DNA of 36,620 nt from Alphaproteobacteria bacterium (GTDB lineage Bacteria > Pseudomonadota > Alphaproteobacteria > Rhizobiales > Devosiaceae): assembly GCA_024279575.1 (NCBI GenBank), contig JAJRRJ010000045.1, forward strand, positions 1 through 36,620. The letters are read 5' to 3'. Each line of letters starts with the position of its first letter. Position 1 is the first letter of the stretch. Both the position numbers and the translations under genes were made by a program. Below the pieces are notes generated by a model. It was not told the origin of the DNA. It searched no databases and saw nothing but the letters and a program-made list of their open reading frames with translations. Of this stretch, positions 1 to 36,620 are shown piece by piece.

Positions 1-88
1 ACTTTAATTAGGCCCTTGCCATTTCGACAAAAACCAACTGACTTAACACTAGAGTGCCAAGTAACAATAATTCCTTTCGATTCATCTA

Positions 89-409
89 ATGCCCAAAAGA
101 ATGAAAAATATGACCAACTTTCCAGACAATGAACAAAGCAAACCATCAAACTGTCAGGAAAGTGAACTTCTTGGATCATATTGTCTGGATTATTTAATTA
201 GTGACCCCGAGGAACTGGCGCGATTCATGGGGTTATCAGGATATACTCCTCAAACGTTGCGCGATTCGGTGGATACAACCGAACTGCAAACCGCCTTATT
301 GAATTATTTTGTGAGCAATGAAGCCGCGCTTTTGGCCATGTGTGCCAATGCAGGCATTCCTACCGCCCGCCTCATGCGGTGCTGGGGTCTGACAAATGCA
401 CATATCTAA
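89..409 (+). CDS. DUF3572-family protein (conserved alphaproteobacterial protein usually found upstream of dinB)
   Basis: 106-aa ORF. The C-terminal part (EELARFMGLSGYTPQTLRD...LLNYFVSNEAALLAMCANAGIP) resembles the DUF3572 family as I remember it. It lies 16 nt upstream of dinB on the same strand. Confidence 0.6.
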   Translation: MPKRMKNMTNFPDNEQSKPSNCQESELLGSYCLDYLISDPEELARFMGLSGYTPQTLRDSVDTTELQTALLNYFVSNEAALLAMCANAGIPTARLMRCWGLTNAHI

Positions 410-425
410 CCTAAACTGTTAAGTT

Positions 426-1751
426 ATGGATATTATCTCTCACCTTTGCCGTGACTGCCTTCAAGATTTTGACAACCCCACAAAACTCAAGCGCTGTTCA
501 AACTGCGCCTCCACAAGAATTATCGCGCACAAAGAGCTAAAAAGTCTGGCAATTTCACATATTGATTGTGATGCTTATTTCGCGGCTATCGAAAAACGAG
601 ACAATCCAGGCCTTTTGGACAAACCCGTTATTATTGGCGGTGAAAAACGCGGCGTTGTGTCGACCTGTTGCTATATCGCGCGCATGAGTGGCGTGCGTTC
701 CGCCATGCCCATGTTTACCGCAAAAAAGAAATGCCCGAACGCGGTAATTATCAAACCGCGCATGGCTGAATATATAAAAACCAGCAAAGAAATCCGCGCA
801 AAAATGCAAGCCCTGTCGCCCCTTGTAGAGCCGCTTTCCATTGATGAAGCGTTCGTTGATCTAAATGGCACACAGGCACTGCATAAGTCATTTCCAGCAA
901 GAACTCTGGCAAAGTTTGCCAATGAAGTTGAAAGTGAAATCGGCATTTCTGTTTCCATTGGGCTTTCCCACAACAAGTTTCTGGCAAAAATTGCTTCTGA
1001 TCTGGACAAACCCCGCGGCATGGCCTTGATCGGAGAAGAGGAGACATTAGAATTTCTTGCCAAAAAGCCCATTTCAATCATCTACGGGGTAGGAAAGGTA
1101 TTCACTCAGACACTTAAAAAAGATGGTTTCATCAATATCGGGCAGTTGCAAAACCATGACCCTGACGACCTGGCCAAACGGTATGGCGAAATGGGCGTTC
1201 GGCTCGCACGTCTGAGCCGGGGAATAGACAATCGTAGTTTTTCCCCCACGTCGGCCAAGGCAAAATCCATCTCCAATGAAACCACTTTTTTTGACGACAA
1301 ATCACAACTGAGCGACCTTTCAGCAACATTGCTTGCCCTGTGCGAGCAGGTATCTGCGCGCATGAAAAAGCAGGACGTTGTTGCGCACACGGTTACCTTG
1401 AAACTTAAAACTGCCGATTTCAAATCCCGCACCCGCGCCAAATATCTCTCCCTGCCCACTCAATTGGCCCACGTTATGTATGAAACAGCATTTCACCTGT
1501 TGCAAAAGGAAACTGATGGCACACCATTTCGCCTGATCGGGGTTGGCATGAGCGCCTTTGACGAACATGGCGCAGAGGACCCTGTTGACCTGTTTGAGCC
1601 ACAAATTGCGCGCAACGCCGCAGCAGAACGCGCAATGGACAAAGTTCGCGACAAATTTGGCACCGATGCAGTTGTCAGAGGCAAACTTTACCGGCAAAAG
1701 AGACGTATAGAAAATGAAAAACCCCAGAGCAAAAAACCTAACGGAAAATGA
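426..1751 (+). CDS. dinB: DNA polymerase IV (Y-family) with an N-terminal CxxC...CxxC zinc-ribbon extension
   Basis: IDCDAYFAAIEKRDNP catalytic motif, SIDEAFVDL, and SIGLSHNKFLAKIASDLDKP (palm/fingers and little-finger layout). Cys8, Cys11, Cys24 and Cys27 precede the polymerase core. Confidence 0.93.
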   Translation: MDIISHLCRDCLQDFDNPTKLKRCSNCASTRIIAHKELKSLAISHIDCDAYFAAIEKRDNPGLLDKPVIIGGEKRGVVSTCCYIARMSGVRSAMPMFTAKKKCPNAVIIKPRMAEYIKTSKEIRAKMQALSPLVEPLSIDEAFVDLNGTQALHKSFPARTLAKFANEVESEIGISVSIGLSHNKFLAKIASDLDKPRGMALIGEEETLEFLAKKPISIIYGVGKVFTQTLKKDGFINIGQLQNHDPDDLAKRYGEMGVRLARLSRGIDNRSFSPTSAKAKSISNETTFFDDKSQLSDLSATLLALCEQVSARMKKQDVVAHTVTLKLKTADFKSRTRAKYLSLPTQLAHVMYETAFHLLQKETDGTPFRLIGVGMSAFDEHGAEDPVDLFEPQIARNAAAERAMDKVRDKFGTDAVVRGKLYRQKRRIENEKPQSKKPNGK

Positions 1752-2233
1752 AAATGACTAATTCAAATGCTGAATCACCAGGTCAACGCCTTGCAACCCT
1801 GGGCATCACCTTACCAACACCTGCTGCACCTGCCGCCGCCTATGTCCCTGTGGTCCGCACAGGAAACCTGCTATATGTTTCAGGGCAACTCTCCATTATT
1901 GAGGGCAAACTGATCAAAGGCTGCTTAGGTAAGAATATAAGCATTGAGGAGGCCCAAATTGGCGCACGCCATGCCGCACTTGGAGTTTTGGCGCAAATTG
2001 TCACCAACGCCAATACACCGCTGGAAACCATTGTCAGGATAGTCAAACTCACCATCTTTGTTGCCAGCACCCCTGATTTTGATCAGCAACATATTGTCGC
2101 AAATGGCGGATCTGAAATTCTGGCGGAAATATTGGGCGAAAAAGGCCAGCATGCGCGCGCCGCTTTCGGCGTTGCCTCCATCCCAATGGGCGCCGCGGTC
2201 GAAATTGAAGCAATTGTGGAAATCGCTCAGTGA
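1748..2233 (+). CDS. RidA/YjgF/UK114-family protein
   Basis: 161 aa with LYVSGQ and a C-terminal AAVEIEAIVEI typical of the YjgF fold. Its ATG overlaps the dinB stop (ATGA, 4 nt). Confidence 0.85.
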   Translation: MKMTNSNAESPGQRLATLGITLPTPAAPAAAYVPVVRTGNLLYVSGQLSIIEGKLIKGCLGKNISIEEAQIGARHAALGVLAQIVTNANTPLETIVRIVKLTIFVASTPDFDQQHIVANGGSEILAEILGEKGQHARAAFGVASIPMGAAVEIEAIVEIAQ

Positions 2234-3000
2234 CAAAAATGGACGAAATTCTGAAATACCCGATTGCCCACCGCGGACTGCACGATCGCGACAAAGGGGT
2301 CATCGAGAACTCAAAAACCGCCTTTGCCAACGCAATCAAGGCAGGATTTGGCATAGAATGTGATCTGCAATTAAGCGGCGATGGCATTCCCATGGTATTT
2401 CACGATGCCCAATTAGATCGATTAACCCGACAGATCGGAAAAGTTTCTTCCCTGAGCGCGGGGCAAATTGGCCATATTAAACTAACGTCCAGCAAACGTG
2501 GCGACACACCGCAAACATTTTCTGAATTTTTAACACAAGTCGATGGCGCAGTTCCGGTTGTTGTCGAACTCAAAAAGCAAAACGATGGGCACAATCAACA
2601 ATTGGCAAGTGCCGCAGTGGAAGTGGCAAAAAACTATACAGGGCCGATTGTTTTCAAATCATTTTATCCCGGAATTTTATCCAGCGTACGCGCCGCCGGA
2701 TTTACCGGACCCATCGGAATTATTGTCACAAAAATCACCCCGGACAATGACCATTTCAAAGAGTTGAGCATTGTCGAGCGCATTATTGTGCACAATCTTT
2801 TGCACTATCCGCAAAGCCGTTTTGACTTCATTTCTGCAAACTATAAAGCGCTGCATCTTCCTGCAATCCGTTTCCTGAGAAAACTGGGCTTCCCTGTTAT
2901 GACATGGACCATAAGTTCGTTTGAAATCGCACAAAAAACCCGTGGTCACGCCGATCAGTTGGTTTTTGAAAATTATTTGCCCTATCGTGCCTCAAGGTGA
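2230..3000 (+). CDS. glycerophosphodiester phosphodiesterase (GDPD) family protein
   Basis: IAHRGLHD, ENS..AF, ECDLQLSGDGIPMVFHD are GDPD catalytic motifs. The GTG start overlaps the RidA stop. An alternative ATG lies at 2239. Confidence 0.85.
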   Translation: MTKMDEILKYPIAHRGLHDRDKGVIENSKTAFANAIKAGFGIECDLQLSGDGIPMVFHDAQLDRLTRQIGKVSSLSAGQIGHIKLTSSKRGDTPQTFSEFLTQVDGAVPVVVELKKQNDGHNQQLASAAVEVAKNYTGPIVFKSFYPGILSSVRAAGFTGPIGIIVTKITPDNDHFKELSIVERIIVHNLLHYPQSRFDFISANYKALHLPAIRFLRKLGFPVMTWTISSFEIAQKTRGHADQLVFENYLPYRASR

Positions 3001-4156
3001 AATTTCAGCCACAATCCACAATAGTACCGCCTCCGTGGAAGCTGAGGTGTGGAACCAACTGGCACGTATGTCAGACAACAAAAACGCCAATCCTTTTTTA
3101 AGCCATGCATTCTTTTTAGCCCTTGAACAATCAGGCAGCGCCATCGCTCAAACAGGCTGGTACCCTCAACATATTTTGTTAACAAAAGAGAACAAACCGG
3201 TAGCACTCATGCCGCTTTTTCTAAAACCCCATTCACAAGGGGAATATGTATTTGACCACGCCTGGGCAGATGCTTTTGAACGTGCCGGAGGAAATTACTA
3301 TCCAAAACTTCAGGCCAGCATTCCATTTACCCCCGTTACATCACATAAGTTGCTTGTTCCCTCGAACGACATAGAATTGAAAATAGCGCTTCTGGATACC
3401 GCCCGCCAATTGGCGGACCAGCTGAACATTTCCTCAATTCATGCAACATTTGTTACCAAAGAGGAGGAGAAACTGGCGCATCAATGCGGGTGGTTGACCC
3501 GCATCGACACCCAGTTTCATTGGCAAAACAAGGACTATACCTGTTTTGATGATTTTCTCAAAACGCTGCCCTCACGCCGCAGAAAAACCATCCTGCGGGA
3601 ACGAAAAAATGTGCTGGACGATAATATCTCAATCAGGTGGTTGCAAGGAAACTCCATAACGGAAAAACACTGGGACAGGTTTTTTGAGTTTTATCAGGAT
3701 ACCGGTGATAAAAAGTGGGGCACCCCCTATCTCACCCGTACATTTTTCAAACAAATTGCACAAAGTATGCCCAGGAACTTAGTTTTGATTTTGGCAGAAA
3801 AGAACGGAAACCCTGTTGCTGGAGCACTGAACTTTTTATCGGGAGACACCCTTTTTGGCCGGTATTGGGGCTGCTCTGAAGATGTAGCATTTTTACATTT
3901 TGAGATCTGTTACTATCAGGCGATCGACTATGCAATCCAACACAAATTAAAAACCGTTGAAGCCGGTGCCCAGGGAGGACACAAGTTGTCGCGTGGATAT
4001 GAACCCGTTTTTACGCGCTCAATTCACTGGATACAAAACCCCGGATTGCGTCAGGCAGTGGAAAATGTCCTCTCCCATGAACGTGAAGCAGTGCAAGAGG
4101 ATCATGTAATTCTTCAAAAAGCTGCGCCTTTCAAAGTCACCTCAAACAATCCATAA
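2987..4156 (+). CDS. DUF482 / FemAB-like GNAT-fold N-acyltransferase family protein
   Basis: NPFLSHAFFLALEQSGS...HSQGEYVFDHAWADAFERAGGNYYPKLQASIPFTPVT matches the PF04339-type family as I remember it. The ORF is open from 2921, but that start would overlap the upstream gene by 80 nt. The in-frame GTG at 2987 (14-nt overlap) is more plausible. The start is uncertain. Confidence 0.8.
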   Translation: MPQGEISATIHNSTASVEAEVWNQLARMSDNKNANPFLSHAFFLALEQSGSAIAQTGWYPQHILLTKENKPVALMPLFLKPHSQGEYVFDHAWADAFERAGGNYYPKLQASIPFTPVTSHKLLVPSNDIELKIALLDTARQLADQLNISSIHATFVTKEEEKLAHQCGWLTRIDTQFHWQNKDYTCFDDFLKTLPSRRRKTILRERKNVLDDNISIRWLQGNSITEKHWDRFFEFYQDTGDKKWGTPYLTRTFFKQIAQSMPRNLVLILAEKNGNPVAGALNFLSGDTLFGRYWGCSEDVAFLHFEICYYQAIDYAIQHKLKTVEAGAQGGHKLSRGYEPVFTRSIHWIQNPGLRQAVENVLSHEREAVQEDHVILQKAAPFKVTSNNP

Positions 4157-4178
4157 TGCTAATAAGGAGATATTCAAC

Positions 4179-4601
4179 ATGAGCGCTTATGACCCGGATA
4201 ATATTTTTGCCAAAATTCTTAGAAACGAAATTCCAAGTGTTGAAATCTTCCAGAATAAAAATTCTTTGGCCATTATGGATGCATTTCCACAAAGCAAAGG
4301 TCACGCCCTGCTAATTCCCACAGCCCCATCTCGCAACCTGCTTGACGCCGATCCTAAACACCTAGGGCTTGTCATTAAGGATGTCCAAAAACTCGCAATC
4401 GCCAGCAAAGCCGCATTTAATGCAGACGGTGTTCGTGTGGCCCAATTTAACGAAGCCTCAGCAGGACAAACGGTTTTCCACCTGCACTTTCACATTATAC
4501 CCGCATTTGAGGGTGTCCACTTGGCACCCCACGCATCACAAATGGCAGATATGGACGAATTAACCGCCCACGCCGAACTTTTGCGCGCGCATCTCTCCTG
4601 A
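4179..4601 (+). CDS. HIT-family (histidine triad) nucleotide hydrolase
   Basis: 140 aa with an HLHFHIIP histidine triad. An AGGAG lies upstream of the ATG. Confidence 0.9.
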   Translation: MSAYDPDNIFAKILRNEIPSVEIFQNKNSLAIMDAFPQSKGHALLIPTAPSRNLLDADPKHLGLVIKDVQKLAIASKAAFNADGVRVAQFNEASAGQTVFHLHFHIIPAFEGVHLAPHASQMADMDELTAHAELLRAHLS

Positions 4602-4644
4602 CCCTCTGCATAATCAAACGAAATTAAGTGCCGGATTTTGAGAG

Positions 4645-7047
4645 CTATTCCTTAGATTTCTCTGCGGATTTCTCTGTCGGTTTTTCCGTAGATTTCTCTG
4701 TCGGTTTTTGTTTTGCTTGAACCTTGCGCTTTTTGATGATTTTTGGCCCGGAAATCGCCTTGGGTCGCGCTGGTGTCGGCGGTAATGCGATTAATTCCAA
4801 CTGTGCATCAGCCCCCTCACCCACGACCGCAACATTTACCGACCCCCCTTTGGTCAGAGGCCCAAACAAAACCTCTTCAGCCAGCGGCTTTTTCACATAT
4901 TCCTGAATAACCCGCGCCAACGGGCGAGCCCCCATGGTTTCATTATATCCACGATCCGCCAGCCAATCCGCCGCCTCTTTGCTCAAAGAAATGGTCACGT
5001 TGCGTTCAGCCAACTGTGTTTCCAGCTGTAAAATGAATTTCTCCACAATCCGATGAACCACATTTCGTGGCAAAGGATTAAACGATACAATCGCATCCAG
5101 CCGATTGCGAAACTCAGGGCTAAACATCCGATTGATTGCATCTTCATCGTCCCCTGCCTGTCGAGTACGACCAAACCCAATAGGCGCTTTCGCCAATTCC
5201 GCCGCCCCCACATTTGATGTCATGATCAAAATGACATTGCGAAAATCAACGGATTTGCCATTGTTATCGGTGAGTTTGCCATGATCCATCACCTGCAACA
5301 AAACATTGAACAGATCCGGGTGGGCTTTTTCCACCTCATCCAGAAGCACAACACAATGGGGGTTTTGATCAACGCCTTCAGTGAGCAGTCCCCCCTGATC
5401 AAACCCGACATACCCCGGAGGCGCGCCAATCAAACGCGAAACCGCATGCCGCTCCATATATTCGGACATATCAAATCGTAACACTTCAACGCCCAGAGTA
5501 TCGGCTAACTGCCGTGCCATTTCAGTTTTGCCAACACCGGTTGGGCCAGTGAACAAGTACGAACCAATCGGTTTTTCCGGTTCACGCAATCCAGCACGCG
5601 CCAACTTGATTGCCGAAGAAAGCGCCTCAATGGCGGAATCCTGACCAAACACAACCCGCTTCAAATTGGTTTCCAGATTAGCCAGCAGCTCCGCATCTGA
5701 ACGTGATACAGAACGCGGTGGAATCCGGGCGATACTGGCAATTGTCGTTTCAATATCGCTAGTGCCCAAAACCTTTTTCCGTTTGTCACTGGGCAACAGC
5801 ATCTGCGCCGCGCCAGCCTCATCCACCACATCAATTGCCTTATCCGGCAGTTTTCGATCGTTAATATATCTGGCGGAAAGCTCCACTGCAGCTTTAAGCG
5901 CATCATTGGTGTATTTGACCTTATGAAATTCCTCAAAATACGGCTTTAGACCACGCATAATTTCAATGGTGTCAGGAATACTTGGCTCCGCCACATCAAT
6001 TTTCTGAAACCTGCGCACCAGCGCCCGGTCCTTTTCAAAAAACTGACGGAACTCTTTGTAAGTTGTTGAACCAATGCAGCGAATTTCACCTGACGCCAAC
6101 GCAGGCTTAAGCAGGTTTGAGGCATCCATTGCGCCCCCGGAAGTCGAGCCGGCACCAATAATCGTATGAATTTCATCAATAAATAAAATCACATCAGGCC
6201 GCTTCTCAAGCTCCTTCATCACCGACTTAAGACGCTCTTCAAAATCCCCTCGATAACGGGTGCCGGCAAGTAGCGCGCCCATATCCAACGAATGAATTTC
6301 AACGTCCTTTAGAACCTCGGGTACCGCACCCTCGGTAATTTTCCGAGCAAGGCCCTCAGCTATGGCAGTTTTTCCCACCCCCGCCTCCCCCACATAGAGC
6401 GGGTTGTTTTTTGAGCGTCGACAAAGAACCTGAATAGTACGATTTAACTCGGACTCTCGACCGATCAAAGGATCAATCTTACCATCCATGGCCTTTTTAT
6501 TGAGGTTGACGCAGAATTCAGCCAAAGCCGATTTTTTTTCTGCAGGTTGACCATCGTCCCCCAGTGCATCCTCACTAATTTCACTCAACTCAATTTCAGC
6601 AAAACTCCCGGCACGCGTAATACCATGGGAAATAAAGTTCACCGCATCCAGGCGCGTCATGTCCTGTTGTTCAAGGAAATAGGCGGCGTGACTTTCCCGT
6701 TCTGCAAAAATTGCAACCAACACATTCGCTCCGCTCACCTCATCGCGCTGGGAGGACTGAACGTGGATAACCGCCCGTTGAATAACTCGCTGAAAAGCAG
6801 CCGTATATCGCGTTTCCTTAACGTCCGGATTTTTGAGGTTTTCAAGCTCTTCATCAAGAAATGTAAGCAATGCCTGCCGCAAATCCATGAGATTTACTTC
6901 ACACGCTGACAAGACAAGAAGCGCCTCGCGATCATCCATTAACGCCAGCAAAAGGTGCTCAAGAGTTGCAAACTCATGACTTCTCTCGCGCGCATACCCC
7001 ATAGCTGTATGCAGTGTTTTTTCCAGGTCCGATGAGAAAGATGGCAT
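4645..7047 (-). CDS. clpA: ATP-dependent Clp protease ATP-binding subunit ClpA, with a Lys/Glu-rich repetitive C-terminal tail
   Basis: Clp N-domain repeats, two AAA modules (GEAGVGKT and GPTGVGKT Walker A motifs), 800 aa, directly downstream of clpS. Confidence 0.97.
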   Translation of the reverse strand: MPSFSSDLEKTLHTAMGYARERSHEFATLEHLLLALMDDREALLVLSACEVNLMDLRQALLTFLDEELENLKNPDVKETRYTAAFQRVIQRAVIHVQSSQRDEVSGANVLVAIFAERESHAAYFLEQQDMTRLDAVNFISHGITRAGSFAEIELSEISEDALGDDGQPAEKKSALAEFCVNLNKKAMDGKIDPLIGRESELNRTIQVLCRRSKNNPLYVGEAGVGKTAIAEGLARKITEGAVPEVLKDVEIHSLDMGALLAGTRYRGDFEERLKSVMKELEKRPDVILFIDEIHTIIGAGSTSGGAMDASNLLKPALASGEIRCIGSTTYKEFRQFFEKDRALVRRFQKIDVAEPSIPDTIEIMRGLKPYFEEFHKVKYTNDALKAAVELSARYINDRKLPDKAIDVVDEAGAAQMLLPSDKRKKVLGTSDIETTIASIARIPPRSVSRSDAELLANLETNLKRVVFGQDSAIEALSSAIKLARAGLREPEKPIGSYLFTGPTGVGKTEMARQLADTLGVEVLRFDMSEYMERHAVSRLIGAPPGYVGFDQGGLLTEGVDQNPHCVVLLDEVEKAHPDLFNVLLQVMDHGKLTDNNGKSVDFRNVILIMTSNVGAAELAKAPIGFGRTRQAGDDEDAINRMFSPEFRNRLDAIVSFNPLPRNVVHRIVEKFILQLETQLAERNVTISLSKEAADWLADRGYNETMGARPLARVIQEYVKKPLAEEVLFGPLTKGGSVNVAVVGEGADAQLELIALPPTPARPKAISGPKIIKKRKVQAKQKPTEKSTEKPTEKSAEKSKE
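4655..4710. repeat. short tandem repeat inside the 3' end of clpA
   Basis: The unit gatttctctg recurs at 4655, 4667 and 4691. The 24-nt unit gatttctctgtcggtttttccgta (4667-4690) is repeated for 20 nt at 4691-4710. It encodes ...KPTEKSTEKPTEKSAEKSKE. Confidence 0.6.
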
Positions 7048-7062
7048 TGATTTTGCGCTCCG

Positions 7063-7449
7063 CTACTTTTTTTCCATCACACATTGTAACGGATGCTGGG
7101 CCTTTTGGGCTGCATCCATTACCAGCATGACTTTTGTTTCAGCCACCTCATATGGGTAGACCCCGCACTCGCCCACATTATTCAAATGGACATGCATCAT
7201 AATTTTTTGTGCCTCAGAACTACTCAGGTTAAAAATATCCTGCAAAATTATGACTACAAATTCTTGCGGTGTAAAATCATCATTAAGCAGTAACACCCGG
7301 TACAAGTTGGGCCGTTTGGTTTTTTCACGAACCTTTGTCGCAACACCAACATTGGCCCCATCTTCCCCCTCATCACCGTTTTCAGACTGCATAACAGGCA
7401 CGCCCACTAAGCCATCACCCCAACCTGTAAAATTTATTTCCTCAACCAT
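7063..7449 (-). CDS. clpS: ATP-dependent Clp protease adaptor ClpS
   Basis: PNLYRVLLLNDDFTPQEFVV...IMMHVH core motif, 15 nt upstream of clpA. An alternative start at Met20 would be at 7392. Confidence 0.9.
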   Translation of the reverse strand: MVEEINFTGWGDGLVGVPVMQSENGDEGEDGANVGVATKVREKTKRPNLYRVLLLNDDFTPQEFVVIILQDIFNLSSSEAQKIMMHVHLNNVGECGVYPYEVAETKVMLVMDAAQKAQHPLQCVMEKK

Positions 7450-7726
7450 CGTCTTTCAATTCAATATTTTGGTTTTCAATTCACCCGCCTAATGTAGGGC
7501 ATTTACAAAATTTGTTAAGGGGGCGGTATGGCATTAGTGTGCTCTTTTCAAAGCATTGAGCATTTATCCAAAAATTAGTTCAAATTTTTACAAGTTCGTA
7601 ACGGCTGATACCTATCTTGCATCCAAGTAATTAGGGAACAGCGCCGAATTTGGGGCGCGCTTTTCCTAAGAAATTGTTGAGTACGGGTTGCGTATTGCCC
7701 GATTGAGTTGAGTTGGAGTAAGGGCA

Positions 7727-9400
7727 TTGTCCCCACACGTTTCGCCCCCCCGGGCCAATCCATGCCTGTGCATAAAACCATTGCGTGCAATTTTTACCGC
7801 TTTGCTGACCTTTCTGATTGTGACATCGTTCTTAATGCCATCAGCGCGTGCAGACGTGCCAAGAGCGTATGCCGGGATCGTCATTGACGCAAAAACCGGA
7901 AATACATTATATTCATATGCCGCTGACTCAGCGCGTTATCCCGCATCAGTCACCAAAGTTATGACGCTGTACGTATTGTTCCAGGAACTGGAAGCGGGGC
8001 GTTTGTCCCTTTCCACACGAATGAAAGTTTCCAGATATGCATCCCAGGCGGTGCCAACGAAATTACATTTGCGCGCTGGCAGAACCATTAAAGTTGAAGA
8101 TGCAATCAAGGCGCTTGTGACATTATCTGCAAATGACGTGGCCCGCGTTATTGCCGAACACATTTCTGGCAGCGAGGCAGAATTTGCCCGCAGAATGACG
8201 CGAACCGCCCGCGCCCTTGGCATGTCGCGCACGACATACGCGAACGCTTCAGGTTTGCCCAACTCTCGCCAGGTTACAACGGTGCGCGATCAGGCGCGCC
8301 TTGGCATGGCCGTGTTCCAGCACTTCCCAAAATATTACGAATATTTCCAGACCCGCCGGTTCACCTATGGCGGGCGCACCTATGGCAACCACAACAAATT
8401 GTTGGGGGAAGGTGGCGTTGATGGAATCAAAACCGGATATATTCGTGCCTCCGGCTTTAACCTTCTTACCGCCGCCCGCCGCAACAACCGGCACATTGTT
8501 GTTGTCGGGTTCGGGTTTAATTCAGGCGCGGCACGCAATGCAAAGGTGCGTGAACTCATTTCGCGTTACATGAACCGCGGCAGGCGTGGCAGCTATTGGC
8601 AACAGGCCTCCATTCCTAAAGTAGGTCCTCAGGGAAACTCAAATTCATTTGCTGTGGCTCAAAACACGCCCGTAACGCCGGCACCCCGCCCGGCAAACCG
8701 TCAGCTTATCGTTTCCGACACTCCCCAACCAGGTGCTGTCATGGTGGCTTCCCAGGCGCCGGTAAACCAGCCTGTACCAACCATCCCTCCCGTTTTGCCG
8801 GCACCTCGCATCACTACCCGCACCGACCAGGCTTCACCAGTTACCCTGGCCGTAACAACTCCACCAACACAGCTAATTCCCGCCACCGCCATTCAAGCAA
8901 CAGCGTTGATTGTTCCCACCCGGCGCACCGCCCCACAACCCCTTGATGTTATCGGTGCATGGCTCACGGAAAATTTCACTTTGGGATCAAGTGCAACCGG
9001 ATCACTGCAAAACAGCGGCGTTGCCACCCTTCGCCCCCCCGCCAATATCGGCGAGCCAAGCAACCAGGCCGATAATCAAGCCATTGATTTGATGACGTCA
9101 GGCAGTATTGACCCACCCGCCCCAACAACCACTCCACAAGTCACCCCACAAATCGCCCCTGTATGGGTCGTGCAAATTGGCGCGCCCCCAACACAACAAG
9201 CTGCCCAGTCTATGTTGCAAAGCGCAACACAACGCATAACAGCGCTGGGCAATTTCAGGCCCTATGTGGAAGAATTCAACAAGACGGGGCAAACATTTTT
9301 CCGCGCACGATTTACCGGCTTTGCCGAACGGGCGCACGCCATTTCCATGTGTGAAGAGATTAAACAGAATAATATGAGCTGCCTGGCCGTCCAAAGCTAA
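7727..9400 (+). CDS. D-alanyl-D-alanine carboxypeptidase (peptidase S11, PBP5/6-like) with a Pro/Thr/Gln-rich linker and a C-terminal SPOR domain
   Basis: SVTK (SxxK), SAN (SxN) and KTGYI (KTG) motifs. The C-terminus VWVVQIGAP...FFRARFTGFAERAHAISMCEEIK is SPOR-like. The ORF opens with TTG at 7727. An in-frame TTG at 7781 would give a clean signal peptide (MRAIFTALLTFLIVTSFLMPSARA/DV). Confidence 0.88.
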   Translation: MSPHVSPPRANPCLCIKPLRAIFTALLTFLIVTSFLMPSARADVPRAYAGIVIDAKTGNTLYSYAADSARYPASVTKVMTLYVLFQELEAGRLSLSTRMKVSRYASQAVPTKLHLRAGRTIKVEDAIKALVTLSANDVARVIAEHISGSEAEFARRMTRTARALGMSRTTYANASGLPNSRQVTTVRDQARLGMAVFQHFPKYYEYFQTRRFTYGGRTYGNHNKLLGEGGVDGIKTGYIRASGFNLLTAARRNNRHIVVVGFGFNSGAARNAKVRELISRYMNRGRRGSYWQQASIPKVGPQGNSNSFAVAQNTPVTPAPRPANRQLIVSDTPQPGAVMVASQAPVNQPVPTIPPVLPAPRITTRTDQASPVTLAVTTPPTQLIPATAIQATALIVPTRRTAPQPLDVIGAWLTENFTLGSSATGSLQNSGVATLRPPANIGEPSNQADNQAIDLMTSGSIDPPAPTTTPQVTPQIAPVWVVQIGAPPTQQAAQSMLQSATQRITALGNFRPYVEEFNKTGQTFFRARFTGFAERAHAISMCEEIKQNNMSCLAVQS

Positions 9401-9459
9401 AGGAAGCCGTTTTTAAGGGAAGCAAGTTTGGTGCATTTGAGTAACAGGAGTAGCCCCAA

Positions 9460-9774
9460 GTGAGCAATATAAACAAACCAATCGTGACAATCGATGTCAC
9501 AGGTCAAAATTCATTGACGGATCTGGCAGACTTTGTTGGAAAAACTGCAATGCCCAGAAAGCACCGCAGTAAATTTTGGGACGCCTACAAGTCCGCGACC
9601 CAAAGCAAATCAGCAGGCAATCAGCCACGGCGTGTATCTGACCTTTTGGGAACCGTGTTGGCGATTTCGGCCAGAACACGACGCATCGTTGCCCCCAGAA
9701 CCAAAGTTGAACTTGACGTTTTTGCCCCAAACGGCAATCGCGCTGTTCAACTCATCATTGGATATCGCGATTAG
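9460..9774 (+). CDS. hypothetical basic protein (104 aa)
   Basis: GTG start with an AGGAG 9 nt upstream. It fills an otherwise empty 400-nt gap. I recognise no family. Confidence 0.4.
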   Translation: MSNINKPIVTIDVTGQNSLTDLADFVGKTAMPRKHRSKFWDAYKSATQSKSAGNQPRRVSDLLGTVLAISARTRRIVAPRTKVELDVFAPNGNRAVQLIIGYRD

Positions 9775-9801
9775 TAACGGCAAAAAACTGTTTTAGAAGT
9801 G

Positions 9802-10716
9802 TTACTTATTGGATTTAGGCCGCATGTGCCCAAAAACCAACGGTCCCTCTTCTATTGATTTTGACCAGGATTCACGCGCCATTGCACGGTTTTTCATGCG
9901 CCTTGAAACAGGTAGATTCAGCGCAGCAACAAGGTTTTTATATTCTTTATGGGCGCCTAGATGCGAGACAGTCGCCATTCCACCCAAAGCAGGATCATCC
10001 AGTGGGTCAAACACAGTCATCCCAATCGGAAATAACGATCTGAATATAACCCGTTCACCAATGCCGTCCGCCACTCTGGCCCCAAGCCGCATGGCCAATT
10101 GCTCAATTCCTGATTGAACAAGCCGCATGTTGCGCGATGAAAGCATCGAAATTCTGTTGCGCGCCAATACCCAGTCAATTGTCTGCCCGTCAATAGACAG
10201 TCGCTCCTTGCGCGCCCTTTGCACCAGCCGCGCATAGTGGCTTAGTTCACGCGGCTCCCCGGTAATGGGGTCGACATGGGCCAACACATCCAGATCAATC
10301 AGACTGTCATTAAGGGGCGTAATCAACGTATCCGCCATGGAATGGGCGAGGCGCGTCAGATTAGTATCGAATCCGGGAGTATCAATAATCAAAAAATCAA
10401 AATCTTCTTCAACCTCAGCAACCGCCAGATTGAACACATCAAATTCTAGCTTCTGGTTGGTGGCCACAGAATCTCCACGCGAAAGAGGCAGTCTGTAATG
10501 GGTGGTTTGAGGAACATTCAGGGAGTGCGATTTAGACCAGTCCCGCCTGTTGCGAACATAATGAGTTAAAGTTTGCTGGCGCGAATCCACATCAATTGTT
10601 GCGACCCGATAGCCCGCATAAAGCAGAAAAATCGCCAAGTGAAATGCTGTAGTTGACTTCCCGGAGCCACCCTTTTCATTTCCCAAAACAATTACATGTG
10701 CGCTGCCTGAATTCAT
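9802..10716 (-). CDS. mipZ: division-plane positioning ATPase MipZ (ParA/MinD superfamily)
   Basis: VIVLGNEKGGSGKSTTAFHLAIFLLYAGYRVATIDVDSRQQTL closely resembles the N-terminus of Caulobacter MipZ (deviant Walker A). The ORF is open to 10791. The ATG at 10716 has a GGAG 6 nt upstream and gives the usual N-terminal length. Confidence 0.85.
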   Translation of the reverse strand: MNSGSAHVIVLGNEKGGSGKSTTAFHLAIFLLYAGYRVATIDVDSRQQTLTHYVRNRRDWSKSHSLNVPQTTHYRLPLSRGDSVATNQKLEFDVFNLAVAEVEEDFDFLIIDTPGFDTNLTRLAHSMADTLITPLNDSLIDLDVLAHVDPITGEPRELSHYARLVQRARKERLSIDGQTIDWVLARNRISMLSSRNMRLVQSGIEQLAMRLGARVADGIGERVIFRSLFPIGMTVFDPLDDPALGGMATVSHLGAHKEYKNLVAALNLPVSRRMKNRAMARESWSKSIEEGPLVFGHMRPKSNK

Positions 10717-10843
10717 ACGTTGCTCCGTCAGGACCATTAAATTGGCCTGTCCCTCACCCCAAACATACATCGCACTTAAAAACAGAAACAAGTGACTTGT
10801 TCAAAGCATCGGGTTAATTGCTTAACGGCTATTCAAAAGCCAA

Positions 10844-11269
10844 TTATATCAATCCAAGCGCGGCCAGTTCCACAGCCAATTCGGCGTCATTGCGATTTCC
10901 ATCTCCTTCTCCCAGATCCCCCGGAGCATCGCCATCGGCAAGGTAACGCCACCCCTGAAACGCTCGTTTGGGATTGGGGATTGTGCGAATAAGTTGAGGT
11001 TTCATGATGATATCACAACAATTGCGTCCCTCCTCATCAACCTCTTGGGCAAGGTCCACAATACTCTGCCGACACCGTATAGCGCCCTTTATTACCCAAT
11101 AAAGCGACCCCTGCCCGACAATTTCCTCCCTGCGTTTGGGGCGCATGCGCGTACGATGCAGATGGAACTCCCCGTTTTGCCCGGCAATTTTTACACATCG
11201 GGATTGTCGGTAATGCTCAAGCTCATCGACTGAAGAAATTCCCACACATAGCTTGATCATATGCAACAT
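10844..11269 (-). CDS. DUF1489-family protein
   Basis: The N-terminus MLHMIKLCVGISSVDELEHY and the 141-aa size match DUF1489 as I recall it. Its start overlaps the upstream GST stop (TAATG). Confidence 0.7.
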   Translation of the reverse strand: MLHMIKLCVGISSVDELEHYRQSRCVKIAGQNGEFHLHRTRMRPKRREEIVGQGSLYWVIKGAIRCRQSIVDLAQEVDEEGRNCCDIIMKPQLIRTIPNPKRAFQGWRYLADGDAPGDLGEGDGNRNDAELAVELAALGLI

Positions 11270-11928
11270 TATTTTGAAGCCTGAATAAAATCAATTTCAT
11301 CCTGTTGCACCACCCACGTCTCAGCGTTTGCCGCAGCCTCCCACTCCCCATATGCCCGGAGCGCATAAATTGCAGCAAAATAGTTTTCCAACGCTTGCGA
11401 ACTTTTTATGCCATAGGTTTTTATTCGGCTGGCGACGGGTGCAAACATCGCATCGGCAGCACAAAATTCCCCAAACAAAAATGGCCCCCTGAATCGTTTT
11501 AACAAAGGAACCAGCAAATTTTCCAGCTCCTGCATATCAGAAGCAATTTCAGTTTCATCAATCCGCCCGGGGAAATCCCCCCGCATATTCATCGGTGCAG
11601 CGTTTCGCAATGCACTAAACCCCCCATGCATGCGCGCCGAACAAACCCGCGCCAATGCGCGTTGCTCCATTTCTGCAGGCCAGATGCCGCGACGAGGAAA
11701 CCTGTCCGCCAGATATTCTATAATGGCAATAGTTTCATCAATCACCAGCTCTCCCTCTATCAGAACCGGCACAAAGCCTGAGGGCGTACGCTCCAGCAGA
11801 TTCTGCTTCCAGTATTCGCCATTGAGCAACAAAATTGCTTCATCAAACTCAATATTAAAATGTCGCAAAACCAGCCACGGGCGCAGCGACCAGGACGAAT
11901 AATTCTTATTTCCAATCAATAGCTTCAT
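11269..11928 (-). CDS. glutathione S-transferase family protein
   Basis: MKLLIGNKNYSSWSLRPWLVL...thioredoxin-like N domain followed by a helical C domain. The ORF track begins at a TTG (11940). The first ATG is at 11928. Confidence 0.85.
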   Translation of the reverse strand: MKLLIGNKNYSSWSLRPWLVLRHFNIEFDEAILLLNGEYWKQNLLERTPSGFVPVLIEGELVIDETIAIIEYLADRFPRRGIWPAEMEQRALARVCSARMHGGFSALRNAAPMNMRGDFPGRIDETEIASDMQELENLLVPLLKRFRGPFLFGEFCAADAMFAPVASRIKTYGIKSSQALENYFAAIYALRAYGEWEAAANAETWVVQQDEIDFIQASK

Positions 11929-11941
11929 CTGAATATCCAAT

Positions 11942-11969
11942 AAAAAAGCGCCCGAAACGGACGCTTTTT
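11942..11969 (-). terminator. rho-independent (potentially bidirectional) terminator
   Basis: The arms agcgcccg (11947-11954) and cggacgct (11958-11965) form 8 positions with one mismatch and a 3-nt loop. The stem is flanked by A6 on one side and T5 on the other. On the minus strand it reads stem then TTTTTT. It lies downstream of mgtE and the small ORF. Confidence 0.6.
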
Positions 11970-12014
11970 CTTAACAGCAATTGATAGGCTCACGCCAGTC
12001 AACTTATGAAAAAC

Positions 12015-12116
12015 TCAAATACCTGAGAATGCAGAAATCAAAAACCCCAGACCAATTAGTCCGGTAAAAGTCCAGGCGGCCGTTCGCCAACAAATAGTCT
12101 TCGCTTGAGCGGGCAT
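12015..12116 (-). CDS. candidate 33-aa single-pass membrane peptide
   Basis: ATG at 12116 preceded by AAGGAA (tcaaggaatactgtATG). It encodes MPAQAKTICWRTAAWTFTGLIGLGFLISAFSGI with one hydrophobic helix. It is on the same strand as mgtE, 144 nt downstream, and is followed by the 11942-11969 terminator. There is no homology evidence. Confidence 0.3.
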   Translation of the reverse strand: MPAQAKTICWRTAAWTFTGLIGLGFLISAFSGI

Positions 12117-12260
12117 ACAGTATTCCTTGATATCAGGTGAATGAACTTGCCCCCAAAACAGACAAGACCGAGCGTTTGTTAACGGCTCATTAAACAATTG
12201 AATTGCCCATGGCAATCACAATCTTTTTTCAGTGGATAACTTTGACTTTCACACGAAAAA

Positions 12261-13694
12261 TCAGGCCAACCCGAACCATTTCGCAGCCAAACCTAAAAAC
12301 ACGAAAAAACCAACTACGTCAGTAACAGTTGTTACAAAAGCACTTGAAGCAATTGCGGGGTCAGCACCAAACTTACTCAACCCCAGAGGAATAAGAATGC
12401 CGGACAAACCGGCGGCCAGCATGTTAACAACCATTGCAATTCCGATGACGACACCCAGCGCAAAGCTGGAAAACCAGATGGCTGTAACCACACCCGTTAT
12501 AATTGCAAAAATCACACCATTGACCAGCCCCACCAACGTCTCACGCACAATCAGTCGACGAAAATTGAATTGATCCAGATCCTGCGTTGAAATGGCCAGC
12601 ACAGTTACCGTCATTGCCTGAATACCTGCATTGCCACCCATGGAGGCAACAATGGGCATCAAAACCGCCAGTGCCACCATCTGCTGCAATGTCGCATCAA
12701 ACATGCCAATGACCACAGAAGCAAAAATTGCCGTCACAAGATTTACCCCAAGCCAGGTAACACGCGAACGCACCGCATCCCACACCCCCCCGGAAACCTC
12801 AGCCGCCCCAACCCCGGCAAGGTGAAGAATATCCTCTTCTGCTTCCTGATGGATAACATCAACAATATCATCAATGGTCAAAACACCCACCAGCCTGTTG
12901 GTCTCATCAACCACACCAACTTCCACCAGATCGAACCGCTCAAAAACCCGCGCGGCATCCTCCTGATCTTCCATTGCGTTTATTTCAATGACTTCCTCAA
13001 GCATAATTTGGGAAACAAGTACTTCCCGTTCAACACGAAGAAATTTATCAAGGGGCACGGTGCCGATCAGGGTATATGCCGGATCAACCACATAAAGCTG
13101 GTGAAACTCCTCCGGCAAATCCTCTTCCTTACGCAAATAATCAATTGTCTGGCCCACATTCCAGAATGGTGGAATTGCGATAAACTCACAATGCATCCGC
13201 CGTCCCGCAGAATCCTCGGGAAAATCCAGAGAACGCTTGAGCGACAGTCTTTCAAAGTCGGGGACCAGAGCCAGAATGGCCTCCCGATCCACCTCCTCAA
13301 TATCCTCAAGAATGAAAACCGCATCATCATTGTCGATGCTGGATACGCCACGCGCCACATCAGAATTTGGAAGTTGATCAATCAGTTCAACCCGCACAAC
13401 TTCATCAACTTCTGTTAGCGAAGAATAGTCAAAACTATCCCCCAGATATTTGACCAGTGCCAGCCTTTGTGAACTATTCAAGGCCTCAAGAACATCCCCG
13501 GCATCGGCCTCAGATAACGGTGCGAGTTTTTCCCGCAAGTCCATTTCCGCCCCCGCCTCAATCAGAGCGCTTACCTCTTCAATCCACTTGGCATCCAGGC
13601 GTCCTTCGTCGTCCAGCCAATCAGAATGGCGGGGGCGAATGGCGTGAGATGTTAAGCTGTCCAGGGGGTAATTCATAAAAAATCCGGTACTCAC
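12261..13694 (-). CDS. mgtE: magnesium transporter MgtE
   Basis: Acidic MgtE N-domain, a CBS pair, and a C-terminal 5-TM module with GNAGIQAMTVTV. The start is GTG at 13694. An alternative ATG (MNYPLD) lies 18 nt downstream. Confidence 0.93.
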   Translation of the reverse strand: MSTGFFMNYPLDSLTSHAIRPRHSDWLDDEGRLDAKWIEEVSALIEAGAEMDLREKLAPLSEADAGDVLEALNSSQRLALVKYLGDSFDYSSLTEVDEVVRVELIDQLPNSDVARGVSSIDNDDAVFILEDIEEVDREAILALVPDFERLSLKRSLDFPEDSAGRRMHCEFIAIPPFWNVGQTIDYLRKEEDLPEEFHQLYVVDPAYTLIGTVPLDKFLRVEREVLVSQIMLEEVIEINAMEDQEDAARVFERFDLVEVGVVDETNRLVGVLTIDDIVDVIHQEAEEDILHLAGVGAAEVSGGVWDAVRSRVTWLGVNLVTAIFASVVIGMFDATLQQMVALAVLMPIVASMGGNAGIQAMTVTVLAISTQDLDQFNFRRLIVRETLVGLVNGVIFAIITGVVTAIWFSSFALGVVIGIAMVVNMLAAGLSGILIPLGLSKFGADPAIASSAFVTTVTDVVGFFVFLGLAAKWFGLA

Positions 13695-13828
13695 TCAAAG
13701 CAGATTACCAAAAATCCGCTCATTATCTGAAATAATGGCTACCCATTGCATTCTTTGTTTAGCGGAAAAATGTCAACATTCGTTCAAAATAATTGCAACG
13801 CAACATCGGCTGGAATGTACAACGCAAC

Positions 13829-13856
13829 AAAAAAGGCCCCGCCAATGGCCGGGCCT
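13829..13856 (-). terminator. rho-independent terminator of acs
   Basis: The minus strand reads AGGCCCgGCCattGGCgGGGCCT followed by TTTTT. That is 9 bp of GC-rich stem with one C/C mismatch, 24 nt after the acs stop. Confidence 0.65.
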
Positions 13857-13879
13857 TTGAATAATTATAGCAATCCGTA

Positions 13880-15826
13880 TTATTTATTTTTGCGGTTTTC
13901 AATCAGATCATCAACCACTCCGGGATCCGCCAGCGTCGAGGTATCCCCAAGGTTGGAAAAGTCATCCGCTGCAACTTTACGCAAAATTCTACGCATAATT
14001 TTGCCAGACCGGGTTTTGGGTAAACCAGGTGCGAACTGAATAAAGTCCGGCGTACAAATTGGCCCGATCTCCTGGCGCACATGCATTTTAAGGTCCTTTT
14101 CCAGTGCTTGCGTCGGCTCAACTCCACTCATCAAAGTTACATAGCAGTAAATCCCCTGCCCCTTGATATCGTGAGGATAGCCCACCACCGCAGCCTCTGA
14201 AACTTTAGGGTGAGATACCAGCGCACTCTCAATTTCTGCTGTACCCATGCGGTGACCTGATACGTTCAGCACATCATCCACACGACCCGTAATCCAGTAA
14301 TAACCATCGCTGTCCCGACGACACCCGTCATCGGAAAAATAAAAGCCCTTATATTGTTCAAAATAGGTTGAGATAAATCGCTCGTGATCCCCATAGACCG
14401 TGCGCATTTGCCCAGGCCACGAATCACGAATTGCCAGAACCCCTTCTGCCTCCATAGTAGTGATTTCCTTACCCGTTTCAGGGTCTAGAACCACCGGTTG
14501 AATACCAAAAAATGGTTTGCTGGCCGACCCCGGTTTTGTTGGCGTCGCGGCGGGGAAAGCGGTAATCATTGAGCCGCCGGTTTCCGTTTGCCACCAGCTG
14601 TCAATAACCACACAATTGGAGTGGCCGACCTTTTCATAATACCATTTCCACGCCTCAGGATTAATTGGCTCCCCCACGGTCCCAATAACCTTTAGTGAAG
14701 ACAAATCAGCTTTCTCGACAAACTCATCCCCCGCGCCCATCAATGCGCGAATGGCAGTTGGAGCCGAATGGAAAATATTGATCTTGTACTTGTCCACAAC
14801 ATTCCAGAAGCGCGATGCATCAGGATATGTGGGCACACCTTCAAACATGACTGTTGTGGCCCCGTTGGCCAAAGGCCCATAAACCACATAAGAATGCCCG
14901 GTAACCCAACCAATATCCGCCGTGCACCAGTAGACTTCCCCCTGATGATAATCAAAGTTCATCTGTTGCGCCAAAGAGGCATAGGTGAGGTACCCGCCCG
15001 AGGTGTGTAAAACACCCTTGGGTTTCCCCGTTGAGCCGGAAGTATAAAGAATAAAAAGAGGGTCTTCAGCATTCATCACTTCAGGCTCACAAACGTCTTC
15101 CACCCCCTCCAGGGCATCGTTGAGCCAGACGTCACGCCCAGCAGCCATAGCAATATCGCCGCCGGTATTTTCTACCACCAGCACTTTTGAAACATCCCCT
15201 CCCTTTTCCAATGCGGCATCCACATTGGCCTTGAGGGGAATTGTTTTGCCCGCGCGCCGTCCCTCGTCCGCAGTAATGACAAATTCGGAATTACAATTCA
15301 CGATACGTCCCGACAATGCTTCTGGGGAAAATCCGGCAAAAACCACAGAATGAACAGCCCCGATACGCGCACAAGCCAACATGGCAAACGCCGCCTCAGG
15401 GATCATAGGCAGGTAAATAGTAACACGATCACCCTTTTTGACACCAATGCTTTTGAGAACATTGGCAAGCCTGGAAACACTTTTGTGCAACTCGTTATAG
15501 GTAATTATTCGAGAGGGATCACTTGGTTCATCGGGTTCCCAGATAATCGCAGTTTTATCCCCAAGCGCTTCGAGATGCCGGTCAATACAGTTTGCGCAAA
15601 CGTTAAGTTCACCATCCTCAAACCACTTGATTGAAACATCGGGATATTGAAAAGTAGTGTTTTTTACTTTGGTAAACGGCGTAATCCAGTCCAAACGCAA
15701 CGCCATCTCGCCCCAAAACCCATCAGGGTCGAAAATAGAGCGCGCATACATCTCCTCATATTGCGCCGCCGTGACCAGAGTGTTTTCAACAATGCTTGCA
15801 GGTGGGTTGTAAATCTTGCGTTCCAT
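13880..15826 (-). CDS. acs: acetyl-CoA synthetase (acetate--CoA ligase)
   Basis: 648 aa. The N-terminus has [17 protein letters not shown]...[20 protein letters not shown]. The AMP motif is [12 protein letters not shown]. The C-terminal [15 protein letters not shown] is typical of Acs. Confidence 0.97.
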
Positions 15827-15896
15827 TTCCCGTATGTCCTCAGATTTTAGGCCGTTGTCGTTCAGGGCAACGCGCGCTGCTTATTAAAGTCTTGAA

Positions 15897-16640
15897 TCAG
15901 ATAGCCAGATATTCATGCCGAAGTTGTTCATTTTCAAGCACTTCTTTTGCAGTCCCAGAGAAAGCAACTTCTCCCGTGTCCAGAATAACCGCGTGATCGG
16001 CCAGCTTCAACGCAGCTACCGCATTTTGCTCAACGATAATTGTTGTTATTCCAAGTTTCTTGATTTCCCTCAATATTTTTTCAATTTCCTGCACGATAAC
16101 CGGCGCCAACCCCTCATATGGTTCATCCAAAAGCAAAAGCTTTACATCGCGCGAAAGAGCACGGGCAAGCGCCAACATCTGCTGTTCGCCACCAGATAAG
16201 GTGGTGCCATCCTGTTTTCGTCGTTCACCCAGACGTGGAAAATGCTCATACACCTCCTCCGCCGACCAACCATGCCCCGGCGCAACCTGGGCAAGAAAAA
16301 GATTTTCTTCCACCGTCAGTCCCTGAATAATACGACGATCCTCTGGCACCAGCTGCACACCGCCAAGGGCCGCCTCGTGCGTCTTCATATTATGTAACGC
16401 CTGGCCATCCAGCCAGATTTCACCAGCAGTTACAACCGGATCATCAGTCCTTGCAATCGAGCGCAGAGTTGAGGTTTTCCCGGCACCATTGCGGCCCAGC
16501 AAAGCCAGAATTTTTCCCTCCTCAACGTCAAAAGACACATCTTGAACAATGTAACTTTCTCCATAATAGGAATGTACATTTTTAATGGAAAAAAACGGCT
16601 TGTTTTTGTTTGTCTGTTCACTCTGATCTTCCTGGGTCAT
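15897..16640 (-). CDS. ABC transporter ATP-binding protein (LivF-type, HAAT family)
   Basis: GRNGAGKTS Walker A, LSGGEQQMLALARAL signature, LLLDEP Walker B. It overlaps the upstream ATPase by 4 nt and lies 70 nt upstream of acs. Confidence 0.92.
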   Translation of the reverse strand: MTQEDQSEQTNKNKPFFSIKNVHSYYGESYIVQDVSFDVEEGKILALLGRNGAGKTSTLRSIARTDDPVVTAGEIWLDGQALHNMKTHEAALGGVQLVPEDRRIIQGLTVEENLFLAQVAPGHGWSAEEVYEHFPRLGERRKQDGTTLSGGEQQMLALARALSRDVKLLLLDEPYEGLAPVIVQEIEKILREIKKLGITTIIVEQNAVAALKLADHAVILDTGEVAFSGTAKEVLENEQLRHEYLAI

Positions 16641-17413
16641 TCGTAAGTCCCCCCCAAATATGCTTCTTGAACTTTGGGATCGCCACGCACTTCATCAGGT
16701 GTCCCCTCAGCAATAATACGCCCCTGCGCCAAAACCGAAACTTCATCCGCAAGTGAAAAAACCACATGCATATCATGCTCAATAATAACCTTGGTCATGC
16801 CGCTCGACTTGATCTTTTTAAGCAACTCGATCGTTGTGTTGGTATCATGCCGGGACATACCCGCAGTTGGTTCATCCAAAAGCAGTATTCGCGGTTTTTG
16901 AATAAGGCACATAGCAAGCTCCAGCCGACGCTTATGGCCGCGAGATAATGCTCCTGCGTGAGTATGAATCATTGCATCCAGTCCAAAATCAACAATAATT
17001 TCCTCAGCTTCCCGCGCAATATCCTTTTCGCTTTCAATTGACTTGAACAAATTCATACTAAAGGCACCATCTCGCTTGGCAAACGCCGGAGCCATCACGT
17101 TATCAAAAACCGAAAGCTCCGGAAAAATTTCTGGAGTCTGAAACACACGGGCAATCCCCATTTGATTAATCTCATATGGTGACTTTCCGGTAAGCACTTC
17201 ACCATCGAGTACAACTGTGCCCCGGGTCGGTGGCAATTTCCCAACAATCACATTCAGCAAAGTGGATTTCCCGGCCCCGTTAGGCCCGATGATTGCATGA
17301 GTTGTCCCCTCCTCAAACGCCAGATCAACATCGGCAAGCGCATGCAGGCCTCCAAATGTTTTGTGCACATCTGCCACATGGAGAACAGTATTATGTGAGG
17401 ATTCAACCATCAT
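16637..17413 (-). CDS. ABC transporter ATP-binding protein (LivG-type, HAAT family)
   Basis: GPNGAGKST Walker A, LSRGHKRRLELAMCL signature variant, LLLDEPTAGM Walker B, and a C-terminal VQEAYLG. Confidence 0.92.
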   Translation of the reverse strand: MMVESSHNTVLHVADVHKTFGGLHALADVDLAFEEGTTHAIIGPNGAGKSTLLNVIVGKLPPTRGTVVLDGEVLTGKSPYEINQMGIARVFQTPEIFPELSVFDNVMAPAFAKRDGAFSMNLFKSIESEKDIAREAEEIIVDFGLDAMIHTHAGALSRGHKRRLELAMCLIQKPRILLLDEPTAGMSRHDTNTTIELLKKIKSSGMTKVIIEHDMHVVFSLADEVSVLAQGRIIAEGTPDEVRGDPKVQEAYLGGTYE

Positions 17414-18579
17414 TATTCTCCCTTTTCTGAACTTGGTTTTGGCATGTTTTCAGGGTCGACCACTTCCTGGTCTTTAGTGGGGTCCTTTCTGCGTAAAAAC
17501 CAGCTTGAAATCCGCCTCACCCCTTCCATGATGCCGCCAGGCAGGAACACAACCACCAGAACAAACATCGAACCAAGGGTTAAGTGCCAGCCTTCGCCAA
17601 CAAACTTGGAGGAAATCAGCACCACGAAGCCCTCTATATTATCAGGCAGGAAAGCAAAGAAATTGTGCAATATGCTCTCGTTCCAGGCGGAGAAAATATT
17701 CTCAAAATACTTGATAATCCAGGCGCCAATTACTGGGCCAACCAGTGTGCCAACTCCCCCAAGAATAGTCATAAGAACCAATTCGCCAGAAGCCGTCCAC
17801 TGCATACGCTCAGCCCCCGCCAGCGGATCAGTTACAGCAAGAAGTCCACCCGCAATTCCCGCATACATGCCTGAAATAACAAAAGCTGTCAGCATATAGG
17901 GCTTGGTGTTAAAGCCGGTATAGTTCATGCGGTCTTCGTTGGATTTTATACCCTTAAGCATCATGCCAAATGGGGATGATGCAATTTTTTGAGCAATAAA
18001 AAATCCGATCAGTAAAATCACCGCACAGAAATAAAACCCCTCATACCCATTCATTGGAATACCAAAAAGGCTCGAAGTTGGCAGAGAAACACCGCGCTCC
18101 ATAAACATCAGGTCGATTGTTCTGGGGTCCTGCAAAGTCAATTGCAACCCGTTTTCACCATGGGTAATAGGGCTGAGAACTGAATAGGCGAGTTTATAAC
18201 TCATCTGAGCAAATGCCAGCGTGAGGATTGAAAAATAAATGCCGGAACGTCTCAGGGAAACATAACCGATCGCCAGAGCAAATATACCGGAAAATATCAT
18301 CGCACAGGCCAGTGCCAAAATCGGGTTCATCGACAAAAGCTTAAACGACCAGACAGCCGCATAAGAGCCGACTCCCAGAAAGGCTGCATGGCCAAAGCTG
18401 AGATAACCGGTCAAGCCAAACAAAATATTATAACCAACTGCCAGCAATGCATAGATTGCAAACTTTTGCAGCAATCCAGGGTAAGACGCACCAAATGGAC
18501 TTAACCAGATAGGCATGGTCAGAACAACGAGGGCAAACAGCAAAAACGTAATGGCGTCTTTTTTGGGAATACTAAACAT
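17413..18579 (-). CDS. ABC transporter permease (LivM-type)
   Basis: 388 aa, polytopic, with [16 protein letters not shown] typical of LivM-type permeases. Confidence 0.9.
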
Positions 18580-18580
18580 C

Positions 18581-19609
18581 TTAATTCTCCATCACGCCAC
18601 GTTTGCCCAGCAAACCACGAGGGCGCACCAGCAGAATAATAACTGCCACCAGATAAATAATGACCTGATCGATTCCGGGAATAATGTCCTTAACCTCCGT
18701 CATTGACGCAAGGGACTGAACCACGCCCAGCGTGAAACCAGCCAGAACTGCGCCCGGAAGCGAGCCCATACCACCCACCACCACAACGATGAATGTAAGA
18801 ACCAAAAAGTCCATACCAAGCGTGTAATCGGGCGGCAAAATCGGTGTGTACATCACACCGGCAACCCCGGCAACAACCGCAGCAATGCCGAACATAATGG
18901 TGAACCTTCTATCTATATTGATGCCTAGCATCGAGACGGTTTCCCTGTCCGACATGCCGGCCCGTACAACCATACCAAATGTGGTAAATCGTAAGAAAGC
19001 AAAAACAGCCCCGATCACCCCAAGAGAGAAGAACAAATAGACTAATCGCCATTTGGGGTAAGTTATAACATGTTCTGCCATTCCAACCATTACACCAAGA
19101 TCAGCAGCCCCCATAAACACCTGAGGTATCGGCTGAGGATTGGGGTTTGCACCAAAAAATGCCTTTACGATTTCCTGTAAAACAATCGCCAGCCCAAACG
19201 TCACCAGAATTTGTTCGGCATGGGGGCGCTTGTAAAAATGTTTAATCAGGCCTCGCTCCATTACAATGCCAATAAGCAACATGACGGGAATAGCCAATAA
19301 TATTGAAAGCGGTACCGAATAGTCGAGCAACACATTACCAAAATCACCAAACCATTGCTGGGCAAATGGCGTGCGGATTTCAAGTGGTGTCCCCCAGGGG
19401 GAAAGTTCGGTTTCGCTCAGAACCACTTTTTCAAGTGTCAAAATTTTACGGAATGTCACGGCACAAAACGCACCGATCATGAACAAAGCGCCGTGAGCAA
19501 AATTCACAACACCAAGAGTGCCAAAAACAAGGGTCAGCCCCAAGGCGATCAGCGCATACGCTCCGCCTTTATCAAGACCATTAAGGACCTGCAAAATTAC
19601 CGCGTCCAT
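18581..19609 (-). CDS. ABC transporter permease (LivH-type) with an insertion of about 50 aa after TM2
   Basis: N-terminus [48 protein letters not shown]. At 342 aa it is longer than the 291-aa LivH-type paralog at 33399-34274. The extra segment is [34 protein letters not shown]. Confidence 0.9.
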
Positions 19610-19644
19610 ATTTCCCCCCCGCTATGGAAAAAGTTGAGTTAAGT

Positions 19645-19672
19645 TATCGGAGCGACGAATGTCGCTCCGATA
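19645..19672. other. perfect 12-bp intercistronic stem-loop between the binding-protein gene and the first permease gene
   Basis: tatcggagcgac-gaat-gtcgctccgata, read directly from the sequence. It sits in the 95-nt gap between 19609 and 19705 and has no adjacent U-tract. Confidence 0.6.
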
Positions 19673-19704
19673 TGATTATTGATATTTTATTGTGCAGGTC
19701 TTTA

Positions 19705-21048
19705 CTAAACTTCGTAAGGACCAAGCTCACCACCAAAGATTGAAGCATCATACTCAACCTGAGAACGGGGAACTTCCTGCACAACTTCAAGAAGATCAAA
19801 TTGTGACGTTGGATTTTGATTACCACGCACCACAAGAACATCTTTGAAACACTGGTGATCTTCAGCACGATATTCAGTTGGACCATTGCCCATGCCATCG
19901 AACTTGTGACCTTCAAGCGCCTTGATAACTTCAGGCGGATAAAGAGTGCCAGCACGCTCGCACGCATCAGCATAAAGCAATGTCTGCACATAGCATGTAT
20001 GAGCTGCCTGAGATGGCGGGAAGCCATATTCAGCACCAAATGACTTAACAAAAGCTGCTGAACCAGCATTTTGCAGTGACCAGTTCCAGTTTGATGTACC
20101 AAGAATACCCTTGATGTTTTCACCGGCACCCTGCGCCATAAGACGTGAGAACAAAGGCACAATAATCTCGATATTTTTACCATTTGCCTGACGATCACGA
20201 AGACCAAACTGAATAGCCTGAGTCAGCGAGTTCACCATATCCTTGCCATAGTGGTTCAAAACAACAACATCAGCACCGGAGTTTAGAATTGGTGTAATAT
20301 ACTGGCTGAAGTCACCGGCACCAACTGGTGTCAGAACATTTTTTTCAGTTTCCCAACCAAGTGCTTCAGTAGCATTTTGGATTGATTCCTGTTGTGTCCA
20401 GCCCCAGTTATAATCAGCTGTCAGGTGATAGGCGCGACGATCATTGCCATATTCGTCTTCCAACACAGGCGCTAACGCTGCACCGGACATATAGGCATTG
20501 AAGAAATGTCTAAAGCCATAGCGCTTTTTATCTTTACCCGTTGTATCATTTGAGTGGGTAAGACCTGCCATAAAGATCGTGCCCATTTCCTGACACAGCG
20601 CCTGCACCGCAACCGCCACACCAGAAGAAGAACCACCAGTAATGATCAAAGCACCATCACGTTCAATCATGCGGCGCGCACTGTCGCGGGCGGCGTCTGA
20701 TTTGGTTTGGGTGTCGCCGGTAACATAGGTAACTTTTTGACCTAAAATACCGTTACCTTTAAGATTAGATGGTTGCATAGTATTCAGCATGCCGCCATCA
20801 CCTTCACCGTTCAGGTGTTTTACAGCAAGTGTATAGGCGCGCAGTTCGTCGGCACCCTCATCAGAATAAGGGCCGGTTTGCGGTACGTTAAAGCCAAGCA
20901 CCACGTCCCCACCCTTGGGGTCATTGCGGAATTCCTGTGCCCAGGCACCCTTGGTAAAAACCATTGGTGCGACACCGGCAGTGAATAAGCCTGCAGCGCC
21001 GGTCTTAATGACCTTGCGCCTGCTTATGTCTTTCTTCTGATCGCTCAT
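19705..21048 (-). CDS. periplasmic substrate-binding protein (Liv/HAAT-type fold) with a twin-arginine signal peptide
   Basis: The N-terminus is MSDQKKDISRRKVIKTGAAGLFTAGVAPMVFTKGAWAQ (Tat-like RRKVIK plus an AxA site). It is 447 aa, has a strong SD (AGGAGG 6 nt upstream) and is the first gene of the ABC-acs operon. The ligand is unknown. Confidence 0.88.
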   Translation of the reverse strand: MSDQKKDISRRKVIKTGAAGLFTAGVAPMVFTKGAWAQEFRNDPKGGDVVLGFNVPQTGPYSDEGADELRAYTLAVKHLNGEGDGGMLNTMQPSNLKGNGILGQKVTYVTGDTQTKSDAARDSARRMIERDGALIITGGSSSGVAVAVQALCQEMGTIFMAGLTHSNDTTGKDKKRYGFRHFFNAYMSGAALAPVLEDEYGNDRRAYHLTADYNWGWTQQESIQNATEALGWETEKNVLTPVGAGDFSQYITPILNSGADVVVLNHYGKDMVNSLTQAIQFGLRDRQANGKNIEIIVPLFSRLMAQGAGENIKGILGTSNWNWSLQNAGSAAFVKSFGAEYGFPPSQAAHTCYVQTLLYADACERAGTLYPPEVIKALEGHKFDGMGNGPTEYRAEDHQCFKDVLVVRGNQNPTSQFDLLEVVQEVPRSQVEYDASIFGGELGPYEV

Positions 21049-21201
21049 AGCGTTCCTCCTCGTGAAAAGAATGTGACCACGCCAGAACCTCCCCTAGCAT
21101 CCCACACAAACTTAACTGTTGCCCAAATATGAAAACCAACGCAATAGGCGCTTGTTTTTTAATGTAAAATTTGTCAATGCTTTTAGCAAAAGGTTACTTT
21201 T

Positions 21202-21219
21202 TTGTAAAAACCTTTACAA
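21202..21219. promoter_or_regulatory. candidate operator: inverted repeat TTGTAAA-N4-TTTACAA in the divergent promoter region
   Basis: A perfect 7-bp inverted repeat is read directly at 21202-21219. A related half-site, tgtaaaatttgtca, lies at 21163-21176. The site is in the 196-nt gap between the binding-protein gene and the regulator gene. It resembles TTTGCAAA-type RamB boxes as I recall them. Confidence 0.3.
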
Positions 21220-21244
21220 ACTAAAATGGGAAAACACCTCAGTT

Positions 21245-21835
21245 ATGCGTGCGCCAATTGGACTAAGAATTAGGAACTACCGGAAAATCAAGGGCTTATC
21301 CCAGTCAAACCTGGCTAAATCCATATCCATTTCCCCCTCTTATCTGAACCTGATCGAAGCCAACAAAAGAGATGTAGGGGGAAAACTTTTACATTTGTTG
21401 GCTAAGGAGCTGGATGTAAACCTTCATGACCTCACTGGAGAATCTGAAACACGCCTCATAAATGAGTTGCGCGAAGCATTTGCAGACCCGCTACTGGCTT
21501 CCTTAAACCTGACCCATGAAGATGCCCACCTGATCGTGGCGCAGTTGCCTCAAATGGCCCGCGCCCTGCACACATGCTATCGGGGATACCTCGATGCAAG
21601 CGCCTCGGCAAACGCTTTGGCAAACCGGCTTGATTCAGACCCCCTGTTTTCCCAGCTTCTGCACCAGATGCTATCCCAGATCACCGCAATTCGTTCAACA
21701 GCTGAAATCCTGCGCGATGTGCCGGATATGGAGCAGGGTCAACGTATCACTTTTGATACTTCTGTTTTTGAACAAAGCCGCTCGCTAACGGATGTTGCCC
21801 GCTCCCTGATCGCCCAGTTCGATCAAGATGTGTAA
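21245..21835 (+). CDS. N-terminal fragment (XRE-type HTH) of a ScfR/RamB/PrpR-family short-chain acyl-CoA regulator, ended by an in-frame TAA
   Basis: IGLRIRNYRKIKGLSQSNLAKSISISPSYLNLIEANKRDV is an XRE HTH. The ORF track opens at TTG 21119. The first ATG is at 21245. The stop at 21833-21835 is in the same frame as the next ORF. Confidence 0.75.
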   Translation: MRAPIGLRIRNYRKIKGLSQSNLAKSISISPSYLNLIEANKRDVGGKLLHLLAKELDVNLHDLTGESETRLINELREAFADPLLASLNLTHEDAHLIVAQLPQMARALHTCYRGYLDASASANALANRLDSDPLFSQLLHQMLSQITAIRSTAEILRDVPDMEQGQRITFDTSVFEQSRSLTDVARSLIAQFDQDV

Positions 21836-21928
21836 CAGCACCACTCTTCCTCCCCGCTACGCGAAGTCAATGATCTTATTATCGGTGAAAACAACTACTT
21901 CCCACGCCTCGAAGATGCCGCCGCAAAA

Positions 21929-22804
21929 ATGAGCGAGGGATATGGCCTCAAAACACCACCCAATGAAGACACACTGCGCCATTTACTATCGGTTCTCCAT
22001 CATGAGGCCGATACAGACCCGCTTGAAACAAAGCCTGAGGGGGATGAACACGGCAACCAAAGTAGCATACTTGATCAAAAAAATGATTTGCCCCTGGCGC
22101 AGGCAACCAGACGCTTTCAATTGGCCCGAAAAATTGTCGTGCTAAACTGCCATACCATTCTCAGGGAAATGATCGATGACCCACGATTAACCTCAAGCGA
22201 ATCCAAAGATATCGCGTTCAAAGCATTGACTTCATATTGTGCCGGGGCAGTTCTATTCCCCTATCATAAATTTTTGAAAGACGCGCAACGCTCTTTGTAT
22301 GATGTTGAATATCTGGCGCAGCTATATGGAGGCAGCTTTGAACAAATCGCCCATCGGCTTGTCACATTACGCGCCCCTGCAACCCACGGTATCCCGTTTG
22401 GATTTTTACGCACTGACCCCTCTGGTTTTCTTACCAAACAATTTCCCCTGCCCGGCCTTCTCATGCCCAATGCAGGGCATGCCTGCCCGCTTTGGGTAAT
22501 ATATCGCTCAGCACAATCCCCCAATCAGGTAATGCGGCAGATTGTTTCGTTTACTGACGGCTCCCGCTACCTTTTCATTGCCAAAACATCGATTAAACGC
22601 GTTGAAACATTTAACAATACATCTGTTTTTTCCACGGTGATGCTTGCGTGCAACCTTATTCAGGCTGACCAAACCACTTACGCCACCTCATTGCGCCTTG
22701 ACCAGCCAGAATATGATACACCGGTTGGACCAGCATGCAATTTATGTACGCGCCAACAATGCACACATAGAAACACCCCTATGGCAGCGGCGCAACTGAA
22801 CTGA
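21929..22804 (+). CDS. C-terminal fragment (IrrE-like and DUF2083-like sensor part) of the same ScfR/RamB/PrpR-family regulator
   Basis: YCAGAVLFPYHKFL, GGSFEQIAHRLVTL, GIPFGFLRTDPSGFLTKQF, ACPLW and the Cys cluster GPACNLCTRQQCTHR match the family. The frame is open from 21836 and is identical to the frame of 21245-21835. Confidence 0.75.
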   Translation: MSEGYGLKTPPNEDTLRHLLSVLHHEADTDPLETKPEGDEHGNQSSILDQKNDLPLAQATRRFQLARKIVVLNCHTILREMIDDPRLTSSESKDIAFKALTSYCAGAVLFPYHKFLKDAQRSLYDVEYLAQLYGGSFEQIAHRLVTLRAPATHGIPFGFLRTDPSGFLTKQFPLPGLLMPNAGHACPLWVIYRSAQSPNQVMRQIVSFTDGSRYLFIAKTSIKRVETFNNTSVFSTVMLACNLIQADQTTYATSLRLDQPEYDTPVGPACNLCTRQQCTHRNTPMAAAQLN

Positions 22805-22870
22805 TTTTAGTTGCATCCATTTGCATTAGAGATAACAATTGAGAACCAAAATATTTGAAGGGAGGCAAAT

Positions 22871-23275
22871 ATGAGGGCAATCGGGTCCCCTGATATTCTT
22901 ATTGTCGAGGATGAACCTGCGATTTTGACATCGCTGGAATTTATCCTGCAACACGCAGGCTGGAAAACGCAAACTGTCACTGATGGCGAAGCCGCCATCA
23001 GGGCCGTACAAGTTTTGCTACCCAAAATTATGGTGCTGGACCTGATGCTCCCCAAAAAAAACGGGTTCGAAGTGCTCAAAATCATTCGCGGCCAATCCGC
23101 AACCAAAAACCTGCCGGTTTTAATCCTGACAGCGAAAGGCCAGCAGCAGGACAAACAAACCGCCAAAGAATTGGGTGCCAGCGGATTTGTAACTAAACCT
23201 TACGCCAATACGGACGTAATTGACGCAGTTGCAGATCTCATCGGCACAGTCTCCAAAGCAGACTTAAGCCTGTGA
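22871..23275 (+). CDS. single-domain response regulator (CheY-like receiver, no output domain)
   Basis: VEDE acidic pocket, VLDLMLP phospho-Asp, LILTAKG Thr and VTKPY Lys are all present. Good SD (GGGAGG). 134 aa. Confidence 0.9.
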   Translation: MRAIGSPDILIVEDEPAILTSLEFILQHAGWKTQTVTDGEAAIRAVQVLLPKIMVLDLMLPKKNGFEVLKIIRGQSATKNLPVLILTAKGQQQDKQTAKELGASGFVTKPYANTDVIDAVADLIGTVSKADLSL

Positions 23276-23556
23276 CCAGCCCCAAACAAACCTCTGACAA
23301 GAAAACCTCTGAAACACGTGTGAGAAAATGTAAGTTTGCTGCACTGTTATTACCGATATTGGGTGTCTTGCTGATTATTCCACCACTCGTTTCCATGCGG
23401 ACCACTCAAAACGCAGTTATTTTGGGTATACCTGCCAATATTGCCTATCTGTTTGGCGCGTGGTTGGCGATGATCGTCGGTGCCTATGTCCTTCAAAAGC
23501 TGATGCCCAATGTGCTGACAAGCGCCATCCACGCCAAGGATGACGAAAGTGATTAG
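23272..23556 (+). CDS. small 2-TM membrane protein (DUF3311-like accessory peptide of a sodium:solute symporter domain)
   Basis: 94 aa with two hydrophobic helices (FAALLLPILGVLLIIPPLV and ILGIPANIAYLFGAWLAMIVGAYVL). Its GTG overlaps the receiver stop (GTGA). Its stop overlaps the start of the kinase gene. Confidence 0.55.
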   Translation: MTSPKQTSDKKTSETRVRKCKFAALLLPILGVLLIIPPLVSMRTTQNAVILGIPANIAYLFGAWLAMIVGAYVLQKLMPNVLTSAIHAKDDESD

Positions 23557-26278
23557 CGGGACGCTGGTTTTTGGCACATCCATTGCCTATATCATTTTGC
23601 TTTTTTTCCTGGCCTATATCTCCGACCGAAACGCACGCCTTGGCAAAGGAAAACTACTACGCTCTCCGCTGGTTTTTACGCTTGCGTTATCGGTTTATTG
23701 CACAAGCTGGACATTTTATGGCGCCGTAGGGTCAGCCGCGCGCAACGGCCTGGAGTTTTTTGCAATCTATCTGGGACCAACACTGGTGTTTGTGGGGTGG
23801 TGGTTCGGGTTGCGCAAACTCATCCGCATTGGCCACAAGCAACGTATCACCTCCATTGCAGATTTCGTGTCGTCTCGATTTGGGAAATCCGAGCGGCTGG
23901 CCATTCTGATTACCATCATGGCCGTTGTCGGAATCACACCCTATATTGCATTGCAGCTCAAGGCGATTTCCACATCCCTGCGGGTGATATTAACCGAGTC
24001 CCCAAACGCTGCCCTCCCCCAGAGCGGCGACGAAGTGGGATTGGCATTTGGCGTTGCAGCGGCCATGGCTTTGTTCTCGGTAATGTTTGGCACACGAAAC
24101 ATCAACGCCAACGAGCAGCATCACGGGGTCGTTGCAGCCATCGCCTTTGAGGCAATTATCAAGTTTATTGCCCTGATTGCAGTCGGGTTATTCGTGGTGT
24201 TTGGGCTTGGGGGCGGTTTTGAGGCCACATACGCCCGCGCCCAGGGCGTGGGAGTTTCACTTGATGCTTCAAGCAATTTTGGCCCCCGCTGGATTACAAT
24301 TACAATTTTGTCCGCCGCCGCAATAATTTGCCTGCCCCGCCAGTTCCAGATTACCGTTGTGGAAAATGCCAACGAAAACCACCTCAGAACCGCCTCATGG
24401 GCTTTCCCTCTTTACCTGTTTGGCATTTCCATTTTCACCATGCCCATTGCAATAATGGGGTTGAGTTTACTGCCAGAAGGGGCAGACCCGGACATGTTTG
24501 TTCTCACACTACCCCTCGCCTACGATCAACAGGGCCTCGCTTTATTTGCTTTTATCGGTGGTTTCTCAAGCGCAACCTCAATGATCATCATTGCATCCAT
24601 CGCACTTTCAATCATGATTTCAAATCACATCGTGGTTCCCCTTGCTCTCAGATCTCCAAAAGTATTTGGACTGGAACATGGCCAAGGCATGACACGGCTT
24701 TTGCTTACCAGCCGTCGCGTCAGTATCGGGGCGATCCTGTTTCTTGGTTTCTTATATTTCTGGCTTACCTCCGGTTCCGGCGCCCTTGCCCCGATCGGAC
24801 TGATTTCCTTTGCCGGTGTTGCCCAGTTTTTACCAGCCATATTAGCCGCCCTTTATTGGCGCGATGCTACCGTTAACGGCGCTCTTGCGGGGTTATTGGT
24901 GGGGTTTGCCTTCTGGGCATATACAAGTTTTCTGCCAAGTTTTGGCACGGCCAGTCCAGTCATTACCAACCTGTTGCTTTATGGGCCCTGGCAGCTTGAG
25001 TTTTTGCGACCCCAGGCCCTATTCGGCCTTGAACAGCTGGACCCGTTGGTTCACTCGGTATTCTGGAGCCTGCTGGCAAATTCCATGGCGCTGATTTTTG
25101 TTTCATTTGTCACCCGGAACAACGCCGTAGGCCAATTGCAGGCGGCGCAGTTTGTAGATGTATTCAAACAAACAGAAAACAGCCAATACAGCTTTACGCG
25201 CTCCTCAGCCCCCTTGAATGACTTACTGGTTATGACTCAGCGGGTTTTGGGAACTGACCACGCAAACAGAATATTTGAAACCTATTCAAACTCCGATCGC
25301 ATAAAGCAGAATAAAGACGCCTCCCCTCACTTTATCGCCAGTTTGGAAAAAGAGCTGGCCGGCTCAATTGGCGCAGCCTCTGCCCATGTGCTTTTAGGAC
25401 AGGTTGTATCGGGTGACACCGTCACGCTGGAGGAAGTCATGCAAATGGCTGACGAAACCCAGCAAATTCTGGAATATTCCCAACGTCTTGAGCAGACGGC
25501 AGAAGAACTTCAATCAACAACCCGTCAACTTCAAACCGCAAATAATCAACTGCGCCAGCTTGACCAGCAAAAGGACGAATTTTTATCACAAGTCAGCCAC
25601 GAAGTGCGTACTCCCATGACAGCTATTCGATCTTTTTCTGAAATCCTGCTGACCAATCAGGAGCTGAATGGCACCCAAAAAGAAACATTCATCAACACCA
25701 TCCACGAAGAAAGTATGCGCCTGACCAGTCTTTTAGACGAAATTCTGGACCTTAATGCGCTGGAAAGAAACGAGCAGCTCTGGACCAATGAGCCCATAAA
25801 TCCAAATCTGGCGATTGCCCGCTCAATTCAGGTTTGCACCCCGATTACCGAGCAGCATCAGATGGACGTGCGCCTTGGGGAGCATATCAGACATGTAAAG
25901 GTTGAAGCTAATTTTGACCGGATTTGTCAGGTGTTTATCAATCTTATTTCCAACGCCGCTAAATATAATGATGCGGACCAGCCATTTTTAGAAATCACCA
26001 GCGAAATAACCAAGGCACCTGGAAAACCTGACCAATTACTCATCAGGTTCACCGATAACGGGCCCGGCATATCTTCCATTCACAGCAGCATCATTTTTGA
26101 CAAATTCTGGAGGGGCGCCCGCAACCCTGACACCGCCCAGTCTGGTTCCGGCCTGGGATTGGCAATTTCCAAAGAAATACTCAACCAAATGAACGGATCA
26201 CTGGAACTGGAACTGCCCAGGATCGGCAATACCAAAGCCGGGGCTTGTTTTGCCGTTCGTCTCCCCCTTCATATGTAG
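23540..26278 (+). CDS. sensor histidine kinase fused to an N-terminal SLC5 (sodium:solute symporter) domain, CbrA/CrbS-like
   Basis: The N-terminal ~500 aa are polytopic and resemble CbrA (YCTSWTFYGAVGSAARNGLEFFAIYLGP, RITSIADFVSSRFGKS). They are followed by a soluble STAC-like segment and a coiled coil. The H-box is SHEVRTPMTAI, and the remaining kinase motifs are N-box ISNAAKY, G1 DNGPGI and G2 GSGLGLAISKEI. There is no receiver domain. The start could instead be GTG 23549 (AAGGA 8 nt upstream). Confidence 0.92.
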   Translation: MTKVISGTLVFGTSIAYIILLFFLAYISDRNARLGKGKLLRSPLVFTLALSVYCTSWTFYGAVGSAARNGLEFFAIYLGPTLVFVGWWFGLRKLIRIGHKQRITSIADFVSSRFGKSERLAILITIMAVVGITPYIALQLKAISTSLRVILTESPNAALPQSGDEVGLAFGVAAAMALFSVMFGTRNINANEQHHGVVAAIAFEAIIKFIALIAVGLFVVFGLGGGFEATYARAQGVGVSLDASSNFGPRWITITILSAAAIICLPRQFQITVVENANENHLRTASWAFPLYLFGISIFTMPIAIMGLSLLPEGADPDMFVLTLPLAYDQQGLALFAFIGGFSSATSMIIIASIALSIMISNHIVVPLALRSPKVFGLEHGQGMTRLLLTSRRVSIGAILFLGFLYFWLTSGSGALAPIGLISFAGVAQFLPAILAALYWRDATVNGALAGLLVGFAFWAYTSFLPSFGTASPVITNLLLYGPWQLEFLRPQALFGLEQLDPLVHSVFWSLLANSMALIFVSFVTRNNAVGQLQAAQFVDVFKQTENSQYSFTRSSAPLNDLLVMTQRVLGTDHANRIFETYSNSDRIKQNKDASPHFIASLEKELAGSIGAASAHVLLGQVVSGDTVTLEEVMQMADETQQILEYSQRLEQTAEELQSTTRQLQTANNQLRQLDQQKDEFLSQVSHEVRTPMTAIRSFSEILLTNQELNGTQKETFINTIHEESMRLTSLLDEILDLNALERNEQLWTNEPINPNLAIARSIQVCTPITEQHQMDVRLGEHIRHVKVEANFDRICQVFINLISNAAKYNDADQPFLEITSEITKAPGKPDQLLIRFTDNGPGISSIHSSIIFDKFWRGARNPDTAQSGSGLGLAISKEILNQMNGSLELELPRIGNTKAGACFAVRLPLHM

Positions 26279-26299
26279 ATTAGTTCGCAATATATATAT

Positions 26300-26821
26300 T
26301 TAGCGGCACTCATCCTTTTTCACCACATTCAAGCCTGTTTTTTGCAAAACAAAATCCGCAATTTTTTGCGTGTCCTGCAAATCAAATTGGGGAATATCCA
26401 TGCTGGGGAAAGTTTTGTCCGATGCCAAAGCCACAACAGTTTCATCCTCCCTTGCAATCAGGTCCTGACCTGACACCGCCAAACTGGTTTCGATTTTCTG
26501 GTGGGTATCCCGCTTGTATCCTTCAATCAAAACCAGATCGCACGGGGTCAGCAATTCAAGCAATGTGCTCAAATCAGGTTCATTCCCCTCACCAACCTCA
26601 TGCATCAATGCCCACCGATGCCGCGACGCCAGTAAAACCTCACCGGCCCCAGCCACCCGATGGCGATGACTGTCTTTTCCCGCGTGGTCAATATCAAAAG
26701 TATGATGGGCGTGCTTAATTGTACTGACAGAAAAACCACGCGCTGAAATTTCAGCAACCAGGCGTTCCATCAACCCTGTTTTGCCAGAGTTTTTCCACCC
26801 AACAACACCAAATATTTTCAT
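26300..26821 (-). CDS. mobB: molybdopterin-guanine dinucleotide biosynthesis adaptor protein MobB
   Basis: GWKNSGKT P-loop, STIKHAHH, DSHRH. 173 aa. It overlaps mobA by 4 nt. Confidence 0.92.
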   Translation of the reverse strand: MKIFGVVGWKNSGKTGLMERLVAEISARGFSVSTIKHAHHTFDIDHAGKDSHRHRVAGAGEVLLASRHRWALMHEVGEGNEPDLSTLLELLTPCDLVLIEGYKRDTHQKIETSLAVSGQDLIAREDETVVALASDKTFPSMDIPQFDLQDTQKIADFVLQKTGLNVVKKDECR

Positions 26822-27456
26822 ACTTCCTCATCCCTGACCAAAGTATTGGCCATCGCCAGATCATCCATCGTATTCACATTAAAAAACGGATCAATTGCCT
26901 GATAGTCAAATACAGCGCTGGAACAGCCATAGGTTTCAGCCCATTGCCCAACCTTGCGTACGCCCCCTGCTAAAGCCTGACGCAAGTCCTGGCGCACTGT
27001 AACAGCCCACAGACCAAAAACAGGATGACGCATCAAACCCTTTTGAGGATCATGCGAAGCTGCAAGAACGATAGGCTGCTTTTGCAAACGCGCACTTTTT
27101 TGCAACTCCACAACCAGATCGCACGGGAAAAACGGCGTATCCACTGCCACACTGACCACATGCGTTGCCCCCTTATTTACAGCCCAGTCCAGGCCCGCAA
27201 GAATTCCCGCCAACGGACCCAAATACCCCTGAATACTGTCTTCTGTCACCTCAAGTCCAAAGTCATTAAACCGCGCCGGATCACCGTTGGCACTGATCAC
27301 CAAAGACTGTACCTGTGGCTGCAACCTCCTAACCACCCGCAAGAGCATTGTTTGCCCCCCAAGATCAAACAGCCCCTTATCCAGGCCATTCTTTGAACGC
27401 CCCATGCGCCGCGCCTGACCACCAGCTAAAATTACTCCAACAGGCTTTTGCGACAC
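26818..27456 (-). CDS. mobA: molybdenum cofactor guanylyltransferase MobA
   Basis: GVILAGGQARRMG motif, GPLAGILAGL, VDTPFFP. GTG start. 212 aa. Confidence 0.9.
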   Translation of the reverse strand: MSQKPVGVILAGGQARRMGRSKNGLDKGLFDLGGQTMLLRVVRRLQPQVQSLVISANGDPARFNDFGLEVTEDSIQGYLGPLAGILAGLDWAVNKGATHVVSVAVDTPFFPCDLVVELQKSARLQKQPIVLAASHDPQKGLMRHPVFGLWAVTVRQDLRQALAGGVRKVGQWAETYGCSSAVFDYQAIDPFFNVNTMDDLAMANTLVRDEEV

Positions 27457-27587
27457 TTAAAAAACACTCCAGATAAACAGGTATCATTGTCTATATTAGC
27501 GGAGGCCCGATTTTGCCAGACAGGAAGTCAAAGATTTTTGGGACTCCTTCGCCAACCGGGACAAAATTTCCTTTTTTGGACGAGAAA

Positions 27588-27611
27588 GGGCGGCCACAAA
27601 AAGGACCGCCC
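27588..27611 (-). terminator. possible terminator after the second binding-protein gene
   Basis: GGGCGG (27588-27593) pairs with CCGCCC (27606-27611) across a 12-nt loop. On the minus strand it is followed only by the weak T-tract TTTCTCG. Confidence 0.3.
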
Positions 27612-27642
27612 CACTCTATTCATTACAGGTTCTAACAACGAC

Positions 27643-28806
27643 CTATTTGCGGAAAACTTCTTTCCAGTTTTCACTTTCAATTACTGAAATCACAATTTCA
27701 TTGGCTCCACTGTGATCTTCAGCCGTGTAGTTCATCTGACCACCCAGAATCTCATCAAAATAGTCCAGGCTTTCCATGCCAGCTCTGAATGTTTCTGAAT
27801 TCAGGTCAGGACCGGCAGCTTCAAGAGCCCGCACCATAACCTCAGCACCTGAACGCCCAAGCAATGCACCGGTGCTTGGAATTTGCTCACCGGATGCTGC
27901 CAGATAGCTCTGCACCCATTCGCCAACAGCAGGGTTGCCCATACGTGGCAAAACATCGGACCATACAGCAGCAGCGTAAAGTCCTTCAGTGATACCACCT
28001 GGGGCCTTGGCCATGACGGAATGGAAACCGGCAGCCGATGAAATAAAGCTTACATCAGTAAAACCGATCTTACCGGCGGTAGCGTAAGCTGTAATTGTCT
28101 GGCGAACGCCAAGAGCCATTGCAACGATCTGACAGTTGGCTTCTTTAAGCTTGCTCAGCGCGCCCACAAAATCCCCATCATCAGGGCGATGGGTTGTTTC
28201 AGCCGCATAAGTCAGCCCCAGTGCTTCTGCTTCATCCATTGCACCTGCTTGAATTTCTTTGCCGAAATCCGATGGAATAAACATGGCGCAAATATTGCTC
28301 GCACCTTTTTCTTCCACAAGGTAGGACACACCGGTTCTGATCTGGTCATAATAGGATGCGCCGGGCGAATAGCGGTAATCAATCGGCTCTTCCACCAGTT
28401 GGCGCGCCATAGTCAACGGAAAGACGTTGGGAATTTGTTTGGATGCCAATAGCGGGAAAGACGCAATATTCATTGGTGTACCCACTCCAAGGAACATCGC
28501 AAACACCTGATCACGGTTAACCAGTTTGTTCAAACCCGACGTCGATTTGGGCAACTGATAGCCATGGTCTTCAACGATGAACTTGATTTGACGACCATGC
28601 ACACCACCGTTGGCATTCACTTCATCAAAATACATTTGTGCAGCTTTTACTGCCGGAGCGCCAAAAGCTGCAAAAATACCGGACAAATCAGTGTTGGAAC
28701 CAATCCTGACTTCGGTGTCCGTCACCCCTTGAGTTTGCGCAAAGCTGCCGCTGGCAAGCAACGCGCCCACGCTAATCGCAGCTGCGAGTTTCAGTAAACG
28801 TTTCAT
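27643..28806 (-). CDS. periplasmic substrate-binding protein (Liv/HAAT-type), Sec signal peptide
   Basis: MKRLLKLAAAISVGALLASGSFAQ signal peptide, with GGGAG 6 nt upstream of the ATG at 28806. The ORF-track start at 28872 would overlap the ligase gene. The mature part looks Peripla_BP_6-like (VRIGSNTDLSG...VNANGGVHGRQIKF). Confidence 0.88.
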   Translation of the reverse strand: MKRLLKLAAAISVGALLASGSFAQTQGVTDTEVRIGSNTDLSGIFAAFGAPAVKAAQMYFDEVNANGGVHGRQIKFIVEDHGYQLPKSTSGLNKLVNRDQVFAMFLGVGTPMNIASFPLLASKQIPNVFPLTMARQLVEEPIDYRYSPGASYYDQIRTGVSYLVEEKGASNICAMFIPSDFGKEIQAGAMDEAEALGLTYAAETTHRPDDGDFVGALSKLKEANCQIVAMALGVRQTITAYATAGKIGFTDVSFISSAAGFHSVMAKAPGGITEGLYAAAVWSDVLPRMGNPAVGEWVQSYLAASGEQIPSTGALLGRSGAEVMVRALEAAGPDLNSETFRAGMESLDYFDEILGGQMNYTAEDHSGANEIVISVIESENWKEVFRK

Positions 28807-28822
28807 GTTAGTCTCCCTTTTT

Positions 28823-30736
28823 TTAAGAATTATACATTTGGTCAATAAGCGCTTTGTAGCGTTTTTCAACAAAGCCCCGCTTTAGTTTCATCGTTGCAGT
28901 CAACTCATCATCTTCCGCCGTCAATATTATGTCGATCAGGCGAAAATTCTTTATCTGCTCGACTCGGGCAAATTCCGTATTGACCTGCTCAATGATCGAA
29001 CCAATCAGTTCCTGCACTTCTTTGGTTGCACAAAGAGAGGCAAAATTGGAGAATGGCACTTTACGGTCCTGCGCAAATTTTTCAACATTTTCCTGATCTA
29101 TCATAACCAGACAAGTGAGGTATTTACGTTTGTCACCGATCACAACCACATCAGAAATATGGGCAAATGACTTAAGTTTGTTTTCAATCTGTGAAGGGGT
29201 AATGTTTTTGCCCCCCGCTGTAATAATGATATCCTTTAAGCGGCCAATAACGGAAAGAAAACCATCCTCATCAATGCTGCCAAGGTCACCAGTGCGCAAA
29301 AACCCGTCCTTGGTCATGGTCTCTGCCGTTTTCTTTGGCGCATTCCAATAACCGGGAAATACATTTCCACCCTTGAACTGAATTTCCCCCCCCTCTGAAA
29401 TCCGCAAAGTCACTCCGGGAATTGCCTGGCCCACAGTGCCATTTTTATTACGATCAACCATGTTGACGGTAGTGACCCCACCCCCTTCGGTTTGCCCAAG
29501 ACCTTCGACCAGATTAACTCCAATTGAGCGATACCATTTCAGCAAATCAGGAGAAATGGGTGCAGCACCGGTAATGGCACGTCGCACATTTCCCAGTCCA
29601 AGCATGCGGCGAAGGTTTTTCAAAACAAACAAATTCCAAAAACCATATCGCAATTGAACAAAAGCAGGCACAGGATTATTGGCAATCGTATAATCAGATC
29701 GTGCCTGCCCCGCTTCAAGAGCTCGCGCAAAGGCAAATTTCCCAAACGGCGTGCCGTCCTCAATCATTAACATAACGCGCGAATAAATTTTTTCCCACAC
29801 CCGTGGTACCGCTGTGAACACATCGGGCGCAACTTCCTGCATATTGTCAAAAATAGTCTCAGTACTTTCAACGAAGTTAACAATAGTTTTTGAAGCAATA
29901 GGTGAGTAAATTGAGGTATTACGTTCCAATACATGGCATAAAGGCAAAAAGCACAACTGCTCATCTTTTTCGAAATACGGCAGCACCCGAAGCGAAGAGC
30001 CAATAATAAACATGATATTGGAATTATTGATCATTGCACCTTTAGGCATTCCGGTGGTGCCCGAGGTATAAATCAGCAACCCCACATCCTCAGGGCGAGA
30101 CTTGGCAATTTCCTGCTCAAACCTGTCCGGATTTTCCTGATGCAGCTTTTCACCAAGATCATAAAGTTCATCCAGAAACATGGATTTTGGATGCTTAAAA
30201 TCATGCAGCCCATCCCGTTCCAGAATGATAACTTTCTCAATTGCAGTAATATCACCCTCAGACTCGAGGAACTTATCCAGCATTTCATCATTTTCAACAA
30301 ACAAGAACCGGCTGGTTGAGTCATTGAGCAAATAGGCCACCTGAGCAGGTGCATCTGTGGTATATATACCCGAAGCAATCCCCCCAACACATTGAATGCC
30401 TAAATCCATATAGGCCCATTCTTTGTTGTCCTCAGACAGAATAGAAACCACGTCCCCGCGTTTCAGGCCAAGCGCCACCAGACCAAGGCCAATACGCCGG
30501 GCGTGGTCAAAATAGTCATTCCAACTGTGGGAGCGCCAGATCCCAAGAACCTTTTCCCGATGAGCGGTACGCGCGCCCAACTCCTTGCAGCGCAGGGAAA
30601 ACAGCTTGCTTACCGTATCACAGCCATCCACAAAAAATGGTCCCTGATGCATATCCTCATTTGAGGAAACTCCCATAATTGTCACTTGAGGCGGCATGGG
30701 CGATACGCTGTTTTTATCGAGATGTTTGTTGCTCAC
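28823..30736 (-). CDS. AMP-dependent acyl-CoA synthetase/ligase (FadD-like) embedded in an ABC operon
   Basis: YTSGTTGMPKGA AMP-binding motif, TGDLGSIDEDGFLSVIGRLKD, and a C-terminal LKRGFVEKRY. The likely start is GTG 30736, preceded by AGGAGG and a 5-nt spacer. The frame is open to 30742. Confidence 0.9.
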   Translation of the reverse strand: MSNKHLDKNSVSPMPPQVTIMGVSSNEDMHQGPFFVDGCDTVSKLFSLRCKELGARTAHREKVLGIWRSHSWNDYFDHARRIGLGLVALGLKRGDVVSILSEDNKEWAYMDLGIQCVGGIASGIYTTDAPAQVAYLLNDSTSRFLFVENDEMLDKFLESEGDITAIEKVIILERDGLHDFKHPKSMFLDELYDLGEKLHQENPDRFEQEIAKSRPEDVGLLIYTSGTTGMPKGAMINNSNIMFIIGSSLRVLPYFEKDEQLCFLPLCHVLERNTSIYSPIASKTIVNFVESTETIFDNMQEVAPDVFTAVPRVWEKIYSRVMLMIEDGTPFGKFAFARALEAGQARSDYTIANNPVPAFVQLRYGFWNLFVLKNLRRMLGLGNVRRAITGAAPISPDLLKWYRSIGVNLVEGLGQTEGGGVTTVNMVDRNKNGTVGQAIPGVTLRISEGGEIQFKGGNVFPGYWNAPKKTAETMTKDGFLRTGDLGSIDEDGFLSVIGRLKDIIITAGGKNITPSQIENKLKSFAHISDVVVIGDKRKYLTCLVMIDQENVEKFAQDRKVPFSNFASLCATKEVQELIGSIIEQVNTEFARVEQIKNFRLIDIILTAEDDELTATMKLKRGFVEKRYKALIDQMYNS

Positions 30737-30745
30737 TGCCACCTC

Positions 30746-31522
30746 CTATCGCCACGTCTTGCGTTGTTTCCAACGCCTTGTGCCACGCTCGGTCTGCTCA
30801 CGCACCCCAAGGTAAAATGCCTGAATGTCTTTGGAATTTTGCAAAACCACCGCCTCATCTGACATGACGATACCACCCAGCTCCATCACATAACCATAGT
30901 CGGCAACCTCAAGTGCCACCCGCGCATTTTGTTCAACCAGTAACATGGTGACTTTTTGCTCTTCATTCAGGCGTTTGAGAATGACAAAAATCTCTTCAAC
31001 CAAAATAGGAGAAAGGCCCAGACTGGGCTCATCAAGCAACATCACTTTTGGAGCGGCCATGAGCCCGCGCGCAATGGCCAACATCTGCTGTTGCCCCCCT
31101 GAGAGCGTCCCCGCCGCCTGTTTTGCGCGTTCCCCAAGTATGGGGAAGTAGGAATAAACCATCTCCAGATCACGGGCAATTCCACCCTTGTCAGAACGGG
31201 AATAGGCACCAATCTCCACATTCTCAGCCACACTGAGCAATGGAAAAATTTCGCGCCCCTCAGGCACATGAACCAATCCCTGTTTGACGATGGCGTCTGC
31301 CTCGCTCCTGTGGATCGGCTGCCCATTCATGTGAATAGTACCCTTGGCTGCACTCATCACGCCCGAAATGGTTTTCAGCAATGTCGTTTTACCAGCGCCA
31401 TTGGCCCCAAGAATTGTAACGATCTGCCCTTGGCGGACCTCCAGGGATACACCCCGAATAGCCATAATAGGCCCATAATAGGCCTCCAGATTTTCCACTT
31501 GCAAAACAGCAGTTGCGCTCAT
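30746..31522 (-). CDS. ABC transporter ATP-binding protein (LivF-type) with a basic C-terminal tail
   Basis: GANGAGKTT, LSGGQQQMLAIARGL, MLLDEPSLGL. The tail is ERGTRRWKQRKTWR. Confidence 0.92.
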   Translation of the reverse strand: MSATAVLQVENLEAYYGPIMAIRGVSLEVRQGQIVTILGANGAGKTTLLKTISGVMSAAKGTIHMNGQPIHRSEADAIVKQGLVHVPEGREIFPLLSVAENVEIGAYSRSDKGGIARDLEMVYSYFPILGERAKQAAGTLSGGQQQMLAIARGLMAAPKVMLLDEPSLGLSPILVEEIFVILKRLNEEQKVTMLLVEQNARVALEVADYGYVMELGGIVMSDEAVVLQNSKDIQAFYLGVREQTERGTRRWKQRKTWR

Positions 31523-32295
31523 TCTTTTGCCCCCCCCGTTCCACCAAGGTAGGCCTTGATTACATCAGGATGCGACTGCACCTCAGAAGGCGTGCCAATG
31601 GCCAGTTCTTTGCCATCTGCCAGCGCCAAAACACGGTCTGAAACCGCTGACACCAAATTCATGTCGTGCTCAACCATAAGCACAGTAATGCCCATTTGCT
31701 TTTTGATGTCCTCAATCCAGAAAATCATGTCCTGCGTTTCTTCAACCGACAAACCCGAAGCCGGTTCATCCAGCAAAAGAACTTTTGGCTCGGTTGCCAG
31801 CGCACGCGCCAGTTCAACCACTTTGCGCACCCCATATGGCAATCCGGCAATGTACTTGTCGCGATAGGCCTGCAATTCCAAAAAGTCGATAACCTCTTCA
31901 ACCACTGCCCGGTGCCGTCGTTCTTCATCTCGAACTGAAGGGGAAAAAATCAACTGAGACAATAAGCCGTTTTTTGCATGTCGCTGTCGCCCCACAAGCA
32001 GGTTTTGCAACACCGTGGATTGTTCAAACAATTCAATATTTTGAAACGTGCGCGCAATACCAAGGGAAGGCACCTGATCAGGACGCTTGTTCAAAATTGT
32101 TTCACCGTTAAATAAAATATCCCCTTTTGCAGGAGTGTAAAACCGGGAGATCAGATTAAAAATTGTCGATTTTCCCGCCCCATTGGGCCCCACCAACGCA
32201 AAAACCTCGCCCTCACCCACATGGAAAGATACATTGTTGACCGCAACAAGCCCGCCAAATCGAAGCGTTACATTTTCAAGGGTCAGCAAACTCAT
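31519..32295 (-). CDS. ABC transporter ATP-binding protein (LivG-type)
   Basis: GPNGAGKST, LPYGVRKVVELARAL, LLLDEPASGL. Confidence 0.92.
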   Translation of the reverse strand: MSLLTLENVTLRFGGLVAVNNVSFHVGEGEVFALVGPNGAGKSTIFNLISRFYTPAKGDILFNGETILNKRPDQVPSLGIARTFQNIELFEQSTVLQNLLVGRQRHAKNGLLSQLIFSPSVRDEERRHRAVVEEVIDFLELQAYRDKYIAGLPYGVRKVVELARALATEPKVLLLDEPASGLSVEETQDMIFWIEDIKKQMGITVLMVEHDMNLVSAVSDRVLALADGKELAIGTPSEVQSHPDVIKAYLGGTGGAKE

Positions 32296-33389
32296 TTCAT
32301 ACGCTCGGTTTTCAGGAAAGACTTCTGCCGTTTGAACATGCCTTTGCGATAGAACGGAAAAAGTTCAAAATAAGTACGTATTTTGACCCATCGCCCGTAA
32401 ACACCCAACGGTTCAAAAAGTACAAAACAAATCAGAATGACAGCAAACACCCCTGATTCAATTCCAGGAATTGTTACAGACCCAAGGGAAAAAATGTTGG
32501 ACAAGCCATCCCGTGTCATGGCTATGACCTGAGGCAAAAACCCGATGATCAACGCGCCGAAAAATGCGCCGTGTATTGAGCCCAACCCACCAATTACAAT
32601 CATCAAAAACAACTGGATTGAAAGCACGATGTTAAATGTCTCATGATTAAATGCACCGGCAAACAGGCCAAGCAATGAACCGGCCATGCCAACAATTGCG
32701 CACGAAATACCAAAAGAAATGGCCTTGGTTTTAGTGATATTCACCCCCATTGCCTGCGCTGAAATTTCTGAATCTCGAATAGCAACAAACGCCCGCCCCA
32801 ATGGTGCGCGCATCAAATTGCGATAAGCGCCCAGAACAACCAGCGTCACCCCAAGCGTCAGAAAATAAAACAAATCCGGCGTGCCATAACGGTTTATTGA
32901 AACACCAAATATGTCAAATGCCGGTGCAGACAGTCCGCTAACCCCTCCGGTCCAGGGCGCGGCAATTACAATAATATCTTCACTCAGCACAGATATGGCC
33001 AATGTGGCAATCGCCAGATAAATACCATGCAGACGCAAAACCGGAAGCGCCACAATAACGCCTACAACGCCGGTAATCAGCCCGGCAAGGGGAAATGCAA
33101 TAATAAAGGGCACGCCATTTTGCAACAAAATCACATTGGAATAACACCCCAATGCCATAAAGGCGGCATGCCCAAGGCTAACCTGCCCCGTGTGCCCGGT
33201 CAAAACCATCAACCCCATGCCTGCAATCGCCCAAATCAGTACGTTGGTCGCTTCGCCGAGGAAAAAGTCATCCAGAAGCCAGGGCAACGCCACAACCAGC
33301 ACCAGCAAAGCCAAATACCAAAACATCTGGGGTCGGTGCTTAAAGAGCCTGATGTCATCGTCATAGGAACGTTTGAAAACAAAACGCAT
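32292..33389 (-). CDS. ABC transporter permease (LivM-type)
   Basis: 365 aa, polytopic, with GHTGQVSLGHAAFMALGCY. Confidence 0.9.
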   Translation of the reverse strand: MRFVFKRSYDDDIRLFKHRPQMFWYLALLVLVVALPWLLDDFFLGEATNVLIWAIAGMGLMVLTGHTGQVSLGHAAFMALGCYSNVILLQNGVPFIIAFPLAGLITGVVGVIVALPVLRLHGIYLAIATLAISVLSEDIIVIAAPWTGGVSGLSAPAFDIFGVSINRYGTPDLFYFLTLGVTLVVLGAYRNLMRAPLGRAFVAIRDSEISAQAMGVNITKTKAISFGISCAIVGMAGSLLGLFAGAFNHETFNIVLSIQLFLMIVIGGLGSIHGAFFGALIIGFLPQVIAMTRDGLSNIFSLGSVTIPGIESGVFAVILICFVLFEPLGVYGRWVKIRTYFELFPFYRKGMFKRQKSFLKTERMK

Positions 33390-33398
33390 GGCTGAAAT

Positions 33399-34274
33399 TT
33401 ACACCTTCTTGTTTTGCATTTGAGCAAAAAGACCCGCCGGACGAAAAATCAACACCAGCAACATAATCGCATAAGGGGCAATCTGAGAATAGCCAGCTGG
33501 CAGGGCATAGGCGGCAAACGGCTCCACCATACCAATGATAAGCCCCCCGATCAGTGCACCCGGTAGCGAACCAAACCCACCGATAACAGCAGCTGCAAAT
33601 GCCTTGATGCCTAAAAGTCCGGTTGAGGGATCAATGGCTCCCTTGGAGGCAAACAGAATACCTGCAACTGCAGCAACCGCGCCCCCCAATGCCCAAACAA
33701 GGCTTTGAATTCGCTTGACGGGGATGCCCACATAATAGGCCGCCAGCTGGTTTTGCGACGCCGCCTGCATGGCTTTACCCAACTTGGCCCGCCGAAAGAA
33801 CAAAAACAGGAAACCCGTCAGCAACAGCGTGACAATAATCACGGCTATTTCTTCATATCCCAGCACAATGCCACCAACATTGGCAATGCCTCCGGCAAAT
33901 GGTGTTTCGAGCAATTGCGGCTCATGGGTCCAGATTGCACCAACCGCAAACCGCAAGACAAAGCCAATAGCGATGGTGAGAATAACAACGGCAATTTGTG
34001 GTTGTCCAAACAGTCGGCGCACCACAAGGACATCCAGCAAATATCCAAATATACCCATCATCACAATAGCAATGGGAACCGCAACCCAGAAATTCAGGCC
34101 CATATATTCAGCATTAACCAGCCAGATGGTGATGAACGCACCTAGCATCATAAAATCGCCCTGGGCGAAATTAACAGCCTCTGTTGCCTTGTATATCAGA
34201 ACAAACCCAAGCGCGATCAGCCCATAGACACAGCCGTTTGCCAACCCGCTCACTACCAGTTGCATAATATCCAA
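33399..34274 (-). CDS. ABC transporter permease (LivH-type)
   Basis: 291 aa. N-terminus MQLVVSGLANGCVYGLIALGFVLIYKATEAVNFAQGDFMMLGAF. Confidence 0.9.
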   Translation of the reverse strand: MDIMQLVVSGLANGCVYGLIALGFVLIYKATEAVNFAQGDFMMLGAFITIWLVNAEYMGLNFWVAVPIAIVMMGIFGYLLDVLVVRRLFGQPQIAVVILTIAIGFVLRFAVGAIWTHEPQLLETPFAGGIANVGGIVLGYEEIAVIIVTLLLTGFLFLFFRRAKLGKAMQAASQNQLAAYYVGIPVKRIQSLVWALGGAVAAVAGILFASKGAIDPSTGLLGIKAFAAAVIGGFGSLPGALIGGLIIGMVEPFAAYALPAGYSQIAPYAIMLLVLIFRPAGLFAQMQNKKV

Positions 34275-34461
34275 CTTCGCAGCCCTCCCTAAATATGCAC
34301 GACGTCACTTTGACAAAGGATCTTCATTTCGAACATTTCAGACAAGAAACCACATTCACGCAATAAGGCCAAGGCCAAAATATATTTCAACACAGTTCAA
34401 TGATGTGAGCGTACTTGCCAAAGGTGCACACGTTGAAGCAAAACGTCTCGCTTTGGGTCGT

Positions 34462-35271
34462 TTACTGCGCCGTCCATCCCCCATCAACCGGAATGGAGGT
34501 TCCAGTAATGTTGTGGGCATTTTTACTGCACAACCATAAGCAAAGCTCGCCGATTTCGCTGGGGTCTGAGGTGCGTCGTGAGGGTTGTTTCTCCGCCAGC
34601 AACGCCGCAACCCCTTTTTCCCTGTCGCCCCCGAACTCCGCCGAACGTGCATCAATTTGAGGTTGAATCAATTGTGTTTCCGTCCAGCCAGGATTGATAC
34701 AATTCACCGTAACGCCGCCGCTGGCTTTACTGCCGACAGCAGCATATTCCAATGCAGCCACCTTGCTCAATCCTACAAGTCCAAATTTTGACGCCACATA
34801 CGGCGCCTTGTTGACAGAGGCCACAAGACCGTGAACCGATGCAATATTTATCACCCGCCCATATCCGTGTTTCGCCATTTTTGGCATGAGAAATCGCATG
34901 GTATGAAATGCAGCACTTAGATTTACCGCAAGGATATCATTCCAGATTTCCCCTGTGGCATCCGCCAGCGAGGTAGTGATCTGCATGCCCGCATTATTGA
35001 CAAGTATGTCAATATGGTTCCAGGAAGTCAGCTTTTCCAACATTTCAGAAATAGCCGCCTCATCGCGCAAATCAGTGTCAAAAAATATGACATCGCCCGC
35101 CCCCGCTTCACGCAACACAGCCAAAGTCGCTTCCGATTGCTCTTTGCCGGCCAACCCGTGTATCGCCACATTGGCCCCCGCCCCAGCAAGGCACTTTGCC
35201 ACCCCCAACCCAATCCCCTGCACTGAGCCGGTTATAAAAGCAGTTCGATTTTTTAACCGTTGTTCGTTCAT
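34462..35271 (-). CDS. bdhA: 3-hydroxybutyrate dehydrogenase (SDR family)
   Basis: TGSVQGIGLG cofactor motif, YVASKFG (YxxxK) and a C-terminal PVDGGWTAQ characteristic of BdhA. The frame also has an ATG at 35280, but GGAG spacing favours 35271. Confidence 0.85.
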   Translation of the reverse strand: MNEQRLKNRTAFITGSVQGIGLGVAKCLAGAGANVAIHGLAGKEQSEATLAVLREAGAGDVIFFDTDLRDEAAISEMLEKLTSWNHIDILVNNAGMQITTSLADATGEIWNDILAVNLSAAFHTMRFLMPKMAKHGYGRVINIASVHGLVASVNKAPYVASKFGLVGLSKVAALEYAAVGSKASGGVTVNCINPGWTETQLIQPQIDARSAEFGGDREKGVAALLAEKQPSRRTSDPSEIGELCLWLCSKNAHNITGTSIPVDGGWTAQ

Positions 35272-35348
35272 TATTACCATGCTCCAGCTCGTGTTGCCCC
35301 AAAGTTTAGGTCAACATATCAAGCTTCACAACACCCACAAAACCGCCT

Positions 35349-35750
35349 TTAAAGAATGTCCTTTTTCCCATCCGACAGGTTAGCAAGAATGGGACAGTCC
35401 GGGCGATTGTCCCCGTGACAATTTTCCACCAGATGGGCAAGGGTTTCCTGAATTTCATGCAACTCAACCAGTTTGCGTTCAACTTCCTTGAGTTTAGTTC
35501 GGGCCAACGCACGAACGTCGGCACTGGCCCTGGATTTATCCTCATACAGCGCCAGCAATTGCCGACACTCATCAACTGAAAACCCAAGGCTGCGCGCCCG
35601 CTGAATGAATTGCAGCTTGTGCACATCAATCTGGGAATAATTGCGATATCCGTTTGCGCTGCGCTCGGGAGTTACCAGTTCAATTTCTTCGTAATAGCGA
35701 ATGGTTTTTGCCCGAAGTCCGGCCTTTTCAGATGCGGTTCCAATATTCAT
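35349..35750 (-). CDS. cueR: Cu(I)-responsive MerR-family regulator (CueR/HmrR)
   Basis: MerR HTH (MNIGTASEKAGLRAKTIRYYEEIEL) and the C-terminal metal loop CHGDNRPDCPI. Its ATG overlaps the copA stop (ATGA). Confidence 0.9.
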   Translation of the reverse strand: MNIGTASEKAGLRAKTIRYYEEIELVTPERSANGYRNYSQIDVHKLQFIQRARSLGFSVDECRQLLALYEDKSRASADVRALARTKLKEVERKLVELHEIQETLAHLVENCHGDNRPDCPILANLSDGKKDIL

Positions 35751-36620
35751 GCAGGGATAGCCTCCAGTTTCATTTTTTCTGTATGGGTTTTATCTTCCCT
35801 GATTTTGGGCTGGATAAAGCGCAATCGCAATGCATTTGTAAGCACAAACACACTGGAAATAGCCATTGCCCCTCCAGCCAGTATTGGCGAAAGTGTAATA
35901 CCGAAGAAAGGAAACAACACCCCGGCTGCCACCGGAATAAGCGCCACATTATAAGCAAACGCCCAAAACAGGTTCTGTTTGATATTGCGCATGGTCCGCG
36001 CGGACACTTCAAACGCATTCACAACACCGCTCAAATCTCCGCTCATCAACACAACGTCTGCCGCTTCGATAGCGACATCTGTTCCGGTACCAATAGCTAT
36101 CCCCACGTCCGCATGGGCAAGTGCCGGCGCATCATTTATGCCATCGCCCACAAAGGCAATTTTGCCCCCCTCTTTGCCACTTGCCTCATTAAGCTCCTTT
36201 AAGACCGCAACTTTCCCATCAGGCAACACCTGCGCAAAAACATGATCAATGCCAATATCACGGGCGATTGCTTCGGCAGTTTTGGTATTATCCCCTGAAA
36301 TCATTGCAACTTTCAGGCCCAAATCATGATGGGCGGAAATTGCATTCTTTGTCGCTGGTTTAAGAGGATCAGACACCGCGATCACTGCGGCAACCTTGCC
36401 ATCAATCGCAACAAACAAAGGTGTTTTGCCACTTTGCGCCCACTCGGACCCAAATTTATCCAACCCTTCAAGGGAGATGTTTTCACGATCCAAAAGGCGA
36501 TCCGCGCCCACAAAAACCTCGTGCTTTTCAACTTTGGCACGCACACCAAACCCGGTAATGGATTCAAAATCTGTCGCTTTTGGTCCTGAAATATTCTCAT
36601 CCGCCGCCGCCTGCACAATA
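35747..36620 (-). CDS. copA: copper-translocating P1B-type ATPase, C-terminal part (N-terminus lies beyond the window)
   Basis: VAMISGDN, GDGINDAPALAHADVGIAIG hinge motif, and two C-terminal TM helices. The ORF runs off the right edge of the window. Confidence 0.93.
   Translation of the reverse strand, partial: IVQAAADENISGPKATDFESITGFGVRAKVEKHEVFVGADRLLDRENISLEGLDKFGSEWAQSGKTPLFVAIDGKVAAVIAVSDPLKPATKNAISAHHDLGLKVAMISGDNTKTAEAIARDIGIDHVFAQVLPDGKVAVLKELNEASGKEGGKIAFVGDGINDAPALAHADVGIAIGTGTDVAIEAADVVLMSGDLSGVVNAFEVSARTMRNIKQNLFWAFAYNVALIPVAAGVLFPFFGITLSPILAGGAMAISSVFVLTNALRLRFIQPKIREDKTHTEKMKLEAIPA

Follow-up and report, generated by a model that had tools for sequence, protein, structure and literature searches.

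The window, by which we mean the whole stretch of 36,620 nucleotides analysed here, comes from an alphaproteobacterium (GCA_024279575.1 JAJRRJ010000045.1:1-36620). At 13880-21048 it carries a string of six minus-strand genes that forms an apparent operon, encoding a periplasmic binding protein (SBP), two permeases, two ATPases and acetyl-CoA synthetase (acs). A divergent group on the plus strand encodes a ScfR/IsaR-type regulator, a receiver, a small membrane peptide and a sensor kinase (Table 1). An earlier note on this DNA had listed the same six minus-strand genes, and each assignment is backed by Pfam and NCBIfam models. It had counted four tight junctions in the string; there are three, two of them overlaps (of 1 nt and 4 nt) and one a gap of 1 nt. 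Apart from a stop codon in the regulator gene, the rest of its layout is borne out. Behind the SBP gene lies the reported gap of 95 nt, which holds a hairpin; this gap is structured (z below -2) in 69 of 78 loci, and the hairpin probably stabilises the transcript or attenuates it partially, giving an excess of SBP. The spacer ahead of acs, described as free of terminators, is unstructured, and a scan of it for promoters and terminators gave no promoter-like or terminator-like match. The strong terminator placed after acs is a GC-rich hairpin with a T-run. We infer that acs is co-transcribed with the ABC genes. An ActP/SSS-type acetate permease had been reported missing, and among the window's larger ORFs there is indeed no further SSS, ActP or SatP gene.

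Table 1. Genes and other features of the locus, with positions counted from the first nucleotide of the window
Feature	Position	Strand	Basis or remark
Intrinsic terminator 3' of acs, GC-rich hairpin then T-run	13827..13858	-	fold z -3.7
Acetyl-CoA synthetase (AMP-forming), 648 aa	13880..15826	-	TIGR02188 equivalog, 996 bits (cutoff 725)
ATPase-acs spacer, 70 nt	15827..15896	-	MFE -9.8, z +1.1; no stable structure
LivF/UrtE-type ATPase, 247 aa	15897..16640	-	ABC_tran; UrtE 198 bits (cutoff 286)
LivG/UrtD-type ATPase, 258 aa	16637..17413	-	ABC_tran and BCA_ABC_TP_C; UrtD 245 bits (cutoff 304)
LivM/UrtC-type permease, 388 aa	17413..18579	-	PF02653; UrtC 125 bits (cutoff 296)
LivH/UrtB-type permease, 342 aa	18581..19609	-	PF02653; UrtB 182 bits (cutoff 250)
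12-bp intercistronic hairpin 3' of SBP gene	19645..19672	-	dG -27.7 kcal/mol, z -6.4; no adjacent U-run
Periplasmic SBP, 447 aa, Peripla_BP_6 fold, predicted Tat signal	19705..21048	-	Pfam PF13458, 2e-68
Second conserved box, CTATTGCGTTGGTTTTCA (SBP orientation)	21130..21147	.	upstream regions compared by inspection
Palindromic operator candidate, TTTGTAAA-AACC-TTTACAAA	21201..21220	.	divergent promoter region, 25 nt 5' of regulator ATG
ScfR/IsaR-type regulator: HTH_3, M78-like and ScfRs domains	21245..22804	+	Pfam; C-X2-C-X4-C motif
Receiver-only response regulator, 134 aa	22871..23275	+	PF00072 only; stop overlaps next start by 4 nt
Two-helix membrane peptide, 94 aa	23272..23556	+	overlaps kinase start by 17 nt
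Sensor histidine kinase with N-terminal SLC5-type membrane domain, 912 aa	23540..26278	+	HisKA and HATPase_c

The five transporter genes encode a HAAT-family (TC 3.A.1.4) ABC importer of a urea-transporter-like branch. Membership of this family we define by an SBP of the Peripla_BP_6 type, a pair of BPD_transp_2 permeases and a pair of ABC ATPases of which one carries the LivG C-terminal motif, and all are found here (PF13458, PF02653 twice, PF00005 twice and PF12399). Among NCBIfam models, those for Urt components score best with each permease and each ATPase, and UrtA models with the SBP, yet all five proteins score under every NCBIfam cutoff; for the SBP, UrtA gives 53 bits where 493 are needed. 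As no subunit reaches its equivalog cutoff, identity with the UrtABCDE urea transporter is rejected. So is identity with the LIV-I branched-chain transporter: LivJ/K gives 24 bits (cutoff 477), LivH 102 (379), LivG 201 (362) and LivF 190 (441), and a profile alignment sets a gap in the SBP against Glu226, the amino-group-binding residue of LivJ. Compared with its 291-aa paralog, the LivH-type permease has 51 aa more. This agrees with the insertion of about 50 aa first described in length only: the main insert is 24 aa (residues ~68-91), accompanied by smaller alignment gaps, and is subfamily-specific.

We took as a Tat signal an S/T-R-R-x-F/L/V-L/I-K motif, a hydrophobic stretch and an AxA cleavage site. 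The SBP has these at its N-terminus (SRRKVIK, then AWA), with both arginines invariant in 18 relatives, and Tat-dependent export is predicted, as the earlier note proposed; several close relatives have a PF10518 annotation. An AF2 model of the protein has a pLDDT of 92, with residues 1-42 disordered. The solved structures nearest to it, at ~22% identity, come from structural genomics and have no assigned ligand, and together with the sub-cutoff Urt and Liv scores they uphold the description of the system as an uncharacterised member of its family. By fold the SBP matches urea-binding proteins and AmiC, among others (e.g. TM ~0.8 to UrtA structures, at only ~16-20% identity).

The regulator is ScfR/IsaR-like in its domains and in the sequence CNLCTRQQC, which matches the C-X2-C-X4-C [4Fe-4S] motif of MtPrpR (PMC6765138). 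It is not a RamB equivalog: NF038139 gives 202 bits, over the C-terminal part only, against a cutoff of 700, which by sequence places the protein in a clade separate from RamB. The ScfR/RamB/PrpR-type regulator that had been described is present as to domains and motif, but not as a single intact polypeptide. Its ORF is broken by an in-frame TAA (21833-21835, codon 197) where the close relative L001 has Lys; in relatives the ORF is intact, at 522-529 aa (522 aa in L001, 529 aa in Neorhizobium). Since the gene carries a nonsense codon, control may be altered in this genome, unless the codon is an assembly error. Of 70 loci, 31 have a ScfR-type regulator, with the motif kept, divergent from the importer, and the receiver, peptide and kinase genes invariably come after it. 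By inspection, TTTACAA/TTGTAAA boxes recur in most ScfR-bearing intergenic regions (background 0.17 per kb), and relatives have a CAA-N7-TTG type palindrome at the position of the second box. In several Gammaproteobacteria the operon has a sigma-54-type promoter with an upstream palindrome, beside a CbrAB-like kinase/regulator pair; GTTAC-N5-GTAAC lies exactly 80 nt upstream of TGGC-N8-TGC before the SBP gene, and the adjacent regulator is of the NtrC type.

The receiver, peptide and SLC5-fused kinase of the earlier note are all there, the SLC5 domain being recognized by homology to a protein of solved structure rather than by Pfam, which finds no SSF domain. Kinase residues 11-472 are homologous to the SLC5 domain of Pseudomonas putida CbrA (PDB 10ED, E 3e-69), and HisKA and HATPase_c follow in the same chain. 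Pfam finds neither PAS nor REC, and the protein is not a hybrid; residues 471-677 match neither 10ED nor any other PDB chain in sequence, and no STAC is seen by sequence. The SLC5 domain is ~40-46% identical to those of plasmid-borne hybrid relatives. The kinship with CrbS that was first pointed out does not extend to orthology: CrbS is a hybrid with STAC, PAS and REC and a LuxR-type DNA-binding partner, whereas the partner here is a receiver without DNA-binding output, presumably connected to transcription. Among SLC5 kinases that have been characterised, CrbS responds to acetate and RpuS to pyruvate, and what such kinases control is acs or else a permease for monocarboxylates (PMC5436829, PMC5715377, PMC9100948). 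The 94-aa peptide has tblastn matches in L004, L023 and L081, and clusters with ORFs in L002 and L003. By position it is an analogue of CbrX, a peptide that binds the CbrA SLC5 domain (PMC13488458). Of 49 loci, 34 have a homologue of the SLC5 kinase within 10 kb, and the signalling architectures in which it occurs are of three kinds.

The importer is very widespread and highly conserved in marine bacteria. The SBP has at least 596 matches among species-representative genomes; its identity stays at 74-98% across the best 80 loci, which we compared and which come from Alpha- and Gammaproteobacteria, SAR324 and Entotheonella. The acs product scores 1031 bits with NF001208 (cutoff 657), and under cutoff for PrpE models. 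The gene lies directly downstream of the importer in 10 of the 59 loci with enough flanking sequence, at gaps of 12-212 nt. These ten (Devosiaceae/Maritalea, Sneathiella and one gammaproteobacterial MAG) represent at least three lineages, and the linkage is therefore not a chance event of one genome. Loci of the Devosiaceae type have acs fused to the operon at gaps of 12-70 nt, the shortest in L003, and in Sneathiella it may have its own promoter; in a Thioglobus genome, too, it adjoins the ABC operon. The linkage whose conservation the earlier note proposed to test recurs, but is absent from the other 49 of the 59 genomes, and the neighbourhood of regulator and SLC5 kinase is conserved in more loci than acs is. 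Even so, no other gene flanks the importer as often as acs, which was flagged in 12 loci in a set of 291 flanking ORFs (225 clusters) and is the importer's sole recurrent metabolic neighbour.

With the genes present, their operon-like spacing and family assignments, and the conservation of synteny and promoter elements established, we can ask what the system carries. Because the importer stands in an apparent operon with acs, beside regulators of the acyl-CoA and transporter-like sensor types, acetate or a similar small acid is our best guess, drawn from genomic context. We read the locus as encoding a HAAT importer of the urea/amide-like branch, probably of high affinity, for which the likeliest cargo is acetate or a C2-C3 monocarboxylate close to it, with uptake coupled to activation; this reading strikes us as about evenly balanced between right and wrong. 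In the periplasm the Tat-exported SBP would capture the solute, for import by the LivH/LivM-type permeases with the two ATPases, and in this lineage Acs, read through on the ABC transcript, would convert it at once to a CoA thioester. The divergent promoter would be set by the ScfR/IsaR-type [4Fe-4S] acyl-CoA-sensing regulator, binding TTTGTAAA-N4-TTTACAAA, and the SLC5-domain 'transceptor' kinase, with the small membrane peptide, would report external solute to the receiver-only protein. We count in favour of this reading the acs linkage, the ScfR-type regulator and its boxes, the nearby SLC5 kinase homologues, the gammaproteobacterial promoter elements beside an NtrC-type regulator, and the SLC5 kinases that elsewhere sense acetate or pyruvate; the complete set of HAAT parts, the operon anatomy and the terminators; and, as clues to the substrate, the missing Glu226 counterpart, the Urt models that are nearest yet under cutoff, and an Acs score above its equivalog cutoff. 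A literature search found no published acetate ABC importer, and no publication on any member of this importer family. The system is a good experimental target.

Some of the evidence points away from acetate. acs is missing from most of the informative loci, the regulator is truncated in this window, and an ABC importer plus an AMP-forming Acs is a costly route for a two-carbon unit. The infrequent linkage would suit an importer of another small organic acid (pyruvate, lactate, glycolate, propionate, 3-hydroxypropionate or acrylate), with acs a mere neighbour from a short-chain acyl-CoA regulon. ScfR-family regulators govern propionate and other acyl-CoA routes besides acetate, RpuS is a pyruvate sensor, and fitness data reportedly assign a HAAT-type system of Phaeobacter to lactate. 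We regard such a cargo as unlikely, if credible: the only enzyme neighbour to recur is a canonical Acs, fused to the operon in Devosiaceae-type loci, and the sampled flanking genes show no recurrent dehydrogenase for lactate or glycolate, nor PrpE or any further CoA ligase.

The named transporters most closely related to this one have neutral cargoes, urea or amides, and the ranking of Urt and UrtA models, like the fold matches to urea-binding proteins and AmiC, would be expected of an importer of urea, formamide, acetamide or a similar neutral molecule within the Urt/Fmd/AmiC branch. The invariant SBP Glu64, which aligns with a LivJ pocket residue in an alignment at 20% identity, would also fit, and does not obviously favour an anion. 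Every Urt model nevertheless falls short, UrtA by a wide margin; a scan of 102 cluster representatives of the flanking genes turned up no recurrent urease, amidase or formamidase; and the neighbours are acs and acyl-CoA/SLC5 carbon-type regulators, with no nitrogen-metabolism genes among them. We consider a neutral cargo improbable. The generic database name implies an importer of amino acids or their derivatives, for which the adjacency of acs would have no functional meaning. The kinase's SLC5 domain lends this something, and counts against acetate, inasmuch as CbrA, which alone among SLC5 kinases is in the solved-structure library and was compared directly, senses histidine and not a carboxylate. 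Set against it are the very low LivJ/K score, the want of a partner for Glu226, the conserved acyl-CoA regulator and the recurrence of acs in separate lineages, and we find it hard to credit.

Coupled uptake and activation of acetate would make the locus analogous to the acs-yjcH-actP operon of Escherichia coli, reportedly described for acetate uptake and activation by Gimenez et al. in J Bacteriol in 2003, with an ABC importer replacing the symporter. Both place uptake and activation genes in one transcription unit (an apparent one here) and encode a small two-helix membrane protein. The E. coli transporter is an SSS symporter, whereas ours is ATP-driven and SBP-dependent, and the SLC5-type domain is a kinase-fused sensor. 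The UrtABCDE systems share the five-part architecture and SBP fold, and differ in lacking the permease insert and in the urease genes and carbon-type regulators that are, respectively, absent and present here. With the CrbS/CrbR (MxtR/ErdR) acetate switch the locus has in common an SLC5-domain sensor kinase associated with acs. It resembles the CbrX-CbrA/CbrB system of Pseudomonas in its homologous SLC5 domain and in a two-helix peptide gene overlapping the kinase start, and the gammaproteobacterial loci do so further in their NtrC-type partner, GTTAC-N5-GTAAC site and sigma-54-type promoter. CbrA, however, senses histidine and acts globally via CrcZ; the system of this locus adjoins a single ABC operon, and its response regulator has no output domain. 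Other ScfR/IsaR proteins (RamB, PrpR/MccR and PccR) share the domains, the [4Fe-4S] motif and divergent placement with paired AT-rich boxes, but are set apart by clade, by the receiver, peptide and kinase genes always next to this one, and by the stop codon in this window. Finally, some HAAT systems accompany aromatic, fatty or dicarboxylic acyl-CoA ligases, and there too a Liv-type importer lies beside an AMP-forming CoA ligase, with a non-amino-acid cargo, as is probable here; those ligases are of the long-chain or aromatic type and the SBPs of another subfamily, whereas the ligase here is a canonical Acs. Two SBP structures from R. palustris, 4EVQ and 4F8J, are aromatic-acid binders. The window's second operon (27643-34274) looks like a HAAT system clustered with an acyl-CoA ligase.

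The link between acs and the Liv-type importer, which an earlier note had proposed, proves on phylogenomic comparison to be real and recurrent but accessory; the regulators are the more constant partners of the operon. This conclusion follows from counts across homologous loci in other genomes (with handles such as L001) and from a survey of their neighbours. The five ABC genes—for the binding protein (SBP), two permeases and two ATPases—lie together in all loci examined. Directly downstream, on the same strand, acs occurs in only 10 of 59 informative loci; a divergent ScfR-type regulator is present in 31 of 70, and a homologue of the SLC5 kinase lies within 10 kb in 34 of 49. The loci with acs downstream come from Devosiaceae-type metagenome-assembled genomes (MAGs), Maritalea, Sneathiella and a gammaproteobacterial MAG (L069), and ABC-to-acs gaps range from 12 to 212 nt; the locus of L002 ends partway through acs. 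In Thioglobus (L064), acs is next door on the opposite strand. The spacer before acs is longer in Sneathiella and contains a TTGACA-like box, and in L019 it contains a GC-rich hairpin, so that acs may be separately transcribed in these two. The neighbour survey took three ORFs downstream and two upstream of each locus, giving 291 ORFs in 225 clusters, among which acs is the commonest, flagged in 12 loci. A Pfam scan of 102 cluster representatives returned 149 families, none with more than three members; a recurring amidase, urease or other CoA ligase was sought among these representatives and not found. Chance adjacency of acs was considered and rejected, because the arrangement is found again in several lineages.

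The six minus-strand genes attributed to this operon agree with our ORF map (see table). Propionate–CoA ligase models were also tried on the acs product, and all fail. In gene order, the SBP gene is followed by a 95-nt gap; the next three junctions are tight (a 1-nt gap, then overlaps of 1 nt and 4 nt), and 70 nt separate the last ATPase gene from acs. Tight junctions thus number three, rather than the four previously counted. The 95-nt gap contains a 12-bp hairpin (dG −27.7 kcal/mol, z −6.4) without an adjacent U-run. A structured spacer 3′ of the binding-protein gene (z < −2) occurs in 69 of 78 loci and is a feature of the family; such spacers are the usual device for producing binding protein in excess of the membrane components. 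The 70-nt gap before acs is unstructured (z +1.1), and neither a promoter-like nor a terminator-like match was found within it, in keeping with the earlier claim that it lacks a terminator. A GC-rich hairpin with a T-run 3′ of acs likewise bears out the strong terminator placed there.

Features of the acs operon, its regulatory region and its surroundings
Feature	Position	Strand	Details
Binding protein (SBP), Peripla_BP_6, 447 aa	19705-21048	minus	ORF map, Pfam/NCBIfam
LivH-type permease, BPD_transp_2	18581-19609	minus	ORF map, Pfam/NCBIfam
LivM-type permease, BPD_transp_2	17413-18579	minus	ORF map, Pfam/NCBIfam
ABC ATPase	16637-17413	minus	ORF map, Pfam/NCBIfam
ABC ATPase	15897-16640	minus	ORF map, Pfam/NCBIfam
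Acetyl-CoA synthetase (acs), AMP-forming, 648 aa	13880-15826	minus	Curated acs equivalog, 996 bits (cutoff 725)
Palindrome TTTGTAAA-AACC-TTTACAAA	21201-21220		25 nt before regulator ATG, ~150 nt before binding-protein ATG
Second conserved box CTATTGCGTTGGTTTTCA	21130-21147		Equivalent position in ScfR-bearing loci
In-frame TAA, regulator codon 197	21833-21835		Lys codon in L001, the closest relative
Possible C-terminal regulator ORF, 291 aa	from 21929		If the TAA is real
Second Liv-type operon	27643-34274	minus	LivH 291 aa, LivM 365 aa, two ATPases, CoA ligase, SBP
Flanking housekeeping genes	9802-10791, 26300-27456, 12261-13694		MipZ, MobA + MobB, MgtE

The four permeases and ATPases all score highest against NCBIfam urea-transporter models, every one below its cutoff, and the weak best matches of the SBP are UrtA models (score/cutoff: UrtA 53/493, UrtB 182/250, UrtC 125/296, UrtD 245/304, UrtE 198/286). 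Liv models score below Urt models for the transporter parts. The LivH-type permease is indeed longer than its paralogue in the second operon, by 51 aa, with the main insert at about residues 68–91. The SBP family is very large and unusually conserved. It comprises 7218 clusters at 90% identity with E values of 1e-10 or better, and at least 596 matches in species-representative genomes. The best 80 loci are 74–98% identical and span the alphaproteobacterial Hyphomicrobiales, Sneathiellales, Rhodospirillales and Rhodobacterales, the gammaproteobacterial Sedimenticola, Cocleimonas, Thioglobus and Arenicella, SAR324, and Entotheonella. The window itself is from a Devosiaceae-like member of the Hyphomicrobiales; the binding protein of L001 is 98% identical, and a plasmid-borne copy in Neorhizobium is 73% identical. 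At the 50% level the family forms one cluster, with ~200 more distant clusters at E values of 1e-30 or better, and a profile query made from distant relatives returns the same large family. Its members carry generic names in the source databases, and the genes around distant relatives in Haloferax and Bradyrhizobium gave no further clue. One 449-aa relative, P0126, has a sequence that looks systematically recoded: F, V, L and C are over-represented at positions where other residues are conserved, perhaps because the source data call the gene on the wrong strand or with the wrong code.

An exact database look-up of the SBP sequence returned no record. The N-terminus of the protein reads SRRKVIK ... 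AWA, with both arginines invariant among the relatives aligned, and residues 1–42 are disordered in the predicted structure. H350, C352, H398 and C400 form two H-x-C motifs (AAHTCYVQ and DHQCFKD) that are invariant in the core family and specific to it; given the predicted export through Tat, they might point to a disulfide or to metal binding. An AF2 model built from 18 close relatives was poor (pLDDT 66), and a second, from a 75-sequence alignment that included 50%-cluster representatives, reached a pLDDT of 92. The solved structures nearest by sequence, 4MAA, 3I09 and 3N0W, come from structural genomics and bear generic names. These are also the closest by Foldseek with the second model (~22% identity, target-normalised TM 0.85–0.92), followed by urea-binding proteins, aromatic-acid binders, LivJ-type proteins and AmiC. 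We aligned the SBP by profile to E. coli LivJ and LivK, at an identity of only 20%, and read it against the LivJ pocket residues, whose numbers and roles we take to be those of the published LivJ structures. On this alignment Tyr18 of LivJ corresponds to E64, Ser79 to S142, Ala100-Ala101-Thr102 to T164-H165-S166, Tyr150 to W215 and Tyr202 to Y267. Glu226, which in LivJ binds the ligand amino group, falls on a gap in the SBP, with no acidic residue.

The divergent regulator has the HTH_3, M78-like and ScfRs C-terminal domains expected from its earlier assignment to the ScfR/RamB/PrpR type, but its gene is interrupted in the window by an in-frame TAA. The ORF is intact in relatives (522 aa in L001, 529 aa in Neorhizobium), and the alignment spans the position of the stop. 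The TAA is either a single-base nonsense change or an assembly error; if real, it would leave an HTH-only fragment and, possibly, the separate C-terminal ORF. The regulator keeps a C-X2-C-X4-C motif (CNLCTRQQC) and an upstream Cys. In Mycobacterium tuberculosis PrpR, the corresponding cysteines hold a [4Fe-4S] cluster needed for acyl-CoA binding (PMC6765138). By inspection, most ScfR-bearing loci have many TTTGTAAA/TTTACAAA heptamers in the divergent intergenic region, arranged as palindromes or as direct repeats, against a background rate of 0.17 per kb; ScfR sites are typically paired, near-identical boxes (PMC10370305). At the position of the second conserved box, relatives have a palindrome of the CAA-N7-TTG type (e.g. 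ATCAACTAGGTGTTGAT in Thalassospira).

Gammaproteobacterial loci are without the ScfR gene, and have instead a 975-aa SLC5 kinase and an NtrC-type sigma-54 activator. The palindrome GTTAC-N5-GTAAC is found in five loci (L006, L009, L016, L020 and L079), each time at a distance of exactly 80 nt upstream from a sigma-54-type element, TGGC-N8-TGC; the pair is ~140–310 nt upstream of the SBP gene and beside an NtrC-type regulator and an SLC5 kinase. The background rate of the palindrome is 0.005 per 450 nt, and we take it to resemble the CbrB half-sites of Pseudomonas. A strict sigma-54 pattern, sought upstream of every SBP gene, gave no match; a looser pattern combined with the palindrome matched in gammaproteobacterial loci only.

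Behind the regulator, likewise on the plus strand, the window encodes a 134-aa receiver-only protein, the peptide of 94 aa and the 912-aa kinase. For the kinase, Pfam at E values up to 1 reports HisKA and HATPase_c only; SSF, PAS and C-terminal receiver domains are all missing from its matches, and a STAC region was sought by sequence without a match. Since Pfam gives no SSF domain, we take the SLC5 assignment from the Pseudomonas putida CbrA structure (PDB 10ED), to whose SLC5 domain residues 11–472 match at E 3e-69. The kinase is a relative of CrbS, CbrA and RpuS, as the note had it in part, but not a CrbS orthologue. The peptide, which has no Pfam family at E values up to 1, consists of two hydrophobic helices, and its gene overlaps the kinase start by 17 nt. 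In the CbrA structure, CbrX, a small peptide from an overlapping gene, is bound to the SLC5 domain (PMC13488458), making the 94-aa peptide its positional analogue. In Paracoccus denitrificans PD1222 (L083, plasmid 1, 624884–631784), genes for a small peptide, an SLC5 kinase and a receiver-only regulator form the same set of three, but in different company: on one side is a gene for a nucleotidyltransferase-substrate-binding (COG2905-like) protein, on the other a gene with an exonuclease domain, and there are neither ScfR nor ABC genes; the kinase unit appears, therefore, to join different output partners. The acetate RNA-seq supplement for P. denitrificans has no entry for the Pden_1785 neighbourhood. 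Near the operon, Hoeflea-type rhizobia have a CrbS-like hybrid kinase, with an SLC5-like N-terminus, PAS_7, HisKA/HATPase and REC. Among the loci of Hoeflea and other Rhizobiaceae (L035, L040, L042, L043, L070 and L078), at least L035 and L040 have a 1172-aa kinase of this kind ~3.5 kb from the ABC operon, with a small membrane-protein gene (MscL-like by eye) and aminotransferase-like and hemA-like genes between. An MscL gene also appears in the CrbS/RpuS context figure for Sinorhizobium fredii (PMC9100948). That three different signalling designs with an SLC5-type sensor adjoin the operon is the strongest indication that sensor and importer handle the same solute.

What that solute might be is best judged from context. 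We give an even chance to acetate or a close C2–C3 monocarboxylate, because Acs is the only recurrent enzyme neighbour, because the regulator belongs to an acyl-CoA-sensing family, and because some of the SLC5 kinases characterised so far sense acetate or pyruvate (PMC5436829, PMC5715377, PMC9100948). By our own reasoning, acetate is favoured too because it is an isostere of both urea and acetamide, which the nearest named relatives transport. Another small acid is unlikely, though a HAAT-type system in Phaeobacter has reportedly been assigned to lactate from fitness data. A neutral amide, of the kind those named relatives carry, we consider quite improbable, and an amino acid very improbable; the missing counterpart of Glu226, at 20% identity, argues weakly against an alpha-amino acid ligand. 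In the proposed mechanism, the binding protein would be exported folded via Tat, capture the small solute and hand it to the permease–ATPase complex; in the lineage of the window, Acs made from the same transcript would trap the product as a CoA ester. The acyl-CoA pool would be sensed by the ScfR-type regulator, acting at the TTTGTAAA-N4-TTTACAAA palindrome, and supply from outside by the SLC5 kinase together with the small peptide; the kinase would phosphorylate the receiver. As the receiver is without an output domain, it presumably acts on another protein, for which the adjacent regulator is the obvious, if speculative, candidate.

Taken jointly, these elements would make up the first SBP-dependent, ATP-driven importer of acetate (or a C2–C3 monocarboxylate) and a new three-part circuit, a reading we hold to be possible but doubtful. 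The importer would descend from the urea/amide branch of the HAAT family and have spread among Proteobacteria, both marine ones and some from soil. In the circuit, an SLC5 ‘transceptor’ kinase would signal through a receiver-only protein to a [4Fe-4S], acyl-CoA-sensing ScfR-type repressor or activator, and a single promoter would combine information on external supply with that on the internal acyl-CoA level. Each of the parts is of a known kind—HAAT importer, Acs, ScfR/IsaR regulator, SLC5 kinase—and the coupling of a Liv-type importer to a CoA ligase is familiar already for aromatic and fatty acids. To our knowledge, the bacterial acetate carriers known so far are secondary transporters (ActP, MctC and SatP). 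A literature search on acetate or lactate ABC transporters found nothing relevant, nor did we find descriptions of the specificity of this SBP family, of an ABC route for acetate, of the regulator–receiver–peptide–kinase module, or of the gammaproteobacterial sigma-54/CbrAB-like control of the ABC operon. In the sea and in symbioses, acetate and other small acids carry a large share of the carbon flow. The family, whose proteins are labelled at present as ‘branched-chain amino acid’ transporters, occurs in hundreds of species, including relatives of sulfur-oxidising symbionts, SUP05, roseobacters and rhizobia, and a high-affinity ABC route, if true, would call for a different reading of acetate scavenging in genomes and metaproteomes. 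The regulatory module, for its part, is a tractable case of transporter-like kinases and single-domain receivers feeding a metabolite-sensing transcription factor. Cultured hosts (Maritalea, Sneathiella, Thalassospira, Pseudovibrio and Neorhizobium) make a direct test feasible.

The second Liv-type operon, with its 639-aa AMP-binding CoA ligase (AMP-binding_C_3) and 409-aa SBP, and an SDR gene upstream, looks like the known organic-acid kind of HAAT and CoA-ligase set. The locus is flanked by housekeeping genes, among them that for MipZ, which is typical of Alphaproteobacteria. GC content around it is even (0.46–0.53), and nothing suggests a mobile element.

Follow-up and report, generated by a model that had tools for sequence, protein, structure and literature searches.

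In the window analysed here, a 36,620-nucleotide stretch of an alphaproteobacterium of the Devosiaceae (contig JAJRRJ010000045.1), scfR is the first gene of a conserved string and lies directly upstream of rec, which is followed by the genes for a small membrane peptide and an SLC5/STAC histidine kinase. A sequence-only reading of this DNA had described the last three genes as a translationally coupled module with no output domain anywhere. Its account of the module is partly confirmed: the ORFs, overlaps and most domain assignments stand, whereas the DUF3311 assignment of the peptide and the lack of an output do not. The ScfR-like HTH regulator belongs to the conserved unit, and it also bears a histidine-carrying DHp-like insertion that is homologous to the phosphotransfer domain of the kinase. 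We propose that the unit consists of an acs-ABC operon, a divergent promoter and scfR-rec-peptide-kinase (Table 1), the three ORFs described earlier being its downstream three-quarters. In the reading that we favour, with a probability of about 0.55, the signal would run from a carboxylate-sensing kinase to the receiver, from there to the DHp-like module of ScfR, and end in the control of the ABC transporter and acs. A DHp-like docking module in ScfR probably explains the destination of the "output-less" signal; we infer this mechanism from sequence.

Table 1. Features of the conserved unit, in positions of the window
Feature	Position	Strand	Basis or remark
LIV-type ABC transporter, then acetate--CoA ligase	13880..21048	-	probable regulatory target
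Acetate--CoA ligase	13880-15826	-	Pfam ACAS_N/AMP-binding; NCBIfam TIGR02188 AcsA, 996 bits vs cut-off 725
ABC binding protein	19705-21048	-	Pfam Peripla_BP_6
Putative ScfR operator boxes, divergent intergenic region	21163..21218	.	sequence motifs
Putative box TGTAAA	21163-21168
Putative box TGTCAA	21172-21177
Palindrome TGTAAA-N4-TTTACA	21203-21218		with flanks TTTGTAAAAACCTTTACAAA
ScfR N-terminal fragment, 196 aa: XRE-type HTH, linker domain, complete DHp-like insertion	21245..21835	+	Pfam HTH_3
DHp/HisKA-like helical-hairpin insertion, ScfR residues ~128-192	21626..21820	+	hhalign to kinase family
H-box-like motif LLHQMLSQITAIRSTAEIL of ScfR	21662-21664 (His140 codon)	+
ScfR C-terminal part: M78-like and ScfRs acyl-CoA/[4Fe-4S] domains	21929..22804	+	ScfRs 3.9e-37, Peptidase_M78 1.9e-10
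Stand-alone receiver, CheY/RR468 type, 134 aa	22871..23275	+	Pfam Response_reg only, 5e-26
2-TM membrane peptide, CbrX analogue	23272..23556	+	94 aa from GTG 23272; 78 aa if GTG 23320
SLC5/STAC histidine kinase, 909 aa	23549..26278	+	GTG 23549; alternative ATG 23540
Kinase SLC5 domain	~23552-25123	+
Kinase STAC region (coiled coil follows)	~25208-25411	+	STAC-homologous linker via RpuS alignment
Kinase DHp	25568-25765	+	H687 at 25598-25600
Kinase catalytic domain	25916-26272	+

The receiver, peptide and kinase ORFs are genuine and overlapping, and they are kept in about 130 related loci. Of 79 genomic loci, about 60 have the order SBP/ScfR-REC-PEP-HK; it is also that of locus L080, and it reaches distant clades, namely Acuticoccus, Ferrovibrio and two more. 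In all 70 genomic loci analysed, and in metagenomic loci as well, the receiver gene immediately precedes the peptide-kinase pair. A receiver and a kinase followed the insertion-bearing ScfR in each of the 59 metagenomic loci that were found through the ScfR insertion motif and had sufficient downstream DNA, and in five of five plasmid records, while one Azospirillum locus keeps the ScfR-REC pair and has no kinase. FliN/FliM-like genes adjoin the kinase in a few loci, the FliN-like neighbours in only 5. Counting against the relay, the receiver-peptide-kinase triad has no adjoining ScfR in about 8 loci, one Limnobacter locus has an insertion-bearing ScfR with no receiver or kinase nearby, and in a variant on a P. 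denitrificans plasmid DUF294 and exonuclease genes take the place of scfR beside the kinase and receiver. These triads without ScfR, the plasmid variant with its other neighbours and the flagellar-type neighbours would fit a receiver that acts as a phosphate sink or as a shuttle to an unlinked orphan regulator, kinase or flagellar switch, ScfR being merely a co-located acyl-CoA regulator whose insertion serves dimerisation or tetramerisation. PrpR-type regulators do oligomerise already (PMC6765138). We consider this explanation unlikely; the co-occurrence in 59 of 59 loci, the Azospirillum ScfR-REC pair and the small number of loci with FliN-like neighbours speak against it, as do features of the insertion itself.

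Based on profile comparison, the insertion of approximately 70 aa between the linker and M78-like domains of ScfR is a clade-specific homologue of the kinase's own DHp/HisKA hairpin. With hhalign, it matched the kinase family with a probability of 97.1% and E = 6.2e-11, its histidine being aligned to kinase H687, and the comparison of the whole ScfR profile with the kinase profile gave E = 1.3e-9. No such insertion is present in MtPrpR or in a paralogue on one Maritalea contig. Of 103 representative clusters, 102 retain the H-box histidine and 101 have S/T at H+4, conservation that is unexpected for a pure dimerisation helix and thus argues against the sink or shuttle. The helix-1 surface TAIRS.AEIL, which faces the receiver in kinases, is common to the ScfR insertion and the kinase DHp and points the same way. 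Additionally, Pfam HisKA is precomputed on the insertion of seven distant ScfR members. Weighing against the relay, and in its first point in favour of the sink or shuttle, position H+1 is non-acidic in this clade (Q) and E/D in only 42 of the 103 clusters; Pfam HisKA hit 20 of 36 members below threshold and falls short of its gathering score in most members; and the insertion and the DHp of the cognate kinase covary weakly, with phylogeny as a confounder (19.9 vs 19.35 identical positions of 64). The hairpin could also be solely a dimerisation element.

Two further roles for the insertion were weighed. The hairpin might form a heteromeric four-helix bundle with the kinase DHp, so that the membrane kinase would sequester or release ScfR as a "trigger transporter", the receiver only modulating the contact or serving as a phosphatase substrate. 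DHp domains are inherently dimerisation modules, the scfR and kinase genes are in one operon, and the closest match to the insertion, over both helices and the loop, is the DHp of the neighbouring kinase family. Nevertheless, we regard such a bundle as improbable: the C-terminal half of helix 2, which makes up much of the dimer core, is unconserved between ScfR and kinase, with a within-locus identity of about 0%; the invariant histidine would be left without a reason; and neither the Azospirillum ScfR-REC pair nor the lone Limnobacter ScfR has an adjacent kinase. Just as doubtful is a dedicated phosphatase or reverse-transfer sink for the phosphorylated receiver, through which ScfR would tune the two-component system according to acyl-CoA while the true output lies elsewhere. 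The insertion retains part of the HisKA phosphatase motif (H, E/D at +1, T/N at +4), and no catalytic ATPase domain was found in ScfR by Pfam. However, the residue at H+4 of this motif is normally T or N, not S, and the system would then have no identified output, although ScfR, because of its DNA-binding domain and the conserved putative operator in the facing promoter, is the obvious effector.

Among the three fates that the sequence-only reading had offered for the signal, action of the receiver on the adjacent ScfR-like regulator is thus the one favoured by the DHp homology, the conserved histidine, the gene linkage and the Azospirillum pair, and the earlier interpretation is partly supported as a whole. 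In the relay that we prefer, the SLC5/STAC part would change its conformation when a short-chain carboxylate is bound or transported, the likeliest being acetate, as guessed from the neighbouring acs. This would set the activity of the kinase, which would phosphorylate D57 of the receiver. The receiver would then dock onto the DHp-like module of ScfR and pass its phosphoryl group to His140, in a His-Asp-His relay ending in a transcription factor; alternatively, it may bind ScfR in a phosphorylation-dependent manner. ScfR would merge this signal of an external substrate with what it senses itself (acyl-CoA/[4Fe-4S]), and would control the operon for the ABC transporter and acetyl-CoA synthetase and probably also the one to which scfR belongs. 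Alphaproteobacteria do have relays in which a single-domain receiver signals to a DHp-type phosphotransferase (PMC5964349, PMC5898713). As in Spo0F-Spo0B, MrrA-PhyK/LovK and PhyT, a stand-alone receiver would be placed here between a sensor kinase and a DHp-like protein that lacks the ATP domain (PMC5964349, PMC5898713). In the Spo0B/PhyK-type relays, however, the DHp protein serves solely for phosphotransfer and hands the phosphate to a further receiver (Spo0A, PhyR), whereas the DHp-like module described here, with its putative phospho-accepting histidine, is part of a regulator that binds DNA, and no additional receiver is apparent.

The receiver has the complete set of phospho-acceptor residues (E13/D14, D57, T87, F106 and K109). 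Pfam finds Response_reg alone, which bears out its earlier description as a bare 134-aa partner. Its nearest relatives of known structure are receivers of the OmpR/PhoB type and RR468, which partners HK853. Among solved structures, pairs of the Thermotoga HK853-RR468 type are closest to both the kinase core (4jas, E = 1.6e-27) and the receiver (RR468, E ~1e-18), a resemblance limited to the sequences of the core domains, and HK853 has no transporter domain. To our knowledge, the output of RR468 is likewise not known.

By its sequence, the kinase belongs to the SLC5/STAC family of CbrA, CrbS and RpuS but has neither a PAS domain nor a fused receiver, as proposed earlier. Its N-terminal domain matched the cryo-EM chain of CbrA (10ed_A) with E = 2.5e-69 as a single sequence and E = 3.1e-89 as a profile, over residues 5-528 and all 13 transmembrane helices, and the kinase shares 40% identity with RpuS over residues 5-656, spanning SLC5 and STAC; this alignment stops where PAS_7 of RpuS starts. 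Pfam detected HisKA (677-742) and HATPase_c (793-911) only, with no PAS domain or receiver, and the residues of the H, N, G1, F and G2 boxes are invariant across the family; the HisKA/HATPase core is intact. Of the other domain models put forward before, SSF did not match the transporter-like domain, even at E <= 10, and DUF3311 did not match the peptide. Neither the STAC fold nor any complex could be confirmed by structure predictions, which were of too poor quality.

Several features are shared with the CbrX-CbrA/CbrB system of Pseudomonas. The 13-TM SLC5 domain, the pocket aromatics (Y53, W57, F73, Y77 and F424, aligned with CbrA Y51, W55, F71, Y75 and F406) and the Na2-site lysine (K208, aligned with CbrA K196) are conserved (PMC13022988), and a linker occupies the STAC position in both kinases. 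In contrast, S53, A56 and F248 of the CbrA pocket are replaced by T55, T58 and S258, so that the substrate is probably not histidine. Additionally, CbrA has a PAS domain between STAC and DHp that is missing here, and its partner CbrB is of the NtrC type, not a bare receiver. CrbS/CrbR (MxtR/ErdR) and RpuS/RpuR are SLC5/STAC hybrid kinase systems for acetate or pyruvate utilisation. The kinases CrbS and RpuS have a PAS domain and a C-terminal receiver and target LuxR-type regulators, whereas the partners here are a stand-alone receiver and an ScfR-type regulator, and the transporter presumed to be under control belongs to the ABC type, in place of ActP or MctP.

The small ORF directly upstream of the kinase and overlapping its start is a further likeness to CbrX-CbrA, with an overlap of 17 nt in P. 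putida and of 8 or 17 nt here (PMC6591292). The peptide GTG at 23272 shares GTGA (23272-23275) with the receiver stop TGA (23273-23275), and its own TAG stop (23554-23556) is within the kinase start region (ATG 23540, GTG 23549), both as noted before. The homologous kinase start is GTG 23549: the window shares xTGATTAG with the four closest loci, and AAGGA is found 8 nt upstream; this start gives the 909-aa kinase and the 8-nt overlap. In 66 of 70 related genomic loci, the stop of the peptide ORF and the start of the kinase ORF overlap by 1, 4 or 8 nt, indicating that the arrangement is non-random and supporting the proposed translational coupling of the two, like that of cbrX-cbrA (PMC6591292). 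The peptide has a basic N-terminus and two hydrophobic segments separated by a 13-aa loop, which fits an N-in/C-in topology, the predicted topology being that of CbrX; its family alignment has the conserved pattern RRK...G..PP...FG.P...Y.F..W. It has no Pfam family and no significant similarity to the CbrX sequence (E = 7.3). The suggested DUF3311 likeness was not upheld: the peptide gave no match, and of 36 homologues just 2 gave one, at E ~0.02. That such a peptide merely tunes kinase synthesis is an outdated view: CbrX is a 2-TM subunit stably bound to the SLC5 domain of CbrA (PMC13022988). By analogy, the peptide may be a membrane subunit of the kinase SLC5 domain.

ScfR is related to the ScfR/IsaR family (PccR, RamB, MccR/MtPrpR), its profile matching MtPrpR (6cyj) with E = 2.8e-82. 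The XRE HTH, the M78-like domain and the ScfRs domain are shared, the latter with the C-x2-C-x4-C [4Fe-4S] motif (PMC6765138), which is CNLCTRQQC in the translation. Unlike MtPrpR, ScfR here bears the DHp/HisKA-like insertion with its conserved histidine, and unlike the family it shares an operon with receiver and kinase genes. In the window, the gene is one reading frame with a single TAA at 21833-21835, as revealed by single-frame translation; this codon falls just past the DHp-like module, and the coding sequence picks up again at 21836, so that the C-terminal part is in frame with the N-terminal fragment. Relatives have GAA or AAA at this codon. The 196-aa product is peculiar to this contig, relatives in the same 90%-identity cluster having 522-545 aa. 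Based on this single TAA, the circuit may be broken here, split into two polypeptides, or mis-sequenced; the interruption is one more point against the relay.

As in other members of the family, the regulator is divergent from its presumed target and is faced by paired palindromic boxes related to TTTGCAAA (PMC6765138, PMC10370305). The target operon also encodes, according to Pfam, two permeases (BPD_transp_2 x2) and two ATPases (ABC_tran x2), and the order of the ABC-acs operon is the same in L080. In every distant locus examined, the ABC genes adjoin scfR; acs, from which the substrate is guessed, is missing from several of these loci, which also counts against the relay. The putative ScfR site is TTTGTAAA-N4-TTTACAAA, a one-base variant of the PrpR and RamB boxes (PMC6765138). 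The window contains this palindrome a single time (0.04 expected), and 41 of 84 loci have exactly one copy; it is located just upstream of the ScfR start in every locus with mapped gene positions. The divergent acetate--CoA ligase operon parallels the control of acs by CrbS/R, whose regulon likewise comprises genes for monocarboxylate uptake and activation, here acs and the transporter (PMC9100948, PMC5715377).

As the sequence-only reading had described, the receiver, the small membrane peptide and the kinase are encoded by three overlapping ORFs, and their coordinates held on rechecking. The TGA stop codon of the receiver gene and the GTG start codon of the peptide gene share the sequence GTGA (23272-23275). 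Both kinase starts proposed earlier, an ATG and a downstream GTG, are in frame, and the GTG is the one common to relatives; an AAGGA sequence lies 8 nt upstream of this GTG, and the nearest kinase relative (92% identical, 909 aa) has no upstream ATG. The junction xTGATTAG is common to the window and its four closest loci.

Coordinates of the module and of neighbouring features in the window
Feature	Position	Strand	Remarks
Left-hand operon	13880-21048		last gene acetate--CoA ligase (TIGR02188, 996 bits, cut-off 725)
Conserved element CAATAnnnnnTTGTAAT	~21130-21160		binding-protein/ScfR intergenic, upstream of the TGTAAA boxes
Palindrome TGTAAA-N4-TTTACA	21203-21218		with flanks TTTGTAAAAACCTTTACAAA
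ScfR-like regulator gene	21245-22804	+	one frame, single TAA at 21833-21835
Receiver gene	22871-23275	+	134 aa; GGGAGG ribosome-binding site in front
Peptide ORF	GTG 23272 to TAG 23554-23556	+	94 aa
Kinase frame	candidate starts ATG 23540, GTG 23549; end 26278	+	
mobB and mobA	26300-27456	-	convergent, 21 nt past the kinase stop
Second LIV-type ABC cluster	27643-35280	-	with FadD11-like acyl-CoA ligase and short-chain dehydrogenase

In a search of solved structures, kinase residues 11-472 matched chain 10ed_A (E = 2.5e-69), and a profile of 39 homologues matched the same chain over residues 5-528 (E = 3.1e-89). We presume that 10ed is the cryo-EM structure in which CbrX is bound to the SLC5-STAC region of Pseudomonas CbrA (PMC13022988), since it contains a 606-residue 'histidine kinase' chain and a 58-residue chain X, and its numbering fits that publication. 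A published SLC5/STAC kinase, RpuS of Sinorhizobium fredii NGR234 (PMC9100948), is likewise related, with 40% identity over kinase residues 5-656 (E = 2e-148). The CbrA profile match and the identity to RpuS identify a 13-TM SLC5/SSS domain of the LeuT fold at the N-terminus, in agreement with the earlier assignment to SLC5. This assignment rests on homology to CbrA (PDB) and RpuS, since the Pfam SSF and STAC models are silent; the SSF model, which had been suggested as a check, did not detect the N-terminal domain even at E <= 10 and, among the matches listed, is precomputed on only 1 of 120 kinase homologues. The CbrA pocket residues Y51, W55, F71, Y75 and F406 (PMC13022988) correspond to Y53, W57, F73, Y77 and F424 of the kinase, and the CbrA Na2-site lysine K196 to K208, which is invariant across the kinase family, while S53, A56 and F248 of CbrA are replaced by T55, T58 and S258. 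Since the pocket residues are mostly kept and three are replaced, the domain looks like a working LeuT-fold pocket with a substrate other than that of CbrA, smaller or more polar; the pocket is probably proton-coupled.

The RpuS alignment stops at residue 656, precisely at the start of the RpuS PAS_7 domain (652-764), and picks up again at the DHp domain. Residues ~557-630, which lie between TM13 and the coiled coil, align without a break to the STAC-position region of RpuS; the motif ELAGSIGAASAHV / LIAGALGAASARV is part of this stretch. Based on this pattern, we conclude that the segment is a homologue of that RpuS region and that the kinase has neither a PAS domain nor a fused receiver, as had been read from the sequence. 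The Pfam search found HisKA (677-742, 7.2e-15) and HATPase_c (793-911, 9.8e-20) and nothing else in the kinase, with no PAS match between STAC and DHp even when relaxed. The catalytic motifs, previously described as intact, are invariant across 39 homologues: H687, N801/N805, D839-G841-G843, F853 and G869-G871-G873 form the H, N, G1, F and G2 boxes, respectively. For the STAC region, AlphaFold2 predicted four helices at low confidence (pLDDT 63); this low-confidence model retrieved nothing from the PDB with Foldseek at E <= 0.001, and the STAC-region profile had no match among PDB sequences. The AlphaFold2 model of the full kinase, built with 39 homologues, was too poor for a fold search (mean pLDDT 55.9).

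To our knowledge, every SLC5/STAC kinase characterised so far contains a PAS domain and is paired with a classical DNA-binding regulator. The window kinase shares the SLC5 domain and the kinase core with this family but lacks both the PAS domain and such a regulator. Its subfamily is large, with at least 8,000 scored candidates, and all 120 of the matches listed share the architecture. Reduced to transporter, STAC and kinase core, these proteins isolate the question of how movements of the transporter and STAC parts are relayed to the DHp domain without a PAS domain.

The peptide has weakly similar homologues (25-45% identity) in the same position in ~70 genomic loci. They have a pattern in common: the N-terminus is basic, hydrophobic helix 1 closes with PP, the 13-residue loop contains FG.P, and helix 2 contains Y.F..W. 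Across 35 homologues, the two hydrophobic segments have mean Kyte-Doolittle values of 2.1 and 1.6, and K/R residues are enriched before TM1; this charge distribution predicts a 2-TM hairpin of N-in/C-in topology. The peptide stop codon overlaps the kinase start in 66 of 70 loci, by 1 nt (22), 4 nt (39) or 8 nt (5), and in the window by 8 or 17 nt, depending on the kinase start. The arrangement resembles that of cbrX-cbrA, where a 17-nt overlap joins a small upstream ORF to the kinase gene and translational coupling of the two was demonstrated (PMC6591292), and the overlap seen here is of the kind expected for CbrX-type coupling. CbrX is a 2-TM hairpin that sits on TM3/TM8 of the CbrA SLC5 domain (PMC13022988). 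Membership of the CbrX family was rejected on sequence, as the peptide-family profile matched CbrX (10ed_X) only in TM2 and with E = 7.3, and phmmer found nothing. We therefore regard the peptide as a positional and topological analogue of CbrX, as judged by its predicted helices and gene order, and not as a family member. The DUF3311-like character suggested by the sequence-only reading was likewise rejected: PF11755 has no match in the window peptide at E <= 10, and 2 of 36 peptide homologues match it far below the model threshold (best E = 0.022). A standard search assigned the peptide to no Pfam family, and no NCBIfam model reached its cut-off for the receiver, the peptide or the kinase.

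The receiver is indeed without an output domain. Response_reg (5e-26) is the only Pfam domain in the protein, it is the only receiver of the unit, and its counterparts in the inspected related loci (116-132 aa) likewise consist of Response_reg alone. A cognate regulator with a DNA-binding output, such as the NtrC-type CbrB or the LuxR-type CrbR/RpuR, is not among the receivers of the unit. The receiver has T87 and F106, the usual allosteric switch residues. A concrete and testable destination for a receiver-only signal is offered by the co-operonic ScfR-like regulator, which carries a histidine-bearing, DHp-like insertion.

The ScfR-like regulator contains the Pfam domains HTH_3, Peptidase_M78 and ScfRs, which place it in the ScfR/IsaR group, and has the C-x2-C-x4-C motif as CNLCTRQQC; its profile matches the known ScfR-family regulator MtPrpR with E = 2.8e-82. 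Profile positions 63-130 and 203-515 align to residues 19-85 and 96-403 of the MtPrpR chain, and the 72 positions between these blocks face just ten MtPrpR residues, so that MtPrpR is without the insertion. A first hint of what fills this gap was a weak NCBIfam CreC match on the middle region of ScfR; a second was that, in loci without ScfR, tblastn of the HTH ORF matched within the kinase gene. Placed side by side, the similar segments are SDPLFSQLLHQMLSQITAIRSTAEILRDVPDMEQGQRITFDTSVFEQSRSL in ScfR and KDEFLSQVSHEVRTPMTAIRSFSEILLTNQELNGTQKETFINTIHEESMRL in the kinase. Profile-profile comparison of the full ScfR alignment with the kinase alignment gave Prob 96.4% and E = 1.3e-9, and hhalign of the insertion alone against the kinase family gave Prob 97.1% and E = 6.2e-11 over 56 columns with 34% identity, pairing His140 of ScfR with H687, the phospho-accepting histidine of the kinase. 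These profile comparisons identify the insertion as a predicted helical hairpin that carries an H-box histidine and shares ancestry with the kinase DHp domain.

General models recognise the insertion weakly. Pfam HisKA matched 20 of 36 members at E <= 1 (best 3.9e-4) and none of the 36 at its gathering score; among 120 more distant insertion-bearing members, 7 have HisKA as a precomputed domain, and it was faint or weak in the one such locus inspected. The match to the HK853 DHp domain was also weak (E 0.1-0.4). A short-profile PDB search of the insertion was discarded, its top matches being spurious protein-A repeats. The insertion HMM gave a second, weaker match at kinase ~620-675 in eight loci without an adjacent ScfR (L053, L036, L032, L058, L064, L079, L031 and L043), in the STAC-C-terminal/coiled-coil region; this match probably reflects generic helical similarity.

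We searched 1.84 billion representative proteins exhaustively with the 78-aa segment and obtained 238 representative clusters at E <= 0.001. In the best 150 of the 238, the full-length proteins (380-560 aa) nearly all have the matched segment at residues ~120-195. Of 103 full-length representatives, 102 retain the histidine, 101 have S/T at H+4, and 86 contain the ScfR Fe-S motif. Position H+1 is E or D in 42 of the 103 and Q in the clade of the window, which thus departs from the acidic residue of HisKA. A rival to the signalling mechanism proposed below is that ScfR acts as a phosphatase. Covariation between the insertion and the cognate kinase DHp domain was dropped as evidence, as its excess over shuffled partners was marginal and confounded by phylogeny. 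A second, classical ScfR paralogue on the module-bearing Maritalea porphyrae contig (L007:11822-13327, minus strand) has the C-x2-C-x4-C motif, no DHp-like insertion and no adjoining two-component system.

In the window itself, the ScfR gene is not an uninterrupted reading frame: its single TAA stands directly after the DHp-like module, where relatives carry GAA or AAA, and both halves are otherwise well conserved. ScfR relatives of the same 90%-identity cluster are 522-545 aa long; pairwise comparison with one of them gave 84% identity. The 196-aa truncated product, known only from the contig of the window, would comprise the HTH, the linker and the DHp-like module; the acyl-CoA-sensing part could be obtained only from ATG 21929. 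The TAA may be a sequencing error, a very recent nonsense mutation or a strain-specific split.

Our scan of one genome per species identified 79 loci, mostly in Devosiaceae (Devosia, Maritalea, Pelagibacterium), with the remainder in Phyllobacteriaceae, Rhodospirillales and Rhodomicrobium, and one distant locus from an Anaerolineales genome. About 60 of the 79 have the same order: a leftward binding-protein gene followed by the rightward ScfR-like regulator, receiver, peptide and kinase. The whole unit is seen in the 10-kb flank from a complete genome (L080), where one strand encodes an acetyl-CoA synthetase, two ABC ATPases, two permeases and a binding protein, and the opposite strand an intact ScfR (522 aa), a receiver (127 aa), a peptide (75 aa, an annotated gene) and a kinase (911 aa). 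The window (36.6 kb) contains a single copy of the intergenic palindrome, against an expectation of 0.04, and 41 of 84 loci likewise have exactly one. The palindrome lies just upstream of the ScfR start in every locus with mapped gene positions; an additional TGTAAA box lies ~27 nt upstream of it. ScfR sites usually consist of two similar boxes, and the palindrome differs by one base from the TTTGCAAA boxes to which PrpR and RamB bind (PMC6765138, PMC10370305). We propose TTTGTAAA-N4-TTTACAAA as the candidate ScfR operator of this divergent promoter. The conserved element CAATAnnnnnTTGTAAT, which has an equivalent in ~50 loci, could serve as a promoter or as another operator.

Linkage between the insertion and the two-component genes was assessed in a metagenome scan seeded with the insertion motifs alone, which returned 80 loci. 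All 59 loci with at least 3.2 kb of downstream sequence have a receiver and a kinase after the ScfR gene, and contigs that are cut short carry the module as far as their length allows. All five plasmid records with the insertion also carry a kinase homologue, and adjacency was confirmed where inspected by coordinates or annotation. Six loci of more distant clades, whose ScfR proteins are 36-45% identical to one another, were also inspected: a LIV-type ABC operon adjoins ScfR in all six, and four (Acuticoccus, Ferrovibrio and two others) have the full string. Direct pairing of the kinase with ScfR is a rival to a route through the receiver. The Azospirillum locus (L168:6001-8016) has an insertion-bearing ScfR and a receiver only, with no peptide or kinase nearby. 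The Limnobacter MAG (L167:7001-8605) has an insertion-bearing ScfR alone, beside benzoyl-CoA-oxygenase-like genes. In L166 (6058-6711), an extra ORF of 217 aa between the ABC genes and ScfR has a weak HisKA match and no ATPase domain, and may be a free-standing DHp-like protein.

About eight loci have receiver, peptide and kinase without an adjacent ScfR, as would suit a receiver that is a phosphate sink or acts on an unlinked target, the rival to which the 59 of 59 linked metagenomic loci bear the opposite witness. An ScfR-less variant on plasmid 1 of P. denitrificans PD1222 (L081, 7281-14181) has, in order, a CBS-DUF294 nucleotidyltransferase-like gene, a peptide of 81 aa with an ATGA overlap, an SLC5 kinase of 901 aa that lacks PAS, a stand-alone receiver of 121 aa 3' of the kinase, and a PAS-exonuclease of 706 aa.

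Beyond the observed architecture, homology, conservation and linkage, we infer a mechanism in which the peptide would be a membrane subunit of the kinase SLC5 domain, by analogy with CbrX, and the transporter-like domain would sense a short-chain carboxylate, most likely acetate, because of the co-regulated acs and the CrbS precedent. The signal would pass through STAC and the continuous coiled coil to DHp, and the kinase would phosphorylate the receiver at D57. The receiver would then engage ScfR at its DHp-like module, either handing its phosphate on to His140 or docking in a phosphorylation-dependent manner. ScfR, also bearing the acyl-CoA/[4Fe-4S] domain of its family, would act on the divergent-promoter palindrome and so regulate acs and the ABC transporter genes, perhaps along with its own operon. 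We put the probability of the receiver-to-ScfR link at about 0.55. That ScfR is the terminal phospho-acceptor of a His-Asp-His relay (kinase H687, receiver D57, ScfR His140) is a more tentative proposal, which we hold to be somewhat improbable as it stands; under it, one transcription factor would integrate an extracellular carboxylate signal, as phospho-histidine, with intracellular acyl-CoA/[4Fe-4S] signals. Relays from single-domain receivers to DHp-type histidines exist in Alphaproteobacteria, as in MrrA and PhyT (PMC5964349, PMC5898713); there the DHp protein is a separate phosphotransferase, whereas here the DHp-like module lies within the DNA-binding regulator.

In our literature search, the only trace of this module was a single sentence, according to which Pden_1785, an ScfR homologue of P. 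denitrificans, clusters with two-component genes (PMC10370305); the search gave no description of a DNA-binding regulator controlled via a built-in DHp phosphotransfer domain. For specialists, the greatest surprise is likely to be the embedded DHp-like module. SLC5/STAC 'transceptor' kinases are a widespread and poorly understood coupling of nutrient transport to gene control in bacteria. If true, the proposed mechanism would represent a new output logic for two-component signalling and would tie extracellular short-chain-acid sensing to the acyl-CoA-sensing ScfR/IsaR regulators of acetate and propionate assimilation. With four genes and one operator, the compact circuit could be rebuilt as a dual-input biosensor.

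Just past the kinase, a convergent 77-aa FliN-like gene is found in L080 (12942-13175), L003, L004 and L071, and a 390-aa FliM/FliN-family gene directly follows the kinase on plasmid pFER4 of Paracoccus ferrooxidans (L084:11691-12863). These neighbours hint at an alternative, CheY-like target of the receiver; present in only five loci, they are too rare to build on and were set aside. Genes beyond the kinase vary among loci, so the unit ends at the kinase, and the same follows from mobB and mobA (molybdopterin guanine dinucleotide synthesis), which among the loci scanned are shared only by the related locus L001. The binding protein of the second LIV-type ABC cluster also has its one strong match among related loci in L001.
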